Source: Myxococcota bacterium
GTDB taxonomy: Bacteria > Myxococcota_A > Polyangia > Polyangiales > Sandaracinaceae
Assembly: GCA_036149055.1 (NCBI GenBank)
Contig: JAYZQJ010000143.1
Span: 24,046 to 88,045, forward strand
Direction of reading: 5' to 3'
Length of the DNA stretch: 64,000 nt
Positions 1-64,000 of the stretch are shown here, one piece after another. The translations under genes were made by a program, and so were the position numbers. How positions within the stretch are numbered: position 1 is the stretch's first letter; every line of letters starts with the position of its first letter. The notes under the pieces were generated by a model that saw only the letters and a program-made list of their open reading frames with translations, searched no databases and was not told the origin of the DNA.

Positions 1-1
1 A

Positions 2-973
2 GGGGCGGTAGCCGATCGACTCGGTGATCACGCAGCCGTCGGGGCCGTAGACCACCGCGCCCAGCACGAGCTCGGGCACGCCGTCGTCGTCGAGGTCGTG
101 GATGGACGGGCCGCCCCACTCGTCCGGGCCGCCGAGGTTGTCGGGGGTGCGCCCGCCCGCGCCGTCGCAGCGGCCCGAGGTCCAGAGGCGCCGCCAGCCC
201 GAGCCGTCGTCGCCGAACGCCTTGAGGCCGCCGTCGTGGCCCTGGGCGACGATCTCGGGCCGGCCGTCCCCGTCGAGATCGCCGACCGCCACCGACGCCG
301 GGCCCATCGTCGCGTCCGCGGGGTCGGGGAAGCTGAGCTGCTGCGCGCAGTCGCTGCCGCTGATCACCCGGAGCACGCCGGGCTGCCGGTAGGAGCCGAC
401 GGTCGGGAACGAGGTGAAGGCGATCGACGGCGAGAGCGTGGTCGGGTCGCCGTCCAGGTCGAGGTCGACCACCACCGGGGTGGCCATCACCTGGATCTCG
501 TTCGGGCGCGGGTCGCCGTCCGGCGGGCCGGTCCAGCGGCACTGCACCGCCGGGGTGATCGCCTCGATGTCGATGAAGCGCTCGCAGGCGTCGTCGTTCA
601 CCCGGTCCGCCGGCACGCCGTAGGGGATGCAGCGGCCCTCGTCGCAGTAGCTGTCGCCCCAGCAGTCGTCGTTGCCGTCGCAGGGGCCGAGGTCCGAGAC
701 GCAGGCGTCGAAGCGGCAGATCTCGCCTTCGCTGCAGCAGCTCCGCCCGCACACCTCCTCGCCGGCCGGGCACAGCCCCGCGTCGGGGGTCGGCACCTCT
801 CCGTCCGTCTGCGCGTCCGGGGTCGGGCCCGCGTCGCTCAGCGGCACGCACAGCCCGTCCGCGCAGCGCTGCCCTTCGGCGCAGTCGCCGTCGCTGGCGC
901 AGGTGTCCATCGGGTCGCCGCTGCAGTCGCAGCCGAGGAGAAAGAGGACCGCCAGGCAAGCTCGGAAGCGCAT
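2..973 (-). CDS. Cys-rich lipoprotein with FG-GAP/VCBS-like repeats (runs off the window start)
   Basis: Read by hand because it is absent from the ORF track: ATG at 973 gives MRFRACLAVLFLLGCDC (lipobox-like), a Cys-rich N-terminus, then VGDLDGDGRPEIV and IHDLDDDGVPELV repeats. Confidence 0.8.
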   Translation of the reverse strand, partial: MRFRACLAVLFLLGCDCSGDPMDTCASDGDCAEGQRCADGLCVPLSDAGPTPDAQTDGEVPTPDAGLCPAGEEVCGRSCCSEGEICRFDACVSDLGPCDGNDDCWGDSYCDEGRCIPYGVPADRVNDDACERFIDIEAITPAVQCRWTGPPDGDPRPNEIQVMATPVVVDLDLDGDPTTLSPSIAFTSFPTVGSYRQPGVLRVISGSDCAQQLSFPDPADATMGPASVAVGDLDGDGRPEIVAQGHDGGLKAFGDDGSGWRRLWTSGRCDGAGGRTPDNLGGPDEWGGPSIHDLDDDGVPELVLGAVVYGPDGCVITESIGYRP

Positions 974-1018
974 GTCGCCAGCTTACCGGAGGGCGGGTCG
1001 GTTTTTTTTCGGATCGGC

Positions 1019-1045
1019 TGTCGATTCTCGGTCGGCCCGTTCGAC
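1019..1045 (+). promoter_or_regulatory. Putative ECF42-type promoter (-35 TGTCGA, 17-nt spacer, -10 CGAC)
   Basis: TGTCGA at 1019-1024 and CGAC at 1042-1045 lie upstream of a VOC/DGPF/ECF42-type operon and match the ECF42 consensus as I recall it. Confidence 0.6.
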
Positions 1046-1088
1046 CAGGGGGTGAGAGCCGAAGAGGCGCAACCTGGGAGAACGACAA

Positions 1089-1835
1089 ATGTCCTACGAT
1101 TACGGTAAGTTCAACTGGTTCGAGCTGGTCACCACCGACGTGGAGCGCGCCGTCGCGTTCTACCCCGAGACCCTGCCCTGGAAGGCGAAGGACGCCGAGA
1201 TGCCGGGCTTCCCCTACACCCTGCTGATGCACGGGGAGACCAGCGTCGGCGGGCTCACCGCGCCCCAGCAGGAGGGCACGCCGAGCCACTGGCTCAGCTA
1301 CGTCTCGGTGGAGGACGTCGACGCCACCGCGAAGAAGGTCGCGGCGCACGGCGGGAAGGTGCTCGCCGACGCGTTCGAGGTCCCGTCGGTCGGGCGCATG
1401 CAGCCGGTGATGGACCCGGAGGGCGCGCCCTTCGTGCTCTTCCACGCCGCCGAGGGTGAGCCGCCCGCGACCGAGGGCGCCGGCAGCTGGCACTGGAACG
1501 AGCGGTGGGCGAAGGACCCGGAGAAGCTCGCCGGCTTCTACGCGCAGGTCCTCGGCTACTCGCACGACGTGATGGAGATGCCGAACGGCCCGTACTTCAT
1601 CTTCAAGAACGGCGAGAAGATGCGCGGCGGCATGATGAAGGCGCCCTCGGACGAGATGCCGTCGGTGTGGCTCCAGTACGTCACCGTCGACGACGCCGAC
1701 GCCACCCTCGCCCGCGCCGAGCGCAACGGGGCCACGCCGCTCGGCGAGCCCATGACCGTCCCGGGCGTGGGCCGCTTCGCGATGTTCGCCGATCCCACCG
1801 GCGCCGTGCTCGGCGTCATCACGCCCGACGCCTGA
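1089..1835 (+). CDS. VOC family protein (glyoxalase/bleomycin-resistance fold, two repeats)
   Basis: WFELVTTDVERAVAFY, WLSYVSVEDVD and GRFAMFADPTGA motifs; GGGAG RBS upstream. Confidence 0.9.
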   Translation: MSYDYGKFNWFELVTTDVERAVAFYPETLPWKAKDAEMPGFPYTLLMHGETSVGGLTAPQQEGTPSHWLSYVSVEDVDATAKKVAAHGGKVLADAFEVPSVGRMQPVMDPEGAPFVLFHAAEGEPPATEGAGSWHWNERWAKDPEKLAGFYAQVLGYSHDVMEMPNGPYFIFKNGEKMRGGMMKAPSDEMPSVWLQYVTVDDADATLARAERNGATPLGEPMTVPGVGRFAMFADPTGAVLGVITPDA

Positions 1836-1865
1836 ATCGGGTATCCTTCGAGCCAAGGGGAAGAC

Positions 1866-2216
1866 ATGCAATACCTGTTGTTGATCTACGAAGACGAGAA
1901 CGTCGCCAAGGACATGACGCCCGAGGAGATGAACGCGCTCGTCGCCGAGTACGGCGCGTTCACCGAGGGCATCGTGAAGTCGGGGCACTACAAGGGCGGT
2001 GAGGCGCTCACCCCGGTGGACACCGCGACCACCGTGCGGGTGCGCGAGGGCAAGACGGTGAAGACCGACGGGCCCTTCGCCGAGACCCGCGAGCAGCTCG
2101 GGGGCTACTACCTGGTCGAGGCGCCCGACCTCGACGAGGCGTGCCGCATCGCGGCCAAGATCCCGGCGGCCCGCACCGGCTCCATCGAGGTCCGACCCAT
2201 CCAGAAGTGGGACTGA
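1866..2216 (+). CDS. YciI/DGPF-domain protein
   Basis: TDGPFAETREQLGGYY signature. Confidence 0.92.
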   Translation: MQYLLLIYEDENVAKDMTPEEMNALVAEYGAFTEGIVKSGHYKGGEALTPVDTATTVRVREGKTVKTDGPFAETREQLGGYYLVEAPDLDEACRIAAKIPAARTGSIEVRPIQKWD

Positions 2217-3472
2217 CCGAAGCCCGCGCGGCGGTCGACCGGCTCTATCGTGAAGAGCACGGCCGGATCGTCGCGCCGCTCATCCGCCTCCTCGGCGACT
2301 TCGATCGCGCCGAGGAGGTGGTCCAGGAGGCCTTCGAGGCGGCGCTGACCCAGTGGCCGTCCGAGGGCCTCCCGGACGAGCCGCGCGCGTGGGTGCTCCG
2401 CGCGGCGCGGAACAAGGCGATCGATCGCATCCGGCGCGGCCGCACGTTCCGGGACAAGCAGGCCGAGCTGAAGGCGGTGGCCGACGTCGAGCAGGCGTTC
2501 GCGCCGTCGGCCGAGGAGCTGCTCGAGGCCGGGCCGCGGGACGACATGCTGCGGCTCGTCTTCACCTGCTGTCACCCGGCGTTCGGTGCAGACGCGCAGA
2601 TCGCGCTGACGCTGCGCACCATCTGCGGCCTCACCACGCCGGAGATCGCGCGGGCGTTCCTGGTCGACGAGAAGGCGATGGCCCAGCGGCTGGTGCGCGC
2701 CAAGAAGAAGATCCGCGCGGCCGGCATCCCCTACCGCGTGCCCGCGCCCGAGGATCTCCCGGATCGCATCGACGCGGCGCTCGCGACGCTCTACCTCGTG
2801 TTCAACGAGGGCTACGCCGCCACCGCCGGCGACGCGCTCGTGCGCCAGGATCTCTGCCGCGAGGCGATCCGGCTGGCGGAGCTGGTGAGCGCGCTCCTGC
2901 CGAACGAGCCCGGGCCGAAGGGGCTGCTCGCGCTGATGCTGCTCCACGACGCGCGCCGTCACGCCCGGGTCGACGCGGAGGGTGATCTGGTGCTGCTCGA
3001 GGCGCAGGACCGGGCGCGCTGGGACCACGAACAGATCGCGCGGGCGCTGCCGCTCGTCGACGCCGCGCTCCGGGAGCGGCCGCCGAGGGGCTACGCGATC
3101 CAGGCCGCGATCGCCGCGCTCCACGCCCAGGCGCCGCGGCCCGAGGACACCGACTGGCGTCAGATCGCGGGGCTGTATCACGTGCTGCTCCGGCTCGAGC
3201 CGTCGCCGGTGGTGGAGCTGAACCGCGCGGTGGCGATCGCGATGCACGGCGACGTGGAGGAGGGGCTGCGGCTGCTCGACGCGCTCGCCGCGCGCGGCAC
3301 CCTCGCCCGCTATCACCTGCTGCCGGCCGCCCGCGGCGACCTGCTGCGGCGGCTCGGGCGCACGGGTCAGGCCCGCGCCGCCTACGAAGAGGCGCTCTCG
3401 CTGGTGAGCAACGACGTCGAGCGGCGGTTTTTGGAGCGACGGCTCGAGGCGCTTCAGCGCGCGCAGACCTGA
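2207..3472 (+). CDS. ECF sigma factor with C-terminal TPR-like extension (ECF42/DUF6596 type)
   Basis: AEEVVQEAF, ARNKAIDRIRR, LRLVFTCCHPA, YLVFNEGY and LALMLLHDARR motifs; adjacent to the DGPF gene; GTG start at 2207 inferred. Confidence 0.9.
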   Translation: MGLTEARAAVDRLYREEHGRIVAPLIRLLGDFDRAEEVVQEAFEAALTQWPSEGLPDEPRAWVLRAARNKAIDRIRRGRTFRDKQAELKAVADVEQAFAPSAEELLEAGPRDDMLRLVFTCCHPAFGADAQIALTLRTICGLTTPEIARAFLVDEKAMAQRLVRAKKKIRAAGIPYRVPAPEDLPDRIDAALATLYLVFNEGYAATAGDALVRQDLCREAIRLAELVSALLPNEPGPKGLLALMLLHDARRHARVDAEGDLVLLEAQDRARWDHEQIARALPLVDAALRERPPRGYAIQAAIAALHAQAPRPEDTDWRQIAGLYHVLLRLEPSPVVELNRAVAIAMHGDVEEGLRLLDALAARGTLARYHLLPAARGDLLRRLGRTGQARAAYEEALSLVSNDVERRFLERRLEALQRAQT

Positions 3473-4686
3473 CGGAACACGGTGATCCGCGCCGAGCCGC
3501 TCGCGCTGTGGCCCACGATCACGTCGCCCTGCCCGTCGGCGTCGACGTCCGCGAGGGCCAGCGCGGTCGGCTCGCCGACGGTCAGGCTCGCGCGGGTCGA
3601 GAGGCCGCCGTCCTCGGCATTCCAGAGCTCCACCCAGCCGCGATCCTGGCTCGCCGCCGCGAGCTCGAGCTCCGGATCCGGATCGACGTTCCCGAGCCGC
3701 AGCGCCACGAACGGGCGCGCGGCGGCCGACGCGATCTCCACCCACCCGGTGGCGTCGTAGCCGAACACCCGCAGGGACGATCCGTCGGAGACGACGATCT
3801 CGTCGCCCGAGCGCTCCGGGAAGAGATCGCCGACCTCGACCGCGGTGATGACGGGCGCGTCGACCACCAGCCCCGGTTGCAGCGTCGGCTCGTCGGTCGG
3901 GTCGAACACGTGCACCAGGACCCCGACGCCCACCCCGACGAGGGCGACGAAGCGACGGCCGTCGGGGTAGCGACCGAACCCCGCCGAGTCGCCGATCGGC
4001 GGGAACGTGCGGGTGCTCGTGAGCGAGCGATCGGGGGCGGTGTACGCCAGGTTGCCCTCTCCGGCGATCACCACCTCGGGCAGCCCGGCCCCGTCGAGCT
4101 CGCCCGCGAAGGCCACGCGAGGGCGTGCGAGGCCGCCGAAGGTCGCGTTGGGGGACGCGGACCAGCGCATCGTCGAGACGTTGCCCCGGAGGTACTGGAT
4201 CCGGTCCATCGCCGGGTCGGGGGAGAGGACGTCCAGGGTGCCGTCTCCGTCCCAGTCGACGAGGGTCGAGACGGTGTTCGGCACCGTGCCCGCCAACGCC
4301 TCCGCCGCCTCGGCGCTCAGCCCGCTGCGGTCGCACCCCGTCACGTCGACCCGGAGGAACGCCACGCCGGGGCCGCTGCTCCCGCGGAGGCTGGCGACGA
4401 TGTCGCCGTAGCCGTCGCCGTTCAGGTCCTCGACCTGCACCGCGCTCACGCCTTCGCCGCCGACCACGAAGGGGTTGCTCTGCCACCCGGCGCCCCGGCA
4501 GCCGCAGACCCCGGCGTCGGCCGGGCCGGCGTCTCCCGCGTCGGGCTCCTCGCCGGCGTCGACGGCCGCGTCCACCGCGCCGTCCCGCGGCGGCAGCCCA
4601 CCGTCGGGCGCGCCCCGCCGGAGCCGGTCGAGGTCCAGCGAGCACGAGGCGCTCAACGCGCAGAGCGTGAGCACGAGCGCCCTCAT
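3454..4686 (-). CDS. Lipoprotein with FG-GAP/VCBS-like repeats
   Basis: MRALVLTLCALSASC signal; DLNGDGYGDIV, DWDGDGTLDVL and DVDADGQGDVI repeats; ATGA overlap with the upstream gene. Confidence 0.82.
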   Translation of the reverse strand: MRALVLTLCALSASCSLDLDRLRRGAPDGGLPPRDGAVDAAVDAGEEPDAGDAGPADAGVCGCRGAGWQSNPFVVGGEGVSAVQVEDLNGDGYGDIVASLRGSSGPGVAFLRVDVTGCDRSGLSAEAAEALAGTVPNTVSTLVDWDGDGTLDVLSPDPAMDRIQYLRGNVSTMRWSASPNATFGGLARPRVAFAGELDGAGLPEVVIAGEGNLAYTAPDRSLTSTRTFPPIGDSAGFGRYPDGRRFVALVGVGVGVLVHVFDPTDEPTLQPGLVVDAPVITAVEVGDLFPERSGDEIVVSDGSSLRVFGYDATGWVEIASAAARPFVALRLGNVDPDPELELAAASQDRGWVELWNAEDGGLSTRASLTVGEPTALALADVDADGQGDVIVGHSASGSARITVFRQVCAR

Positions 4687-5384
4687 CGGAACCGCCCCTC
4701 GAGCGCGATCGAGCCGGGCCCGACGGAGACGCTCACCGACTCGGTCGGCGCGTCCCGCGGGGCCTCGACCACGAAGAGCACCACCGTCGCCGCGGCGAGC
4801 GCGCCGGTCACGATCCACATCGCGGTGGTGGCGTCGATCCGCGCCTGGACGTCCGACGCCGCGAGCTCGCCCTCGGTGCAGCCGCGCGCGTAGCAGCTCG
4901 CCTCGAGCTCCGCGTAGGCGTCGTTCGCGAGCGCCCAGGAGAGGCCGATCGCGCCCGCCGAGGCCGCGGTCGCGCCCAGGCCCACCCAGGACCAGAGCCA
5001 GCCGCCCTCGCGCGCCGGCGCGCTCGGATCGGGCGCCGCTTCGGCCGCGCGCGCCTCGATCAGCTGGAGCCGTCGCCGCGCCTCGGGGGCGGAGCGATCG
5101 CCGGGGAGCGCCTCCACGAACGCGCGGTAGGCCTCGGCCGCCTCGTCGTCGCGCCCCAGCCGCTCGGCGGCGGAGCCGATGTTGAAGAGGAGCAGAGCTC
5201 GCCCGCTCAGCGCGTAGGCGCGGCGGAAGTGCGCGAGCGCCTCCTCGTAGGCGTTGGCAGAGAACGCGTCTCGCCCGGCCTCGAACTCCGCCCGCGCCTC
5301 GGCGTCGTCGGACGTCTGCGCGCTCGCGATGGAGGGAGCCAGCAGCAGCGCGACCAGGAGCCAAGTCACACGAAAGCTCGGCAT
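4683..5384 (-). CDS. Secreted/membrane TPR protein (myxobacterial type)
   Basis: Signal peptide MPSFRVTWLLVALLLAPSIASAQ, TPR helices (LLFNIGSAAERLG), two hydrophobic segments, C-terminal VGPGSIALEGRF. Confidence 0.8.
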   Translation of the reverse strand: MPSFRVTWLLVALLLAPSIASAQTSDDAEARAEFEAGRDAFSANAYEEALAHFRRAYALSGRALLLFNIGSAAERLGRDDEAAEAYRAFVEALPGDRSAPEARRRLQLIEARAAEAAPDPSAPAREGGWLWSWVGLGATAASAGAIGLSWALANDAYAELEASCYARGCTEGELAASDVQARIDATTAMWIVTGALAAATVVLFVVEAPRDAPTESVSVSVGPGSIALEGRFR

Positions 5385-5398
5385 GGGTCCCGAGGATA

Positions 5399-6379
5399 CT
5401 ATCGGTCGAGGAGCGCGCGCACCGCGGCGATGGCCGCCCGATCGCGCTCGGCCCAGTCGCCGCGGATCACGACGTAGGGGCGCCCGCGCGCCTCGAGCGC
5501 GTCCCGGCAGCGCGCGAAGAACGCCCGGCGATCCTCTGGCCGGTAGCGGTGCACGTCGTCGACCCAGGGCACGTCCACGTCGCAGAGGAGCGTCAGGTCG
5601 TAGGCGGCGCGATCCGCCTCCTCGCAGATCCAGGCCGGGCAGTCGTCGAAGAGCGTCTCGGACCAGATCCGGGTGGTGAGCAGATCGCTGTCGCAGAAGA
5701 GGACCCGGTTCGCGCGCCGGGCGAGCGCCTGCTCCGAGGCGCGCTGCCCCCTCGCGATGCGCGGGATGTCCTCGTAGGCGAGCGCGCCCTCCTGCTCGGC
5801 GATGAGGAGCTGCGCGTACTCGGGCACCGCGACCGTGTCGAACGCCTCGGCCAGGGTGCGAGCGAGGGTGCTCTTGCCGGTGGACTCGGGGCCGAACAAG
5901 CACACGCGCTGGACGAAGTACGGACGCACGCACTCGGGGAGGAAGCGCCAGTGGCCGAGGGGATCCTCCCGGACCGCGGTGCCGCTGACCGGGAGCACCG
6001 ATCGCGCGCGGTCCACCGGCACGAAGGAGGCGCCCAGCACCTGGGCGAGGCGGTGGCCGTAGCTCTCCGACGCGAAGACGTGGTCGAGCGGCCCCTCGGG
6101 CAGCACCCGGCGCAGCGCCGCCTCCCAGATCGCCCAGAACTCCGGGTGCTCGCTCGGGTCCTGCGGCAGCACCTCGTCGAGGTGCACGACGTGGCAGTCG
6201 GGGAAGAGCTCCCGCATCCAGCCGTAGCGGAGGGCGCCGTCGATCGGCTCGTGCGGCATCGTGCCCACGACCACGGTGAGCCGGTCCACGTAGCGGCGCG
6301 CGAACTCGACCAGGTAGACGTGCCCGAGGTGCGGCGGCATGAACTTGCCGAGCACCATGCCCGTGGTCGGTCGCGTCAT
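5399..6379 (-). CDS. NadR-like bifunctional nucleotidyltransferase (HxGH) plus P-loop nucleoside kinase, lacking the HTH domain
   Basis: GKFMPPHLGH motif, VSGTAVR, Walker A GPESTGKS, VPEYA and FCDSD; ATG at 6379 overlaps the NRPS stop. Confidence 0.88.
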   Translation of the reverse strand: MTRPTTGMVLGKFMPPHLGHVYLVEFARRYVDRLTVVVGTMPHEPIDGALRYGWMRELFPDCHVVHLDEVLPQDPSEHPEFWAIWEAALRRVLPEGPLDHVFASESYGHRLAQVLGASFVPVDRARSVLPVSGTAVREDPLGHWRFLPECVRPYFVQRVCLFGPESTGKSTLARTLAEAFDTVAVPEYAQLLIAEQEGALAYEDIPRIARGQRASEQALARRANRVLFCDSDLLTTRIWSETLFDDCPAWICEEADRAAYDLTLLCDVDVPWVDDVHRYRPEDRRAFFARCRDALEARGRPYVVIRGDWAERDRAAIAAVRALLDR

Positions 6380-9057
6380 GAGGCCTCGAGCATACGCCGG
6401 ACGTAGCGGCGGAGGAGCGCCGGATCGGGCGAGGGCGCGACGATCCCGGCGGCCTCGGCCCGGCGGCGATCGAAGCGTGCGCCGGTGGCCTGAAAGAGAT
6501 CCATCGCGCGGCGCTCGTCGCGCTCGCCCAGCGCCCGCGAGAGGGCCAGCCGGGTGGGGGCGTCGATCCGATCGGTCCGCGCGATCGCCTCGCGCGGCGC
6601 CGGCTCGAGGCGCACGCCCTCGGCGCGCATCGCCTCGACGAGGGCCGCCAGCGACGTCGGCCGCGCGGCGCAGAGGTGAAAGGTCTCGAGCGCGCGATCG
6701 GTCCGGGCGCGCAGGACGAGCGTCGCCATCGCCTCGGCCGCGTGGTCGACCGGGGTGACGTCGAAGCCGAGCGCCGGGGCCGCGTCCTCGGGGTAGACGC
6801 CGAGCCGCGCGAGCCCGCGCACGAGCATGCTCAGCCAGTCGTGCGCTGGCGCCGCGGCGGTGGCGCGATCTCCGGTGAGCAGCCCGAGCCGATGCAGGGT
6901 GATCGGGATCGCGCCCTCGGCGCGCCGCACCAGGAGCTCGGCCGCGACCTTGGACTGCGCGTAGCCCCCGTACACCTCGCGGGTCGCGGAGAGATCGCCG
7001 TCTTCGCGCGCCGGCCGCTCGGCGCGATCGGTCGAGACGAAGACCGACAGGGTGGAGGCGAGGTGGAACGACGCGCCGGCCTCGAGCGCGAGCCGGAGGG
7101 CCTCCGCCGTCCCGTCGAGGTTGGTGGCCCGCAGCGCGGCGAAGGAGCGGGCGAGGCTCACGGTCGCCGCGCAGTGCACGACCACGTCCACCGCGTCGGT
7201 CAGCGCGGCCCAGGTCTCCGGGGCGAGCCCGAGCCCGGGCAGGGACACGTCGCCGCGGACCACGTCGGGGAGATCGGTGTCGCGCCGCACCAGGCTCACC
7301 ACCCGGAGCCCGCGCGCGCGGAGCGCGTCGTGGAGGCGGCGCCCGAGGAAGCCGGTCGCGCCGGTGAGGAGCGCGACGCGGGGAGGGCGCGCGGGGCGGG
7401 GCGCGCGCGCGAGGGCGGCCTCGAGCGCGGCCGACGGCCGGGCGACCGCGCGCAGGGCGGCGAGCGTCATCGTCGACGTCTCCTCCGCGTCGAGCGCCCG
7501 GGCGAGGCCGGCCACCGTGGGGTGCGCTTCGACGAGCTCGGGCCCTACGGCGAGCCCGGCCGCGGCCGCGCGGGCGACCAGATCGACGAGCGCGAACGAG
7601 TCGCCGCCCCGCGCGAAGAAGTCGTCGTCGCGCGCCACCGGGACGCCGAGCGCGCCCTCGAACATCGCCGCCAGCTGCGCCTCGAGCGGCGTCTCGAGCT
7701 CGTCTCCGCGGGCCGTGGTGATCGGCGCGTCGGCCAGGGCGGCGAGGTCGACCTTGCCGGTGGCGCCTCGCGGCAGGGCGTCGACGCGCTCGAGCCACGC
7801 CGGGACCATCCAGCCCGGCAGGCGCTCGGCCAGGTGAGCGCGCAGCGCGTCGGCGGACGCCTCGCCTTCGAAGAACCCGACCAGAGCGTCCCGGGCGCCG
7901 AGCCGGCGCTTCTGCACCGCGGCCGCCCGCACCTCGGGGTGCTCCGTCAGCGCGGCCTCGATCTCCTCGGGCGCCACCAGCCGACCCCGCAGCTTGAGCT
8001 GTCGATCGATCCGCCCGAGGAAGACGTACTCGCCGTCTGGCAGGCGCTCGACGCGATCGCCGGTGCGGTAGACGCGGGCGCCCTCGAGCGAGGTGAAGCG
8101 CTCGTGCGGCCCGTCCCCGAGGTAGCCGCGCGCGACCTGCGGGCCGCCGATCCAGAGCTCGCCTTCGACGAGGTGATAGTCGACGCCGGGGAGCGGGCGA
8201 CCGATGCGCGCGCCGTGCGGACGGTCCGGATCGCAGACCCCGAGGCTCGTGCAGACGGTGGCCTCGGTAGGGCCGTACACGTTGACGAGGCGCACGCGCG
8301 CGGCCCAGCGGCGCACGGCGTCCTCGGCGCAGACCTCGCCGCCGATGACCACCGCGCGGAGCGACGCCGGGGCGCGGTCGGGGTCGAGGTGAGGCAGCAG
8401 CGAGGGAGGCAGATCCACGTGTGTGATCGCGTGGCGGTGGAGCGCCGAGAGCACCGCCTCGGGCGTCCGGGCGCGCGAGACGAAGAGCGTCGCCCCGGCG
8501 GTGAGCGCGGTGAAGACGTCCGAGACCGAGGCGTCGAAGCTCGGCGACAGCACCCAGAGCGCGCGATCTCCCGGCCGCAGGTCGAACGCCTCCACCTGCG
8601 CCGCGAGCATCGAGGGCAGCCCCGCGTGCGTCACCACCACCCCCTTCGGCGCGCCCGACGAGCCCGAGGTGAAGATCACATACGCCTCGCGGATGGAGTC
8701 TTCTCGTCCGATCCCCTGCGTTGGGAAACAAAGAAACTCCGTCCCCGTGTCCGTGATCCGGGGGCGGGCGAGGGCGCGCATGGCGGCGCGGCGCTTCTCG
8801 GGGAGCCCCGGGTCGAGGGGCATCCAGGCGGCGCCGCAGCGCCAGGCGGCGATCGCAGAGGTGATCCAGTCGATCGACTTGTCGAGCGCGAGGGCGACGC
8901 GCTCGCCCGGGCCGGCCCCGGCCTCGCGGAGCTGCGTCGCCCGCTCGCCGGTCGCGGCCCAGAGCGCGGCGTAGGTGAGCGCCCGGTCTCCGTCCACGAC
9001 CGCGAGGGCGTCGGGGCGCGCGGCCGCCTGGGCCTCGATGCGGGCGAGCACGCTCAT
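6376..9057 (-). CDS. Stand-alone NRPS-like enzyme, A-PCP-R (adenylation, carrier, thioester reductase)
   Basis: YVIFTSGSSGAPKG (A3), NVYGPTE (A5), YRTGD (A7), GRIDRQLKLRG (A8), GKVD (A10); PCP FFARGGDS; SDR TGATGFLG and YAQSK; no C domain. Confidence 0.92.
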   Translation of the reverse strand: MSVLARIEAQAAARPDALAVVDGDRALTYAALWAATGERATQLREAGAGPGERVALALDKSIDWITSAIAAWRCGAAWMPLDPGLPEKRRAAMRALARPRITDTGTEFLCFPTQGIGREDSIREAYVIFTSGSSGAPKGVVVTHAGLPSMLAAQVEAFDLRPGDRALWVLSPSFDASVSDVFTALTAGATLFVSRARTPEAVLSALHRHAITHVDLPPSLLPHLDPDRAPASLRAVVIGGEVCAEDAVRRWAARVRLVNVYGPTEATVCTSLGVCDPDRPHGARIGRPLPGVDYHLVEGELWIGGPQVARGYLGDGPHERFTSLEGARVYRTGDRVERLPDGEYVFLGRIDRQLKLRGRLVAPEEIEAALTEHPEVRAAAVQKRRLGARDALVGFFEGEASADALRAHLAERLPGWMVPAWLERVDALPRGATGKVDLAALADAPITTARGDELETPLEAQLAAMFEGALGVPVARDDDFFARGGDSFALVDLVARAAAAGLAVGPELVEAHPTVAGLARALDAEETSTMTLAALRAVARPSAALEAALARAPRPARPPRVALLTGATGFLGRRLHDALRARGLRVVSLVRRDTDLPDVVRGDVSLPGLGLAPETWAALTDAVDVVVHCAATVSLARSFAALRATNLDGTAEALRLALEAGASFHLASTLSVFVSTDRAERPAREDGDLSATREVYGGYAQSKVAAELLVRRAEGAIPITLHRLGLLTGDRATAAAPAHDWLSMLVRGLARLGVYPEDAAPALGFDVTPVDHAAEAMATLVLRARTDRALETFHLCAARPTSLAALVEAMRAEGVRLEPAPREAIARTDRIDAPTRLALSRALGERDERRAMDLFQATGARFDRRRAEAAGIVAPSPDPALLRRYVRRMLEAS

Positions 9058-9884
9058 GGGGTGCGCACGTAGTCGACGAGCGCGGAGCCGCGCGAGCGGT
9101 TGTCCACGTTGGGGGCGCCGCGGCCGGCCGCGTGGTCGTCGAGCCAGACCACCCGGAAGTCGAGGCTGTAGCGGGTGGTCCCGCGGCTCTGCGGCCGGGT
9201 CGCGTGGAACTGCGCGCCGCTGAAGCGGAGGTTGTCGCCGCGGCGACACGCGAAGCCGACCGCGGGGCCCGGATCCGGGTCGCCGATCACCCCGGGGTAG
9301 CGCGCCTTCAGGCCGTGGTCGCGGTGCTGCCAGCCGATCTTGAGGTCCCAGCCCTCGCGCACCCAGTCGCCGTACTCGAAGATCTCGGACTCGTTCGGCA
9401 CCGCCGCCGCGAAGCGCTCCGGGTAGAAGACGAAGGTCTCCTCCTCCGGCAGGTCGTGGAGCGGGATCCACCAGGTGATCACCGCCTGCGAGTGCGCGTA
9501 CCAGGTGTCGCGATGCGCCAGGTAGACCGCCTTGGCCCGCGGGTTCTCGTGCCCCCGGTGCGACACGACCCGCAGCCGGATCGGATCGAAGGCGGCGCGC
9601 GCCGGATCCACCCCGCACGCCGCGATCACCTCCCGGACGATCTCGTGCCAGCGCGGTTCGAGGAACAGCGTCCGGCGCACCCGGCCGATCCGCGCGAAGA
9701 GCGTCTCCGGGGAGAGCGCCTCGTGCGCCCTCCGCACGTCGTCCACTCCGAGCTCCGAGGCGAGCAGCGCCTCCGCCTCGGCGGCCGCGCGGCGCGAGGC
9801 CTCGGTGGGCTCGGTCAGGAGCACCGCGCCGTCGTAGAGCGCGGCCCGCGCCGCGTCCCAGCCGGGATCCTCGCGCCGGATCAC
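9054..9884 (-). CDS. Putative 2-oxoglutarate/Fe(II)-dependent oxygenase (PhyH/StrG-like)
   Basis: HxD motif (AHRDTWY), WWIPL, distal His (QFHAT), RYSLDFR; GTG at 9884 overlaps the methyltransferase stop. Confidence 0.65.
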   Translation of the reverse strand: MIRREDPGWDAARAALYDGAVLLTEPTEASRRAAAEAEALLASELGVDDVRRAHEALSPETLFARIGRVRRTLFLEPRWHEIVREVIAACGVDPARAAFDPIRLRVVSHRGHENPRAKAVYLAHRDTWYAHSQAVITWWIPLHDLPEEETFVFYPERFAAAVPNESEIFEYGDWVREGWDLKIGWQHRDHGLKARYPGVIGDPDPGPAVGFACRRGDNLRFSGAQFHATRPQSRGTTRYSLDFRVVWLDDHAAGRGAPNVDNRSRGSALVDYVRTP

Positions 9885-10627
9885 GCCGGCCTCCGCGCGA
9901 GCGCGATGCACCGCGGGCTGTCCACGCCGAGCGGCTCGCCGTCGGTGCTGCCGAGCAGCGTGACCTCCTCGAAGCCGGCCTCGCGCAGCAGCTTCACGAT
10001 CGTGTGCGGCATCAGCAGCCGCACCGCGCTCTCGTGCCGCACCCGCTCGCCGTCGGGCAGGAAGTAGGTCCACGTCTTGCGCATCATGCCGGCGCCGAGG
10101 TCGAGCCGGGTCTCGCGCACCAGGGTCACCTCGCCCCGTGGCGTCTCGCGTCTCGTGACGACCCCGGGCTGGAAGCCGCGGAGCACCCCGGGCAGGTTCA
10201 TCGTGTCGAGCGCGAAGCGGCCGCCCGGGCGCAGGCTCTCGAAGGCCCGCTCGAGCATGCGCGCGCTGTCGACGTCGTCGGCGGAGTAGCCGAAGCTCGT
10301 CCACCAGTTGAACGCCGCGTCGCAGGGCGGATCGGCGACGAAGGCCCGCGCGTCCCCCGCGTGGAGCGCGACCTCGAGGCCGGCCTCGCGCGCCCGGGCC
10401 CGCCCGCGCTCGACGTAGGCCGCCGCCTGATCGACCCCGACGATGTCGCAGCCCCGCGCGGCGAGCGGGATCGCCAGGCTGCCGACGCCGCAGCACTGGT
10501 CGAACACCCGCGCCCCGGCCTCGAGGTCGAGGTGCGCCATCAGGAACCCCACCTCGCGCGCGTCGTCCTCGCGCTCGAGGAGCACGTCCGCGAGCAGCTC
10601 GTCGTAGAGGCCTTCCCACCAGCTCAT
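9881..10627 (-). CDS. Class I SAM-dependent methyltransferase
   Basis: VFDQCCGVG motif I, GVD, GDAR, FNWWTSFGY, LRPGGRFAL. Confidence 0.9.
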   Translation of the reverse strand: MSWWEGLYDELLADVLLEREDDAREVGFLMAHLDLEAGARVFDQCCGVGSLAIPLAARGCDIVGVDQAAAYVERGRARAREAGLEVALHAGDARAFVADPPCDAAFNWWTSFGYSADDVDSARMLERAFESLRPGGRFALDTMNLPGVLRGFQPGVVTRRETPRGEVTLVRETRLDLGAGMMRKTWTYFLPDGERVRHESAVRLLMPHTIVKLLREAGFEEVTLLGSTDGEPLGVDSPRCIALARRPA

Positions 10628-12438
10628 CGTGCGTCTCCCAACCCGAAGCGGCGCTGCAGGAGCGTCGCGGTCAGCGCCAGCATCAGCGCCGGCTCGTGGG
10701 CCGCGCGCTCCGAGGTCGGCCGCGCCGCCTGCGCCTCGAGGGCCGCGCGCACGCGACCGCGGTCGAGGAACGACGGCAGCGCGTCCCACATCGCCTCGTC
10801 TTCGATCAGCGGCGGCGCGAGGAACGGGTGCTTGCGGCGCGTCACCACCTCCTCGGGGAGCCGCCCGCGCATCACCGCCCGCAGCGCGTGCTTCTCGACG
10901 CCGTCGCGGATCTTGTCCTCGAGCGGGAGCCGGAGCGCGACCTCGAACACGCGATGATCCAGAAACGGCGTGCGCCCCTCGATCGACGCCGCCATCTCGG
11001 TCCCGTCCCCCAGCGTGCGCAGGATGTAGCCGGCGAGCGCGAGCTGGGTCCACGTCCAGGCGGCGCGCTCCGGCGGCGCGTCCGTGGGCTCACCCGCGTC
11101 GAGCTCCTCCGCCAGCCCGGCCCAGGTCTCGCCCGGCTCGATCGGGAGCTCCGGCGACAGCAGCGCGCGGAAGCGCCCGGCCAGCAGCGCCTTCGCCTCC
11201 AGCCAGCTCGGGACGAAGCCCAGCGCGGCGCGCAGCTCCGGCAGCGCGGGCGCCGGCGCGTCCGGCATCATCACGCCCCGGTAGCGCGCGCTCTCTCGCT
11301 CGTGCCGCGCGCTCGCCTCCGCGTCCCCGGCCAGCGCGTCGCGCACCAAGTGGGGGTAGCCGAGCAGCGCCTCGTCGGCGCCCTCTCCGGTGAGCACTGC
11401 CTTCGCGCCCGCCTCCCGGATCGCGCGGGCGAGCAGCAGCTTCGCCGGGAGCTGCCCGTTGATCGCGAGCCCCTCCGAGAACCACACGGCGTCCGGCAGC
11501 GCCTCGCGCATGGCCTCCGGGCGCGCGTCCACCACCGTGTGCGTCGCCCCCAGCCGCTCGGCCACCGCCCGGGCGTGCGCCGACTCGTCCCAGCCCTCGC
11601 CGTCGAAGCGCACGCCGAAGGTGCGCGGCGCCTCGCCCCCCGCGAGCGCGACCACCGACGAGGAGTCGAGCCCCCCGCTCAGCGCGAACGCGACCGGCAC
11701 CGTCGCCCGCGCGCGCAGCCGCGCGGCCTCGGTCAGGGCCTCCGCGAGCTCCTCCGGCGTGCTCGGGGCGCGGTCGCGATCCCGCGGGTCCCAGTAGCGC
11801 CGCAGCGTCACGCGCTCGCCCTCCACCAGCAGCAGGTGCGCCGGCGGCACCGCGCGCACCCCGTGGAACATCGTGCGCGACGGGGGCAAGTACTGATGCG
11901 TCGCCACGTGCGCGAGCGACCGGGCGTCCCAGCGCGCCGGCACGCCCATCGCGAACAGCGCCTTGGCCTCCGACGCGACGAGCACCCGCCCCTCGTGCCG
12001 GGCCCACACCAGCGGCTTCACCCCGAAGCGATCCCGCGCCGCGACCAGCCGGCGCCGTCCGGCGTCCCAGAGCGCCATCGCCAGCTCACCCCGCAGCCGC
12101 TCGACGAACGCGTCGCCGTGGACGCGGTAGAGGTGCAGCGCCAGCTCCGAGTCGCTCGAGGTCCGGAAGCGGTGTCCGCGCGCCTCCAGCCCCGCGCGCG
12201 CCTCCTCGTGGCCGTAGAGCTCTCCGTTCACGCTCACCGCGAGGTCGCCGTCCACGATCGGCTGGGCCGCGTCGTCGCCGCCCACGATCGCGAGCCGCGC
12301 GTGCGCCAGCCCCGCGCCGCCCGCCGGGTCGAGCCAGACCGCGTCGCCGTCGGGACCCCGGTGACGCAGCGCCGCGACGCCGGCGCGCAGCCGCCGCGCG
12401 TCGAGGCCCGGGCCGACCACCGCGACCACCCCGCACAT
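10624..12438 (-). CDS. asnB: Asparagine synthase (glutamine-hydrolysing) family amidotransferase
   Basis: N-terminal MCG (Ntn Cys), HRGPD, NGELY, ARDRFGVKPL, SGGLDSS, TGEGADE, EGRTPFLDH. Confidence 0.93.
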   Translation of the reverse strand: MCGVVAVVGPGLDARRLRAGVAALRHRGPDGDAVWLDPAGGAGLAHARLAIVGGDDAAQPIVDGDLAVSVNGELYGHEEARAGLEARGHRFRTSSDSELALHLYRVHGDAFVERLRGELAMALWDAGRRRLVAARDRFGVKPLVWARHEGRVLVASEAKALFAMGVPARWDARSLAHVATHQYLPPSRTMFHGVRAVPPAHLLLVEGERVTLRRYWDPRDRDRAPSTPEELAEALTEAARLRARATVPVAFALSGGLDSSSVVALAGGEAPRTFGVRFDGEGWDESAHARAVAERLGATHTVVDARPEAMREALPDAVWFSEGLAINGQLPAKLLLARAIREAGAKAVLTGEGADEALLGYPHLVRDALAGDAEASARHERESARYRGVMMPDAPAPALPELRAALGFVPSWLEAKALLAGRFRALLSPELPIEPGETWAGLAEELDAGEPTDAPPERAAWTWTQLALAGYILRTLGDGTEMAASIEGRTPFLDHRVFEVALRLPLEDKIRDGVEKHALRAVMRGRLPEEVVTRRKHPFLAPPLIEDEAMWDALPSFLDRGRVRAALEAQAARPTSERAAHEPALMLALTATLLQRRFGLGDAR

Positions 12439-13319
12439 CAGCCCGCGCCCTCCAGCGCCCGCGCCCAGATCTCCTCGGCCGCGCTCGCCGGGGTCAGGAA
12501 CGTCTTCACGTCCTCGCGAGAGCCGAACGCGCGGTCGTACTCGGCGAGCGGCAGCACCGGCCCGAGCAGGTCGTCGACCAGCGACGGACGCTCCTCGAGC
12601 CGCGCGATCGCGTCGTCCATCGGCGCGTAGCGTGCCGTCGCGATCCGGATCTCCCGCTGCACCGCCGCCGCGACGTCGAACGGCACCGGCGCGTACGGGC
12701 GGCTCTTCAACACCAGCGTGCCTCCCGGCCGGAGCGCCGCGATCGCGCGCGTCAGCGTCTCGGCGGTGGCCCGGGTCTCGATCACGAAGTCGAGGTCCGC
12801 GTCCCCCTCGTCGAGCGCCCCGACGTCCGAGAAGCCGGCCTGCGCGAGCACCCGCCGGGTCAGGGTCGCGATCCGCCCGCCGCCGAGGATCCGGCCGCGC
12901 CCGTTCGCCGGCAGCCCGATCCCGAGCACCGCCATCGACGCGGCCATCGGCTCCGCGTACGCGGCGTGCCGCATCGAGAGCCCTCGGGCCCGATGCAGCG
13001 CGCGGCCGGGCACGACGAGCTCCTCCGCGAACGCGCCGTCGCGATCGACCCCGAGGAACACGTCGCGCTCGAGGGCCGGCATCACGCAGACCGCCTCGCC
13101 CGGCGACCACGCCTCCGCCCGGCTCTCCCGGACCACGCCGCAGACCTCGTGCCCGAGCACCCGCGGCTCGTCGACCGGGATGCGACCCTCGGCGACGTAC
13201 ACGTCGGTGCGGCAGACCCCGACGCACACGACCTCGAGCCGGACGTCGCCCGCGCCCACCGTCGGCCGCGCGCCCTCGCCCAGCCGCACCCCGCCCCGCT
13301 CGCGCCGCAGTCCACGCAT
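12438..13319 (-). CDS. Zinc-binding (MDR) alcohol dehydrogenase-like protein
   Basis: GVCRTD and GHE catalytic-Zn motifs, DGAFAEE, AYAEP, GGGRIA; no structural-Zn Cys cluster. Confidence 0.85.
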   Translation of the reverse strand: MRGLRRERGGVRLGEGARPTVGAGDVRLEVVCVGVCRTDVYVAEGRIPVDEPRVLGHEVCGVVRESRAEAWSPGEAVCVMPALERDVFLGVDRDGAFAEELVVPGRALHRARGLSMRHAAYAEPMAASMAVLGIGLPANGRGRILGGGRIATLTRRVLAQAGFSDVGALDEGDADLDFVIETRATAETLTRAIAALRPGGTLVLKSRPYAPVPFDVAAAVQREIRIATARYAPMDDAIARLEERPSLVDDLLGPVLPLAEYDRAFGSREDVKTFLTPASAAEEIWARALEGAG

Positions 13320-13399
13320 GGCCCTCACTTTAGTGTCTGGGCGACACAAATCAATCCCCGACTTGCGTCTCGCGCCGGGGGCCCCACGCCCCCGAGCAC

Positions 13400-14209
13400 A
13401 TGCCGCGCTACCACGGTCACCAGCTCCATGTCTCCGTCGCCGGCCCCGAAGACGGACCGGTCGCGGTCTTCATCCATTCCTCCGGCCTGAGCGGGCGGCA
13501 GTGGAACCGGTACGCCGAGGCGTTCGTGGCCGCGGGCTACCGGGTCCTGGTCCCCGACCTCATCGGGCAGGGCGAGTCCGAGCCCTGGCGCGCCGAGATG
13601 CCGTTCCACTTCCACGCCGACCTCCGCGCCATGGAGGAGCTCGTGTCGGAGGTGGCTGGCCCGGTGACCCTCGTCGGCCACTCCTACGGCGGCCTGCTGA
13701 GCCTCCAGCTCGCGGCGGCGCTACCCCCCGATCGCCTGCGCGCGCTCGTGGTCTACGAGCCGGTCACCTGGGGCGTGCTCCACGCGGAGGACGAGCGCGC
13801 GCTCGCGAGCTTCCGCGAGGACGGCTTCTTCGACGACGCGCTCGGCGGCACCGAGGAGTGGACGCGGCGCTTCGTCGACTACTGGAGCGGCGAGGGCGCC
13901 TACGACGCGCTGCACGAGGCGGCCCGCGCGCAGATGAACCGGAGCGCGCGCAAGACGTTCGAGGAGGTCCGCAGCCTCTGCTACGACTGGACCCCGGCGC
14001 GTCACTACGAGGGCATCGTCTGCCCCACCCTCGTGATGCACGGCACCCGCTCTCCCGCGGAGGCGCAGCGCATCTGCGCCCTCGTCGCCGCCGCCCTGCC
14101 CGCCGCGACCCTCCGCCCGATCGAAGGCGCCGGTCACCTCGGCGCCGTCCAGCTGGCCTCCACCCTCGCCCCTCTCGTCCTCGAGTGGGCGCAGCAGACA
14201 GACCTGTGA
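13400..14209 (+). CDS. Alpha/beta fold hydrolase
   Basis: GHSYGG nucleophile elbow, PDLIGQGES, GAGH catalytic His. Confidence 0.9.
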   Translation: MPRYHGHQLHVSVAGPEDGPVAVFIHSSGLSGRQWNRYAEAFVAAGYRVLVPDLIGQGESEPWRAEMPFHFHADLRAMEELVSEVAGPVTLVGHSYGGLLSLQLAAALPPDRLRALVVYEPVTWGVLHAEDERALASFREDGFFDDALGGTEEWTRRFVDYWSGEGAYDALHEAARAQMNRSARKTFEEVRSLCYDWTPARHYEGIVCPTLVMHGTRSPAEAQRICALVAAALPAATLRPIEGAGHLGAVQLASTLAPLVLEWAQQTDL

Positions 14210-14231
14210 GAAGCCTCCAGGCTTCGAGTGG

Positions 14232-15156
14232 CTCTCGCGAAGCCGCCAAGCCGCAAAGGGAGGTGCGGGCGGCGGGGTCGTGACTCGCCGGGTCGGGGCT
14301 GACTGCGGCGGTCTCGTCGACAGCTTTTTTCTCTCGCAGAGGCGCAGAGTCGCAGAGGGGCGGCGGGGTGGCGGCTCGCCGGGTCGGGGTGGGCGGGGAC
14401 GGGTTTGGCGACAGCCTTTTTGTCTCACGCAAAGGCGCAAAGACGCAAAGAGCGAGCGGGGCGGCGAGATGGTGGTTCGCCGGGGCTCGGCGGGTCGTCG
14501 CGGTCTCGCCGACAGCTTTTTGTTTCTCGCAGAGGCGCAGAGTCGCAGAGGGGCGGCGGGGTGGCGGCTCGCCGGGTCGGGGTGGGCTGGCACGGCTTTG
14601 GCGACAGCTTTTTTTGTCTCACGCAAAGACGCAAAGACGCAAAGAGCGAGCGGGGCGGCGAGATGGTGGTCCGCCGGGGCTCGGTGGGTCGTCGCGGTCT
14701 CGTCGACTGCTTTTTGTCTCTCGCAGAGGCGCAGAGTCGCAGAGGGGCGGCGGGGTGGCGGCTCGCCGGGTCGGGGCGGGCTGGCACGGCTTCGGCGACA
14801 GTTTTTTGTCTCACGCAGAGGCGCAGAGTCGCAGAGGGGCGGCGGGATGGCGGCTCGCCTGCCAGTACCCAGCCGCCGGGCGCGGTGGCGTTCCAGGTGG
14901 CTGGCGGCGGTCACGTCACGACCCGGCACGACCTGGCCACCTCCCATCCCGCGGCCCCCAACGCCTCTGCGCCTCTGCGTCTCTGCGAGAAATTAATTGT
15001 CTCCCAGTCGTCAACGATCGGAGGAGCGGCACAATCGTGCCGGCGGTGTGGGCGCTGGCCGTCGGGGACCCGGCGGCCGGGCGCCACGGCGTGCCAGGCG
15101 GCTGGGAGCGCTGAGGCGCTCAGCGGGGACTTGGCGGCTTTGCGCCTTGGCGAGAG
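14232..15156. repeat. REP/BIME-like array 1 of triple-octamer units (CGCAGAGN)x3 and (CGCAAAGN)x3
   Basis: Forward triads at about 14332, 14425, 14526, 14619, 14720 and 14811 (~193-nt two-unit period with repeated linkers); inverted triad at 14965-14990; degenerate inverted terminal copies at 14232-14259 and 15130-15156. Confidence 0.88.
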
Positions 15157-15157
15157 C

Positions 15158-15229
15158 CCTTCGTCGAAGCGTCTCCGACGAAGACGAAGCGGAGCGGCTC
15201 AGCCTTCGTCGAAGCGTCTCCGACGAAGG
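15158..15229. terminator. Duplicated hairpin, possible terminator of the globin gene
   Basis: CCTTCGTCGAAGCGTCTCCGACGAAG occurs twice (15158-15183 and 15203-15228) with stem CTTCGTCG/CGACGAAG, directly beyond the globin stop; no U-tract. Confidence 0.45.
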
Positions 15230-15230
15230 G

Positions 15231-15599
15231 TCAGCGGCACTCGGAGCCGGCGTCCTTGGTGATCAGGGGGCGCAGGGTCTCGAGGTGGGCCATCCAGCGC
15301 TCGCGGATGGCCTCGGAGACGCCGTGCTCGCGGAGGGTGTCGTCGAGGATCTTCTTCCGCCGCTCGAAGTGGCCGCCCATGATGCGGTGCGGCGCGTGGG
15401 CCTTGTCGAGGGGGCGGCCGCCGTAGGTCACCGGGCCTCCGAGGTGCTCGGCGGCGTGTTGCAGCTCCATCTCCTTGATGCGCTCGCGGCTCGCGCTGCG
15501 GAAGAAGAAGCCGATCATCAGGTCGTCGAACATGCGGTCGACGAACGCGTCGATGACCGCGCGCAGCCGCTCCTCGCCGATCTCGTCGTAGTCCGACAC
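15231..15599 (-). CDS. Group I truncated haemoglobin (2/2 globin)
   Basis: IGEERLRAVIDAFVDRMFDDLMIGFFF, LGGPVTYGGRPLDKAH (proximal His); GTG start at 15599 inferred. Confidence 0.85.
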   Translation of the reverse strand: MSDYDEIGEERLRAVIDAFVDRMFDDLMIGFFFRSASRERIKEMELQHAAEHLGGPVTYGGRPLDKAHAPHRIMGGHFERRKKILDDTLREHGVSEAIRERWMAHLETLRPLITKDAGSECR

Positions 15600-15678
15600 G
15601 CCCGGAACGTAGGACGGGCCCTCCGTGGGGCAAACCCCCTTTGTGGAGGGGCGCGGGGATCCGGTAGGGTGCCTGGCC

Positions 15679-16479
15679 GTGAGTCGTCGCACCCCGATGT
15701 TCGGGCTCAGCGCCCTCTGCGCCGTCGCCGCCCTCGCCGGGCCGGTCCGCGCGGACCAGGCGGAGCAGACCGAGACCGAGGCGCTCCCGGTGGTGGAGCT
15801 CGCCGGGCGAGTGCCCGAGCGCTGGCTGACCGACGCCACCGACGACTTCCCGCTCACCCCCGCCCGGTGGCGCCGTCGCATGCCCCCCGAGTGCCGGACC
15901 CGCGGCGGCTACCGCGATCACTGCCAGGGCCCGCGCCTGGTCCCCGAGCCCCACGGCGCGGCCGCCGAGCGGGCGCGTCGGCTCGCCCTCGGGCAGCGCG
16001 CCACCGCGCTCGTGGTCATGCACCAGCGGCCGTTCGACGAGTGGATGCAGGCGGTCGAGTCGCTCGACGCCGACGGCTCGCTCACCTTCCCGGTGCCGGT
16101 GGGCCGGCTCGGCCGCGGCTTCGGCCGCACCCGCACCGGATCGCTGCGCCACCGCCGACACTTCGGGGTCGACATCGGCGCGGACGAGGGCAGCGAGATC
16201 GTCGCCTCGCGCGACGGGCTCGTCATGTACAGCGACAACGAGCTGACCGGCTACGGCAACGTCGTCATCCTCCTCCACCGTGAGGGCTTCTCCACCTTCT
16301 ACGCCCACTGCCGCCGCATCCACGTCTTCGCCGGCCAGTGGGTCCGCCGGGGCCAGCCCATCGCCGAGGTCGGCATGACCGGCTTCGCCCGGGCGCCCCA
16401 CCTCCACTTCGAGTGGCGTCAGCGCGGCTGGCCCCGCGACCCGACGTCGCGCTTCCGTTCCCGAATCACGGGCGAGTGA
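15679..16479 (+). CDS. M23 family metallopeptidase
   Basis: HFGVD (HxxxD), GYGNVVIL, YAH, PHLHFE; start codon uncertain (15679 or 15697). Confidence 0.88.
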   Translation: MSRRTPMFGLSALCAVAALAGPVRADQAEQTETEALPVVELAGRVPERWLTDATDDFPLTPARWRRRMPPECRTRGGYRDHCQGPRLVPEPHGAAAERARRLALGQRATALVVMHQRPFDEWMQAVESLDADGSLTFPVPVGRLGRGFGRTRTGSLRHRRHFGVDIGADEGSEIVASRDGLVMYSDNELTGYGNVVILLHREGFSTFYAHCRRIHVFAGQWVRRGQPIAEVGMTGFARAPHLHFEWRQRGWPRDPTSRFRSRITGE

Positions 16480-16489
16480 AGGTGCTACC

Positions 16490-17572
16490 GTGCCCCGCGT
16501 GACCGAAGGCCTGCCTCTGACCGTGGGTCCCTACGAGCCGGTCGCCGAGCTCGCGATCGGCGGCATGGCGCGGGTGCTCGTCGCCAAGCAGACCGGGCTC
16601 GCCGGCTTCGAGCGCCAGGTGGCGCTGAAGCTCATGCGCCCGGAGCTGGCCGACGACGACGACTACGCGACCATGTTCCTCGACGAGGCGCGCATCGCCT
16701 CGCGCATCCAGCACCCGAACGTCGTCACCATCCTCGACGTCGGCCGCGACGACCGCACCCAGATCCTCTACATGGCGATGGAGCTGGTGCTCGGCGCGAC
16801 GGTGTCGCAGATGCTGCGGCTCCGGCGTCCGATCCCCACGAACGTGGTGCTGGAGCTCATCGCGCAGTCCGCCGACGGGCTCGACGCCGCCCACCGCGCG
16901 ACCACCGCGAGCGGCGCCCCGCTCGAGCTGGTGCACCGCGACGTGTCGCCGGCGAACCTGCTGGTCGGCTTCGACGGCGTGGTGCGGGTGTCGGACTTCG
17001 GCATCGCCCGCGCGGCCGAGCGCATGACCAAGACCACCGCCGGCCAGTTCAAGGGCAAGCTCGAGTACTGCGCCCCGGAGCAGGCCCTCGGTCACGCGGT
17101 CGACCGCCGCACCGATCTCTTCGGCCTCGGCATCGTCGCCTGGGAGCTCTTCGCCGGGGACCGGCTCTTCGCGGGCCCGACCCCGTTCAAGACGCTCGAC
17201 GCGGTGCTGCACCTCGAGATCCCGCCCGTCACCCGCATGCGCGAGGGCATCCCGGAGGAGGCGGCGAAGATGATCCACGCGCTCCTCCAGCGCGACGTCT
17301 CCAGCCGCCCGAGCCGCGCCGCGAAGGTGGCGGAGGTGCTCCGCCGGGCGGCCGCGAGCGCGGGCCTCGAGCCGCCCCACCAGGCGCTCCGGGACTGGGC
17401 GCGGCGGGCGGCGAGCGAGATGGCGCTGCGCCTCGCCGGGCTGCCGACCGACGACATGGACACCCTCGACGAGGCGCTCGACGAGGAGCGCCAGACCCTG
17501 GTCTCCGAGCCGCCTCCGGGCATGAGCGACGAGCCCGAGACGAGGGTCGGCCGACGCCAGACCAAGGGTTGA
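16490..17572 (+). CDS. Ser/Thr protein kinase
   Basis: GGMARV, VALK, HRDVSPAN, DFG, GKLEYCAPE. Confidence 0.93.
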   Translation: MPRVTEGLPLTVGPYEPVAELAIGGMARVLVAKQTGLAGFERQVALKLMRPELADDDDYATMFLDEARIASRIQHPNVVTILDVGRDDRTQILYMAMELVLGATVSQMLRLRRPIPTNVVLELIAQSADGLDAAHRATTASGAPLELVHRDVSPANLLVGFDGVVRVSDFGIARAAERMTKTTAGQFKGKLEYCAPEQALGHAVDRRTDLFGLGIVAWELFAGDRLFAGPTPFKTLDAVLHLEIPPVTRMREGIPEEAAKMIHALLQRDVSSRPSRAAKVAEVLRRAAASAGLEPPHQALRDWARRAASEMALRLAGLPTDDMDTLDEALDEERQTLVSEPPPGMSDEPETRVGRRQTKG

Positions 17573-17756
17573 GCGGCGCGCCGGGTCCGAGCGGGGTGGG
17601 GATCTCCAGGGCCGCCGCCGCGTACCAAGACGGAGCGGGAAACATTTTCCCGTCTCGCCCGTCAGAAGCGGGCGGGGGCATGGGAGGCGCGATCAATCAG
17701 TCGGTCACGATCCGGCGGCACGTGGGCACGTTCTCGGTGGAGAACGTGAGGCGCCC

Positions 17757-20249
17757 ATGAACGACGAGACCCGGAGCGACGGACTGCCGGCCTCCCTCAC
17801 CCGCGAGATCGCGCGGGCGCGGGCGCGCCTCAACCGCCACGTGCTGCTCGACGCGACGCTCTGTGGCCTCGCGGCCGGGCTCGCCGCCTTCGCCCCCGCC
17901 GCGCTCGCGCTCTCGATCGCGGGCCTGCCCCTCCACTGGGGCGCCGCGGCGATGGGCCTCGCCCTGGTGGGCGTCATGGCCTTCGAGCTCCGCCGCCGCT
18001 GGCACGACGACCTCGACGCGGCGATGGTGCTCGACCGGGTGCTCGACGCGAAGGACCGCTTCGCGACCGCGCTGCAGCTCTCGGGCGCCGAGGAGGTGCC
18101 GAAGCTCCACCGCCTCCAGATTCGCTCGGCCGAGACCTTCCTCGCCGACGCGGGCGAGGTGCCGGCCCCGCCGCGCCCGCCCTTCCGCGTCGGACGCTAC
18201 GCCGCGGCCGCGGTGATCGCGCTCGGCGTCTCCGTCCCCCTCGCGGTGGCCTGGCCGGAGCTGGTGGCCTGGCTCGGCGGTGACGACGCCGCGCTCGAGC
18301 CCGAGGACCCGCGCACGCCGGAGGAGATCGCGGCCGCCGCCGAGGCCCTCCGCCAGCGCCTCGCCGAGAACCCCGACCGCCGGCTCGACGCAGAGATCAA
18401 CGCGCTCGAGCACGAGCTCGCCGAGCAGCGCGCCCGGGCGATGGACCAGCGCGCCGACGCCATCCGGGAGGCGGCCGAGATCCTGGAGCGCGCCGCGGGC
18501 ATCGATCCCGAGGCCGACGGAGGCGAGGGCGCCGAGCCGGGCGAAGAGCGGGCGAGCGCCGAAGATCGTCCGCTCCCCACCTCCGTGGACCAGGAGCCTC
18601 CCGAGACCGCGTCACGCCGGCTGATGGACGCCTGGGACGAGGCGCGCGAGGCGATGGAGCGCTGGCGGGAGGCGGCGCGGCGGCCCGACGCCGATCCGTT
18701 CCAGACCGCGCAGCTCCAGCACGAGGCCCAGCGCCGTCAGATGGAGGCGCTCCAGCTCGCGCGCCAGGAGCGCAGCTGGGAGCAGGCCCAGACCGAGGAG
18801 CAGCGCGAGGCGCAGCGCCGCCAGCGAGAGCAGCGCGCGGCCGAGGCCCAGACCCCCGCCGACCGGATGAGCGAGTCGGTGGATCGGCTCGACCGCGCGC
18901 TCGCCGCCCTGCACCGCGACGACGACTCGCCCGACGTGCCTCCCCCGGCGGTGAGCGAGGCCCTGCGCGACGCCAACGAGCGCCTCGCCGAGCACACCCC
19001 CCGCACCGCCGAGCAGCTCGACCGCGCCGCCGGCGCCCGCGACCAGGGCGACGGCGAGCAGATGGATCGCGCCCTCGAGCAGGCCCGCGAGGCGCTCCGC
19101 CGCGAGGCCGGCCAGCAGGCGCAGCAGCTGAGCGACGCCCGCCGCCGCCTCGATCAGCTGCACGACGAGGTCGCCCGCCGCGCCGCCGAGCGCGCGGGGC
19201 AGCAGGGCAGCGGCGAGCAGCTCGCGCAGGCGGGGCAGCAGGGGCTGCAGGAGGGCCAGAACGGGCAGCAGGGTCAGAGCGGGCAGCAGGGGCAGAGCGG
19301 GCAGCAAGGGCAGAACGGGCAGCAAGGCCAGAACGGTCAGGGCCAGCAGGGCCAGGACGGGCAGCAGGGTCAGAATGGCCAGGGCCAGAACGGGCAGCAG
19401 GGTCAGCAGGGGCAGAACGGTCAGGGCCAGAACGGGCAGCAGGGTCAGGGGCAGAACGGGCAGGGCCAGAACGGGCAGCAGGGTCAGGGACAAGGCCAGG
19501 GGCAGGGTCAGGGACAAGGCCAGGGCCAGGGCCAGGGCCAAGGCCAGGGGCAGGGGCAGGGCCAGGGTCAGGGACAAGGCCAGGGTCAGGGACAGGGTCA
19601 GGGACAGGGCCAGGGCCAGGGGCAGGGACAGGGCCAGGGTCAGGGTCAGGGTCAGGGACAAGGCCAAGGGCAGGGGCAAGGCGACGGGCAAGGGCACGGG
19701 CACGGGCAAGGGCACGGGAGCTCGTCGCAGACTTCGTCTGGCTCGGGGCAAGGACGAGGTCAGGGGCAGGGGCAGGGGCAGACCGGGTGGGGGCAGCAGG
19801 GGAATGGGCAGGGCGGCGGTCAGGGACAGAACGGGCAGGGCGGCGGTCAGGGACAGGGAGGGCAGGCGCAGGGCGGTGAGTCCCAGCGCGGCAGCCAGTC
19901 CTGGGGCTCCGGGTCGGGCGGGGATCCGCTCGGGCAGGGCGCGGCCACCGGGGACTCGAACCACGACGTGAACACCGACCCGGGCGCCGACCCGGGCCAG
20001 CAGGCGAGCACCAGCCAGGACGCCCAGGAGGGCGGCTTCATCCCCGGCGGCGGGCGGGGAGGCGGGCAGAGCTCGCAGCACATGGACGCGCTGCAAGGCG
20101 GGCGCGGCGGGCCGGGCTCCGGATCGCTCGCCGGCGGTGGGCAAGACGGCCCCCGCGTGGGCGGCGACAGCACGATCCCCGCCTCCCTTCGCGCCTACGT
20201 GCGGCGCTACCTCGAGACGATCCGCGGTGGACAGACCGACGGCAATTGA
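17757..20249 (+). CDS. Membrane-anchored coiled-coil protein with Gly/Gln-rich low-complexity region (MoxR operon-associated)
   Basis: N-terminal hydrophobic segments, LDAKDRFATAL, coiled region, GQ/GQN repeats, C-terminal IPASLRAYVRRYL. Confidence 0.8.
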   Translation: MNDETRSDGLPASLTREIARARARLNRHVLLDATLCGLAAGLAAFAPAALALSIAGLPLHWGAAAMGLALVGVMAFELRRRWHDDLDAAMVLDRVLDAKDRFATALQLSGAEEVPKLHRLQIRSAETFLADAGEVPAPPRPPFRVGRYAAAAVIALGVSVPLAVAWPELVAWLGGDDAALEPEDPRTPEEIAAAAEALRQRLAENPDRRLDAEINALEHELAEQRARAMDQRADAIREAAEILERAAGIDPEADGGEGAEPGEERASAEDRPLPTSVDQEPPETASRRLMDAWDEAREAMERWREAARRPDADPFQTAQLQHEAQRRQMEALQLARQERSWEQAQTEEQREAQRRQREQRAAEAQTPADRMSESVDRLDRALAALHRDDDSPDVPPPAVSEALRDANERLAEHTPRTAEQLDRAAGARDQGDGEQMDRALEQAREALRREAGQQAQQLSDARRRLDQLHDEVARRAAERAGQQGSGEQLAQAGQQGLQEGQNGQQGQSGQQGQSGQQGQNGQQGQNGQGQQGQDGQQGQNGQGQNGQQGQQGQNGQGQNGQQGQGQNGQGQNGQQGQGQGQGQGQGQGQGQGQGQGQGQGQGQGQGQGQGQGQGQGQGQGQGQGQGQGQGQGQGQGQGQGQGDGQGHGHGQGHGSSSQTSSGSGQGRGQGQGQGQTGWGQQGNGQGGGQGQNGQGGGQGQGGQAQGGESQRGSQSWGSGSGGDPLGQGAATGDSNHDVNTDPGADPGQQASTSQDAQEGGFIPGGGRGGGQSSQHMDALQGGRGGPGSGSLAGGGQDGPRVGGDSTIPASLRAYVRRYLETIRGGQTDGN
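19482..19682 (+). repeat. Coding (GGN CAR)n repeat giving ~33 consecutive Gly-Gln dipeptides
   Basis: Hexamer repeat with synonymous variation (GGT/GGA/GGC/GGG; CAG/CAA). Confidence 0.9.
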
Positions 20250-20259
20250 GAGAGAGACG

Positions 20260-21279
20260 ATGGGCGAAACGAATCAGGTACACGTGCTCAACCCGTTCGA
20301 CAGCGTTCGCGCGCTCTGCCGCGACATGACGGCGGAGATCGGCAAGCGGGTGGTCGGCCAGCAGGACGCCATCGACTGCCTCACGGCGGGCTTGCTCCTC
20401 GGCGGCCACGTCCTCATGGAGGGCGTGCCCGGCGTCGGCAAGACGCTGCTGGCGCGCACCCTCGCGGACGTCGTGGACCTGAGCTTCGCCCGCGTGCAGT
20501 TCACGCCCGACCTCATGCCGGCCGACGTGCTCGGCACCCACATCGTCTCGGTCGGGTCCGACGGTCGGCCGACGATGACGCTCCAGCAGGGCCCGCTCTT
20601 CGGCAACGTCATCCTCGCCGACGAGATCAACCGCGCCTCGCCCAAGACGCAGTCCGCGCTCCTCGAGGCCATGCAGGAGAAGCAGATCTCCCTCGGCACG
20701 GAGACCTACCCGCTGCCGCGCCCGTTCTTCGTCGTCGCCACTCAGAACCCGATCGACAACGAGGGCACCTACCCGCTCCCGGAGGCGCAGCTCGATCGTT
20801 TCCTGATGAAGCTGATGATCGGCTTCCCCTCCGAGGACGACGTGCTCGCGATCGTCGATCGCACCGCCGACGGGATCGACGCCACGGTCGGCAGCGTGGC
20901 CACGAGCGAGCAGCTGATCAGCGCCGGCAAGACCATCCGGCAGATGCCCACCGCCGAGACCATCAGCCGCTACGCGGTGCGCCTGGTGCTCGCGACCCAC
21001 CCCGAGCACGAGTACGCGCCCGCCTGCGTGCGCCGCTACGTGCGGGCCGGCGCCTCACCCCGCGCGGCCCAGAGCCTCCTCGCGGTCGCGAAGTTCTTCG
21101 CCGTGCTCGACGGCCGGCTCAACGCGAGCGCCGACGACGTGCGCCGCGCCGCCTACCCCTGCCTCCGCCACCGCATCCTCCTCAACTTCGACGCCATCGC
21201 CGACGACGCGACCACCGACACGCTGATCCGTCAGCTGCTGATGGATCTGGACGCCCCGAAGAACCCGAAGCGCAAGTAA
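20260..21279 (+). CDS. moxR: MoxR family AAA+ ATPase
   Basis: GVPGVGKT, RVQFTPDLMPAD, LADEINRASPKTQSALLEAMQE, ATQNPIDNEGTYPLPEAQLDRF. Confidence 0.95.
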   Translation: MGETNQVHVLNPFDSVRALCRDMTAEIGKRVVGQQDAIDCLTAGLLLGGHVLMEGVPGVGKTLLARTLADVVDLSFARVQFTPDLMPADVLGTHIVSVGSDGRPTMTLQQGPLFGNVILADEINRASPKTQSALLEAMQEKQISLGTETYPLPRPFFVVATQNPIDNEGTYPLPEAQLDRFLMKLMIGFPSEDDVLAIVDRTADGIDATVGSVATSEQLISAGKTIRQMPTAETISRYAVRLVLATHPEHEYAPACVRRYVRAGASPRAAQSLLAVAKFFAVLDGRLNASADDVRRAAYPCLRHRILLNFDAIADDATTDTLIRQLLMDLDAPKNPKRK

Positions 21280-21280
21280 C

Positions 21281-22171
21281 GTGGCCATCCTCGATCGCAC
21301 CGTCCGCCGCGTGCTCGATCGGATGCGCCTCGTCGTCCGTCCGAGCGCGACCGCCGCCCGCCAGGGAGGGCACCGCTCCCCCTTCAAGGCGAGCGGCGTC
21401 GAGTTCGCCGACCACCGCCCCTACGTCAGCGGCGACGACGTGCGGCACATCGACTGGAAGGCGTTCGCCCGGCACGGCCACCTCGTGCTCCGCCAGTTCG
21501 AGGAGGAGCGCGACGCCTTCGTGCACGTGCTCCTCGACGTCACCGGCTCGATGAGCCGCGGCGCCCCGCCGAAGATCGAGGTCGCCCGCATGCTCGCCGG
21601 CGCGTTCGTCTACGTCGGCATGCGTCAGTTCGACCGCGCCCGCGTCATCCCCTTCGCGGACGAGCTCGACGATCGCCCCCTCGCCATCCGCGGTCCGCAG
21701 GATCTGCCCCAGCTCGAGCGCTACCTCTCGGACAGCGAGGCCGCCGGCCCGACCTTCTTCGACGAGGCCATCCGTCAGCTCGCGGCCCGCGGCGTCCCGC
21801 GGGGCCTGGTGGTGGTCATCAGCGACTTCATGGCCCCCGACGGTTGGGAGGACGGCTTCCGCCGCCTCGGCGCGATGGGCCACGAGCTCCGCGTCATCCA
21901 CGTGCGCTGCCAGGAGGACCTCGAGCCCGGCTGGCGCGGCGAGCTCGAGCTGCGCGACGCGGAGACCGACGAGCGCGTGCGCCTCCGCGTCAACGACGCG
22001 CTCTTGAAGCGCTACCAGGCCGAGGTGAAGAGGCACCTCGACGCGGTCCGCGAGAGCTGCCGCAAGACCGGCGGCTGGTTCCAGGACGTCGACGTCGCGA
22101 TGCCCACCGACGCCGCCCTCCTCCGCGTCTTCGCCGCCCCCCGCCTCCGCTCCGCCGCAGGTGCCCGATGA
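21281..22171 (+). CDS. DUF58 domain protein (VWA-like)
   Basis: GVEFADHRPYVSGDDVRHIDWK, LLDVTGSM, VVISDF. Confidence 0.93.
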   Translation: MAILDRTVRRVLDRMRLVVRPSATAARQGGHRSPFKASGVEFADHRPYVSGDDVRHIDWKAFARHGHLVLRQFEEERDAFVHVLLDVTGSMSRGAPPKIEVARMLAGAFVYVGMRQFDRARVIPFADELDDRPLAIRGPQDLPQLERYLSDSEAAGPTFFDEAIRQLAARGVPRGLVVVISDFMAPDGWEDGFRRLGAMGHELRVIHVRCQEDLEPGWRGELELRDAETDERVRLRVNDALLKRYQAEVKRHLDAVRESCRKTGGWFQDVDVAMPTDAALLRVFAAPRLRSAAGAR

Positions 22172-23028
22172 CCTTCTTCGGGAAACACATCGGCTCGTTT
22201 GCGGAAGTCAATTTCACGCAAAGACGCAAAGACGCAAAGGTTGGCGGGATGGACGCTGCCGGCCGGATTCCTGGCTGCGACCACTCGCTCTCGAAGGTCG
22301 CGTGGTTTTCTCGCTATTTCTCGCAGAGTCGCAGAGGCGCAGAGGTGAGCGGGGTGGAAGCTCCGCGCTCGACGTCGCCACGCGTTGGCTCGTTTGCGGA
22401 AGCCATTTTCACGCAAAGACGCAAAGACGCAAAGGTTGGCGGGATGGACGCCGCCGGCCGGGTTCCCGGCAGCGACCACTCGCTCTCGAAGGTCGCGTGG
22501 TCTTGCGACTATCTCTCGCAGAGTCGCAGAGGCGCAGAGGTGGGCGGGGTGGGAGCTCCGCGCTCGACGTCGCCACGCGGCTCGTTTGCGGAAGTGCAGA
22601 AGCATCCGCAGACCCCGGCAATGAGGCACGACTCGGCACCCGGCGGCGAGCCGCCAGCCCGCGGCCATCTCTGCGCCTCTGCGCCTCTGCGTGAAATTCA
22701 GAAGCCCCCGCAGCGCTCCAGAACGACGCTCTCCGGAGCGGTTGCCCCCACGAGCGACCTTTGCGTCTTTGCGTCTTTGCGTGAAATTCAGAAGCCTCCG
22801 CAGCCCCCGACAACAAAAGGCGACTCGGTACCTGGCGGCGAGCCGCCACCCCGCGGCCACCTCTGCGCCTCTGCGCCTCTGCGTGAAATTCAGAAGCCTC
22901 CGCAGCCCCCGACAACAAATGACGACTCGGTACCCGGCGGCGAGTTGCCGTCCCGCGGCCTCACGACCCTCTTTGCGGCTTCGCGCCTTTGCGAGAGCCC
23001 ATTCGCTCCCGAAGGAGCGCCGAAGTGA
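22168..23028 (+). other. Repeat-derived 286-codon ORF coupled to both neighbours (coding status uncertain)
   Basis: ATG at 22168 overlaps the DUF58 stop (ATGA); TGA at 23026-23028 overlaps the next gene's GTG (GTGA); codon usage is atypical. Confidence 0.3.
22193..23000. repeat. REP/BIME-like array 2: four forward and four inverted triple-octamer units
   Basis: Forward triads at about 22214, 22319, 22409 and 22514 (~195-nt duplicated block); inverted triads at about 22669, 22758, 22861 and 22971, three of them followed by GTGAAATTCAGAAGCC. Confidence 0.9.
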
Positions 23029-24797
23029 CGTTCGCGGGCCTCGGATGGGGAGCGTTGGCGGGGCTGGCGGGAGCGGCGGCGCTCACGGTGCTCGCGCTGT
23101 ACCTGTTGCGCAGGACGCCGAAGCCGCAGCTCGTCAGCAACGTCACGTTCTGGATGCGGGCCGCGCAGTCGAGCCGGCCGCGGTTCCTCCGGGCGTCGCG
23201 GATCCCCTGGATCGCCTTCCTCGTCAGCCTGCTCGTCGCGCTCCTCTTCGTCACCGAGCTCGGCGACCCGAGGTTCGGCAAGGGCGTGCGGGGCACCACC
23301 GTGATCGTGCTCTCCGCCGGGCGGTCGATGGGAGCCGAGGACGCCGGGGAGCGGCGGATCGATCGCGCGGTGCGCGAGGTGCGGCAGTGGGTCGATCGCA
23401 CCACCGCCGGAGGCCGAGTCGCGGTGGTGCGCGCCGGCATGCGGCCGGAGACGCTGCTCGCGCTGACCGAAGACAACGCCGACCTCGAGCGGGCGCTCGC
23501 CGGCTTCGAGCTCGACGACGGGCCGGCCGACCTCGAGGGCGGGCTGCTCCTCGCCGATCGCATCATCGAGGCGAGCGGCGACGCCGGGCAGATCCTGCTC
23601 GTCGCCGACCGCGACGCCGAGGCCGAGACGCGCAGCACCCGGGTGCTCGTGCCCGTCGGCGTGCCCGCCGACACCATCGCGATCGCCGACTTCACCGCGC
23701 GGCGCGACCCGCTCGCGGCCGGGGAGTTCGTCGCCGAGGTGCAGCTCCAGTCCTTCGCGTCGCGCGAGGCGAGCGCGCGGCTGCGCATCCTCGACGGCGA
23801 GGTCCCGCTCCTCGACCGGCGCATCACGCTCGCGGCCGGGGAGGGCGCGCGGCTGCTCGCCCAGGGCTTCAGCGCCGAACGGGCCGAGCTCACCGCGCGC
23901 CTCGAGGACATCGAGATCACCGCCAGCCACGACGCGCTCGCGGTCGATGACGTCGCCCACGCGGTCGTCGCGCCCCTGTCGCCGCTCCGGGTGCTCTTCG
24001 TCTCGCCGGGCAGCCTCTTCCTCGAGGCCGCGCTCGCGGTGCACCCCAACGCCCAGGTCGAGCAGATCCCGCCGGCCGGGCTCTCCGGGGCCGACCTCGC
24101 CGCGTACGACGTGCTCGTGCTCGACCGCACCGCCCTCCCCGAGGGCGTGGAGCACGGCTCGGTGGTGCTCTTCGCGCCGCCGTCCGGTCAGCTCGGCGCG
24201 TCGGGCGAGGCCGAGGATCCGCGCATCACCGCGTTCCTCGCGAGCCACCCCGCGCTCCACGGCGTGCGCCTCGACGGGGTGAACGTGCGGCGGTCCCTCC
24301 GCTTCGCCACCGATCCCGGCGACCAGGTGCTGATCCGCTCCGGCGCCGATGCCCTCGCCGTGGCCCGCGAGGCGCGCGGCCGGCGCCTGATCGCCTACGG
24401 CCTCGACCTCGGGGCGACCGACCTCGTCGAGCGCGAGGCCTTCCCGCTGATGGTGCACGACAGCCTGCGGTGGGCGGCGTCCTCGCGCGACGAGATCCCG
24501 CTGCCGCGCCGCCTCGGCGAGCCGCTCTACGCGGAGACCACCGTGCTCGGGCCGGACGGAGAGCCGGTGAGCGCGACCGAGCTCGCCGCGATCCGTCGGC
24601 AGGGCATCTACCACCACGGGGAGCGGGCCATCGCCTACAGCGGCACCGTGCACGCCCGCGAGCTGCCGGTCGGCGCGAGCGGGGGCCGCTTCCGGAACGT
24701 CGATCCCCTCCCGCCGCTCGCCGTCATCGTCGCGCTCGCGCTGCTCGGCCTGATGGTGCTCGAGTGGACCCTGCTCCACCGCGGGAGGCTCTCCTGA
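23025..24797 (+). CDS. BatA-like N-terminal plus VWA domain membrane protein
   Basis: LALYLLRRTPKPQLVSNVTFW (BatA-like), degenerate MIDAS SAGRSM, C-terminal LEWTLLHR; GAAGGAG RBS at 23011. Confidence 0.85.
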   Translation: MTFAGLGWGALAGLAGAAALTVLALYLLRRTPKPQLVSNVTFWMRAAQSSRPRFLRASRIPWIAFLVSLLVALLFVTELGDPRFGKGVRGTTVIVLSAGRSMGAEDAGERRIDRAVREVRQWVDRTTAGGRVAVVRAGMRPETLLALTEDNADLERALAGFELDDGPADLEGGLLLADRIIEASGDAGQILLVADRDAEAETRSTRVLVPVGVPADTIAIADFTARRDPLAAGEFVAEVQLQSFASREASARLRILDGEVPLLDRRITLAAGEGARLLAQGFSAERAELTARLEDIEITASHDALAVDDVAHAVVAPLSPLRVLFVSPGSLFLEAALAVHPNAQVEQIPPAGLSGADLAAYDVLVLDRTALPEGVEHGSVVLFAPPSGQLGASGEAEDPRITAFLASHPALHGVRLDGVNVRRSLRFATDPGDQVLIRSGADALAVAREARGRRLIAYGLDLGATDLVEREAFPLMVHDSLRWAASSRDEIPLPRRLGEPLYAETTVLGPDGEPVSATELAAIRRQGIYHHGERAIAYSGTVHARELPVGASGGRFRNVDPLPPLAVIVALALLGLMVLEWTLLHRGRLS

Positions 24798-27331
24798 TGC
24801 CCGAGCTGACCATCGGCTGGCCGCTCGCGCTGTGGGGGCTCTGCGCCGCGCCGCTCCTGGTGCTGCTCGCGATCCGCAGCCGGTTCCCGATCGGGCCGCG
24901 GCGCCGCTGGATGGTCGTCGCCACCCGCGCGCTGACCGCGGCGCTGCTCGTGCTGGCCATGGCCGACCTCCGCCTCGGGCTGCCCACCGAGGAGCTCGCG
25001 GTCGCCACCGTCGTCGACGCCACGCCGAGCGTGACCGAGCCGGACCGGGAGCGGATCCGTCAGCGGCTCGCCGAGGTCCGAGCCAGCCACGACGACGTCC
25101 GCTGGATCGAGGCCACCTCGCCCGGCGCGGTCCGCCCCTCCACCGACGTCTCGGTGGGCGTGGCGCTCCTGCCGCGCGACCGGGTGCGGCGCATGGTCGT
25201 CGCCACCGACGGGCGCGACCGCGGCGGAGAGCTCGGCGCGGCGATCGCGGCCGCGCACCGGGCCGGGGTCGAGGTCTCGATCGCGCCGATGGGCGACACG
25301 CCGCCGATGGACCTGGTCAGCGTCACCGGCCTCTCGGTGCCGCGCATGATCCGGGCCGGCGATCGCATCGACGTCGGCGTCGAGATGCACGCCGCGCGCG
25401 ACGCCGACGTCAGCCTCACGATGGCCCTCGACGGCGTCGAGGTCGGCCGCACCGAGGCGGTCGCGCGGCGCGGGGAGTCGAGCGCCTCCATCGAGGTCGA
25501 GTTCCCCGAGGACGAGGGCGTGCACGAGCTGACCGTCGCGCTCTCCGCGGCCGGCGACGTGGTCGCCCAGAACGACGTGTGGCGCAGCCTGGTGCGCATC
25601 TCGCCGAAGCCGCGGGTGCGCATCCTCCATGATCCCGACAACGGCCCGCCGCTCCTCGCCCAGGTCTTCGAGGAGGGCGGCATGCGGGTGGACGTCACCC
25701 CGATCACCGCCGCGCCCCTCGCCGCCGACGAGCTCCAGGACGTGAACCTGGTGGTGGTCGACGAGGCGGACCCGGGCGACCTCACCGAGGTGCAGCAGCA
25801 GGTCCTGCGCGACTGGGTCGAGGGCGAAGGCGGCGGCCTCATCAGCGTGACCGGGACCAACCCGGTGCGGCGCACCCCGCGCATCTTCCGCGAGATCGAG
25901 CCGATCACCATCCCGCCGGCGATCCCCGAGCCGCGGCCCCTCGAGCTGGTCCTCGTCATCGACCGCTCCTCGTCGATGAGCGGTATCAAGATGATGCAGG
26001 CGCGCAACGCCGCGATCGCCGCGGTGCGAGCCCTCCGACAGGACGCGCGCGCCGGCGTGGTCGCCTTCAGCGGCGGCGCCGATCGGGTGATGGCGCCGGT
26101 GGGCATGGACCAGCGCGACGACCTCGTGCAGTTCATCAGCGGCATCCACGCGTCGGGCGGCACCAACATCGCGGCCGCCCTCGGCGCGGCCAACGCGGTG
26201 ATGAGCAACGACCCGCGGTACATCCACCACGTCATCCTGCTCTCCGACGGCGTGAGCGCGCCCGATCCCGCCCTCGCCGCCGCCACCGTGCTCGCCGGGC
26301 GCGGGGTCAGCATCTCGGCGATCACCATCGGGCCGCGCAACGACCTGATGGCCCGCATCGCCCAGATCGGCCGCGGCCGCTACCACGTCACCAACAGCGC
26401 CGGCTCGCTGCCCAGCCTGTTCGTGCGCGAGGCGCAGTACCGCCAGCCCCCGGCCCACCGCCGCAGCAGCTTCGCGCCCCGCGTCGTCACCCACCTCGCG
26501 ATGCTCGAGGACGTCGACCTCGAGGCGGCGCCGCAGCTCGGCGGCCACGCGCTCGCCGGCCTCGAGCGAGGCGCGACCATGGTGCTCTCGACCCCCGACC
26601 GACGCCCGGTGCTCGCCCACTGGCACCGCGGGCTCGGGCAGGTGGCGACCTTCACCAGCGCGACGAGCGGGGCGTGGGCGGATCGCTGGCGGGACTGGGA
26701 CGGCTTCCGCGCGTTCTGGGTCGCGATGGCCGAAGGCATGCTGCGGACCCGCCCGGTCGACCCGCCGCAGATCCGGCTCGCGCCCCACCCGGTGCTCGAG
26801 GGCGTGCAGGTCGCGACGGTGCTCGCGCCCACGATCGAGAGCGAGCCGGTGCCCCTCGTGCGCCTCTTCCGCGCGCCGGGCGAGGGCGAGCCCCTCGAGC
26901 TCTACGAGCGCGGCCCCGGGGTGTGGCAGTCCGAGGTGCTCGCCGACGGCGGCTTCCTGCTCGACGCCCGCATGCCCGGCGACGAGCGGCCGACCGTCGC
27001 GGTGGGCCACGACCGCCCCTACGACCCGGAGCTCGCGCTCTTCGGCACCCACCGGGCGGAGCTCGAGCGGCTCGCCGCGGCCGGCGGCGGTCGAGTGCTC
27101 GAGGACCTGACGGCGGTGACCGAGGCGATCGAGGAGCAGGCGGTGATGCGCTCGCTGCGCACGCCGCTCCTCGCCGCGGCGCTGTTGATGTACCTGCTCG
27201 GCCTGCTCCTGCTGCGCTTGCCCGATCACTCGGTCGGGGCGACGGTGGTGCGGCCGGAGCGCAAGCGACGGCGGTGGGGGCGAGAGCGCAAGTCGATGCA
27301 CCCGGACGAGCCGAAGAAGGAGGCCGCGTGA
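24797..27331 (+). CDS. VWA domain membrane protein with glutamine-amidotransferase-like segment
   Basis: LVIDRSSSMSG (MIDAS), GGTNI, ILLSDG, GLGQVATFTS; TGATG overlap with the upstream gene. Confidence 0.88.
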   Translation: MPELTIGWPLALWGLCAAPLLVLLAIRSRFPIGPRRRWMVVATRALTAALLVLAMADLRLGLPTEELAVATVVDATPSVTEPDRERIRQRLAEVRASHDDVRWIEATSPGAVRPSTDVSVGVALLPRDRVRRMVVATDGRDRGGELGAAIAAAHRAGVEVSIAPMGDTPPMDLVSVTGLSVPRMIRAGDRIDVGVEMHAARDADVSLTMALDGVEVGRTEAVARRGESSASIEVEFPEDEGVHELTVALSAAGDVVAQNDVWRSLVRISPKPRVRILHDPDNGPPLLAQVFEEGGMRVDVTPITAAPLAADELQDVNLVVVDEADPGDLTEVQQQVLRDWVEGEGGGLISVTGTNPVRRTPRIFREIEPITIPPAIPEPRPLELVLVIDRSSSMSGIKMMQARNAAIAAVRALRQDARAGVVAFSGGADRVMAPVGMDQRDDLVQFISGIHASGGTNIAAALGAANAVMSNDPRYIHHVILLSDGVSAPDPALAAATVLAGRGVSISAITIGPRNDLMARIAQIGRGRYHVTNSAGSLPSLFVREAQYRQPPAHRRSSFAPRVVTHLAMLEDVDLEAAPQLGGHALAGLERGATMVLSTPDRRPVLAHWHRGLGQVATFTSATSGAWADRWRDWDGFRAFWVAMAEGMLRTRPVDPPQIRLAPHPVLEGVQVATVLAPTIESEPVPLVRLFRAPGEGEPLELYERGPGVWQSEVLADGGFLLDARMPGDERPTVAVGHDRPYDPELALFGTHRAELERLAAAGGGRVLEDLTAVTEAIEEQAVMRSLRTPLLAAALLMYLLGLLLLRLPDHSVGATVVRPERKRRRWGRERKSMHPDEPKKEAA

Positions 27332-28779
27332 GGCGCGTGGCGACGATGGCGATCCTGCTCGCGGCGTGCGGCGGGCCCGAGCCTCGCTACGGCGAGGCGA
27401 CCCTCTCGGAGGCGGCGCCGCGCGTCGCCCTCACCGGCACGACGTTCGGCCAGGCGGCCGCGCTCGAGCTCGCCCCGGGCTGCCCCGGTTACCTCGACGT
27501 CGAGACCCCCGGGCACGTGATCGAGGTCGAAGGCGACGCCCCGTTCACCGTCCGGGTGCGCTCGGGCGACGGGCCGCTCGCGCTCGCGGTGGCGCGCGGG
27601 GACGAGGTCCGCTGCGACAGCGACGAGGGCGCGGGCCACGCGCCGACCCTCGCCTACGAGGGGGCGGGCACCTACGCGGTCTACGTCGCCGCGCTCCGCG
27701 AGCCGGCGCCGCTCGCCTACGAGCTCGAGCTGTTCACCGACGGCGCGGGGGAGGGCCCGAGCGCGCCCGCGAGCGACATCCGCGACGTCAGCGTCACCAT
27801 CACCAGTGATCCGCCGGGCGCCCAGGTGCGCGATCAGGGCGGTCAGGTCGTCGGCGTGACCCCGGCGATGTTCATGGTGAGCCTGCCGGCCGCCGAGGCG
27901 GGGCAGGAGCGCCGCTGGACCCTGTCGCTGCCCGACCACGAGGAGGTCACCGTCACCGGCACCGTGACCGAGGGCGCGCTGGTCCTGCACGGGCAGCTCC
28001 CCGCGATCGGCCCGACGGTGGTCGACGTGAGCGCCTCCGAGTCACAGCCGATCCGCGACTACCAGAGCGCGGCGCTCGCGGTGGAGGTGGCCGAGGACTG
28101 CGCCATCACCGAGGCGGAGCTCGGCGTCGACGTGCGGCACAGCTTCATCGGCGATCTCCGGGTCGTGCTGCGCACCCCATGGAGCGAGGACCTCGTGCTC
28201 CAGCGTCATCAGGGCGGCGGCCGGCGCAACCTCCGGCGCACCTGGGACCTCGACGATCGGCAGCTCTCGGGCCTGCGCGGTCGGAGCACGCGCGGGCGCT
28301 GGACGATGATCGTGCACGACGACGCGGGCGCCGATCAGGGCAGCTTCGATCGCTTCGACGTGCACCTCGCCTGCGCGCCCGGGGGCGTCCGGGTCTCGCC
28401 GAGCGTCGAGCCGCCGGATCCCTCGCCGAGCCCGACGCCTTCGCCGAGCCCGACGCCGACCCCGTCGACCAGCCTGCCGGACCTCCCGCCGCGCACCGAG
28501 ATCGTGCGGGTGATGAGCGGCCTCCGCCCGCGGGTGGAGCAGTGCGGTCGGCAGGGCGGCAACGTGCGGGTCCTCGCGACCGTCTCCGGCTCCACCGGGC
28601 GCGTGACCCGTACCACCGGGAGCGGCACCGCCTCGGCCCAGGAGCGCTCGTGCGTGCTCCGGGTGGTGCGCGGCGCCCGCTTCTCCCGCTTCCGGCGGAG
28701 CGAGCTCGACGTCGACTACACCTACGACCTCCCGAGGCGCGGCGCGCAGCAGGGGGACGTGCTCGACCCCTGGAACTAG
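27328..28779 (+). CDS. Lipoprotein with PEGA-like and proprotein-convertase P-domain
   Basis: ILLAAC lipobox; ITSDPPGAQV...GVTP (PEGA); VDVRHSFIGDLRVVL...GRWTMIVHDDAGADQG (P-domain); Pro/Ser/Thr linker. Confidence 0.8.
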   Translation: MRRVATMAILLAACGGPEPRYGEATLSEAAPRVALTGTTFGQAAALELAPGCPGYLDVETPGHVIEVEGDAPFTVRVRSGDGPLALAVARGDEVRCDSDEGAGHAPTLAYEGAGTYAVYVAALREPAPLAYELELFTDGAGEGPSAPASDIRDVSVTITSDPPGAQVRDQGGQVVGVTPAMFMVSLPAAEAGQERRWTLSLPDHEEVTVTGTVTEGALVLHGQLPAIGPTVVDVSASESQPIRDYQSAALAVEVAEDCAITEAELGVDVRHSFIGDLRVVLRTPWSEDLVLQRHQGGGRRNLRRTWDLDDRQLSGLRGRSTRGRWTMIVHDDAGADQGSFDRFDVHLACAPGGVRVSPSVEPPDPSPSPTPSPSPTPTPSTSLPDLPPRTEIVRVMSGLRPRVEQCGRQGGNVRVLATVSGSTGRVTRTTGSGTASAQERSCVLRVVRGARFSRFRRSELDVDYTYDLPRRGAQQGDVLDPWN

Positions 28780-28800
28780 TGCTGCGAGTATGCTCGGCGG

Positions 28801-29229
28801 GTGGCGCTCTCTCAGCTCATCTACGTCAGCCGGGCGACCCGCAAGCTGACCCTCCGCGACACCATGGCGATCCTGGACGCCGCCAAGCCCAACAACGAGG
28901 CGAACGGCGTCACCGGGCTGCTCGCCTACGGCGGCGGCCACTTCCTCCAGGTGCTCGAGGGGGAGGGGCGGCAGGTCACCGACACGTTCGCCCGCATCCT
29001 GCGGGACGCGCGCCACGAGGAGGCCCAGATCGTCGACTTCTCGATCATCCAGGCGCGCCGCTTCGACGACTGGTCGATGCACCTGATCAACCTCGACGAC
29101 CCGGACCGCCCGAGCGACGCGCGCCGCCCGCAGCGCTACCGGGCCGACGCCTCCCACCCCTTCTTCAGCACCGACCCCCAGGTCGCGTTCTGGATGCTCT
29201 ACGACCTGAAGATCGCGGCGCTGACCTGA
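28801..29229 (+). CDS. Short BLUF (blue-light, FAD) photoreceptor
   Basis: LIYVS (Tyr), NNEANGVTGLL, FLQVLEG (Gln), DARH, RRFDDWSM (Trp/Met). Confidence 0.92.
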   Translation: MALSQLIYVSRATRKLTLRDTMAILDAAKPNNEANGVTGLLAYGGGHFLQVLEGEGRQVTDTFARILRDARHEEAQIVDFSIIQARRFDDWSMHLINLDDPDRPSDARRPQRYRADASHPFFSTDPQVAFWMLYDLKIAALT

Positions 29230-29284
29230 GGCGATAAGGAGAGATCAGTGGAGCCGAGGCGACCGGCGCGGCCATGCTCTCCGC

Positions 29285-30352
29285 ATGCCCCGCCTCCTCC
29301 TCCTCGCGTGCTGTCTGATCGGCTGCGGCGCCCCGGAGGGCGGCGACGACGGCGGGCGGGCGGCCCCGGACGCCGCGGCCTTCGACGCCGCGACCCACGA
29401 CGCCGCGACCCACGACGCCTCTTCGAACGGCGACGCCGAGGTCCCGGTCGCCGACGCGGGTCCGCGCCCGGCCAGCTGCGACGACCCGGCCGCCGGGTGG
29501 CTCTTCTGCGAGGACTTCGAGGCGGGCGACGGCGACTGGGACGCGTGGTGGGCGGAGACCGACTTCATCCAGGCCCTCGGCGGTGACGACCGCGGTCGGA
29601 TCACCCTCGATCCGGGCGCGCACGGCGGCTCCTGGGCCGCGTACCTGCCGGCGGCCGCCAGCTCGGGGCACCGCGGCGCGACCCTCGACTGGTGGGACTG
29701 CGCCGGGGAGCAGGCCAGCGGGTGCGCGCTCGAGAGCCACGACGAGCTCTACTTCCGCGCCTGGGTCCGCTTCGCCGACGACCACCGCTACGTGCATCAC
29801 TTCCTGAGCGTCGGCGGGTCCCAGCCGGACGACTTCTGGTACGGGGGCACGGCGGGCTGCCTGCCGAACGGCGAGCTCGCGATGGGCACCACCGTCGACC
29901 ACCGCGAGGGCAGCCACGAGTCGTTCTTCTACACCTACCACCCGGAGATGCGCTGCGACACGCGCTGCGACCGCTACGCCGACGTGGATCGCATCTGCGC
30001 CGAGTGCGCGGCCAAGGGCCTGCCCACCTGCGACGCGCAGCCGCAGTGCTGCTGGGGCAACCACTTCGCGCCCGAGCCGCCGGTGGCCTTGCCGGTCGGC
30101 CGGTGGTTCTGCCTCGAGATGACGATGCGCGCGAACACGCCGGGCGAGCACGACGGCGAGATGGCCTACTGGGTCGACGAGGCGCTCGCGCACCGCGAGA
30201 CCGGGATGATGTGGCGGACCACCGACCGCCTCGCGCTCAACCGGGCGCGCCTCCAGCACTACATCACCGAGAGCGACGCCGACGGCCACTCGAACCGGGT
30301 CTGGTTCGACGACGTCGTGGTGAGCACCGAGCGGATCGGCTGCGGCCGATGA
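29285..30352 (+). CDS. Lipoprotein with jelly-roll/polysaccharide-lyase-like domain
   Basis: CLIGC lipobox, FCEDFE, ELYFRAWVRF, GRWFCLE...NTPG..DG...YWVD, WFDDVVVS. Confidence 0.7.
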   Translation: MPRLLLLACCLIGCGAPEGGDDGGRAAPDAAAFDAATHDAATHDASSNGDAEVPVADAGPRPASCDDPAAGWLFCEDFEAGDGDWDAWWAETDFIQALGGDDRGRITLDPGAHGGSWAAYLPAAASSGHRGATLDWWDCAGEQASGCALESHDELYFRAWVRFADDHRYVHHFLSVGGSQPDDFWYGGTAGCLPNGELAMGTTVDHREGSHESFFYTYHPEMRCDTRCDRYADVDRICAECAAKGLPTCDAQPQCCWGNHFAPEPPVALPVGRWFCLEMTMRANTPGEHDGEMAYWVDEALAHRETGMMWRTTDRLALNRARLQHYITESDADGHSNRVWFDDVVVSTERIGCGR

Positions 30353-30363
30353 GAAGGAGTGAG

Positions 30364-31284
30364 ATGGCGAGGCGTTGGATCTGGATCCCCCTGACCCTGC
30401 TGCTGGCCTGTGATCCGCCGCCGGCGGAGCCCGACGCGGCCACGCCGGACGCCTCGATCGCGGACGCCTCGAGCCCCGAGCCGGACGCGGGGGACCTCGA
30501 CGCGGCGGTGACGGTGCCCGACGCCGGCCTCCCCGACGCGGGCCCGCCCTACGAGCCCTACTTCTTCGACGACTTCGAGAGCTACGCCGACGGCGAGAGC
30601 CTCGCCCGGAACCCCTTCGGCTCCGCGGGACGCACCACCGCGAGCGCCGAGCAGGCGGCGCGCGGGAGCCAGAGCGCGCGCATGGAGATCCGGCGCGGCG
30701 ACGGCGGCGGCTTCGGGCGCTGGGGCGGCATCCTCCCGCTCCGCCCGCGCCTGGTGGCCGGCCAGGAGGTCTGGGTCCGCCTCGACGTCTACTGGCCGAG
30801 CAGCTTCGAGTTCTCGGCCACCCCGTGGATGAAGTTCATCCGCGTCCACACCCGCACCGAGACCGGCGAGAACGGCGGCTACAACGACCTCTACGTCGAC
30901 GAGGCCGACCAGCGGCGGAGCGTGCTGCGCACCATCAAGGAGGGGCACGACCGTTGGGAGGTCTACGGCGGCGACCCGATCCCCCGCGACACCTGGGAGC
31001 GCTACGAGATGTACCTCTTCCTCGACGACGCCTCGGTCGACGAGGGCGGCGAGGGGCGCGTCCGGATCTGGCGGGACGGGGAGCTGATCTTCGACCGCAC
31101 CGACGTGCCGACCCTGCCGCCGAACGGTGACGCCGACTACGTCTACCTCTTCACCTACTGGAACAACGAGCGCCCGCCGGACAACCACTGCTACGTGGAC
31201 GACCTCGTCATCGCCACCAGCGACAATCCCCCGCCCAACGTCGACCCGGCCGGGAACGTCTACCTCGGCGACTGGACCCCGTGA
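30364..31284 (+). CDS. Lipoprotein with jelly-roll/polysaccharide-lyase-like domain
   Basis: LLLAC lipobox, FFDDFE, WERYEMY, GRVRIWRDG, YVDDLVIA; AAGGAG RBS before ATG at 30364. Confidence 0.7.
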   Translation: MARRWIWIPLTLLLACDPPPAEPDAATPDASIADASSPEPDAGDLDAAVTVPDAGLPDAGPPYEPYFFDDFESYADGESLARNPFGSAGRTTASAEQAARGSQSARMEIRRGDGGGFGRWGGILPLRPRLVAGQEVWVRLDVYWPSSFEFSATPWMKFIRVHTRTETGENGGYNDLYVDEADQRRSVLRTIKEGHDRWEVYGGDPIPRDTWERYEMYLFLDDASVDEGGEGRVRIWRDGELIFDRTDVPTLPPNGDADYVYLFTYWNNERPPDNHCYVDDLVIATSDNPPPNVDPAGNVYLGDWTP

Positions 31285-31328
31285 GATCCTTGCGTCCGCC
31301 GGATTGGCCCTAGATACGGGTCGCTCCG

Positions 31329-33212
31329 GTGCGCCCGACCCCCTCACTCCTGCCGCTCCTCCGCGAGGCCTGCGACAGCCTCGCCGACGGCCTCATGTTG
31401 TTCGGCGCCATCCGCGACGAGGCGGGCCACATCGTGGACTTCGAGTGGCTCTACACCAACCCGGCGGCGACGACGGTCGTCGGGCGCGACGACGCCGACC
31501 TCCGCGGCAAGCGCCTGCTCGTCGAGATGCCGGGCAACCGGGACAGCGGCCTGTTCGAGCGCTACGTGCGGGTGGTCGAGACCGGCGAGCCCGACCAGCA
31601 CGAGTTCCACTACACGCACGAGGGCTTCGACGACTGGTTCACGAACCGCTCGACCAAGGTCGGCGACGGGTTCCTCGTCACCTTCCAGAACATCACCCGC
31701 CAGCGCACCCTGGAGCGCGAGCGAGACCAGCAGCGGCAGCTCCTGCACCGGCTCTTCATGCAGGCGCCGGTGGCCATCTCGGTGGTCCGACCTCCGGACT
31801 TCGTCTTCGAGCTGGCCAACCCGCGCTACGAGGAGATGGTCGGCCGCGCCGGGATCACCGGCAAGACGCTCGCCGAGGCCTTCCCCGAGCTGCCCCCGGA
31901 CGGACCCATATCCCAGGCCCTCGAAGGCGTGATCCGCGACCGGCAGGCGTTCTTCACCCCAGAGCTCTACGTCCCGATCGACCGCGACGGGGACGGGGTG
32001 CCGGAGGACGCCTACTTCATGTTCACCCTCCAGCCCATGGTCGGGGACGGGGGCCAGGTCGAGGCGGTCCTGACGGTGGCGGTCGAGGTCACCGAGCGAA
32101 AGCTGGCCGAAGACGCGCTGCGCCGCGCCGACGCGAAGAAGGACGAGTTCCTCGCCGTCCTCGCCCACGAGCTCCGGAACCCGCTGGCCGTCGTCAAGAG
32201 CGCGCACGGCCTGCTGAAGGGCGCCGCGCACGTCGACCCCTCCGTGCACCGGGTCGAGGCGGTGCTCGAGCGGCAGCTCGCCCACATGAGCCGGCTCCTC
32301 GACGACCTGCTCGACGTCGGCCGGCTCTCGAGCGGCAAGCTCGTGCTCGAGCGCGGGGCGGTGGACTTCGTGCGGATCGTGAACGAGGTCATCGGCGATC
32401 ACCGCGCGGCCTTCGTGGAGCGGGGGCTGACCTTCGAGGCCTGCCTGCCCGACGCGCCGCTCTGGATTCACGGCGACGCGGTCCGGCTCGCGCAGGTGGT
32501 CGACAACCTGGTGACCAACGCCCTCAAGTACACGCCGGCCCCCGGCCGGGTCGACGTCAGCGTGCGCCGGGGCGAGGACGGGCTGACGCTCGAGGTCCGG
32601 GACACCGGCGTCGGCATCGAGCCCGAGCTCCGGCGGCGGATCTTCCAGCCCTTCGAGCAGGCGCCGCAGAACATCGCCCGATCGTCCGGCGGGCTGGGGC
32701 TCGGCCTCGCGCTCGCCGAGCGCATCGTGGGGCTGCACGGGGGCTCGCTCGAGGCCGAGAGCGAAGGGGAGGGGCGGGGCAGCGTCTTCACCTTGCGCCT
32801 CCCCATCGGCGAAGCCCCGGTCGCCGCTCCGCCGCCCGTTGCGTCGACGGAGCGAGAGTCGCCGCGGCGGTTCCTGGTGGTGGAGGACAACGAGGACGCG
32901 GCCGAGCTGGTCGTGATGCTCCTCCGCCGGCGCGGCCACCACGCCCACCACGTGGCGCGGGGTGGGGACGGAGTCGAGGCCGTCGAGCGGGACCGCTACG
33001 ACGTCGTGATCTGCGACATCGGGCTGCCGGACATGGACGGCTACGAGGTCGCCCGCGCCCTCCGCGCGCTCCCGGGCGGCGACCGGCTCAAGCTCGTCGC
33101 GCTCTCCGGCTACGGCCAGGCAGACGATCGCCGCCGCTCGCGCGAGGCCGGCTTCGACGCCCACCTCCTCAAGCCCGCGAGCCTCGACGCCGTGCTCGAG
33201 GCGATCGCGTAG
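31329..33212 (+). CDS. Hybrid sensor histidine kinase (PAS-PAS-HisKA-HATPase-REC)
   Basis: FLAVLAHELRNPL (H box), NLVTNALKYT, DTGVGI, GLGLGL, receiver VVEDNED/CDIGLP/LLKP. Confidence 0.93.
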   Translation: MRPTPSLLPLLREACDSLADGLMLFGAIRDEAGHIVDFEWLYTNPAATTVVGRDDADLRGKRLLVEMPGNRDSGLFERYVRVVETGEPDQHEFHYTHEGFDDWFTNRSTKVGDGFLVTFQNITRQRTLERERDQQRQLLHRLFMQAPVAISVVRPPDFVFELANPRYEEMVGRAGITGKTLAEAFPELPPDGPISQALEGVIRDRQAFFTPELYVPIDRDGDGVPEDAYFMFTLQPMVGDGGQVEAVLTVAVEVTERKLAEDALRRADAKKDEFLAVLAHELRNPLAVVKSAHGLLKGAAHVDPSVHRVEAVLERQLAHMSRLLDDLLDVGRLSSGKLVLERGAVDFVRIVNEVIGDHRAAFVERGLTFEACLPDAPLWIHGDAVRLAQVVDNLVTNALKYTPAPGRVDVSVRRGEDGLTLEVRDTGVGIEPELRRRIFQPFEQAPQNIARSSGGLGLGLALAERIVGLHGGSLEAESEGEGRGSVFTLRLPIGEAPVAAPPPVASTERESPRRFLVVEDNEDAAELVVMLLRRRGHHAHHVARGGDGVEAVERDRYDVVICDIGLPDMDGYEVARALRALPGGDRLKLVALSGYGQADDRRRSREAGFDAHLLKPASLDAVLEAIA

Positions 33213-33252
33213 CCGGCGCCCCGTTCGACGGGTAGAACGGTCTCCGACCTCG

Positions 33253-33837
33253 ATGAAGGAGACCTGGCGAAGTCTGGTTCGCGTCGTCGGCCTGCCCCTC
33301 GCCGGTCCGGTCCTGGCGTCGCTCCTCGTGCTCCAGGCCTGCGGCGCGCCGAGGCCGAGGCCCGCGACCGCGACGCACGACGAGGCGCTCGACCTCCTCG
33401 CCACGTGGCTCGCGGTGGCCGGCTTCGGCGACGGCGCGGTGGACTACAGCTATCGCGAGCTCACCGCGGACGACCCACCCCGCGTCGTCAGCACCCGCGA
33501 CACGGCGACGGCGCTCCGGATCTGCGGTGACGCCACGCTCCGCGTCGTCGACGGGGGCTACGACGTCGAGCTGTCCGTGCAGGTGATTCGAGAAGACGGT
33601 CGCCTGGCCTGGGGGCAGCGTCGCTTGACATTCCGCGGGGCGGCTGGAGAGCTCGCGATCCGCACCGACGAGCTCCGGGTCGAGGGGGAGCGCCAGCTGC
33701 CGGAGGGCCCACGACCTCGCCCCTTCCACGGCGTCCACTGCGGCGGGGGCCTCGAGACCCGCGAGACCGACTGCGTCGTCCTGAGCTTCGACGACGAGCC
33801 GCCCCGACGACTCGCGTGGCCGTCCCCCCGGCGATGA
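33253..33837 (+). CDS. Hypothetical protein (possible lipoprotein)
   Basis: Fills the gap between genes; LLVLQAC lipobox-like; mostly GC-ending codons. Confidence 0.5.
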   Translation: MKETWRSLVRVVGLPLAGPVLASLLVLQACGAPRPRPATATHDEALDLLATWLAVAGFGDGAVDYSYRELTADDPPRVVSTRDTATALRICGDATLRVVDGGYDVELSVQVIREDGRLAWGQRRLTFRGAAGELAIRTDELRVEGERQLPEGPRPRPFHGVHCGGGLETRETDCVVLSFDDEPPRRLAWPSPRR

Positions 33838-33840
33838 GTT

Positions 33841-34551
33841 TCACGCCGCGCGCCGGACCGGCGGCCCCGGGCGACGGCCCGGATCGAGGCGCCCGCCAGC
33901 GCGCCGCCAGCCGACGGCGAGGAGCCAGGTCTCGGCGCGCTCGGCCGGCGACGCGCGGGAGGGCAGCATCGTCGGCGTCGTGTGTACCGCGCGCGTCCAG
34001 CCCTCGAAGAAGTAGCCGGAGCTGAGCGGGTCCACCCAGGCGGGGTCGGCGACGGCGACCCCGTGACGGCGGGCGTTCCCGAGCACGTAGGCGATCGCGT
34101 TCCGGACGCTCCGAGGCGTGGTGAGCGCGCGGCTGTGGTAGCGGTCGGCGAAGACGCGACCCTTGCGCCCCATCACGCGGTTGACCATGCGTGCGATGCG
34201 CACGCTCAGCCCCTGCATGCCGCGCGCGAGGAGCTCCGCGTCCTCCGCCTCGACGAGGAGATGGAGGTGATTCCGCTGGATGGAGAAGTGCACGATGCGC
34301 ACCCCGCCGCGAGCGTTCGCCTTCGCGATGATCTCCCAGAGCCGCGTCGAGAGGCGCCGGCCGCGCAGGCTCCAGATGCCGCGCATGACCTTCAGCGTGA
34401 CCAGCACCGGGTGCCGCGCCGCGAAGCGCTCGCGGGTGGTGTGAGGGACGCCGGCTTTCTCCCCCTTGGGCTTGCGACCGGCGCCCTTCCGCGCGCCGCC
34501 GTGGGTGAACAGGCGAAGCGTGGCTTGCTCTGTCTTGCTTTTCCTGCGCAT
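33841..34551 (-). mobile_element. Y1/HUH tyrosine transposase (RAYT/IS200-like, myxobacterial type)
   Basis: HGGARKGAGRKP N-terminus, HFSIQRNHLHLLVEA (HUH), VFADRYH, AIAYVLGN (catalytic Tyr). Confidence 0.85.
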
Positions 34552-34634
34552 GCCCGCACGGACGCAGAGACCTCGGCGCGACTGACGCAAATCGCAAGAA
34601 AAGATGCGTCTCCGTGGGCTCTCGGCGCCGGCGC

Positions 34635-35314
34635 ATCTCTGCCGATTCATCTCGCTCCCCTGTTCGGTTCGGCAGAGATCCGCTCGCGGCCAGCGCGGCG
34701 AAGTCAGCGGACCGCGGCTCGATTCCGCAGAGAAACCGCGTCTTCGAGTGCGCCGCTCGGGGGCGCAGCGAGCCGTCGGGCTGGCGGCTCGATTCGGCAG
34801 AGATCCGCTGCCGCCGCCGATCGGACGGCCGCTCCCCTCGATTCGCCGGAGGTCCGCTCCCGGCCGGCGTCGAGGGCGGGGCCCGCGAGGGATCTCTGCC
34901 GATTCATGTCGCGTCCCGCGGACCTTCGGCAACGCCCCCCGTGCCGCGAAGCCATCGCGGCTCGATTCGGCAGAGCTCCCGGCGCCGCGAAGCCATCGGG
35001 GCGGGGGCATGGACGAGGCCGGGCCCGAGTCGGGCGCGACCGCCGGGGCCGCGGCATCTCTGCCGATTCATGCCGTGCTCCGCTCGATTCGGCACAGCTC
35101 GGGGGATTCCAGCGCCTCGACGGCGAGGGGCGTGGGGCTCGAGCTGTGCCGATTCATGTCCTGGCTCGCACGGCTGCGCTCGGCGGTCTGCCGCGCCGTG
35201 CGGACGCGCTCCAGGCGATCCTGTCGCGACCTCCATCGAGGGCAGCTCGCGGGACAGTAGGTCGAGGACCCGGCTTCCGAGCATGCTCAGCGGACCCGTT
35301 CGGCAGAGATCCGC
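34635..35314. repeat. REP-like cluster upstream of the RAYT-like gene
   Basis: ATCTCTGCCGATTCAT-type copies at about 34635, 34892, 35056 and 35141; opposite-orientation (CTCG)ATTCGGCAGAG-type copies at about 34666, 34717, 34784, 34957, 35082 and 35298. Confidence 0.8.
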
Positions 35315-35320
35315 GCCCTC

Positions 35321-36883
35321 TCAGTCGAAGCGGCGGAACATCGGCTCGGCTTCGGGCTCGCTCGGGGTCGGTCGGCTGCGGCCGCGGCGGGGGAGGCGCT
35401 GGAGGCCGATCTGGAGGAGCTGGCTCATCTCGGGGCGGACCTCGCGCTCGAGCGGGCGGTAGCCGTCGCGCTCCAGGCGGAGGGTCCGGGGCTCTTCGCT
35501 GCGCGGCACGGTGAGCTCGGTGGGGGTCTCGCCCAGGACCTCACCGTCGAGCGAGACGGTGGCTCCGGCGGGGGTGGTCTCGACCCGGAGCACGACCTCC
35601 TCGGGGGGCGCGACCGGAGGCTCGGGCGGCGGCGCCTCCACGGGCGCCGGCTCGGGCTCCGGCGCTGGAGTCGACGGCGCGGCGGCGCGGACGTCGTCCT
35701 CCGCGCCCTGGAGGGCGAGGAAGCCGAGGGTGCCGGCGAAGGCGAGCGCGAACACGGCGACGCCGAAGGCGAGCCAGCCGCGTCGACGGTGGGGCGGCGG
35801 CAGCGGGCGGGTCGCCTTGGCGGGGCCCACCGTGGGCAGCTCGACGGCGACGTCGACCTCGGCCGAGGGGACCCGCTCGATCGCGGTGCCGCGCTGCACG
35901 GACTCGAGCAGGCGCCGCTTCTCCTCGACCCGGGTGGCGAAGAGCAGGCGCATGAGGGCGGCGAGGTTCTCGCCCGGCAGGCTGTCGCCCGAGAGCTCGC
36001 GGGTGAGCAGCGCGAGGTCTCGCCTGAGATCGGCGGCGGTCGCGTAGCGGTCCTGCGGGTCGGCCGCGAGCGCGCGCAGGCAGATCTCCTCGAGCCGCTT
36101 CGGGTAGCCCTCGATCAGGCGGGTCGGCGGGGTGACGAGGCCCTCGCGCACCGCCCGGAGCGACTCCACCGCGCTGCCGCGCTTGAAGAGCCGGCGCCCG
36201 GTCGAGAGCTCGTAGAGGACGACGCCGAGCGCGAAGACGTCGCTGCGTCGGTCGATCGGCAGACCCTCGGCCTGCTCCGGGGACATGTACTCGAACTTGC
36301 CCTTGAGCGTGCCGGCCTCGGTCTGGGAGATGCGGTCCTTCGCCTTGGCGATGCCGAAGTCGAGCACCTTCACCGAGCCGTCGTAGGTGATGAAGAGGTT
36401 CTGGGGCGAGACGTCCCGGTGCACGAGGCTCATGCTCTCGCCGTCCGCGTCCTTCAGCTCGTGGGCCGCGTGCAGGCCCGCGCACGCCTCGGCGACGATG
36501 TGGGCGCACAGCGCGAGCTCGATCGGGCGGCCGAGGGCGCTGGCCCGCCGCATCACGCTCGCCGCGCTCTCGCCCTGGAGGTACTCCATCACCAGGTAGA
36601 GCTCGCCGCCCTCCTGCCCGAGCTCGTGCACCTGCACGACGTTCGGGTGGTGGATCCGGGCGGCGATGCGCGCCTCGTCCAGGAACATGCTGACGAAGGT
36701 CGGAAGCTCCGCGTACTGCGCTAGGATGCGCTTGATCACCACGGCGCGCTCGAACCCGCTCGGGCCGAGCACCCGGCCGAGGAGGATCTCGGCCATCCCC
36801 CCGGTTGCCAGGCGGGCCAGCACTTCGTACCGTCCGATCGCGCCTGCGGGGGCGGCGTCACTGCCCGGAGCCACTGCGTTCAC
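35321..36883 (-). CDS. Membrane Ser/Thr protein kinase with C-terminal PEGA domain
   Basis: GGMAEI, VVIK, HRDVSPQN, DFG, GKFEYMSPE; one transmembrane segment; VETTPAGATVSLDGEVLGETP. Confidence 0.93.
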   Translation of the reverse strand: MNAVAPGSDAAPAGAIGRYEVLARLATGGMAEILLGRVLGPSGFERAVVIKRILAQYAELPTFVSMFLDEARIAARIHHPNVVQVHELGQEGGELYLVMEYLQGESAASVMRRASALGRPIELALCAHIVAEACAGLHAAHELKDADGESMSLVHRDVSPQNLFITYDGSVKVLDFGIAKAKDRISQTEAGTLKGKFEYMSPEQAEGLPIDRRSDVFALGVVLYELSTGRRLFKRGSAVESLRAVREGLVTPPTRLIEGYPKRLEEICLRALAADPQDRYATAADLRRDLALLTRELSGDSLPGENLAALMRLLFATRVEEKRRLLESVQRGTAIERVPSAEVDVAVELPTVGPAKATRPLPPPHRRRGWLAFGVAVFALAFAGTLGFLALQGAEDDVRAAAPSTPAPEPEPAPVEAPPPEPPVAPPEEVVLRVETTPAGATVSLDGEVLGETPTELTVPRSEEPRTLRLERDGYRPLEREVRPEMSQLLQIGLQRLPRRGRSRPTPSEPEAEPMFRRFD

Positions 36884-36884
36884 G

Positions 36885-37673
36885 ATGTCTCTCTCGCGCC
36901 CCCTTCGACGCTATCACGCCCACCTCTGGCTCACCATCGGCGCCCTCGGCCTCTGCCTCTGGGCGTCGGCGGCGCGTGCCCAGGACGAGGCCCCCAGCCG
37001 AGAGGACATGCAGCGCTCGGCGAGCCTCTTCGCCGAAGCCGAGGTCGCCTACAACGAGGGCGAGCTGCAGCGCGCGGTGGCCCTGCTCGAGGAGGCGCAC
37101 GACCTCTACCCGGAGCCGGTGCTCCTCTACAACCTCGCGCGGGCCCACGAGGCGCTCGGCGCGCTCGAGGAGGCGCTCGAGAGCTACGAGGGCTACCTCG
37201 CGGCCTCGCCCGACACCCCGGACCGCGGCGCGATCCAGCGCCGGATCGACTCGCTCCGCGTCCAGATCGCCGAGGCGGAGGCGGCCCGGAACCGTCCGCC
37301 GCCGCCCGCTCCGCCGGCCCCGGCGGCCCCCCGCTCCGATCCCGCCTCGCCGTGGATCCTCTCCTCCGCGATCGTCTCCGCCGCCGCGGTCGCGGCGCTC
37401 GGGGTCGGCGTGGCCCTGGCGGTGCTCTCCGAGGGCCAGCTCGCGGAGGCCGAGGCGGCGGTGAACCACCGCGACGCCTTCCCCGCCCTGGAGTCCGCTC
37501 AGGACCTCGCGCTCGGCGCGAACGTCCTCTTCGTCGCCGCCGGCACCCTGGCGGCCGCCGCCGCGACCGGCTGGGTCATCGCCGCGGTCGTCGGGGGTCA
37601 GGCCGAGGATCGGGGCGACGTGGCGCTCGGGATCGGCCCGGGATCGCTCTCCCTCCGTCTGCGTTGGCGCTGA
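36885..37673 (+). CDS. Secreted/membrane TPR protein
   Basis: Signal-like N-terminus, LLYNLARAHEALG TPR, C-terminal IGPGSLSLRLRW; similar layout to 4683-5384. Confidence 0.78.
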   Translation: MSLSRPLRRYHAHLWLTIGALGLCLWASAARAQDEAPSREDMQRSASLFAEAEVAYNEGELQRAVALLEEAHDLYPEPVLLYNLARAHEALGALEEALESYEGYLAASPDTPDRGAIQRRIDSLRVQIAEAEAARNRPPPPAPPAPAAPRSDPASPWILSSAIVSAAAVAALGVGVALAVLSEGQLAEAEAAVNHRDAFPALESAQDLALGANVLFVAAGTLAAAAATGWVIAAVVGGQAEDRGDVALGIGPGSLSLRLRWR

Positions 37674-37700
37674 GCCGGTCGCTTCGGATACGATCCCCCC

Positions 37701-40487
37701 ATGGCGCGGCGCAAAGGCCGGACGAGGGCGCTGCCTCTCGCGCATCGCCTCCCCAACCCCTCCGACCCGTTCGTGGGCCGCGAGGACGAGACGCGCCGGC
37801 TCGCCCGGGCCCTCGAGGAGGTGCCGGTCAGCGTCGTCGTGGGGCCCGGCGGCATCGGCAAGACCGCGCTCGCCACCGCCACGCTCCGCCAGGCCGCGCC
37901 GGATCGCTTCGCCCAGGGCCTCTACCTCGGCGTCCCGCCGGACGAGCCGGTCGAGCAGATCCGCGGCCGGCTGCTCCGCCTGCTCGCCGACGCCGAGGGC
38001 TCCGAGCTCGACGTCGAGGCGCTCCGGGGCGAGCCGGAGGCCTCGATCGCGGCCGCGATCGATCTCGCCGAGGCGTCCGCCCGGCTGGTCCTGCTCGACG
38101 ACGTGCACCACACCGACGTCGAGGCGATCGGCGACCTGCTCACCCGGCTGTCGACCTACGCCCGGCGCAGCCGCTGGATCGCGACCAGCCGCACGCGCCT
38201 CCCGGCCACCGGCCCCCGCGTCGTCGAGCTCGAGGGCATGCCCGAGCGCGACCTGCTCACCCTCGCCGAGGCGCTCGCGCCCGAGCGCTCGATGGACGAG
38301 GCGCGGCGCGCGGCGCGGTCGGCGACGGGCTCGCCCTGGCTGCTCCAGCAGTTCGTGGCGATGGGGGAGACGGCGCGGGAGGTGTCGCGGGAGCAGCTGC
38401 TGGCCGAGCTGCCGGCCCGCGCGGCCGCGTTCCTGGAGAGCCTCGCCGTGCTGCGCGCGCCGCTCCCGCTCGACCGGCTCGCCACCTTCGCGCCGATCCC
38501 GGACCCGCCGACCCTGGAGCGGCTCGCGCGCCGCGGGCTGGTGCAGTCGGCGGAGGGCGGGCTCCGCCTGCACGACGTGCTGCGCGGGCTGTTCGCCCAG
38601 GGCGACGACCCGCGGCGGGACGAGGCCCGGAGGCGCGCCGCCGAGGCGCTCGCGGGGAGTGAGCACGCGACCGACGTGCTCGAGGCGGCCCGGCTCTGGG
38701 CCGAGCTGTCCGAGAAGGAGGCGCTCCACGCGCTGCTCGAGCGCCGGGCTGAGCAGCTCCTGAGCGAGGGCCTCGCGCCGCGCCTCTGGACGATCCTGGC
38801 GCATCGACCGGAGCCGTCCCTGACCCACCTCAAGCTCCGGTGCGCCGCCGAGCTGGGCAACGCCACCGCGCTGTCCGCCGTCCAGGCGCCGGTCGAGCCG
38901 GACGCGGCGGCCCGCTTCGCCTGGGCGTCCACGCTCTACGCCCAGGGCGAGGTCTACCGCGCGCGCGCCGAGGCGGAGGCGGCCCTCGCGCGCGGCGCGA
39001 CCGGGCCGTGGGTCCACGGCGCGCACCGGCTCGTCGCCCGCTGTCACGCCCACGCGCTCGAGATCGACGAGGCGCGCGCCGCGCTCGGCCGCGCGACCGG
39101 GGGGGCGGGGCTCGAGGCCTACCTCGACGCGCTGGAGGGAGACCTGGAGGCGATCGAGCGGGCGCGCGACTCGGTCGACGCGGCCGACGCGCAGGAGGCC
39201 TGGCTGGATCTCTCGGCGGCCTACGAGGCGGCGGGCCGCGCCGACGCCGCCGACGAGCTGCTCGACCGCGTCCTCGCCACCCCGCGCGGCGGTCGGGCGG
39301 ATCACTTCGTCGCCCGGCGGGCGCTGGTGCTCCGGGCGCGGCTGCGGCTCGAGGCGGGCGAGCTGATCGACGTGGCCGAGATCGTCGACACGGTGCGCCC
39401 CTTCTCGCGCGCGCCGTCGCTGCTCCGGGCGTTCGTGCTCGAGCTGGACGCGGCCCGCGCGATCGCCGAGGGCGAGCTCGAGGGGATCGACGCGCGCCTG
39501 GAGGCGGCCGCGCGGGAGGCGTTCCCGGTCGACGCCCGCTGTCACGCGCGGGTCAAGCGGCTCGCCTGGGAGCTCGCCCGGGAGCGCGCCCGGGAGGCGG
39601 CGGCGCCGTCCGGAGTGGGGCCCTCGCCGGAGGCGCGGGAGCTCGCCGCCCGGCGCGGAGAGGAGATCGACGGCGGCGTGCCGCGGGAGCGCGTGGTCGC
39701 CGGCGTGGCCGCGGCGGAGCGGGCGCTCGCGGCGGGGCAGGCCGGCGTCGCCCTCGAGCAGGTCGACGGCGCGGTGCGCGAGGCCACCGTCGCCGGGCAG
39801 CGCCTCCTCGCGGCCCGGGCGATGGCGCTCGCCTGTGACGCGGCCGCGCTCGCGGGGCTCTGGTCCGAGCTGCCCGAGCGCGCGGGCGCCCTGGCCGAGC
39901 TGGCCGAGTGGATGTCCTCCGAGCGCTGGCGCGCGCCCGCCGAGCTGATCCTCGGCCCGGGCGATCCGGGCACGCTCGAGCGCCTCGCCGCCGGGGAGCG
40001 CGTCGACCCCCGCAGCGCGCGCCGCGCCCAGGCCCTGCTCGGCGGCGACCCCGCCCTGGACGACCGCGATCGCGCCGTCGTCGACGCGCTGCGGGCGCGC
40101 ACCGGCCTGCGGGTCCGGTCGCCTGGCTCCGGCTCCGCCGATTGGGAGGTGGGCTGGGGCCTCGACGAGCGCACCCAGAGCGTCTGGCTCGAGGACGGAC
40201 GCACCATCGCGCTCGCGAGCCGCAGCCTCCTCTGGCGGGTGCTGGTCGCCCTCGCCGACGAGGGCGGCGAGGCGAGCAAAGAGCACCTCGTGCTCGCCGC
40301 GTGGGGAGAGCGCGAGTACCACCCCGGCCGGCACGACGCGAAGCTCCACGTCTCCATCCGCAAGCTGCGCCAGACGATCGAAGACGACGCCTCGCGGCCC
40401 ACGCGGCTGCTCACCCTCGACGACGGCTACCGGCTCGGCGGCGTGGTGCGGCGGGCCGCGCAGGCAGCGCACGGCAAGGGCGCGTGA
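37701..40487 (+). CDS. STAND-like P-loop ATPase with C-terminal OmpR-type winged-helix domain
   Basis: FVGRE, GPGGIGKT, LLDDVH, IATSR, LHD; C-terminal LHVSIRKLRQTIEDDASRPTRLLTLDDGYRL. Confidence 0.82.
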   Translation: MARRKGRTRALPLAHRLPNPSDPFVGREDETRRLARALEEVPVSVVVGPGGIGKTALATATLRQAAPDRFAQGLYLGVPPDEPVEQIRGRLLRLLADAEGSELDVEALRGEPEASIAAAIDLAEASARLVLLDDVHHTDVEAIGDLLTRLSTYARRSRWIATSRTRLPATGPRVVELEGMPERDLLTLAEALAPERSMDEARRAARSATGSPWLLQQFVAMGETAREVSREQLLAELPARAAAFLESLAVLRAPLPLDRLATFAPIPDPPTLERLARRGLVQSAEGGLRLHDVLRGLFAQGDDPRRDEARRRAAEALAGSEHATDVLEAARLWAELSEKEALHALLERRAEQLLSEGLAPRLWTILAHRPEPSLTHLKLRCAAELGNATALSAVQAPVEPDAAARFAWASTLYAQGEVYRARAEAEAALARGATGPWVHGAHRLVARCHAHALEIDEARAALGRATGGAGLEAYLDALEGDLEAIERARDSVDAADAQEAWLDLSAAYEAAGRADAADELLDRVLATPRGGRADHFVARRALVLRARLRLEAGELIDVAEIVDTVRPFSRAPSLLRAFVLELDAARAIAEGELEGIDARLEAAAREAFPVDARCHARVKRLAWELARERAREAAAPSGVGPSPEARELAARRGEEIDGGVPRERVVAGVAAAERALAAGQAGVALEQVDGAVREATVAGQRLLAARAMALACDAAALAGLWSELPERAGALAELAEWMSSERWRAPAELILGPGDPGTLERLAAGERVDPRSARRAQALLGGDPALDDRDRAVVDALRARTGLRVRSPGSGSADWEVGWGLDERTQSVWLEDGRTIALASRSLLWRVLVALADEGGEASKEHLVLAAWGEREYHPGRHDAKLHVSIRKLRQTIEDDASRPTRLLTLDDGYRLGGVVRRAAQAAHGKGA

Positions 40488-40500
40488 TAGCCTCGAGGAG

Positions 40501-41517
40501 ATGCGAAGCCTCGCGCTGATCGGCGCGCTCGCCGCCGCGTCCCTGGGCGGCTGCGCCGCCGACCTGGACCTCTCCGACAAGCCCTGCCCCTGCGCGCCGG
40601 GCTGGCTCTGCGTCAGCGGGCTCTGCGTGAACGGGAGCGACGGTCAGCCCGGTCGGATCACGGTCGGCGACCTGCGCTCGGACTGGCAGACGCCCAACGT
40701 CATCCACTGGCGCTGGAGCCTCGCGGGCGACCCGACCGACTTCGCGGAGCTGCAGCTGGTCGTGGCCGAGACGCAGGAAGACGTGCTCGAGCGCGGACCG
40801 ACCGCGCGCGTCTTCGATCAGGAGTCCCGGCCGGCGCTCGGCGCCTACTACCGCCGGCGGACCGGCGGGGACGACGACGCGGTCGAGTCCGTGCACACCG
40901 ACGGCCACGAGCCCAGCACCCGCTACTTCGCGCAGCTGGTGGCGTTCGACACGGGCGGGCACATCACGCGCAGCAACGTGGCGATGGTGACCACCCAGGC
41001 GCCGCCGATCGACGGGCTCGTGCTCTTCGACGACGGAGAGCGCATCGGCGGCTACGGGCTGCCGGCGGACAGCTGGGCGGTCTCGGACGAGCGCCCCTTC
41101 GCGGGCGAGCGTCACCTCACCTACACCCACCCCTGCCCGAGCGGCGCGGCCTGCTACGACAACGCCCGCCGGCACGACCTCGGCCTCGGGCCGCTCGCCT
41201 ACTCCGGCGGCACCCACGCCCTCGCCTACCTCGAGATGCGGGTGGCCATCGACGGGACGGTGGCGGCCGACTGGTGCGAGATCGGCCTGCACCTCACGCG
41301 CGTCGAGGGCGGCGGCCGAGACAACTTCGGCCTGCAGCCCGTGGTGCCGCTCGCCGACGGCGAGTACCACCTGCTCCAGGTCCCGCTGACCGCGCTGGGC
41401 AGCGGAAGGCTGACCTACGAGCGCGCGACCGCGACCACGGTCGACGGCTTCCGGATCGGCTGCAACTTCGTCGCCGGCACCCGCGTCCACATCGACGAGG
41501 TCGCGATCCGCTGGTGA
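40501..41517 (+). CDS. Hypothetical lipoprotein
   Basis: SLGGC lipobox, short Cys motif (CPCAPGWLCVSGLC), GAGGAG RBS. Confidence 0.75.
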   Translation: MRSLALIGALAAASLGGCAADLDLSDKPCPCAPGWLCVSGLCVNGSDGQPGRITVGDLRSDWQTPNVIHWRWSLAGDPTDFAELQLVVAETQEDVLERGPTARVFDQESRPALGAYYRRRTGGDDDAVESVHTDGHEPSTRYFAQLVAFDTGGHITRSNVAMVTTQAPPIDGLVLFDDGERIGGYGLPADSWAVSDERPFAGERHLTYTHPCPSGAACYDNARRHDLGLGPLAYSGGTHALAYLEMRVAIDGTVAADWCEIGLHLTRVEGGGRDNFGLQPVVPLADGEYHLLQVPLTALGSGRLTYERATATTVDGFRIGCNFVAGTRVHIDEVAIRW

Positions 41518-41521
41518 CGCG

Positions 41522-41599
41522 TCAGAGACCGAACGACGCGAGCGCGAACGCCAGGATCACGAGCGCCACGGCCTCGTAGCCCAACCGGTGCTTCTGCAT
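41522..41599 (-). CDS. Small 25-aa single-pass membrane protein MQKHRLGYEAVALVILAFALASFGL
   Basis: GGGGAG RBS just upstream of ATG at 41599, almost all codons end in G/C, one hydrophobic helix; below the ORF-track cutoff. Confidence 0.6.
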   Translation of the reverse strand: MQKHRLGYEAVALVILAFALASFGL

Positions 41600-41723
41600 G
41601 TGCTCCCCCCGCGCTCCAGCGCAGCAGCTCGCGTGCCAGCGCGGGTTCGTGACGCGGGAGCGCTCTCGTCGACGCAGGCTCTGCGCCGGTGACATCTGCA
41701 CTCGAACCTGACACGCTCCGCGA

Positions 41724-42377
41724 ATGGCGGAGGAGACGCACGCACAGTGGCTGGCGCGGCAGGCCCGCCATCAGGCCGCCAAACATCGCAAGCGCATGCT
41801 GTTCGCGGCCGCGATCGCGATCGGCGCCCTCGCGCTCGGGGTCGCCCAGGTCGGGTACGTGGTCGCGAACTGGGACGTCGTGACCCTCGACTGCGCCGAC
41901 CTGAGCGTGCCGCCCACCGCGCTCCGGCTCGAGCTGCGCAACTGCGTGGCCGACCTGTCCGACATCGCGATCGAGCGGAAGGGGAGCCGGGTGCAGGCCG
42001 TCTACGCGCCGCTGCACGCTCCCGGAGATCTCCGTCCGTCTCCGGTCATCGTCCGGACGATGCGCCGCGAGATGGTCGCGTTCGCCAACGAGGGCGGCGA
42101 TCCGGCCGAGGTCGCCGCGTGGCGGGGGCCTCGAACCTTCGAGGTGGTGCGCGCGATGCCGTTCATCGGTGGCCGGAAGGTCTCGGACTTCCAGCTCGGT
42201 CGCGCCCTGCGCGGCGAGGCCGAGGAGTTCGCCGTGGTCGAGGAGACGTCGATCGGGCAGTGGTTCTCCCCCTTGGCCGGCTTCCTGGCGGTCGGCATCG
42301 CGGCGATGGCGGCCGTCTTCTACGAGCGCAAGAGCTGGAGGCGGCACCTCGGGCACGCGGAGGCCGCGAAGGGATGA
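41724..42377 (+). CDS. Hypothetical membrane protein
   Basis: N- and C-terminal hydrophobic segments; genome-like codon usage. Confidence 0.65.
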   Translation: MAEETHAQWLARQARHQAAKHRKRMLFAAAIAIGALALGVAQVGYVVANWDVVTLDCADLSVPPTALRLELRNCVADLSDIAIERKGSRVQAVYAPLHAPGDLRPSPVIVRTMRREMVAFANEGGDPAEVAAWRGPRTFEVVRAMPFIGGRKVSDFQLGRALRGEAEEFAVVEETSIGQWFSPLAGFLAVGIAAMAAVFYERKSWRRHLGHAEAAKG

Positions 42378-42416
42378 GGCTGGCCGAGCGTTCGGCGGCG
42401 CCTTAGGGTCCGCGCC

Positions 42417-43637
42417 ATGACGACGCGACGCGTGGTGGTGACCGGTCTGGGGCTCGTGAGCCCGCTCGGGCGGGACGTGAAGACGTCCTGGGAGGCGCTG
42501 GTGCGTGGCGAGTGCGGGATCCGGCCGATCGCCGAGCACCCGGACCGTCGCATCCCGGTGCACGTGGCCGGGGAGTGCCTCGACTTCGATCCCGAGCGCG
42601 TGACCGAGAAGAAGAAGCTCCGGGAGGGCGGCCGCTTCATCCACCTCTCGGTGGACGCCGCGGACCAGGCGGTGACCGACGCGGGCCTCGACGCGGAGGC
42701 GCTCGAGCGCGCCGCGGTGATGCTCGGGGTCGGCATGGGGTCCATCCGGCACATCGAGGACGCCACCCGGGTCCTCGACGAGAAGGGCCCGCGCCGGGTC
42801 TCGCCGTACCTCGTCCCGGCGATGGTCGGGAACCTCGCGGCCGGCCAGATCGCGATCCGCTTCGGCTGCCGCGGCCCGAACATGTCGACCACCGCCGCGT
42901 GCACCAGCGGTGCGCAGGCGATCGGCGAGGCGATGTGGATGATCCGCAGCGGGCGCTGCGACGTGGCCCTGGCCGGCGGCGCCGAGTCGTCGGTCGACGC
43001 GATCGCGCTCGCCGGGTTCGCCTCGCTCCGCGCGGTGAGCAAGGAGGAGGATCCGGCGCTCGCGAGCTGCCCCTACGACCGCCGCCGCAACGGCTTCGTG
43101 CTCGGCGAGGCGGCCGCGGTGATCGCGCTCGAGGAGCTCGAGCACGCCAAGCGGCGCGGGGCGAACATCCTCGCCGAGCTGCGCGGCTACGCGACGATGA
43201 CCGACGCGTTCCACATCGCGAGCCCGGCCCCCGACGGCGTGGGGCTGCGCCTCGCGATCGAGGAGACCCTGCGCGACGCCGGGGTCCCGGCCGACTCCAT
43301 CGGCTACGTGAACGGCCACGCCACCAGCACCCCGGTGGGCGACGAGATCGAGGCCCAGGTGCTGGCGAAGGCGCTGCCGGGGGTCGCGGTGTCGAGCACC
43401 AAGGGCGCCACCGGTCACGCGCTCGGCGGCGCGGGCGCGGTCGAGGCGGTCTTCAGCACCCTCGCGCTCCGCGACGGCGCCCTCCCGCCGACCCTGCACC
43501 TCGAGGAGCCGGACCCGGCGACCGAGGGCCTCGACCTGATCCGCGGCGAGACCCGCCAGGCGAAGGTCGACGCGGTGATGAGCGTGTCGAGCGGCTTCGG
43601 CGGCAGCAACGCCGGCCTCGTCCTCGCGCGGGTGTGA
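42417..43637 (+). CDS. fabF: Beta-ketoacyl-ACP synthase II
   Basis: RVVVTGLGLVSPLG, TAACTSG (Cys), NGHATST, STKGATGH, SGFGG. Confidence 0.9.
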   Translation: MTTRRVVVTGLGLVSPLGRDVKTSWEALVRGECGIRPIAEHPDRRIPVHVAGECLDFDPERVTEKKKLREGGRFIHLSVDAADQAVTDAGLDAEALERAAVMLGVGMGSIRHIEDATRVLDEKGPRRVSPYLVPAMVGNLAAGQIAIRFGCRGPNMSTTAACTSGAQAIGEAMWMIRSGRCDVALAGGAESSVDAIALAGFASLRAVSKEEDPALASCPYDRRRNGFVLGEAAAVIALEELEHAKRRGANILAELRGYATMTDAFHIASPAPDGVGLRLAIEETLRDAGVPADSIGYVNGHATSTPVGDEIEAQVLAKALPGVAVSSTKGATGHALGGAGAVEAVFSTLALRDGALPPTLHLEEPDPATEGLDLIRGETRQAKVDAVMSVSSGFGGSNAGLVLARV

Positions 43638-43659
43638 GCTCCGCCTCGCCGAGCTCGCG

Positions 43660-44382
43660 TCAGCGCAGGGCGCGGCGGAGGACGCGGCGCGCGTTGTGGA
43701 AGATGAGGCGCGCGTCGACGTGGAAGAGGATCGGCAGGGAGAAGCCCTCGCGCCAGCGGGGGTTCAGGGCCTCGTAGCGATCGTGCAGCGCGCGCGCCTC
43801 GGGTGAGCGCGGGAGCGACTCGGAGTCGGCGACGTTGGAGCCGCCGACCAGCCCCTCGCCTTCGTCGAACGCGTCGCCGCAGAAGGTCTGCGCGAACCGG
43901 GTCAGCGCCCGGCGCTCCCAGGCGGGCAGACCGGGGTCTCGCAGGGAGAAGACCCGGCCCGAGGTGCGCGCGAGCGAGACGTAGCTCTGGGGGAACGCGG
44001 TGGTCACGAAGTGCAGCCGGCGCGGGCCGTAGCGTCGAAGCGTGAGCGGCAGGAGCCTCCACGGCGACAGGATCGACTTCGGGTGCCCGCGGAAGTCCCG
44101 GTGGAAGTAGAAGTACTTCGAGTACATCAAGAGGTCGCGCCGGCCGGGCTCCTCCATCGGAAGGAACGCGATGGTGAAGAAGCCGCGGACGACCTCGTCG
44201 TCGTCGACGAACGCGAAGAGGCAGCGATCGGGGCCGCGCACGAACCCGGAGAAGACCTCCCAGTCGGCCTCCCGGCTCCGGGTCAGGGTGAGCATGGTGA
44301 GCCGCAGCGCCCAGACCTCACGCAGGAGGTCCTCCGGGATCGCCTCTCCGTCGCAGAAGCGTAGGTGGAGCCTTCGGGCCAT
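43660..44382 (-). CDS. Hypothetical protein (possibly GNAT-like)
   Basis: ATG at 44382; aromatic-rich globular sequence with YFHRDFRG resembling an acyltransferase motif A. Confidence 0.65.
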   Translation of the reverse strand: MARRLHLRFCDGEAIPEDLLREVWALRLTMLTLTRSREADWEVFSGFVRGPDRCLFAFVDDDEVVRGFFTIAFLPMEEPGRRDLLMYSKYFYFHRDFRGHPKSILSPWRLLPLTLRRYGPRRLHFVTTAFPQSYVSLARTSGRVFSLRDPGLPAWERRALTRFAQTFCGDAFDEGEGLVGGSNVADSESLPRSPEARALHDRYEALNPRWREGFSLPILFHVDARLIFHNARRVLRRALR

Positions 44383-44496
44383 GGCCGAGCCGTACACCCC
44401 TCTCGCGCAGGACGCACCCGCCCCCGCGCGGCCCCGGCGCGGGCCACCTGCGGCGACGCGCTGGCTCTGGGAGGCGGGACGCACTAAGCAGCGGCC

Positions 44497-45369
44497 GTGC
44501 GCGCCCCCGTCGGCACCCTCCTGATCGTCGGCGCCGCGACCGCGTGGGGCACCTGGAGCTTGCTCCTGCGGCCGACCGGCTTGCCGGCGACGGTCACCGC
44601 GCCGCTGCTGCTGCTCGGCATCTTCGTCTTCGCGATCCCGTTCTTTCGCTACGACGGGGTGATCCCGCGCTGGGATCGCACGACGCTCGTGCTGGTCGGC
44701 GCCTACGCGGCCCTCGACGCGCTCAACGTGGGCACCTTCTTCGCCGCGATGAGCGTGACGAGCGTGGCGGTGGCGGTCCTGACGCACTCGGTGGCGCCGG
44801 TGCTGGTGGCGCTGCTGGCGCCGATGATCGAGAAGCGGGCGGCGCCGCGCGCGCTGCCGGCCGCCGGGCTCGCGCTGGCCGGGCTCTGTCTGCTCCTGCG
44901 GCCGTGGGAGCCAGCGGCGCTGACCGGAGATCTCGGGCTGGGCGCGGCCCTCGGGCTCGCGAGCGCGGCCGGCTACGCGGCGCTGGTCTTCCTCGTGACC
45001 CCGCTGGCCGCGCGGATCGGGCCGGCGCGCACCATGGGCTGGCACGCGCTCTTCGCGGCGCTGCTGCTCGCGCCCCTCGCCGCGCCCCACCTCGGTGAGG
45101 TCGAGCTCCGGGACATCGGCTGGATGGCGGTGGCGGCGCTCTTCCCGGGGGTGCTGGCCGGCATCGCGTTCGTGCGTGGGCTCGCCCGGGTGGGGGCGGC
45201 GCGCGCCGCGGTGCTGGTCTTCGTCGAGCCGGTCGTCGCCTGTCTGGTCGGGTGGCTCGCGTTCGGAGAGCGCCTCCCGCCGATCGCCCTCTTCGGCGCC
45301 GCGCTCGTCCTCGGCGCGGGCCTCCTCGTCTCCTTCGGACGGGCCCGTGCGGTTTCAGCCGAGGTGTAG
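44497..45369 (+). CDS. DMT/EamA family transporter
   Basis: About 10 hydrophobic segments, AAVLVFVEPVVA...GWLAFGE. Confidence 0.88.
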   Translation: MRAPVGTLLIVGAATAWGTWSLLLRPTGLPATVTAPLLLLGIFVFAIPFFRYDGVIPRWDRTTLVLVGAYAALDALNVGTFFAAMSVTSVAVAVLTHSVAPVLVALLAPMIEKRAAPRALPAAGLALAGLCLLLRPWEPAALTGDLGLGAALGLASAAGYAALVFLVTPLAARIGPARTMGWHALFAALLLAPLAAPHLGEVELRDIGWMAVAALFPGVLAGIAFVRGLARVGAARAAVLVFVEPVVACLVGWLAFGERLPPIALFGAALVLGAGLLVSFGRARAVSAEV

Positions 45370-45408
45370 GACCTTGCATGGCGTCGGTATTCGGATGACT
45401 CTGCTCCG

Positions 45409-47522
<2,114 letters not shown>

Positions 47523-47523
<1 letters not shown>

Positions 47524-47541
47524 GGCCCCCGAAGGGGGCCC
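47523..47541. terminator. GC hairpin directly after the stop codon
   Basis: GGGCCCCC-GAA-GGGGGCCC; no U-tract. Confidence 0.4.
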
Positions 47542-47715
47542 CCGTGCCCCTGCCCGTGCCCGTGCCCCTGCCCGATCCCCCGGATCGGGCGGGCCCGGGG
47601 AGAGTCCCGAGCCAGCCGGGCGTCCTCGCAGACGAGCAAGTTCCCGTAGACGTGCTCCTGGACGCTCGATGGCCGCGCTCCGTGCGTGTGACGGTTCATG
47701 CACGGCCCTGCCGCC

Positions 47716-47881
47716 GAGGACGTGCACGAGTACGTGCACGTGCACGAGGACGTGCACGAGGACGAGGACGTGCACGAGGACGTGCACGAGGACGAGGACG
47801 TGCACGAGGACGAGGACGTGCACGAGGACGAGGACGAGCACGTGCACGAGGACGAGTACGTGCACGAGGACGAGCACGTGC
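47716..47881. repeat. Hexamer mosaic repeat (GAGGAC/GTGCAC/GAGCAC/GAGTAC)
   Basis: About 165 nt of alternating hexamers between convergent genes; reads VHEDED... in ORF 47698-47922. Confidence 0.85.
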
Positions 47882-47918
47882 GCGGCGGGCCTGCGGGCCC
47901 GCCGTTCGAGGGACGGGG

Positions 47919-48479
47919 TTAGCGCAGCGTGGCTCGGATCGCGGGATAGTCGCTTTCGGAGATCGCCCCCGCGCGCGCGCACACCACGCGGCCGTCCGCG
48001 TCGGTGAGCACGTGGATCGGCAGCGACGCCGCCTCCCCGAGCCCGAGGCTGGCGCCCCAGGCCGCGATGGCCTGGGGATCGGCCACCCGCACGCTCTCGG
48101 GCACGTCGCCGTGGCTCTGCTCGAAGCGGGCGATGGCCTCGTCGTCCGCGTCGGCGCTGACGAAGCGGAGGCTGACCGGGGTGCCGTCGGCCTCGAGCCG
48201 CTCGGCGAAGCGCGTCAGCAGGGGCAGCTCCTCGACGCACGGCTGGCACCACGTCGCCCACACGTTCACCCAGCGGCGCCCCTCGGCGGGCGCGGCGCGG
48301 TGACCCTCGGCGAGCGGCGGCAGCGTGAGCCGGGTGCCGGGCGTCGCGTCACAGAGGTCGTCGGCCGCGGGCTCCTCGGCCGCGACCGCGACCACCCGCG
48401 ACGGGAGCGGCTGGGTCGGGCCCTCCTCGCCGCAGCCGGCGAAGAGGAGCGCGGCGATCACAAACGACAGTCGATCCAT
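47919..48479 (-). CDS. TlpA-like thioredoxin lipoprotein
   Basis: LFAGC lipobox, VNVWATWCQPCVEELP, LP cis-Pro region. Confidence 0.88.
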   Translation of the reverse strand: MDRLSFVIAALLFAGCGEEGPTQPLPSRVVAVAAEEPAADDLCDATPGTRLTLPPLAEGHRAAPAEGRRWVNVWATWCQPCVEELPLLTRFAERLEADGTPVSLRFVSADADDEAIARFEQSHGDVPESVRVADPQAIAAWGASLGLGEAASLPIHVLTDADGRVVCARAGAISESDYPAIRATLR

Positions 48480-49168
48480 GCGATGAACGCGCTCCGGTTG
48501 AGATCCTCGGGCTCACACTGCCCGGACTCGCCGCTGCGGGTCCAGTCGCAGAACGACGGGTCCAGCTGCGCGTACTCCTCGCCGAGCCAGAGCAACCCCA
48601 CCTCGCGCTCGAGCTGCGGGTCCGAGAACGTCTCCTCGAGGTGGGTCATCACCGCCTCGGCGCGCTCGCGGGACAGCTCGCGGTTGCGCTCGGTCGCGCC
48701 CTCGGGGGACGCCCGCGAGACCACGAAGAAGTAACTCGCGCCCCGCCGGTCGGCGAAGCTCCGGTCGATGAGCTGGACCGCGGACGCGTCGAGCTCGGCC
48801 GAGCCCTGCGCGTACTGCACGATGCCGCCGCGCTCGCGCATCGGGACGAAGAGCGCGTTGAAGTCGGAGTCGGCCATGGTGGCGACGTTGCGCGCCTCCA
48901 CCGGCTGACAGCCCCGGCCGCCCGAGCCGCCGATGAGCCCGCAGCTCGTGAGCACCCGCCGCAGGATCTGCTTGAGCTCCGGCGTGCAGTACTCCTCGTT
49001 GGCGTTGGCGGCGACGGCCACCGCGGGCGGCGCGTCGTCGGTGATGGTGGCCGCCTCGACCTCGGCCAGGCGATCCTCGGCCGCGCCGATCCAGGCGAGC
49101 GTCAGCACCACCGGCACGGCGAAGAAGGCGAGCGCGGCCGCGGCCGCGATCCAGCGTGCGTTGCTCAT
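48458..49168 (-). CDS. Membrane-anchored Cys-containing protein with OmpA-like C-terminal domain
   Basis: N-terminal transmembrane segment; YAQGSAELD...RASPEG...NRELSRERAEAV resembles OmpA-C. Confidence 0.65.
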   Translation of the reverse strand: MSNARWIAAAAALAFFAVPVVLTLAWIGAAEDRLAEVEAATITDDAPPAVAVAANANEEYCTPELKQILRRVLTSCGLIGGSGGRGCQPVEARNVATMADSDFNALFVPMRERGGIVQYAQGSAELDASAVQLIDRSFADRRGASYFFVVSRASPEGATERNRELSRERAEAVMTHLEETFSDPQLEREVGLLWLGEEYAQLDPSFCDWTRSGESGQCEPEDLNRSAFIAWIDCRL

Positions 49169-50415
49169 CGGGCGCTCCCGTGCTGGGCCATGAGGCGGGT
49201 CAGCGCGTAGTCCATGCCGAGGTCCGTGTCGGCGTCGCAGAGCCGGGTCTGGCCCACGTACACCTGGGGCGTCAGCACGGGCAGCTGGTTCTGCACCGCC
49301 CAGCGCAGCGACTGGTTCACGCGGGCCTGGGCGCGGGGGCTGCCGATGCAGTCGGCGAGGGCCCCGAACCGCTCGCGGGCCATGCGCGCCGCGCCGCCGG
49401 CGGCCTCGCGCTCGGCGGCCATGATCGCCTCCTGGTTCTCGAAGGCCCAGGCGATGACGTCCTCGGCCTCGCCCTCGGCGCAGACCACCGCCTCGCTGAT
49501 GGCGCACGCGCCGGGGTGGATCGCGCGGTCGATCATCCAGTTGCAGCTGTCGTCGAGCGGGAAGAGCAGCACCTTGCGGCTCGCCTGCGCCTGGGCGCTC
49601 GACGCCTCGAAGCGCGCCTCGAAGCCGCGGCAGGCCGGGCACAGCGGGTCGAGCACCTCGATGACCGGCACCGGGTTGGTCTGGGCGCCGATCGGGAGCA
49701 GCACCTCGTTCGGGTCGCTCGGGTCGGCGAGCTGCCCGCAGCTGCCCACGTAGCGCTCGAAGTCCGGCGCGGCCGCCGCGTACACGCCCACCGGGACGAG
49801 CACGAAGGCGACGCCGAGCCCGAAGGCGGCGCCGAGCACGCCCCAGCGGGTGGGGACCACCGGGGGCGGCGACTCGACCGTCTCGTCGGCCTCGACCGGG
49901 ATGGCGCGCGGCTTGGCGTCGGCCCGGGCGAGGAGGAAGCCGGCCAGCGCCGCGATGAAGCCGAGGCCGCTCGCGACGTAGATGCCGATGCAGAGCTTGC
50001 AGGCGGCGCCCAGGGTCGAGAGCGAGATGTAGCCCATGACCGCCGAGGCGATGACGGGCAGCGCCCAGGCGAGGGCCTGGAAACCCATCGCGCGCGGATC
50101 CCGGGCCCGGCCCATCGCGAACAGCCCGACCGCGAGCGCCGCGAGGAAGGCGAACACCGCCATCGCCGGCAGCGAGATCGGGATCCCGCCCCAGACCGTC
50201 TCCCGGAGCACGGACGAGTAGGGCGACATCAGGGTGACGTGGCACCCGCTGGCGCCGCTGACGTCGGTCTGGTCGAGACCCGGGAGGAACGAGCAGTGGA
50301 GGCCGTGCACCTGGCGGTCGAGGTGCTGCACGAAGTCGTGGGTGGAGACCGCCGCGAACGCGAAGCCGAGCGCGGCGGCGAGGGCCGCGATCGCGATCGT
50401 GGGTTTGGCGCGCAC
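49165..50415 (-). CDS. VKOR family protein fused to a DsbA/thioredoxin-like domain
   Basis: Loop Cys pair (HCSF...GCHVTLMSPYS), GGIP, CKLC in a transmembrane segment; DPLCPAC; TP cis-Pro. Confidence 0.85.
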   Translation of the reverse strand: MRAKPTIAIAALAAALGFAFAAVSTHDFVQHLDRQVHGLHCSFLPGLDQTDVSGASGCHVTLMSPYSSVLRETVWGGIPISLPAMAVFAFLAALAVGLFAMGRARDPRAMGFQALAWALPVIASAVMGYISLSTLGAACKLCIGIYVASGLGFIAALAGFLLARADAKPRAIPVEADETVESPPPVVPTRWGVLGAAFGLGVAFVLVPVGVYAAAAPDFERYVGSCGQLADPSDPNEVLLPIGAQTNPVPVIEVLDPLCPACRGFEARFEASSAQAQASRKVLLFPLDDSCNWMIDRAIHPGACAISEAVVCAEGEAEDVIAWAFENQEAIMAAEREAAGGAARMARERFGALADCIGSPRAQARVNQSLRWAVQNQLPVLTPQVYVGQTRLCDADTDLGMDYALTRLMAQHGSAR

Positions 50416-50644
50416 TGGTGATGCTCACTTTCCGAGCGGTCGGCCCGCACCGACGGCCGCCGCGCTGAGGGGCCCCATGGTAACCATCGAGCGCGAGGGG
50501 ATAGCCCCCACATCGATCGGCGCCCCCCGGGGTGTGAGCGAAGTAGCGCTCCGGGGGTGCGCAGGATCGCCACCGCCGTCGCCATCGCGGCTCGAGGTCG
50601 CCCACGACCGGCGCCGGGCACGCCGCTTGCCGCCGCGCGCGACG

Positions 50645-51097
50645 ATGCGTCTCCTTCTCCTCGCCTCGCTCGCGCTCGTGGGCTGCTACGAGAGTCACGC
50701 CGCCGCCCCGGCTCCGGACGCCGGCCCCGTCGTGTGCGATCACGACCGCTACTGGGGGCCGCGCCTGCCCGAGACCTCGCATTGGTATTCGCTCTACGAG
50801 GGCTGCGACGGAGCGCCGATCGTCATCTTCGCGCCCGAGCGCGAGCCCCTGGATCCCGAGGCCCTCGAGGGCTTCCGCGAGCGCCTCGCGGCCTTCGACG
50901 ACGTCACGCCGACCTCGGGCCCCTGCTGCCCGTCGCGCCCGGACAGCCCGCGCTGTGTGGTGTGGCCGGTCGGCACGGACCGTGAGCGGGAGGCGTTCGA
51001 GCGGGGGGACTACGACGCCTGGCTGATCGACATGTGGCTCATCGGCGCGGGAGGCGAGTCGCCCGGCTGCGCTCCGATCCGTCGCCCGCTTCGGTGA
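50645..51097 (+). CDS. Hypothetical lipoprotein
   Basis: MRLLLLASLALVGC lipobox followed by YESH and PDAG, as in other lipoproteins in this window. Confidence 0.7.
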   Translation: MRLLLLASLALVGCYESHAAAPAPDAGPVVCDHDRYWGPRLPETSHWYSLYEGCDGAPIVIFAPEREPLDPEALEGFRERLAAFDDVTPTSGPCCPSRPDSPRCVVWPVGTDREREAFERGDYDAWLIDMWLIGAGGESPGCAPIRRPLR

Positions 51098-51341
51098 TCG
51101 CGCCCCGCGCCCGCTCGACCGCCGCCAGCACCTCGCGCGCCCGGGCCAGGAAGCGCTCGCCGGTCGGGAGCAGGGTCATGCCGCGGGGCGTCCGCTCGAA
51201 CAGCGGGGCCCCGAGCTCCTCCTCCAGCCGACGGATCTGTCGGCTGAGCGGAGGCTGCGAGATGTGGAGCCGGCGCGCGGCGCGGCCGACGTGGCCCTCC
51301 TCGGCGACGGCGATGAAGGACTCGAGCTGGACGAGGCTCAT
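51039..51341 (-). CDS. LysR-family regulator consisting of HTH and linker helix only (100 aa)
   Basis: LESFIAVAEEGHVGRAARRLHISQPPLSRQIRRLEEELGAPLFERTPRGMTL; no effector domain. Confidence 0.88.
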   Translation of the reverse strand: MSLVQLESFIAVAEEGHVGRAARRLHISQPPLSRQIRRLEEELGAPLFERTPRGMTLLPTGERFLARAREVLAAVERARGAITEAGDGSERSRATRLPRR

Positions 51342-51381
51342 GGCCTCTCGAGTATGACGCGATCGCCCGCCGGCGCGTCCA

Positions 51382-51396
51382 ATACCCATTGGGTAT
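51382..51396. promoter_or_regulatory. LysR-type binding site ATAC-N7-GTAT (T-N11-A)
   Basis: ATACCCATTGGGTAT near-perfect palindrome between the divergent LysR and map genes. Confidence 0.7.
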
Positions 51397-51432
51397 GAGC
51401 GCGCGGCCGCGGAGGGCCCCAGGCTGGCGGCC

Positions 51433-52203
51433 ATGCGGATCACGCGACTTCGCCCGCCCGAGATCGCGGGCATGATGGCCGCCGGGCGGGTGGCCGCCGA
51501 GACGCTGGCCCTCGTCGGTCGGCGGCTGCGGCCGGGGGTGCGGACTTCCGAGATCGACGCCTGGGTCCGCGAGGACACCGCGCGCCGCGGGGCCCGCCCG
51601 AGCCAGCTCGGCTATCACGGCTTCCCGGCGTCGGTGTGCACCAGCCGCAACGACGTCGCGTGTCACGGCGTGCCCCGGCCCGACGAGGTGCTCGAGGAGG
51701 GCGACCTGATCTCGGTGGACGTCACCAGTCAGCTCGACGGCTGGCACGGCGACAACTGCGCCACCTTCGCGGTCGGGACGCCTGGGCCCGAGGCGGCTCA
51801 TCTGCTCGAGACGGCGCGCCGTTGCCGGGACGAGGGCGTGGCCCAGGTCCGGGCCGGGATGCGGCTGGGCGACGTGGGCGCGGTCATCGAGGCCCTGGCC
51901 CGGCGCGAGGGCTGCGGCGTCGTCCGGGTGGTCGGCGGTCACGGGATCGGCCGCCGCATGCACCTGCCGCCCCACGTCGACCACTTCGGGGTCCCCGGTC
52001 GAGGCGCGCGCCTGAAGGCGGGCATGGCGATCACGATCGAGCCCATCCTCACGCTCGGCGCGCCCGACCTGGTGACCGACGACGACGGCTGGACCATGCG
52101 CACCCTCGACGGGAGCTGGGCGGCGCAGTTCGAGCACACGATCGTCGTCGAAGAGGACGGCGCGCGGATCACGACGCTCGCGGTCGAGGCCGGGGTGCGG
52201 TAG
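51433..52203 (+). CDS. map: Type I methionine aminopeptidase
   Basis: GYHGFPASVCTSRNDVACHGVP, SVDV...HGD, GHGIG..MH, TIEP, AQFEHT. Confidence 0.93.
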   Translation: MRITRLRPPEIAGMMAAGRVAAETLALVGRRLRPGVRTSEIDAWVREDTARRGARPSQLGYHGFPASVCTSRNDVACHGVPRPDEVLEEGDLISVDVTSQLDGWHGDNCATFAVGTPGPEAAHLLETARRCRDEGVAQVRAGMRLGDVGAVIEALARREGCGVVRVVGGHGIGRRMHLPPHVDHFGVPGRGARLKAGMAITIEPILTLGAPDLVTDDDGWTMRTLDGSWAAQFEHTIVVEEDGARITTLAVEAGVR

Positions 52204-52214
52204 ATCTCGCCGTC

Positions 52215-53756
52215 GTGCAGGGCGAAGATGTCGTCGCGTTCTTCGAGGGGAGCCTGACCCCCTTCGGCGGCTTTGGCATCGCGATCGCGCTCCTGCTGCT
52301 CCTCCTCCTGCGGCTCGTCGTCCCGGTGGGGCAGCGCCGGATCATCCGCGCGCCGAGCATGCTCCTGGTCGGGCACCTGATCCTGATCGTGGTCCTGGGG
52401 CTGATGCCCGAGCCGTCCGAGGGGGAGGGCTTCGCGCACATGGCGCGGCGGCTCCTGCGGCTCACCGCCCTGACGCTCCTGCTGCTGTCGATCGCGCGGG
52501 CCACCTATCTGGCGATCCTCCACTCGGTGCTGCGACGGGGCAAGCGCCGCAGCCTGCCGGGGATCTTTCGCGACATCATCCAGGTCGCCTTCTACGCGGT
52601 GGTCGCGCTGCTCGTGCTGCACGCGGCCGGGGTCGAGCCGGGATCCCTGCTGACCACCTCCGCGCTCCTGACCGCGGTCATCGGCCTCTCGCTCCAGGAC
52701 ACCCTCGGCAACCTCTTCGCCGGGCTCGCCATCCAGGCCCAGACGCCCTTCGAGGTCGGCGACTGGGTGCAGTTCGACGACGACACCGAGCACATCGGCG
52801 AGGTGCTGGAGATCAACTGGCGCGCCACCCGCCTGCTCACCATCGAGCGGGTCGAGGTGACGGTGCCGAACAACCTCCTCGCCAAGGCGCCGATCCGCAA
52901 CTACTCGAAGCCGACCCGGCTGGTGCGCCGCAAGTCGACCATCCTCGCGCCCTACGACGCGCCGCCCGCCCGGGTGCACCGGCTGCTCGCCGAGGCGGTG
53001 GTCGAGGTCGACGGCGTCCGCTCGCACCCGCCGCCCGACATCCAGACCATCGAGTTCACCGAGCGCGGGGTCGAGTACCGGGTCCGCTACTTCATCGAGG
53101 ACTTCGACCAGCGCGAGGTCATCGACTCCCGGGTGCGGGATCGCCTCTGGTACGCCCTCCGGCGGGGCGCGCTGCCGATCCCCGCGCCGCAGCGGCGCAT
53201 CACCCTGGTCGAGCAGAACGCCACCACCGCCGAGGCGCATCACCAGGCGACCATCGCCGACATCGAGCGCACCCTCGCCAAGCTCGCGCTCTTCGGGCCG
53301 CTGACGCCCGAGCTGCTGCACGAGGTGGCGATGCACACCGAGCGCCGCCTCTACGCCCACCACGAGCTGGTCATCCAGCAGGGCGACTACGGGGAGGAGC
53401 TCTTCGTGGTCGAGAAGGGCGAGCTCGAGGTGCTCATCGACGTGCACGACGGCATGCAGTGCGTGGCCCGGCTGAAGCGCGGCGACTTCTTCGGCGAGAT
53501 GAGCCTCCTGACCGGCGAGCAGCGGCGGGCCACGGTGCGCTCGGACGGCGAGGTCAGCCTCTTCGTGGTGTCCAAGGAGTCGCTGCAGCCGGTGCTCGAG
53601 GCGGCGCCGGACCTGGCCGAGATGATGAGCGCGGTGCTGGCGGAGCGAGAGCTCGCGCTGCGCACCAGCAACCGGCCGGCGCAGCAGAGCGACGCCGCGG
53701 TCTCCGAGCGGAGCGGAGAGCTCCTGCAGCGCATCCGCGAGTTCTTCTCGATTTGA
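52215..53756 (+). CDS. MscS mechanosensitive channel with C-terminal cyclic-nucleotide-binding domain
   Basis: IGLSLQDTLGNLFAG, PFEVGDWV, INWRAT, VPNN; GDFFGEMSLLTGEQRRATVR; start inferred. Confidence 0.9.
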   Translation: MQGEDVVAFFEGSLTPFGGFGIAIALLLLLLLRLVVPVGQRRIIRAPSMLLVGHLILIVVLGLMPEPSEGEGFAHMARRLLRLTALTLLLLSIARATYLAILHSVLRRGKRRSLPGIFRDIIQVAFYAVVALLVLHAAGVEPGSLLTTSALLTAVIGLSLQDTLGNLFAGLAIQAQTPFEVGDWVQFDDDTEHIGEVLEINWRATRLLTIERVEVTVPNNLLAKAPIRNYSKPTRLVRRKSTILAPYDAPPARVHRLLAEAVVEVDGVRSHPPPDIQTIEFTERGVEYRVRYFIEDFDQREVIDSRVRDRLWYALRRGALPIPAPQRRITLVEQNATTAEAHHQATIADIERTLAKLALFGPLTPELLHEVAMHTERRLYAHHELVIQQGDYGEELFVVEKGELEVLIDVHDGMQCVARLKRGDFFGEMSLLTGEQRRATVRSDGEVSLFVVSKESLQPVLEAAPDLAEMMSAVLAERELALRTSNRPAQQSDAAVSERSGELLQRIREFFSI

Positions 53757-53769
53757 TCGTAGACTGGGG

Positions 53770-54144
53770 GTGATGAGCCCCGACGGTCCGATCCTCGTCA
53801 TCGACGACGACCCCGATCTCTGCGCGATGCTGAAGCGCGCCCTCGAGCACGGAGGGCACCGGGTCGTGACCGCCAACGACGGGATGCAGGCCATCCGCGC
53901 CTTCGAGCTCAACCGTCCGTCGGTGCTCCTGGTGGACCTGATGATGCCGCAGCTCGACGGCGAGGAGCTGCTCCGGGTGCTCGGCTCGCCGCGCCCGCCG
54001 GTGATCCTCATCACCGCGAGCGTGCGCCGCGAGGAGGTCGCCACGAAGTTCTCGGTCGACGCCGCGTTCGAGAAGCCGTTCGACGTGAGCGACGTCGTCG
54101 CGACCGTCGATCGCCTCGCCACCGCGCCCGTGTCTTCGCGGTGA
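53770..54144 (+). CDS. Single-domain response regulator
   Basis: LVIDDD, VDLMMP, ITA, EKPF. Confidence 0.9.
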   Translation: MMSPDGPILVIDDDPDLCAMLKRALEHGGHRVVTANDGMQAIRAFELNRPSVLLVDLMMPQLDGEELLRVLGSPRPPVILITASVRREEVATKFSVDAAFEKPFDVSDVVATVDRLATAPVSSR

Positions 54145-54186
54145 CGCCCCCTCGCCACCTCCCTCCCGCGGGACTATGAGTCGCCC

Positions 54187-55638
54187 ATGAACGACGTGTA
54201 CGAGGAGGATCTCGACCTCCCGCAGCCCACCCGCCGCATCTTCTGCAACCGGACGCTCAACCTCCGGTCGATCCGCGCGGTCGGCTTCGACATGGACTAC
54301 ACGCTCATCCACTACGACGCCGACGAGTGGGAGCGTGAGGCGTACGCGCACCTGAAGAGCCGCCTCGAGGCGCGCGGCTGGCCGGTGGACGGGCTGACCT
54401 TCGATCCGAAGCTCGTGGCCCTCGGCCTGGTGCTCGACCTCGAGCACGGCAACATCGTGAAGGCCAACCGCTTCGGCTACGTGAAGCGCGCGCAGCACGG
54501 CACCCGCGTGCTCCCCTACGACGAGCAGAAGGAGCTCTACGCCCGCGCCCTCGTCGATCTCTCGGAGCCGCGCTGGGTCTTCCTCAACACGCTCTTCTCG
54601 CTGAGCGAGGCGTGCATGTACGCGCAGCTCGTCGACCGCCTCGACGCCGACCGCATCAAGGGCGTGCTCGGCTACGCGGACCTCTACAAGGTCGTGCGCT
54701 CCAGCCTCGACGAGGCGCACATGGAGGGGCAGCTGAAGGCGGAGATCGTGAAGGACCCCGAGCGCTTCGTGGTGCTCGACCCGGATCTGCCGCTCGCGCT
54801 CCTCGACCTGCGCGAGGCGGGCAAGAAGCTGCTCCTCATCACCAACAGCGAGTGGCCCTACACGAAGTCGATGATGACCTACGCCTTCGACCGGTTCCTG
54901 CCGGGCGACACGACCTGGCGGGACATCTTCGACGTCGTCATCGTCTCTGCGCGCAAGCCCTCGTTCTTCGAGCACCGCATGCCGTGGTTCGAGGTGGTCG
55001 ACGAGGAGGGCAAGCTCCTGCCGTGCCTCGGGCCCGAGCTCGGCGGCGCGTTCCTCGGCGGCAACGCGGCCGGCGTCGAGGAGGCGCTCGGGCTGAGCGG
55101 CGACGAGATCCTCTACGTGGGCGATCACATCTTCAGCGACGTCCGGGTCTCGCGCAGCATGCTGCGCTGGCGGACCGCGCTGGTGGTGCGCGACCTCGAG
55201 GCCGAGCTCGACGCGCTCGAGGGCTTCAAGGCGAAGCAGGCCGAGCTGAGCCAGCTGATGGACGAGAAGGAGCGGCTCGAGCACGCGTTCTCCCGCATCC
55301 GCCTCGGCCTGCAGCGCCTCGAGAAGGGCTACGGGCCGCAGCCCAGATCCGACGCGGGCCTGCTGAAGCAGCGCATGAGCGCGCTCCGCGAGAAGCTGGT
55401 GAAGCTCGACCAGCAGATCTCCCCGCTCGCCCGCGAGGCCGGCCAGCTCGTCAACGAGCGCTGGGGCCTGCTGCTCCGGACCGGCAACGACAAGAGCCAC
55501 CTCGCGCGCCAGATCGAGCGCTACGCCGACGTCTACATGTCGCGCGTCTCCAACCTGCTCGCGCTGACCCCCTTCGTCTACCTGCGCAGCCCGCGCGGCA
55601 GCCTCCCCCACGATCACGGCCCCGGCGGCGGCGTGTGA
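54187..55638 (+). CDS. HAD-IG family 5'-nucleotidase (cN-II-like)
   Basis: IFCNRTLNL, GFDMDYTL, LITNS, ARKP, YVGDHIFSD, RYADVY. Confidence 0.93.
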   Translation: MNDVYEEDLDLPQPTRRIFCNRTLNLRSIRAVGFDMDYTLIHYDADEWEREAYAHLKSRLEARGWPVDGLTFDPKLVALGLVLDLEHGNIVKANRFGYVKRAQHGTRVLPYDEQKELYARALVDLSEPRWVFLNTLFSLSEACMYAQLVDRLDADRIKGVLGYADLYKVVRSSLDEAHMEGQLKAEIVKDPERFVVLDPDLPLALLDLREAGKKLLLITNSEWPYTKSMMTYAFDRFLPGDTTWRDIFDVVIVSARKPSFFEHRMPWFEVVDEEGKLLPCLGPELGGAFLGGNAAGVEEALGLSGDEILYVGDHIFSDVRVSRSMLRWRTALVVRDLEAELDALEGFKAKQAELSQLMDEKERLEHAFSRIRLGLQRLEKGYGPQPRSDAGLLKQRMSALREKLVKLDQQISPLAREAGQLVNERWGLLLRTGNDKSHLARQIERYADVYMSRVSNLLALTPFVYLRSPRGSLPHDHGPGGGV

Positions 55639-56510
55639 GCGATCACGTCCGCGTCGAGGGCGAGCTCGTCGAGGTCCGGCGCGACCCCCTCGACCGCTTC
55701 GGCCGCGGCGCGGCGCTCGTGTTCTTCGTGGCCCCGGGCCTGACCCTCGCGGTCCACGCGGGCGGCGCGATCTTCGGCGCCAGCGACGCGTCGAGCAGCC
55801 TCGCGGTCGTGATCGCCGCCGGGCTCGCGGGCGCGATCCCCGGGCTCGTCGGGCTCGGGCTCCTGCTCGCCAGCCGCGCGTCGAAGCCGGTGGCGATGCT
55901 CGACCTGGGCGAGCGGCTGCTCGTCCGCGGCGGCCGCACCGAGGTGCTGCGCGAGGTCGAGGCGGTCGCGGTGCAGCGGGCGGGCGGCTGGCGGCGCGGC
56001 TTCCGACTGGTGCTCGCGGGCCCGCACCCGGTCCCGCTGCTCTCGTTCGTGCCCGCGTCCCGCGGCGCGGCGCTGTGCGAGAGCGCGGAGCGGCTCGCGG
56101 ACGCGCTCGACGTCCCCCTCGCGGCCTCGGACGCGGCCCTCTCCGCGCGCGGGCTGGTGCCGAAGAGCGCCGACGCCTTCGCCGCGCTCTGCCTGCTGCC
56201 GGTGGACGGGCTCTCGCAGGCCTACGCGATCTGGGCGCTCGTCTCCTCGCGCGACGCCCGGGTCCGCCGCGCCGCCAAGCAGGGCCTGGCCGCGACCTTC
56301 GTCGAGGCGCTCCTGCTCGGCGGCCTGCTCGGCTGCGCGGGCGTGCCCATCCTGGCCCTCGCCGACGGCCCCGGCCTCGCGCACGGCTTCCTGGTGCTCT
56401 TCCCCGCGCTGCTCTTCGCGCTCGCCCGCGCCGGGTTCAGGCTGCACGCCGCCCACCGCGCGCGCCGCGGGGAGCCGTTCTCACTCCCCGGGCTCGGCCG
56501 GGTCGGGTGA
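55635..56510 (+). CDS. Hypothetical membrane protein
   Basis: GTGA overlap with the nucleotidase stop; several hydrophobic segments. Confidence 0.65.
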   Translation: MSDHVRVEGELVEVRRDPLDRFGRGAALVFFVAPGLTLAVHAGGAIFGASDASSSLAVVIAAGLAGAIPGLVGLGLLLASRASKPVAMLDLGERLLVRGGRTEVLREVEAVAVQRAGGWRRGFRLVLAGPHPVPLLSFVPASRGAALCESAERLADALDVPLAASDAALSARGLVPKSADAFAALCLLPVDGLSQAYAIWALVSSRDARVRRAAKQGLAATFVEALLLGGLLGCAGVPILALADGPGLAHGFLVLFPALLFALARAGFRLHAAHRARRGEPFSLPGLGRVG

Positions 56511-56744
56511 GCCGGCGTCGGCGGCGCGCGTCGCGCGCGGTCCGGTGAAGACGCCGCCCGCGTCCGGGCCCCAGGCGTGTCGTCGGTAGCTGCCTCCGTC
56601 GCCGCGCGGGTCGTCGAGCGCGCCGACGTGAGCGCCCGGATCCAGCGGGGCCTCGCGGCCGCTCATCCGGTACACGACGTAGAGGAAGCCGGCGAAGAAC
56701 AGCAGGAGGATGGCGAAGGTCGGCCAGCCGACGCGGTCGTTCAT
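56481..56744 (-). CDS. Small membrane protein (weakly CcoQ-like)
   Basis: TFAILLLFFAGFLYVVY helix; GAGG RBS. Confidence 0.5.
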   Translation of the reverse strand: MNDRVGWPTFAILLLFFAGFLYVVYRMSGREAPLDPGAHVGALDDPRGDGGSYRRHAWGPDAGGVFTGPRATRAADAGSPDPAEPGE

Positions 56745-56754
56745 CGTGCCTCGT

Positions 56755-57570
56755 TCATCGTCCCTGGAGCATCCCCCGGAGCGGCTCGTATTCCCCGGGC
56801 TGCGCCCGGATGAACCCCTCGGCGTCGAGCGCGAGGCAGAGCGCGGCGCGGGCCCGGGATCCGTCGCGCTCGAGGACCCGGGTGGAGAGCCGCTCGGCGC
56901 GCTTGCGGTCGAGCGCCCGCGTGAGCCCGATGGCGTCGTTGGGGGACTCCTCGGTGATGTGCAGGGCCGAGAACTTCTCCGCCGCGGTGCGTCCGCCGTA
57001 GGTGGCGAGCGAGTCGCGGGTCGCGCCCGGCGAGTCGTCGCGCACGGTCAGCGCGGTGAAGTCGGCGCGGGCCTCGACGAGCGCGGCCAGCGCGTCCGGG
57101 TAGCTGCCCTCGAAGGTCTGCGCGCCCAGGTCGTCCTCGCCGACGCCGACCCGCCGCAGCGCCGCGAGGGCGAGGAGGTGCCCGCCCACCGACAGCCGGT
57201 CGACCCACGCGGCGCGCTTGCCCCGCAGGTCCGCCACCCGCAGCAGCTCGCCCCGCCGCGCGACGATGGCCGAGCGATAGGTCGTGCGCCCGTGACGCAC
57301 GCACTTGTAGAGACCACGGAGGGTGGGCTCGAGCTGCGCGCAGAGGGTGGGCGGCAACCAGACCAGCTCGGCGCCGTGCCCGGCCGCGCGCGCCGCGAGG
57401 TCCGCGTAGTCCCTGGCGACCTCCACCGTCACCGGCTCGGCGAGGTCGGCGCGCAGCGACTGATCGAGCAGCTCGGCCCGCGCCCTCGCGCGCGCCTCGC
57501 CCACCGACGGCGGCAGCAGCAAGCGGAGCGTCACCTCGCGATGATAGGCGCGAAGCTCCCGTCCGCTCAA
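56755..57570 (-). CDS. PhnD-like (phosphate/phosphonate-binding fold) protein without a signal peptide
   Basis: ARDY, YRSAIVAR, DLRGKRAAWVDRLSVGG, FEGSY, ESPND. Confidence 0.78.
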   Translation of the reverse strand: MSGRELRAYHREVTLRLLLPPSVGEARARARAELLDQSLRADLAEPVTVEVARDYADLAARAAGHGAELVWLPPTLCAQLEPTLRGLYKCVRHGRTTYRSAIVARRGELLRVADLRGKRAAWVDRLSVGGHLLALAALRRVGVGEDDLGAQTFEGSYPDALAALVEARADFTALTVRDDSPGATRDSLATYGGRTAAEKFSALHITEESPNDAIGLTRALDRKRAERLSTRVLERDGSRARAALCLALDAEGFIRAQPGEYEPLRGMLQGR

Positions 57571-58028
57571 TCCGGCGTGTTCTTGCGGCGGCGCGGGCGG
57601 ACGGGGCGGAGCTGCTCGTGCGATCGCGGCTTCTGGCGCGACTCCGCTTCGGCCTCGGCGAGCGTCGCGGCGATCTCGTCGACGATTCGCTCGGTCTTCA
57701 GGCCCTTCGAGAGCACGGTGTCGAAGATCGCGAGATCCTCGTCCTCCACCTCGGCCAGGGTCCCGCTCACGAGCACCAGCGGGGGCGCGGCGCGCCCGAG
57801 CGTCCCGTGGATCCGCCTCGCGACCGTCGCCCCGGTCCAGCCGCCGCCGAGCACGAAGTCGATCACCGCGAGCGTGGGGCGGTCGCGCTCCAGGGCCTCG
57901 AGCGCGGGCTCGGGGCTCGAGAAGCTCCGGACCTCGAAGCCGCGGGTCCGCAGGAGGCGGGAGAGCGAGCGGAGCCAGAGCTCGTCATCGTCGAGCAGCA
58001 GGATCCAGCGCGGAGGCGCGTCGCTCAT
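57567..58028 (-). CDS. Response regulator receiver protein
   Basis: LLLDDD, VIDFVL, LVSG, LSKG. Confidence 0.8.
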   Translation of the reverse strand: MSDAPPRWILLLDDDELWLRSLSRLLRTRGFEVRSFSSPEPALEALERDRPTLAVIDFVLGGGWTGATVARRIHGTLGRAAPPLVLVSGTLAEVEDEDLAIFDTVLSKGLKTERIVDEIAATLAEAEAESRQKPRSHEQLRPVRPRRRKNTPD

Positions 58029-58129
58029 CGCGCCGGAAAGTTACCACGAGGTCGGCCCGCTGTCGTCACCGGGCGGGTACGGCCGCGCTGCGCTTCCTGC
58101 CGCGGACCCAGGGGGCTACATTGCGCGAG

Positions 58130-58921
58130 ATGACACGGTTTCTCCTCACCTCGCTCGCTGCGCTCGCGATCGCCTGCGGAGGTCCGTCCGCGCCTCCGCC
58201 GGTGGAAGAGGAGGTCGAGAGCGCCGGCGGGGAGGACGAATCGGTCGAGCCGGATCCGGTCGTGCGCACCACGACGCCGGTCCCGGTGCCCCAGCCCGCG
58301 GTCGCTCGGGAGGCGATGACCGAGGCCCTGCAAGCGCTCTGGACCCAGATCGAGGAGGTCGTGGCGATGCGGCCGCCGGAGCCGCCGGAGGAGCCGAGCA
58401 TGGAGGCCATCCAGGCGTGGGCGGACGGACCGCTGGCCGACTGGCTCGAGGCCCGGCACGACGCGATGGGGGTGGCGCGCGAGATCAGCGAGGGCGTGCC
58501 CGACGAGCCCTCGTACGAGCGCGCGGTGGGCGCGGCGCTCTTCGCCTACGCGCTCGAGGATCTCGCGGCCGACGTGCGCGGCGCGCCGGTGCCGGAGGAG
58601 ATCGCCTCCGATCCGGAGCTGCTCGAGATCTACACCGAGCACCTCGACGCCGCGATCCGACCCATCGCGACCGAGTCGGTCGTGTCCTACGCCTACTGCC
58701 AGCGACGCATCGCCGAGCTCGGCGACGACTCCGAGTGGCTGCCCTGGCGCGCCTACTGCGTGCAGCGGGGCCGCGAGGTCATCGAGGTCTACCGCCTCCA
58801 GGAGGACCGCGACCCGACGCCGTCGGAGCCTCAGTCGCGCTGGGCGCCGCGGCGGTACCACGCGCCGATGATCGCGCGCTCCTCGTCGGTGATGCCGGTC
58901 AGGTTCGAGAGCGGCATCTGA
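58130..58921 (+). CDS. Hypothetical lipoprotein
   Basis: LAIAC lipobox; acidic helical body; 3' end overlaps puuD by 91 nt. Confidence 0.72.
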   Translation: MTRFLLTSLAALAIACGGPSAPPPVEEEVESAGGEDESVEPDPVVRTTTPVPVPQPAVAREAMTEALQALWTQIEEVVAMRPPEPPEEPSMEAIQAWADGPLADWLEARHDAMGVAREISEGVPDEPSYERAVGAALFAYALEDLAADVRGAPVPEEIASDPELLEIYTEHLDAAIRPIATESVVSYAYCQRRIAELGDDSEWLPWRAYCVQRGREVIEVYRLQEDRDPTPSEPQSRWAPRRYHAPMIARSSSVMPVRFESGI

Positions 58922-60015
58922 CGCGTGACCACGACCTGCTCGTAGATCAGCGACGCGCGGTCCTCGATCTCCTGCGGGTCCTCGAACATCACGCCCTGCG
59001 GCGGCGCGACGAAGAGCTCGCTCGCCGGGTTCTCGGCGTGGCACTCGACGCAGCGGCGCGCGACGATGTCCTGCACCATCGCGAACGTCGCCTCGCCCTC
59101 GTAGGCCTGCGTGCGCGGCGCGCTCACCAGCGCGAGCGCGACCATCGCCACCGCCGCGGCCGGGAGGATCCAGACGTTCTTCTCGCCCTGCCCGCGCAGG
59201 TTGAACCAGTGCCGCACCCCGGCGCCGATCAGCGCGATCGCGGCGAGGATCGCCCAGTTCCACTCGTGCCCGAAGGTCATCGGGTAGTGGTTGCTCACCA
59301 TGATGAAGAGCACCGGGAGCGTGAAGTAGTTGTTGTGCAGCGAGCGCTGCGCGCCGGCCTTGCCGAGCGAGGGATCGGGCGCCTCGCCCTTCTCCATCGC
59401 GGCGACCGTCTTCTTCTGGTTCGGGATGATCACGAAGAAGACGTTCCACGCCATCATCGTGCCGATGAGCGCGCCGACGTGGATGTAGGCGGCGCGGCTC
59501 CCGAACACCTGGGTGAGCCCGAAGGCGACGCCGGTCATCAGGGCGAAGCCGAGCAGCGAGAAGAAGACCGGGAAGCGGGCGAGCGGGGACTTGCAGAGGT
59601 AGTGGTAGACCACCCAGCCGACGAGCAGGGTGCCGACGCCGAGCGTGATCGCCAGGTGCGGGTGCAGCGCGCGGACCTGCGGATCGATCAGGTAGGCGCT
59701 CGGCTCGAGGTAGTAGACGATCGCGAGCAGCGCGAAGCCGCTGAGCCAGGTGAAGTACGCCTCGTATTTGAACCAGTGCAGCGTCTTCGGCAGGCGCGGG
59801 GGCGCCACCTGGTACTTGACCACCTGGTAGAACTTGCCGCCGTGCACCGACCACAGCTCACCCTCGACGCCCTCGGGCGTGGGGCCGGACTCGACCGGGC
59901 GGACGTGGTTGTTCAACCAGTTGAAGTAGAAGCTCGTCCCAATCCACGCGGCGCCGAAGATGATGTGGAGCCAGCGGACGATCAGCGAGAGCCAGTCTGC
60001 GATCTGTACTTCCAT
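58831..60015 (-). CDS. puuD: Urate hydroxylase PuuD (membrane urate oxidase with cytochrome c domain)
   Basis: RWLHIIFGAAWIGTSFYF, WSVHGG, HWFKYEAYFTWLSG, RSLHNNYFTLPV, SNHYP, CVECH, MP. Confidence 0.92.
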   Translation of the reverse strand: MEVQIADWLSLIVRWLHIIFGAAWIGTSFYFNWLNNHVRPVESGPTPEGVEGELWSVHGGKFYQVVKYQVAPPRLPKTLHWFKYEAYFTWLSGFALLAIVYYLEPSAYLIDPQVRALHPHLAITLGVGTLLVGWVVYHYLCKSPLARFPVFFSLLGFALMTGVAFGLTQVFGSRAAYIHVGALIGTMMAWNVFFVIIPNQKKTVAAMEKGEAPDPSLGKAGAQRSLHNNYFTLPVLFIMVSNHYPMTFGHEWNWAILAAIALIGAGVRHWFNLRGQGEKNVWILPAAAVAMVALALVSAPRTQAYEGEATFAMVQDIVARRCVECHAENPASELFVAPPQGVMFEDPQEIEDRASLIYEQVVVTRQMPLSNLTGITDEERAIIGAWYRRGAQRD

Positions 60016-60059
60016 CCGAAGCGGAGGAGACTAGCAGCCCACGGCGAAAAAGCCGGGAT

Positions 60060-60566
60060 TCAGGGGGCGAGGTTCTGCAGCTCGACCCGGCGCGCGGCGA
60101 GGCGCTGTCGACGGGCGCGCAGCACGCTCAGCATCCCCTCGTTCTGCGCCGCGTGGGCCCGCTCGATGTCGCGGTCGAGATCCGCGAGCCGCGCGTCGAT
60201 CACCACGATCTGCTCCTGGCGGCGCTGGGCCAGCTCCTCCTCGCTCAGCACCACCGTGCCCTCGGGCAGCTCCTGCTCGACCGGCGGGGGCCCGGCGTCG
60301 ACCGGCGGCGCGTAGTCCTCGGGCGGCTGATCGTCGGCGAAGGCGCCCTGCGGCGCGCGGCGCTCGAGGGGGGCGCCGTCGGGGAGCAGCGGCTTGGGTC
60401 GGTTGCCCTCGCCGTCGACCAGCACCTCCGGCTCGTCGTGGCTCGTCCCGCTCTCGGGGGTCTCGTCCACCGGCTCGGGCACGCCGGTGCTCCACCAGTA
60501 CACCCCGCCGAGCAGGGCGCCGATGAGCACCGTCCAGATCGCGAAGCGACGCAGCCTCTCGCTCAC
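60060..60566 (-). CDS. Hypothetical membrane-anchored protein
   Basis: GTG at 60566 overlaps the upstream stop; FAIWTVLIGALLGGVYWW transmembrane segment; C-terminal coiled coil. Confidence 0.7.
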   Translation of the reverse strand: MSERLRRFAIWTVLIGALLGGVYWWSTGVPEPVDETPESGTSHDEPEVLVDGEGNRPKPLLPDGAPLERRAPQGAFADDQPPEDYAPPVDAGPPPVEQELPEGTVVLSEEELAQRRQEQIVVIDARLADLDRDIERAHAAQNEGMLSVLRARRQRLAARRVELQNLAP

Positions 60567-61621
60567 GGCGGGGGTTCTACTCCATCTCCGGGCGGAGGCA
60601 CGTAGGCGAGGATCGACGCCGGGTGCTCGTCGGTGACGACCAGGAAGCCGTCGCCGAAGCGCACCGCGCCCTCCCAGTTCCGGGCGTGCTCGTCGTCCAG
60701 CAGCTCGAAGAGGATCGGCGGGGTGCGGGTGAGGGTGATGCGGTCTTCGGTGATGCGGAGCTCGACCAGCCGCTCCACCGTCCGGCAGCGCGCGTGGCTC
60801 GCGCCCTCGCCGTAGCGCTCGGTCAGCTGACAGACCCCGGGCTGCCACGGCGCGCCCGGCCAGTGATAGTTCGTCACCCAGAAGCGCCCGCGGGCGTCCA
60901 CCTCGGTCGCGTCGGTCACCCGGTACTCGAGCGCCTCGAGGCCGAGCTCGCCGACCGGCCGGAGCTCGCGGTCGAAGGCGAGCACCCGGGGCGCCTCGTT
61001 CACGTCGCCGTTGGTCTCGTAGATCGCGAGCAGCCGGTCGCCCTGCAGCACCAGCGCCTCGTAGCCGGTGTTCACCAGGTCGTTCTGGGCCGGCAGCCGG
61101 GCCCGCCGCTCGGGGTCGAAGATCACCGCGGCCAACCCCCCGCCGGCGTCGCGCTCCACCCGGCCCCGCAGCAGCCAGCCCACCGTCGCCGCGTCGTCGC
61201 GCCGCGCCTCGATCGTCGCGAAGACCTCGTCGCCGTCGAAGACGATCGCCTCGAACCCGTCGAAGCCCTCGATCGCGGTCTCCATGCCGCTGGCCACCAC
61301 CTGGGCGTGGGTGACCTCGACCGCCTCGGCGCTGCCCTCGACGAACGCCTCGAGCTGGTCGCGAGCGATCACGAAGGCGGTGCCGGAGGCCAGGCCCTCG
61401 AGGAGCCCGGGGTACTGCGGCAGCAAGACGAGCTGGTCGCCCGCCCAGGCCATCGCGCTGATCTCGGCGCTCGCGTGCTCGGCGCCGCCGGCGAGCGGGA
61501 TCAGGCGCAGAGGGACCTCGTGATTCCGCACCGGGGGCGGGTTCTCCGCGAGCCACAGGAGCCCGCCCAACGCCACCAGCGCGGTCACGCCGAGCGCGTA
61601 GAGCACGGCCCTTCGGTCCAC
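60563..61621 (-). CDS. Hypothetical exported beta-propeller-like protein
   Basis: N-terminal transmembrane segment; repeated EISAM/GFEAI/GYEAL/NWEGA blade-like motifs. Confidence 0.7.
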   Translation of the reverse strand: MDRRAVLYALGVTALVALGGLLWLAENPPPVRNHEVPLRLIPLAGGAEHASAEISAMAWAGDQLVLLPQYPGLLEGLASGTAFVIARDQLEAFVEGSAEAVEVTHAQVVASGMETAIEGFDGFEAIVFDGDEVFATIEARRDDAATVGWLLRGRVERDAGGGLAAVIFDPERRARLPAQNDLVNTGYEALVLQGDRLLAIYETNGDVNEAPRVLAFDRELRPVGELGLEALEYRVTDATEVDARGRFWVTNYHWPGAPWQPGVCQLTERYGEGASHARCRTVERLVELRITEDRITLTRTPPILFELLDDEHARNWEGAVRFGDGFLVVTDEHPASILAYVPPPGDGVEPPP

Positions 61622-61654
61622 GGCGGGAGGGTAGCAGCGTCTCGCGAGGGCCGG

Positions 61655-62911
61655 CTACGCGCCGAGCGTGGGCGGCGGCGCGAGCCCGTCGAAGAAGCCG
61701 ACGCGCCGCAGGAAGCGGCCGATCTCCCGGAGGTACTCGCCCCGATCGAGGTGCACGAGGTGGCTGCCCGGGAACCAGTGGATCGGGCCGCGCCCCCAGT
61801 GCTCCCAGAGGAGGCGGGAGTGCTTCGGCGGCGCCAGCCGATCGCCGACGCCGCCGATGACGAAGAGGCGGTCCCGGGGCAGCTTCGGCGCGTAGGTGAG
61901 CGGGCAGCTCACCGCGAGGAGGTGCCGCGCGTCCGCGAGGCACAGGCCTTGCCGCTTCAGGGCGAAGCGCACGATCGAGCCCATCGGCTCCCACTCGTGC
62001 ACGAGGTCCGGCACGCTGGCCACCGGCACGTTGGCGATCGCGAACCGGAGGCGCGGCTCCACCGCCGCGAGGAGGCCGGTGGTGAAGCCGCCGAGCGAGA
62101 CCCCCATCACCCCGACCTCGCGCACCCCGAGCGTGTGCTGGAAGTGATCGAGGAAGATCCGGAAGTCGAAGACGCCCTGGGCGAAGGCCTCGTTGATGCG
62201 GTTGACCCCGCCGGCGAAGAAGCCGTGACCGCTGAACGGCGAGAAGCGGGTCTGGCGCGCCCCGTGGAACGGGAGCGTCACCAGGCACACGTCGAAGCCA
62301 CGCTCGTAGAGCCAGGGGAGGGCGAAGAACCACTCGTTCAGCAGGTAGAGGTCGGCGCTGAAGCCGTGGATCGCCATGATCGTCGGGCGCGGGCCGTCCG
62401 CGTGTCGCCAGTGCCGCGCGCGGGCCGTCCGGTTCTTGCGGTGACGCAGGTAGCCGTCTCGCTCGCGCGGGTTGGCGGGCACGAACGGGCTCTCGAACGA
62501 GAGATCGTGGCAGACGCCGCCCGGCGGCCGGAAGCGCGGGAGGCGCGCGCTCGCGGTCTTCACCGAGACCCCGTGCGGCGGCGTCTCGAAGAAGCGCGAC
62601 GGATCGCCGCTCTCGGCCATCGGCCCGTAGAAGCTGCGATCGTCGAGGGCCTGCCGGAGCTTCTTCGGCCCGTAGCCCAGCGGCATCGCGGTGGCCCCGA
62701 CCAGGCACGCGCCCAGCGTGCGCAGCACCACGTCGCTCGCCGCCGTCGTCCGGACCTGGAGTCGATCTCGGAGCGCGAGCCGGAAGGGCTCCGGCTGATC
62801 CGGGAAGTCGGCGGCGAGCTGCTCCCACCAGTGATCGCCGCCCGGCAGGAGGGCGGGCTCGTCGACGCAGGTGTCGTGAGCGATGCGTGAAACGACCGAC
62901 GCGAGTGACAT
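61655..62911 (-). CDS. Alpha/beta hydrolase
   Basis: AIHGF, LPFHGAR, GVSLGG, GDRLAP, FPGSH. Confidence 0.88.
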   Translation of the reverse strand: MSLASVVSRIAHDTCVDEPALLPGGDHWWEQLAADFPDQPEPFRLALRDRLQVRTTAASDVVLRTLGACLVGATAMPLGYGPKKLRQALDDRSFYGPMAESGDPSRFFETPPHGVSVKTASARLPRFRPPGGVCHDLSFESPFVPANPRERDGYLRHRKNRTARARHWRHADGPRPTIMAIHGFSADLYLLNEWFFALPWLYERGFDVCLVTLPFHGARQTRFSPFSGHGFFAGGVNRINEAFAQGVFDFRIFLDHFQHTLGVREVGVMGVSLGGFTTGLLAAVEPRLRFAIANVPVASVPDLVHEWEPMGSIVRFALKRQGLCLADARHLLAVSCPLTYAPKLPRDRLFVIGGVGDRLAPPKHSRLLWEHWGRGPIHWFPGSHLVHLDRGEYLREIGRFLRRVGFFDGLAPPPTLGA

Positions 62912-62995
62912 CCATCCGGAGGATAACGCCCCCGCCGGGCTGACGAGGACTTCACTCCGGCCAGCGAGCGCCGTTCTGGCCTATGCTCGGTGGTC

Positions 62996-63784
62996 ATGTC
63001 GGAGGTCGGGGAGACGCGGGGCGCGATCGCCCGCGCGTGGGCGTGGCCCAGCCTCGGCGTCGCGGTGGCGTACTTCGTCGTCGCGCGCGTCAGCCTCCTG
63101 CTCGCGATCCCGCCGGGGTTCGCCGCCCCGATCTGGCCGGCCGCCGGGATCGCGGTGGTGGCGCTCCTGCGCTGGCCGCGGGCCTGGCCGGGGGTGCTCG
63201 TCGGCTCGATCGCCGCCAACCTCGTCCAGGCGAGCGGGGGTCCGGCGACGCTCGCCGCGTTCGGCATCGGCACGGGCGCGACGCTCCAGGCGCTGGCCGG
63301 CGCGCACCTCACGCGTCGCTGGATCGGCTGGCCGAACGAGCTGGCCGCGCCGCGGGAGATCCTCCTCTTCTTCGTCGCGATCGGGCCGGCGCCGCAGCTG
63401 GTGAACGCGATCTTCGGCCCGCTCTGCCTCTTCGCTACCGGGGTGGTGCCCGCCGCGGCGCTGCCGCTGACCATGTCGGTCTGGTGGGTGGGCGACACCC
63501 TCGGCGCGGTCGCGTGCGCCCCGCTCCTGCTCGCCGCGATCGGCCGACGTCGATCCGGCTTCGCCATCGCCGCGCCCACCGCGATCGTGCTCGGGGTGGT
63601 GACCCTGGGCTACCTCGCGGCGAGCCGGAGCGAGCGGGCCGGGCTCGAGCGCCAGATGGATCGCCGGGTGGACGGGCTGGCCACCGCGCTCGAGGGCGAG
63701 GTCGCCAGCTACGTCGAGTCGGTGCACGCGCTGGCGCAGATCCAGGGCGCCCGGCCCGGAGGGCTGCCGGACGCGGAGCTGCGC
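62996..63784 (+). CDS. MASE1-domain membrane sensor protein (N-terminal part; 3' portion unreliable)
   Basis: AYFVVARVSLLLAIPPGFAAPIWPAAGIA, WPGVL, WWVGDTLG; sequence loses coding character after ~63784. Confidence 0.8.
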
Positions 63785-64000
63785 GCGGGGGCGCCCGCGC
63801 GGCCGGGCCCGGACCCCCCGCGGACCCCCACCGCGGGGGGGGCGCGCGGCGCCGCGGCCGGCCCGCGCGGGTCCCCGCCCCGCCCCCTCGGGTGGGGGGT
63901 GTGGGGGGGGTGGGGGGCCGGCGGGGCGGTCGCCCCCGCCCGCAGCTCCGCGTCCGGCAGCCCTCCGGGCCGGGCGCCCTGGATCTGCGCCAGCGCGTGC
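63724..64000. repeat. Fold-back inverted repeat (63724-63783 is the reverse complement of 63941-64000)
   Basis: Perfect 60-nt match reaching the window edge, with a G/C homopolymer-rich spacer. Confidence 0.9.

Follow-up and report, generated by a model that had tools for sequence, protein, structure and literature searches.

The last gene of a six-gene operon in a Myxococcota bacterium encodes an HTH-less NadR, and the association of this gene with its five biosynthetic partners recurs in genomes of several phyla, a neighborhood that is real and not a matter of chance. We lean, if only slightly, towards the explanation that NadR phosphorylates and adenylylates the amino-alcohol product of an NRPS-like reductase, giving an NAD-like dinucleotide at times when NAD is broken down. 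What the operon suggests is a natural NAD analogue or, failing that, a new route for making or repairing NAD precursors, and either would be new NAD biochemistry. Below, "the window" denotes the whole 64,000-nucleotide stretch of DNA that was analyzed.

NadR and its operon partners

The NadR protein, taken alone, is a member of a known family. It begins straight with the nucleotidyltransferase domain: PRK08099, a model of full-length NadR (411 positions), aligns only from profile position 64, the first 63 positions being missing, and the N-terminal HTH of the enterobacterial repressor is absent, as the original prediction had stated. The HxGH and Walker A motifs that it had called intact are indeed so (Table 1); the former aligns to the motif in the solved proteins 8x7f and 1lw7, which together with 9x6f and 6gye match nearly the whole length (E 1e-36 to 4e-15). 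The kinase domain belongs to PF13521 (E 7e-39) and retains its Walker A, DxD and WxxDxxR motifs (G163-S170, D230, D232, W272, D275, and R278). Residue 190 is Q, at a position occupied by R in 15 of 15 pnuC-linked and 52 of 68 operon-linked relatives. The best family is TIGR01526, with 289 bits against a cut-off of 341; a pnuC-linked relative (248 bits) likewise falls below, and the miss therefore does not separate pnuC-linked from operon-linked NadRs. Across the family, NadR matches are present in 6 of 32 genomes (a tally that includes the unpublished genome G029). The 96%-complete source genome gave no match for a second, housekeeping NadR of the kind that had been proposed as a check, and none for pnuC, which extends to the genome the absence first noticed in the window.

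Table 1 Features of the NadR operon in the window
Feature	Position	Strand	Details
Predicted NrtR operator, 21-bp palindrome, GT-N7-AC core	13330..13350	.	TTTGTGTCGCCCAGACACTAA on minus strand
Zinc-dependent medium-chain dehydrogenase	12438..13319	minus	293 aa; operon gene 1
AsnB-family glutamine amidotransferase	10624..12438	minus	604 aa; above TIGR01536 cut-off
Class I SAM methyltransferase	9881..10627	minus	248 aa
PhyH-type Fe(II)/2-oxoglutarate oxygenase	9054..9884	minus	276 aa; single copy in genome
NRPS-like A-T-R protein	6376..9057	minus	893 aa; adenylation, carrier, thioester reductase
HTH-less NadR	5399..6379	minus	326 aa, single open frame; last operon gene
N-terminal HxGH nucleotidyltransferase motif of NadR	6331-6320	minus	HLGH = residues 17-20
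C-terminal ribosylnicotinamide-kinase-type P-loop domain of NadR	Walker A 5893-5870	minus	GPESTGKS = residues 163-170

The six genes lie on the minus strand in the order Zn-dehydrogenase, AsnB, SAM methyltransferase, PhyH-like oxygenase, A-T-R, and NadR, with neighbors overlapping by 1-4 nt each, including the predicted ATGA overlap of NadR with the NRPS-like gene (6376-6379). The AsnB and the NRPS-like reductase had been named correctly, but the methyltransferase had been omitted and one of the two presumed oxidoreductases is the PhyH-type oxygenase. Enzymes of this type are not known to use NAD(P). Its HxD...H triad and RxS motif (H124, D126, H227, R238, and S240) are invariant in 34 sequences, and its structure model (pLDDT 95.8) has PhyH-type neighbors at a TM of about 0.45. 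In the AsnB, Cys2 and the SGGxDS loop are conserved in 49 sequences. The nearest solved relatives of the methyltransferase are mostly amine N-methyltransferases, with some indole C-methyltransferases; the best profile match is 9ri2 (E 1e-38), described in PMC12719100 as NmbA, an N-methyltransferase acting on the cysteine amine of bacillithiol, and the structure model resembles YunM, CcbJ, CgnL, and CypM as well as some indole C-methyltransferases.

The A-T-R protein keeps the core motifs of the A domain, the GGDS carrier serine and the TGxxG and YxxxK motifs of the R domain, and three PPTase-family matches are present in the source genome. As judged from its residues, the A domain is of the standard amino-acid type, with D235; relative to PheA, D235 is kept while W239S, T278D, and A301G differ. 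A W239S change would be expected to widen the pocket, and an acid at position 278 to favor long side chains that are polar or basic. At seven of the ten pocket positions, 54 of 54 homologues carry the same residue, implying a single substrate throughout; the PDB matches give no identification of that substrate.

A TPR gene (14 nt downstream) and a divergent upstream hydrolase flank the operon and are conserved only in one near-identical (99%) copy (L124). The latter, an alpha/beta hydrolase gene (window 13400-14209, plus strand), is 49 nt away from the palindrome and might be under the control of the same operator. Beyond it, window 14280-15100 holds no convincing gene, its translations repeat one long unit about three times and its G+C is below that of the flanks; it is probably a tandem non-coding repeat. 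As for RNA, one run held 18% of the words, and coverage by its contigs is thin and even across the operon and the regions beside it, for which reason we draw no inference on expression.

Conservation of the linkage

The scan of species genomes with NadR yielded 64 loci. Operon genes adjoin NadR in 50 of them (all five partners in 25, some in 25), and the remaining 14 have either pnuC instead (7) or neither pnuC nor operon genes (7). In 37 of the 64, the gene immediately 5' of NadR, or of its kinase domain, is that for A-T-R. Operon loci are distributed over nine named phyla, foremost Myxococcota, Melainabacteria, and Planctomycetota, with four further records unranked. Among five genomes with a partial operon, AsnB and dehydrogenase occur together at another place in four and about 8 kb from NadR in the fifth. 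Two genomes (G056 and G131) have the other operon genes with no NadR adjacent, and in G056 NadR was not found.

Since a NadR scan favors close relatives, we also anchored the search in the reverse direction, on the oxygenase in metagenomes. Among the 71 loci obtained, 45 carry an oxygenase of at least 44% identity, and NadR is visible in 21 of these; where the sequence extends far enough to either side, NadR is present in 10 of 10 loci, among them a copy of the window at 99% identity. No operon gene was found at any of the 26 oxygenases more distant than 44%. A distant sister family of the oxygenase (ca. 31% identity; L165, L170, L174, L177, and L185) adjoins sugar-type C-methyltransferase genes and never the operon.

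NadR is also linked to the reductase by fusion. In L061 and L062, the kinase domain and the R domain form a single in-frame protein (1089 aa), which suggests that the kinase uses the product released by the reductase; L062 has a separate NadR as well, and there Walker A is lost. A fusion of methyltransferase and oxygenase occurs in L036-L039. The nucleotidyltransferase signature is lost in 9 of 68 operon-linked NadRs, all of them from Melainabacteria and all with a tandem NadD-like gene directly upstream; thus, both activities are kept. The tandem gene itself (L046:2326-3693 and ten other Melainabacteria loci) encodes a 455-aa protein with two NadD domains. Together, the conserved operon, the reductase-kinase fusions, the retention of both activities and the rarity of pnuC bear out the proposal that NadR is coupled to the cluster.

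Ancestry of the operon NadR

For the NadR phylogeny, 95 of the 133 loci with a match were entered together with the window, the other 38 being left out (19 as duplicates, 15 as partial, and 4 because of a stop or identity). In a quick tree, 67 of 68 operon-linked rows form one clade with no pnuC-linked row inside (SH-aLRT 92). In a careful tree of 59 rows, built after the removal of 37 that were long-branched, near-copies or unlabelled, all 46 operon rows form one clade (support 93/95, the bootstrap not being settled) nested among pnuC-linked rows. The original prediction had asked whether cluster-linked copies form a clade of their own; they do in these trees, but within the pnuC-linked ones, and joining the window NadR to its nearest pnuC-linked relatives is not rejected by the AU test (27 log units worse, p-AU 0.22). 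A constrained tree compatible with both readings came out 4.5 log units better than the free search, which had therefore not converged, and a decisive split of the operon clade from pnuC-linked NadRs was not obtained.

The window NadR shares 53-61% identity with its nine nearest pnuC-linked copies, as close as it is to many operon members. Only about ten positions, mostly conservative, separate the two groups, the clearest being Q to V/H at 277 in the kinase domain, and a diagnostic substrate switch was not recognized among them. Based on the nested clade, this identity and the few separating positions, we consider it probable that a salvage NadR was taken into the operon a single time and has changed little since, its substrate being NR itself or a good mimic.

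A predicted NrtR operator

The palindrome upstream of the operon, which the original prediction had not mentioned, lies 10 nt before the ATG of the dehydrogenase. With up to two mismatches, its pattern occurs at three sites in the 9.9 Mb genome (reversed control, 0): this one, a second located 1 nt before pncB of a pncB-nrtR operon (contig C248) and a third before a kinase-like/vWA-like/adenylosuccinate-synthetase-like operon. The 21-bp symmetry and the GT-N7-AC core are those of the NrtR consensus, and NrtR is released by ADP-ribose (Rodionov et al. 2008, PMC2330246). At the third location (G000:C224:653-3837; L206, L199) the NrtR-type site lies 11 nt before the operon, one of whose products is PurA-like (PF00709), and this operon probably belongs to the same regulon. 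A fourth match, to the matrix described below, is inside a coding region (C99) and was treated as chance. The source genome has two NrtR-type genes (PF21906 matches); near the second of them, a winged-helix gene at G000:C128:143494-143676, a matching palindrome was not found.

The site was followed in relatives with an operator matrix built from five non-operon sites, which is not fully independent, as these training sites were found with a window-derived pattern. At a threshold of at least 15 bits, 7 of 46 other loci give a match in front of the dehydrogenase, against 0 of 380 cases in front of internal genes, these controls being mostly coding DNA and one control row coming from unpublished genome G029. 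By length, there are 7 matches in 15,080 nt upstream of other operons versus 1 in 770,934 nt elsewhere, and the lone match elsewhere is located before an nrtR that is the leading gene of the operon. With a looser palindrome rule, 11 of 47 other loci have a site (0.008 expected per stretch searched), and the other 36 gave nothing operator-like ahead of the dehydrogenase. In six loci (L008, L012, L014, L024, L140, and L167) nrtR itself is within 2.5 kb of the first operon gene. An NrtR match is present in 46 of 54 operon genomes (including one duplicate) versus 89 of 301 in an even phylum sample; in the latter, NrtR accompanies all of the 8 other operons that are linked to NadR, and G056 and G131 lack it. 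Because of the shared ancestry of related genomes, we claim no test on this co-occurrence. A sigma-70 promoter scan at the operon found none, and flanking hexamers noticed by eye were left uncounted.

Given that the palindrome is one of only three in the genome, that another precedes pncB-nrtR and that it recurs in some relatives, the operon is probably derepressed by ADP-ribose through this predicted operator. Such an operator would tie the operon to NAD homeostasis and not to ordinary secondary metabolism.

NAD genes of operon-bearing genomes

The gene pnuC is rare alongside the operon (3 of 54 genomes), NadD matches above cut-off are present in 39, NadA in 42 and 3-HAO in 22, both of the latter being absent in five (one a duplicate). 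The source genome has matches to nadC, nadD, nadE, and pncB and, at 96% completeness, none to nadA or 3-HAO; as a same-genus relative (G018) has NadA, the missing nadA is likely an assembly gap. The idea that the operon replaces de novo NAD synthesis was rejected, because 49 of 54 genomes have NadA, 3-HAO or both; the persistence of de novo genes implies that the operon adds to normal NAD synthesis instead of replacing it.

A proposed pathway and its alternatives

From the six genes, their overlaps, conservation and fusions, and the palindrome, we infer both the regulation and every chemical step of the following scheme. Cleavage of NAD would yield ADP-ribose, and NrtR would leave the operator. 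The A domain would then load one particular amino acid, whose side chain would be long and either polar or cationic. The R domain, aided by the Zn-dehydrogenase, would reduce the carboxyl group of this amino acid to CH2OH. The methyltransferase would methylate, most likely on nitrogen, creating a cationic center that resembles a pyridinium, AsnB would add a nicotinamide-like carboxamide and the oxygenase would hydroxylate, in whatever order. Finally, the NadR kinase would form the phosphate and the nucleotidyltransferase would attach AMP. The product would have no glycosidic bond for an NADase to cleave and would be kept in the cell as an inhibitor of, or a stand-in against, NAD-destroying enzymes. 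A bolder version, in which the SAM enzyme places the four-carbon amino-acid arm of SAM on nicotinate to give a pyridinium chain with the N-to-phosphate spacing of NMN, is not supported: the aminocarboxypropyl transfer that it needs finds no backing, the nearest solved relatives being methyltransferases.

The conserved linkage, the kinase-R fusions, the retention of both NadR activities, the scarcity of pnuC, the amino-acid A domain and the operator all speak for a dinucleotide made from the reductase product. Against it stand the closeness to pnuC-linked NadRs, the p-AU of 0.22, the 36 of 47 loci with no site and the separation of the genes in G056 and G131; in particular, 53-61% identity and few differing positions fit an unchanged NR/NMN substrate. 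This last point agrees with an alternative that we judge rather unlikely, though the most serious one, in which the five enzymes replace PnuC by making or repairing genuine NR, NMN or a deamidated or oxidized form, AsnB restores the amide and an unchanged NadR completes NAD. The five genes do sit where pnuC does, also behind nrtR (nrtR...pnuC-nadR in L018 compared with nrtR-five genes-nadR in L012, L014, and L024), the NadRs of the operon are descended from those linked to pnuC, the active site being almost the same, and the NrtR regulons of Table 1 in PMC2330246 consist mostly of NAD synthesis and salvage genes. However, the operon contains no conserved ribosyl or phosphoribosyl transferase, and no ribosyl transferase recurs among the neighbors of the 64 loci, the A domain, with its D235, is of the amino-acid type, de novo genes remain in 49 of 54 genomes, and the nadC, nadD, nadE, and pncB of the source genome already cover amidation and adenylylation.

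The five enzyme types are all frequent in natural-product clusters, and kinases and nucleotidyltransferases are known self-resistance enzymes. The five enzymes might make a secreted molecule, e.g., an NR-like antimetabolite, from which NadR protects the producer by modification or by topping up NAD. We consider this improbable, as no exporter recurs among the neighbors of the 64 loci, two activities that act in sequence are retained or substituted jointly, the kinase and the synthetase occur as a fusion, an operator predicted to sense ADP-ribose would be unexpected for an antibiotic cluster and NadR would be expected to activate, not detoxify, an NR mimic; detoxification by NadR, one of the roles initially suggested, is possible but weak. 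Least probable of all, to our mind, is that NadR is a salvage enzyme of the usual kind that accompanies the cluster as a passenger or only feeds NAD(P)H to the oxidoreductases, a supply role that the original prediction had also entertained. NadR is the only one in the source genome, nests among salvage enzymes and is found apart from other operon genes in two genomes, but the linkage outlasts gene-order changes in nine phyla, the kinase-reductase fusion occurs twice, there is usually no NR transporter to feed NadR and NadD is above cut-off in 39 of 54 genomes. Of the observations that had been named as telling against a special role, a sole NadR and a position among salvage enzymes were both found, whereas another, no linkage in other genomes, is clearly contradicted by the 50 of 64 loci.

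If the reductase product is indeed what NadR activates, a more general proposal can be put forward tentatively, and we would not yet count on it: many phyla may answer NAD destruction, perceived as ADP-ribose via NrtR, with an amino-acid-derived, NADase-proof NAD mimic that serves as an inhibitor or a cofactor stand-in. Bacterial immunity, phage counter-defence, and interbacterial toxins all rely centrally on the destruction of NAD, and the responses to it of which we know either rebuild NAD from fragments or import precursors. The operon is tractable for tests, as it comprises six genes in 8 kb, its A-domain pocket is invariant and its predicted operator is defined.

Relation to known systems

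Among the closest known systems is pnuC-nadR NR salvage (HTH-less NadR; TIGR01526; PDB 1lw7, 6gye, and 9x6f; found on phages too, e.g., Caulobacter phage CcrSC), which has the same two domains and motifs and whose myxobacterial, planctomycete, and acidobacterial copies are those from which the operon NadR derives. Unlike it, the operon has five biosynthetic genes in place of pnuC, the kinase-reductase fusion in two loci and a sub-cut-off TIGR01526 score, a shortfall shared by the pnuC-linked relative above. Stand-alone A-T-R enzymes that reduce their substrates include the fungal glycine betaine reductase ATRR, and the layout, which releases an aldehyde or alcohol, is also that of the A-T-R part of the myxochelin enzyme MxcG, aminoadipate reductase Lys2, and carboxylic acid reductase (CAR). 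Compared with these, the operon protein scores far under the curated cut-offs (bits/cut-off: MxcG 421/2300, Lys2 148/1030, CAR 119/1300), has no condensation domain and carries a distinct invariant pocket. We know of no stand-alone reducing NRPS-like enzyme that feeds a kinase and a nucleotidyltransferase. A cationic or nucleoside-like alcohol is phosphorylated and then joined to a nucleotide in the CDP-choline (Kennedy) route and in the NRK/NMNAT activation of nucleoside drugs, e.g., tiazofurin; these, however, involve different enzyme families or foreign substrates, whereas the operon would, by analogy, make its own. Altemicidin biosynthesis uses NAD as a building block, with a PLP enzyme that consumes it, and includes a 2-oxoglutarate oxygenase and a methyltransferase; in contrast, there is no PLP enzyme among the six genes, and the proposed last step would build, not dismantle, a dinucleotide.

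With the NrtR regulons of Rodionov et al. (2008, PMC2330246) the operon shares the 21-bp GT-N7-AC palindrome near a start codon, as does the pncB-nrtR of the source genome, an arrangement that appears in their Table 1. The targets in that table are NAD synthesis and salvage, pentose, draG, and nrtXY genes, with no NRPS-like or biosynthetic operon among them. Our literature searches, which had limited reach into subscription journals, found no description of the six-gene operon. As a system, i.e., a predicted ADP-ribose-responsive unit that would combine NRPS-type reduction with NadR, it matches no known kind among those compared here.

Other neighborhoods of NadR

Several further contexts were seen at NadR loci. 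In two Mycobacterium records (L045 and L053, 8568-10927) a B12-dependent radical SAM gene precedes a NadR of the operon clade and the five partners are absent, possibly a second biosynthetic context. In proteobacterial loci (L054:10936-11763, L049, L059, and L069) NadR adjoins an uncharacterized family of 265-280 aa, for which no Pfam or NCBIfam family was found above cut-off. An EndoU-like nuclease gene (L062:11540-12037) follows the split NadR. Among phages, 788 records of the collection match NadR, the best being Caulobacter phages (47% identity, e.g., L200:3330-5002), and the one phage locus that was opened has pnuC directly upstream. At L057:1923-3485, an ADP-ribosylglycohydrolase gene comes after a pnuC-nadR pair.

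Follow-up and report, generated by a model that had tools for sequence, protein, structure and literature searches.

A conserved six-gene cassette in a Myxococcota bacterium joins an NRPS-like reductase to a NadR-like enzyme under predicted NrtR control

Six genes lie on the minus strand of the window, a 64,000-nucleotide stretch of contig JAYZQJ010000143.1 from a Myxococcota bacterium (genome size 9.9 Mb, 96% complete). The first gene encodes a Zn-MDR dehydrogenase (ADH; 12438-13319, 293 aa, matched by PF08240). It is followed by genes for an AsnB protein (10624-12438, 604 aa, TIGR01536), a class I SAM methyltransferase (MTase; 9881-10627, 248 aa), a PhyH-like Fe(II)/2-oxoglutarate oxygenase (9054-9884, 276 aa, GTG start), an NRPS-like reductase with A, PP-binding and NAD_binding_4 domains (A-T-R; 6376-9057, 893 aa), and an HTH-less NadR-like adenylyltransferase/kinase (5399-6379, 326 aa). 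ADH and AsnB overlap by 1 bp at 12438 (TGATG); the remaining four junctions are 4-bp overlaps of the type ATGA or GTGA. A check of reading frames and composition across the window found all six genes, with coding-type GC3 values of 0.94-0.98. The original prediction had described six overlapping minus-strand genes and assigned each to a family; coordinates, stop/start overlaps and coding character were all verified, and the family calls stand on domain, curated-family and fold matches. The oxygenase has close relatives with myxobacterial names.

A divergent alpha/beta hydrolase gene, also described previously, is present on the plus strand at 13400-14209, but it does not belong to the conserved unit. 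Among loci L001-L169 it adjoins the cassette only in a 99%-identical strain (L090), and it was not found beside the cassette of a genome of the same genus (G001). In this strain the hydrolase could share the predicted operator which lies in the 80-bp divergent gap. The earlier statement that the unit has no C domain, PPTase, exporter or regulator holds for the genes themselves; it does not hold for regulation, as there is an NrtR-type operator at 13330-13350 and two nrtR genes are found elsewhere in the genome, outside the operon in the window. Three PPTase-domain matches are also located elsewhere in the genome. No sigma-70 promoter was found in a scan of 13150-13500. In the single RNA run (X1), short contigs lie over both the cassette and its flanks.

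The predicted operator is a 21-bp palindrome with a GT-N7-AC core, which is the consensus reported for NrtR sites (PMC2330246), and it ends 10 bp before the ATG of ADH. Scored with a matrix derived from 13 sites at other loci, it ranks third in the 9.9-Mb genome. A near-twin is found directly before the pncB-nrtR operon of the host, and both sites are kept in the same-genus genome, before the cassette and before pncB. After removal of eleven near-duplicate loci, the pncB-operator half-site is present in 11 of 63 upstream regions compared with 0.1 in shuffles. When a second GT-N7-AC class was added (defined post hoc from the data) and the unpublished locus L011 was dropped, NrtR-type sites were found in 15/62 upstream regions against a shuffled mean of 0.1 (maximum 1 in 50 shuffles); the same scan on other tiles gave 4/4115, and two of these four precede nrtR genes. 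A site or an nrtR gene accompanies 22 of the 62 operons, and 40 have neither within reach.

The commonest recurring neighbour of the cassette is a Nudix-domain protein, mostly NrtR. Further neighbours are PncA, PncB, NADAR, Macro, ADP-ribosylglycohydrolase, CinA, NAMPT and NadM-Nudix proteins; there is no recurring transporter among the cassette neighbours. NrtR is found in 46/60 carrier genomes and in 56/201 genomes of a draw from the phylum, a comparison in which related genomes are not independent and the carriers span more phyla. It is established that ADP-ribose lifts repression by other NrtR proteins; the NrtR regulons in Table 1 of the same study are mostly concerned with NAD synthesis, salvage and ADP-ribose use, and NrtR control of nadR-pnuC operons is listed (PMC2330246). 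The cassette is thus predicted to be repressed by NrtR, which would sense ADP-ribose. Together, the operator, the neighbouring NAD genes and the relatedness of its NadR to pnuC-nadR enzymes link the unit to NAD metabolism and not to an ordinary secreted metabolite. This modifies the original idea of a compact pathway for a small amino-acid-derived metabolite: a conserved unit built on an amino-acid-reducing A-T-R was found, but the ties to NAD metabolism speak against an ordinary secreted product, and NadR had gone unexplained.

Conservation was examined with the oxygenase as bait, taking 80 of 124 loci from genomes and 80 of 179 from metagenomes. All six genes are present in 59 of 159 loci (the near-identical strain L090 left out) and in 34 of the 42 loci which extend at least 9 kb on both sides of the oxygenase. 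The unpublished locus L011 (genome G062) is included in the 59 complete loci, as it is in the 63-region operator count and the NadA count given below. Recurrence of the gene set in 34/42 wide loci is more than chance would give, and the view that these genes form one conserved biosynthetic unit is borne out; a lack of co-occurrence, which had been named as evidence against it, was not seen. Eight gene orders are found among the loci. Three pairs of genes stay together as neighbours among the core genes: ADH and AsnB (59/59 complete loci), A-T-R and NadR (58/59), and MTase and oxygenase (57/59). Complete loci carry the labels of ten phyla (Myxococcota, Verrucomicrobiota, Actinomycetota, Pseudomonadota, Planctomycetota, Armatimonadota, Cyanobacteriota, Bacillota, Lentisphaerota and Acidobacteriota), most of them being MAGs in which single labels may be mis-binned. 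The Actinomycetota loci come from three Nocardia isolates.

Distribution is patchy. The ADH subfamily, which is bounded by a score gap (at least 235 bits versus at most 206 bits), is found in 14 of 351 genomes in an unbiased draw from the phylum. An oxygenase-family match is present in thirteen of the 14, although in three of these it is a divergent one only, and a NadR match is present in twelve; two of the 14 top-scoring dehydrogenases stand alone. Genome G130 (99% complete) has AsnB, MTase, oxygenase and A-T-R but no NadR match, and split and partial versions of the cassette occur. IMG/VR holds no cassette-type oxygenase or dehydrogenase, only three distant oxygenases; no oxygenase match was found in phage records, and plasmids carry distant oxygenases only. 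Phage-borne NAD reconstitution was rejected, given the IMG/VR and phage-record results. A comparison of seven proteins with the PADLOC 2023 anti-phage systems gave only a generic methyltransferase match and no system-specific one.

In ADH, residues C36, H57, E58, E123, R149 and R207 are invariant in 48 homologues, and the catalytic zinc ligands are kept. The Rossmann domain is shortened. Relative to solved MDRs, the whole ADH family has a gap of 27-32 residues after the second Rossmann strand, and helix C and strand C are missing in the structural model (pLDDT 96.8), which matches threonine dehydrogenase 2dq4 with a Z score of 30.9 and an rmsd of 2.4 over 279 residues. PF00107 falls below its cut-off, and the domain falls short of a full Rossmann fold, in which helix C, strand C and an acidic residue that binds adenosine are all present. 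In solved relatives the missing part is the one that binds adenosine. Of 69 sequences, 48 have Gly and 14 have Asn at the second Gly position of the glycine motif; the next residue is an invariant Arg. Loss of the adenosine half of the fold, together with the invariant R149 and R207, suggests that the ligand of ADH is a mononucleotide such as NMN or NaMN, used as either cofactor or substrate.

The A-T-R protein has an amino-acid A domain, the carrier serine (Ser487) and an SDR-type R domain, and has no C domain. Its pocket reads D-A-S-D-(V/I)-G-V-(V/I)-C-K, and D235, D278, G301, C331 and the A10 lysine are present in 82/82 sequences, as are Y699 and K703 of the R domain. Going by specificity codes, a pocket with both Asp235 and Asp278 suits an alpha-amino acid whose side chain is basic or carries an amide; the side chain of the substrate is probably polar or basic because both residues are invariant. 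A search of the open-access literature for the pocket code gave no relevant match, and the best NCBIfam match is MxcG (TIGR01746; 421 bits, far below cut-off). Within the cassette, A-T-R is the only enzyme able to create a new C1 aldehyde or alcohol. A route to choline or CDP-choline via reduction of glycine betaine was rejected: Asp235, which marks the pocket as one for an alpha-amino acid, is kept, and the genetic surroundings are those of NAD metabolism. As a separate observation, a reduced four-carbon amino-acid chain has the same atom count as the stretch from N1 to O5' of the riboside.

AsnB scores 367.6 bits against TIGR01536, above the cut-off of 267.1, and keeps the SGGxDS loop and the GEGADE motif; Cys2 is present in 73/75 sequences. 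With the N-terminal Cys, the PP-loop and a score above the curated threshold, it is classed as a glutamine-dependent amidotransferase. The best solved relative of MTase is 9RI2 (E value 2e-33 with a 52-sequence profile), which belongs to a paper on NmbA, an enzyme that N-methylates the cysteinyl amine of bacillithiol (PMC12719100). MTase is therefore likely an amine N-methyltransferase, and an aminocarboxypropyl transferase, considered as another assignment, was given a lower standing on the same ground. The oxygenase has H124-x-D126, H227 and R238-x-S240 invariant in 43 sequences; its model (pLDDT 93.8) is a double-stranded beta-helix whose best fold match is PtlH (Z 15.2, rmsd 3.9, 231 aligned residues, 13% identity). 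The PF05721 score (19.1) is below the cut-off of 22 and no sequence match was found in the PDB. With its HxD...H and RxS motifs and its fold, the protein is assigned to the PhyH-like Fe(II)/2-oxoglutarate family, without a characterised close relative. A Kdo hydroxylase was rejected: it has no Pfam support, and the sister families occur in varied contexts.

The NadR-like protein consists of an HxGH nucleotidyltransferase fused to a P-loop kinase and aligns over its full length with the solved NadR enzymes 8x7f, 1lw7 and 9x6f. HLGH (17-20) and Walker A (163-170) are kept. Scores are below cut-off for both TIGR01526 (289 bits; cut-off 341) and PRK08099 (142; cut-off 201). Residues were compared with those of phage NadR Bas30_86, which was equated with 9x6f since the numbering fits with a constant offset of 6. 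On this basis the catalytic residues K10, F110, S112, E230 and D275 are kept and K168 is replaced by Arg; S37, E80, P84, G89, D115, K163 and R167 are not kept. The altered NMN loop is common to the cassette NadR and to close NadR enzymes encoded next to PnuC.

A search with NadR only, in which the oxygenase was not used, gave 35 matches in 351 genomes, and neighbourhoods were obtained for 30 of the 35. Among the 19 closest loci from these (the cassette's own excluded), nine NadR genes are beside cassette genes, seven are directly behind pnuC, three are beside neither and none is beside both. The closest PnuC-linked enzymes are 57-61% identical to the cassette NadR; the seven close ones share 93 of 103 cassette-conserved positions, and five more distant ones share 70. 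The genomes of the seven close enzymes have no oxygenase match (four) or only a divergent one (three), with no cassette genes around. The five upstream enzymes thus occupy the place of the riboside importer. PnuC was found neither in the host genome nor in 94 cassette loci. Two stronger claims were withdrawn. A quick tree of 110 rows nested the PnuC-linked enzymes within the cassette enzymes, but in an AU test on 37 of the 110 rows the tree which groups all 12 PnuC-linked enzymes was 26 log units better (p-AU 0.80). Genome-wide exclusion of PnuC and the cassette was dropped as well; PnuC is found in 2/60 carriers against 14/201 background genomes, and is rare anyway.

Carrier genomes generally keep normal NAD synthesis: NadA is found in 47/54, NadE-like proteins in 59/60 and NadD-like proteins in 60/60, counts in which two genome pairs with identical coordinates are probably the same genomes. 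The cassette is thus an addition to, and not a replacement for, de novo synthesis. In the host genome NadC, NadD and NadE were found; NadA was not found, which may be an assembly gap at 96% completeness. An Acetobacteraceae-type variant has no ADH or AsnB orthologues detectable with these queries; its A and R domains are encoded by separate genes in which no carrier motif was found, its NadR is very divergent, and there is no NadA match. Here genes for NadM-Nudix and for NAMPT, an NMN-forming enzyme, are in line with the separate A and R genes and NadR.

From the observed gene set, overlaps, conservation, operator-like palindrome and intact catalytic motifs, we favour, with a probability of about 0.45, an ADP-ribose-induced operon in which five enzymes would make, within the cell, a carboxamide-bearing alcohol resembling nicotinamide riboside and NadR would convert it to a modified NAD-like dinucleotide. 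Breakdown of NAD would release ADP-ribose and lift repression by NrtR. A-T-R would activate a single conserved alpha-amino acid, whose side chain is probably polar or basic, and release it as an aldehyde. MTase may N-methylate an amine, and the neighbouring oxygenase may oxidise the MTase product. AsnB would turn a carboxylate into a nicotinamide-type carboxamide, while the truncated dehydrogenase, its fixed partner, would handle a mononucleotide or set the aldehyde/alcohol level. Finally, NadR would phosphorylate a primary alcohol and then add AMP. Domain and curated-family searches found no ribosyltransferase among the six genes, so either the amino-alcohol itself would stand in for the riboside or existing NMN or NaMN would be decorated. 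The need of the kinase for a primary alcohol, the carboxamide made by AsnB and the lack of a ribose-attaching enzyme are what favour a modified dinucleotide. The likely benefit would be a stand-in for NAD, or an inhibitor of NADases, under NAD loss. In its boldest form, bacteria of about ten phyla would make their own NAD substitute: an NRPS-like-built riboside stand-in would be converted by NadR to a non-glycosidic, NADase-resistant dinucleotide, and ADH would be a natural oxidoreductase for NMN-type mononucleotides. We regard this form as improbable.

The modified-dinucleotide reading agrees with the conserved unit, the NrtR-type sites, the NAD-gene neighbours, the kinship of NadR and the position of the cassette alongside normal NAD synthesis. 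Several results fit it poorly. NadR is not obligatory (G130 and the two lone dehydrogenases among 14), 40/62 operons have no site or nrtR gene in reach, and the Acetobacteraceae-type variant dispenses with ADH and AsnB orthologues and has a split A/R and a divergent NadR. Moreover, the close PnuC-linked NadR enzymes keep almost all conserved residues, which would suit a true riboside better than an analogue. Authentic NR or NMN could be formed by an undescribed synthesis, salvage or repair, with NadR completing NAD and the cassette serving as an in-cell substitute for PnuC. AsnB could then be an NMN synthetase (NaMN to NMN), and an N-methyl carbon derived from SAM and oxidised by the oxygenase could close the ring. 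This would agree with the mainly NAD-related content of NrtR regulons (PMC2330246, Table 1), with the alternation of cassette and PnuC as partners of NadR and the 93/103 shared positions, with the kinase residues matching E230 and D275 of the tested phage NadR, with the NMN-forming NAMPT beside A, R and NadR in the AsnB-less variant, and with a dehydrogenase that looks like a mononucleotide binder in a cassette without an exporter. Yet the cassette has no enzyme to attach ribose, its carriers already have NadA, NadD and NadE, and no short route from an amino aldehyde to a pyridine can be drawn with this enzyme set; the rarity of PnuC (14/201 versus 2/60 carriers) takes away the argument from exclusion, and the nesting of PnuC-linked enzymes failed in the AU test. 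Production of authentic NAD is the main rival, somewhat less probable than the modified dinucleotide.

The combination of an A-T-R enzyme, a dehydrogenase, an N-methyltransferase and an oxygenase is a known pattern in alkaloid clusters derived from amino aldehydes, and this favours an ordinary NRPS-like secondary-metabolite cluster, close to the view of the original prediction. Its product might be an N-methylated cyclic amine, a piperazine or an antivitamin, with NadR providing self-protection or cofactor supply. The patchy distribution (14/351 genomes), the genome with four of the upstream genes but no NadR, and the two stand-alone dehydrogenases would be expected of such a cluster; the NrtR operator, the NAD-gene neighbours, the adjacency of A-T-R and NadR in 58/59 complete loci and the lack of a recurring transporter would not, and we consider it unlikely. 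The movement of gene pairs as blocks, together with the split and partial versions, would accord with two-gene modules (ADH-AsnB, MTase-oxygenase and A-T-R-NadR) that share regulation but not chemistry, each clearing a different by-product of NAD or ADP-ribose damage. As 34/42 wide loci from different phyla hold all six genes and every junction in the present operon overlaps, separate modules seem very unlikely.

Depletion of NAD is widely used as a weapon, both in bacterial immunity and in conflict between bacteria. To our knowledge, the ways by which NAD is restored reuse nicotinamide, its riboside or ADP-ribose. An operon induced by ADP-ribose in which an amino-acid reductase supplies NadR would represent either a new way to make NAD or a novel cofactor-like molecule. 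ADH is a candidate for a natural mononucleotide-dependent enzyme, of a kind at present obtained by enzyme engineering. With six genes in less than 8 kb, a clear read-out and a presence in sequenced isolates, the unit is directly testable.

The gene combination had not been recognised from any characterised cluster, and no description of the gene set was found in the open-access literature (subscription journals and MIBiG being outside this scope). Each of the six enzymes belongs to a known family; no known system was found in which an NRPS-like reductase is joined to NadR under predicted NrtR control. The A-T-R enzyme resembles NRPS-like A-T-R reductases (MxcG-type R domain, TIGR01746), such as those of fungal amino-aldehyde clusters, in its A, T and R domains and intact catalytic residues, but it is coupled to NadR and to an NAD regulon. 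As in pnuC-nadR salvage (salvage III; phage NARP3, PMC13464706), the NadR is a two-domain, HTH-less enzyme with HxGH and Walker A intact; unlike that system, the cassette has five biosynthetic enzymes in place of PnuC. It shares with NrtR regulons the palindrome just 5' of a start codon and the same site before the host pncB-nrtR, whereas Table 1 of PMC2330246 contains no NRPS-like, AsnB, methyltransferase or oxygenase targets, although Tables S1-S2 could list more. A 2OG oxygenase and a SAM methyltransferase are also found in the altemicidin (sbz) pathway, where they tailor an NAD-related scaffold (PMC9516700). That pathway strips ADP-ribose, while the last enzyme of the cassette is of a kind that attaches phosphate and AMP, and none of the six genes encodes an SbzP-type PLP enzyme. 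Finally, ADH resembles engineered NMN(H)-specific Rossmann enzymes, in which a polar side chain in the glycine motif selects against the dinucleotide (PMC13661529). In the engineered enzymes the second Gly itself is exchanged; in ADH an invariant Arg comes after the second position of the motif, and a natural deletion has removed the adenosine subsite.

The highest-scoring NrtR-type site in the genome-wide ranking of the source genome, G000, lies upstream of an operon at G000:C224:653-3837. This operon contains kinase-like, vWA-like and adenylosuccinate-synthetase-like genes, labelled by reading the sequences. NrtR is an ADP-ribose-sensing repressor, and the operon is likely to be a further member of the ADP-ribose regulon. 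A second operator class, defined after the data had been seen, is found upstream of the cassettes of eight homologous loci (L010, L038, L045, L061, L112, L117, L220 and L226); the GT-N7-AC core is the same. Three of these loci (L038, L061 and L117) also have an nrtR gene on the other side of the operator, divergent from the cassette. NadC, NadD and NadE are present in G000; NadA was not found in the whole genome (96% complete), and the same-genus genome G001 has a divergent NadA.

A variant cassette is found in six Acetobacteraceae-type MAGs (L055, L058, L059, L062, L068 and L072). Here, the methyltransferase-oxygenase pair faces A, R and NadR; A and R are encoded separately, and a carrier-protein motif was not found. 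NadM-Nudix and NAMPT genes lie upstream in five of them.

Two stand-alone dehydrogenase genes, at L240:10300-11139 and L241:8839-9771, lie outside any cassette; their products share the truncated Rossmann fold and the invariant arginines of the cassette dehydrogenase. The oxygenase belongs to a wider uncharacterised family (29-40% identity), with non-cassette copies in L007, L217-L219, L222-L224 and L237-L239; some of these adjoin sugar-nucleotide genes or other methyltransferases. In a few loci an aspartate kinase gene is immediately upstream of the methyltransferase or oxygenase gene (L018:271-1596, L029:7827-9155 and L086:8196-9449). This may be chance, or it may point to an aspartate-family precursor.

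TPR and FG-GAP lipoprotein genes (window 3454-5384) are on the same strand as the NadR-like gene and begin 14 bp past its stop; they do not recur beside other cassettes. The operon at window 17757-27331, which encodes a MoxR ATPase, DUF58 and vWA proteins, is ordinary; its first protein has a long Gly-Gln repeat. Seven imperfect direct repeats of approximately 97 bp, of two alternating types and with inverted copies, occupy window 14234-14900, and similar sequence occurs near 22200-22900. The repeats at 14234-14900 look like a REP/BIME-type array.
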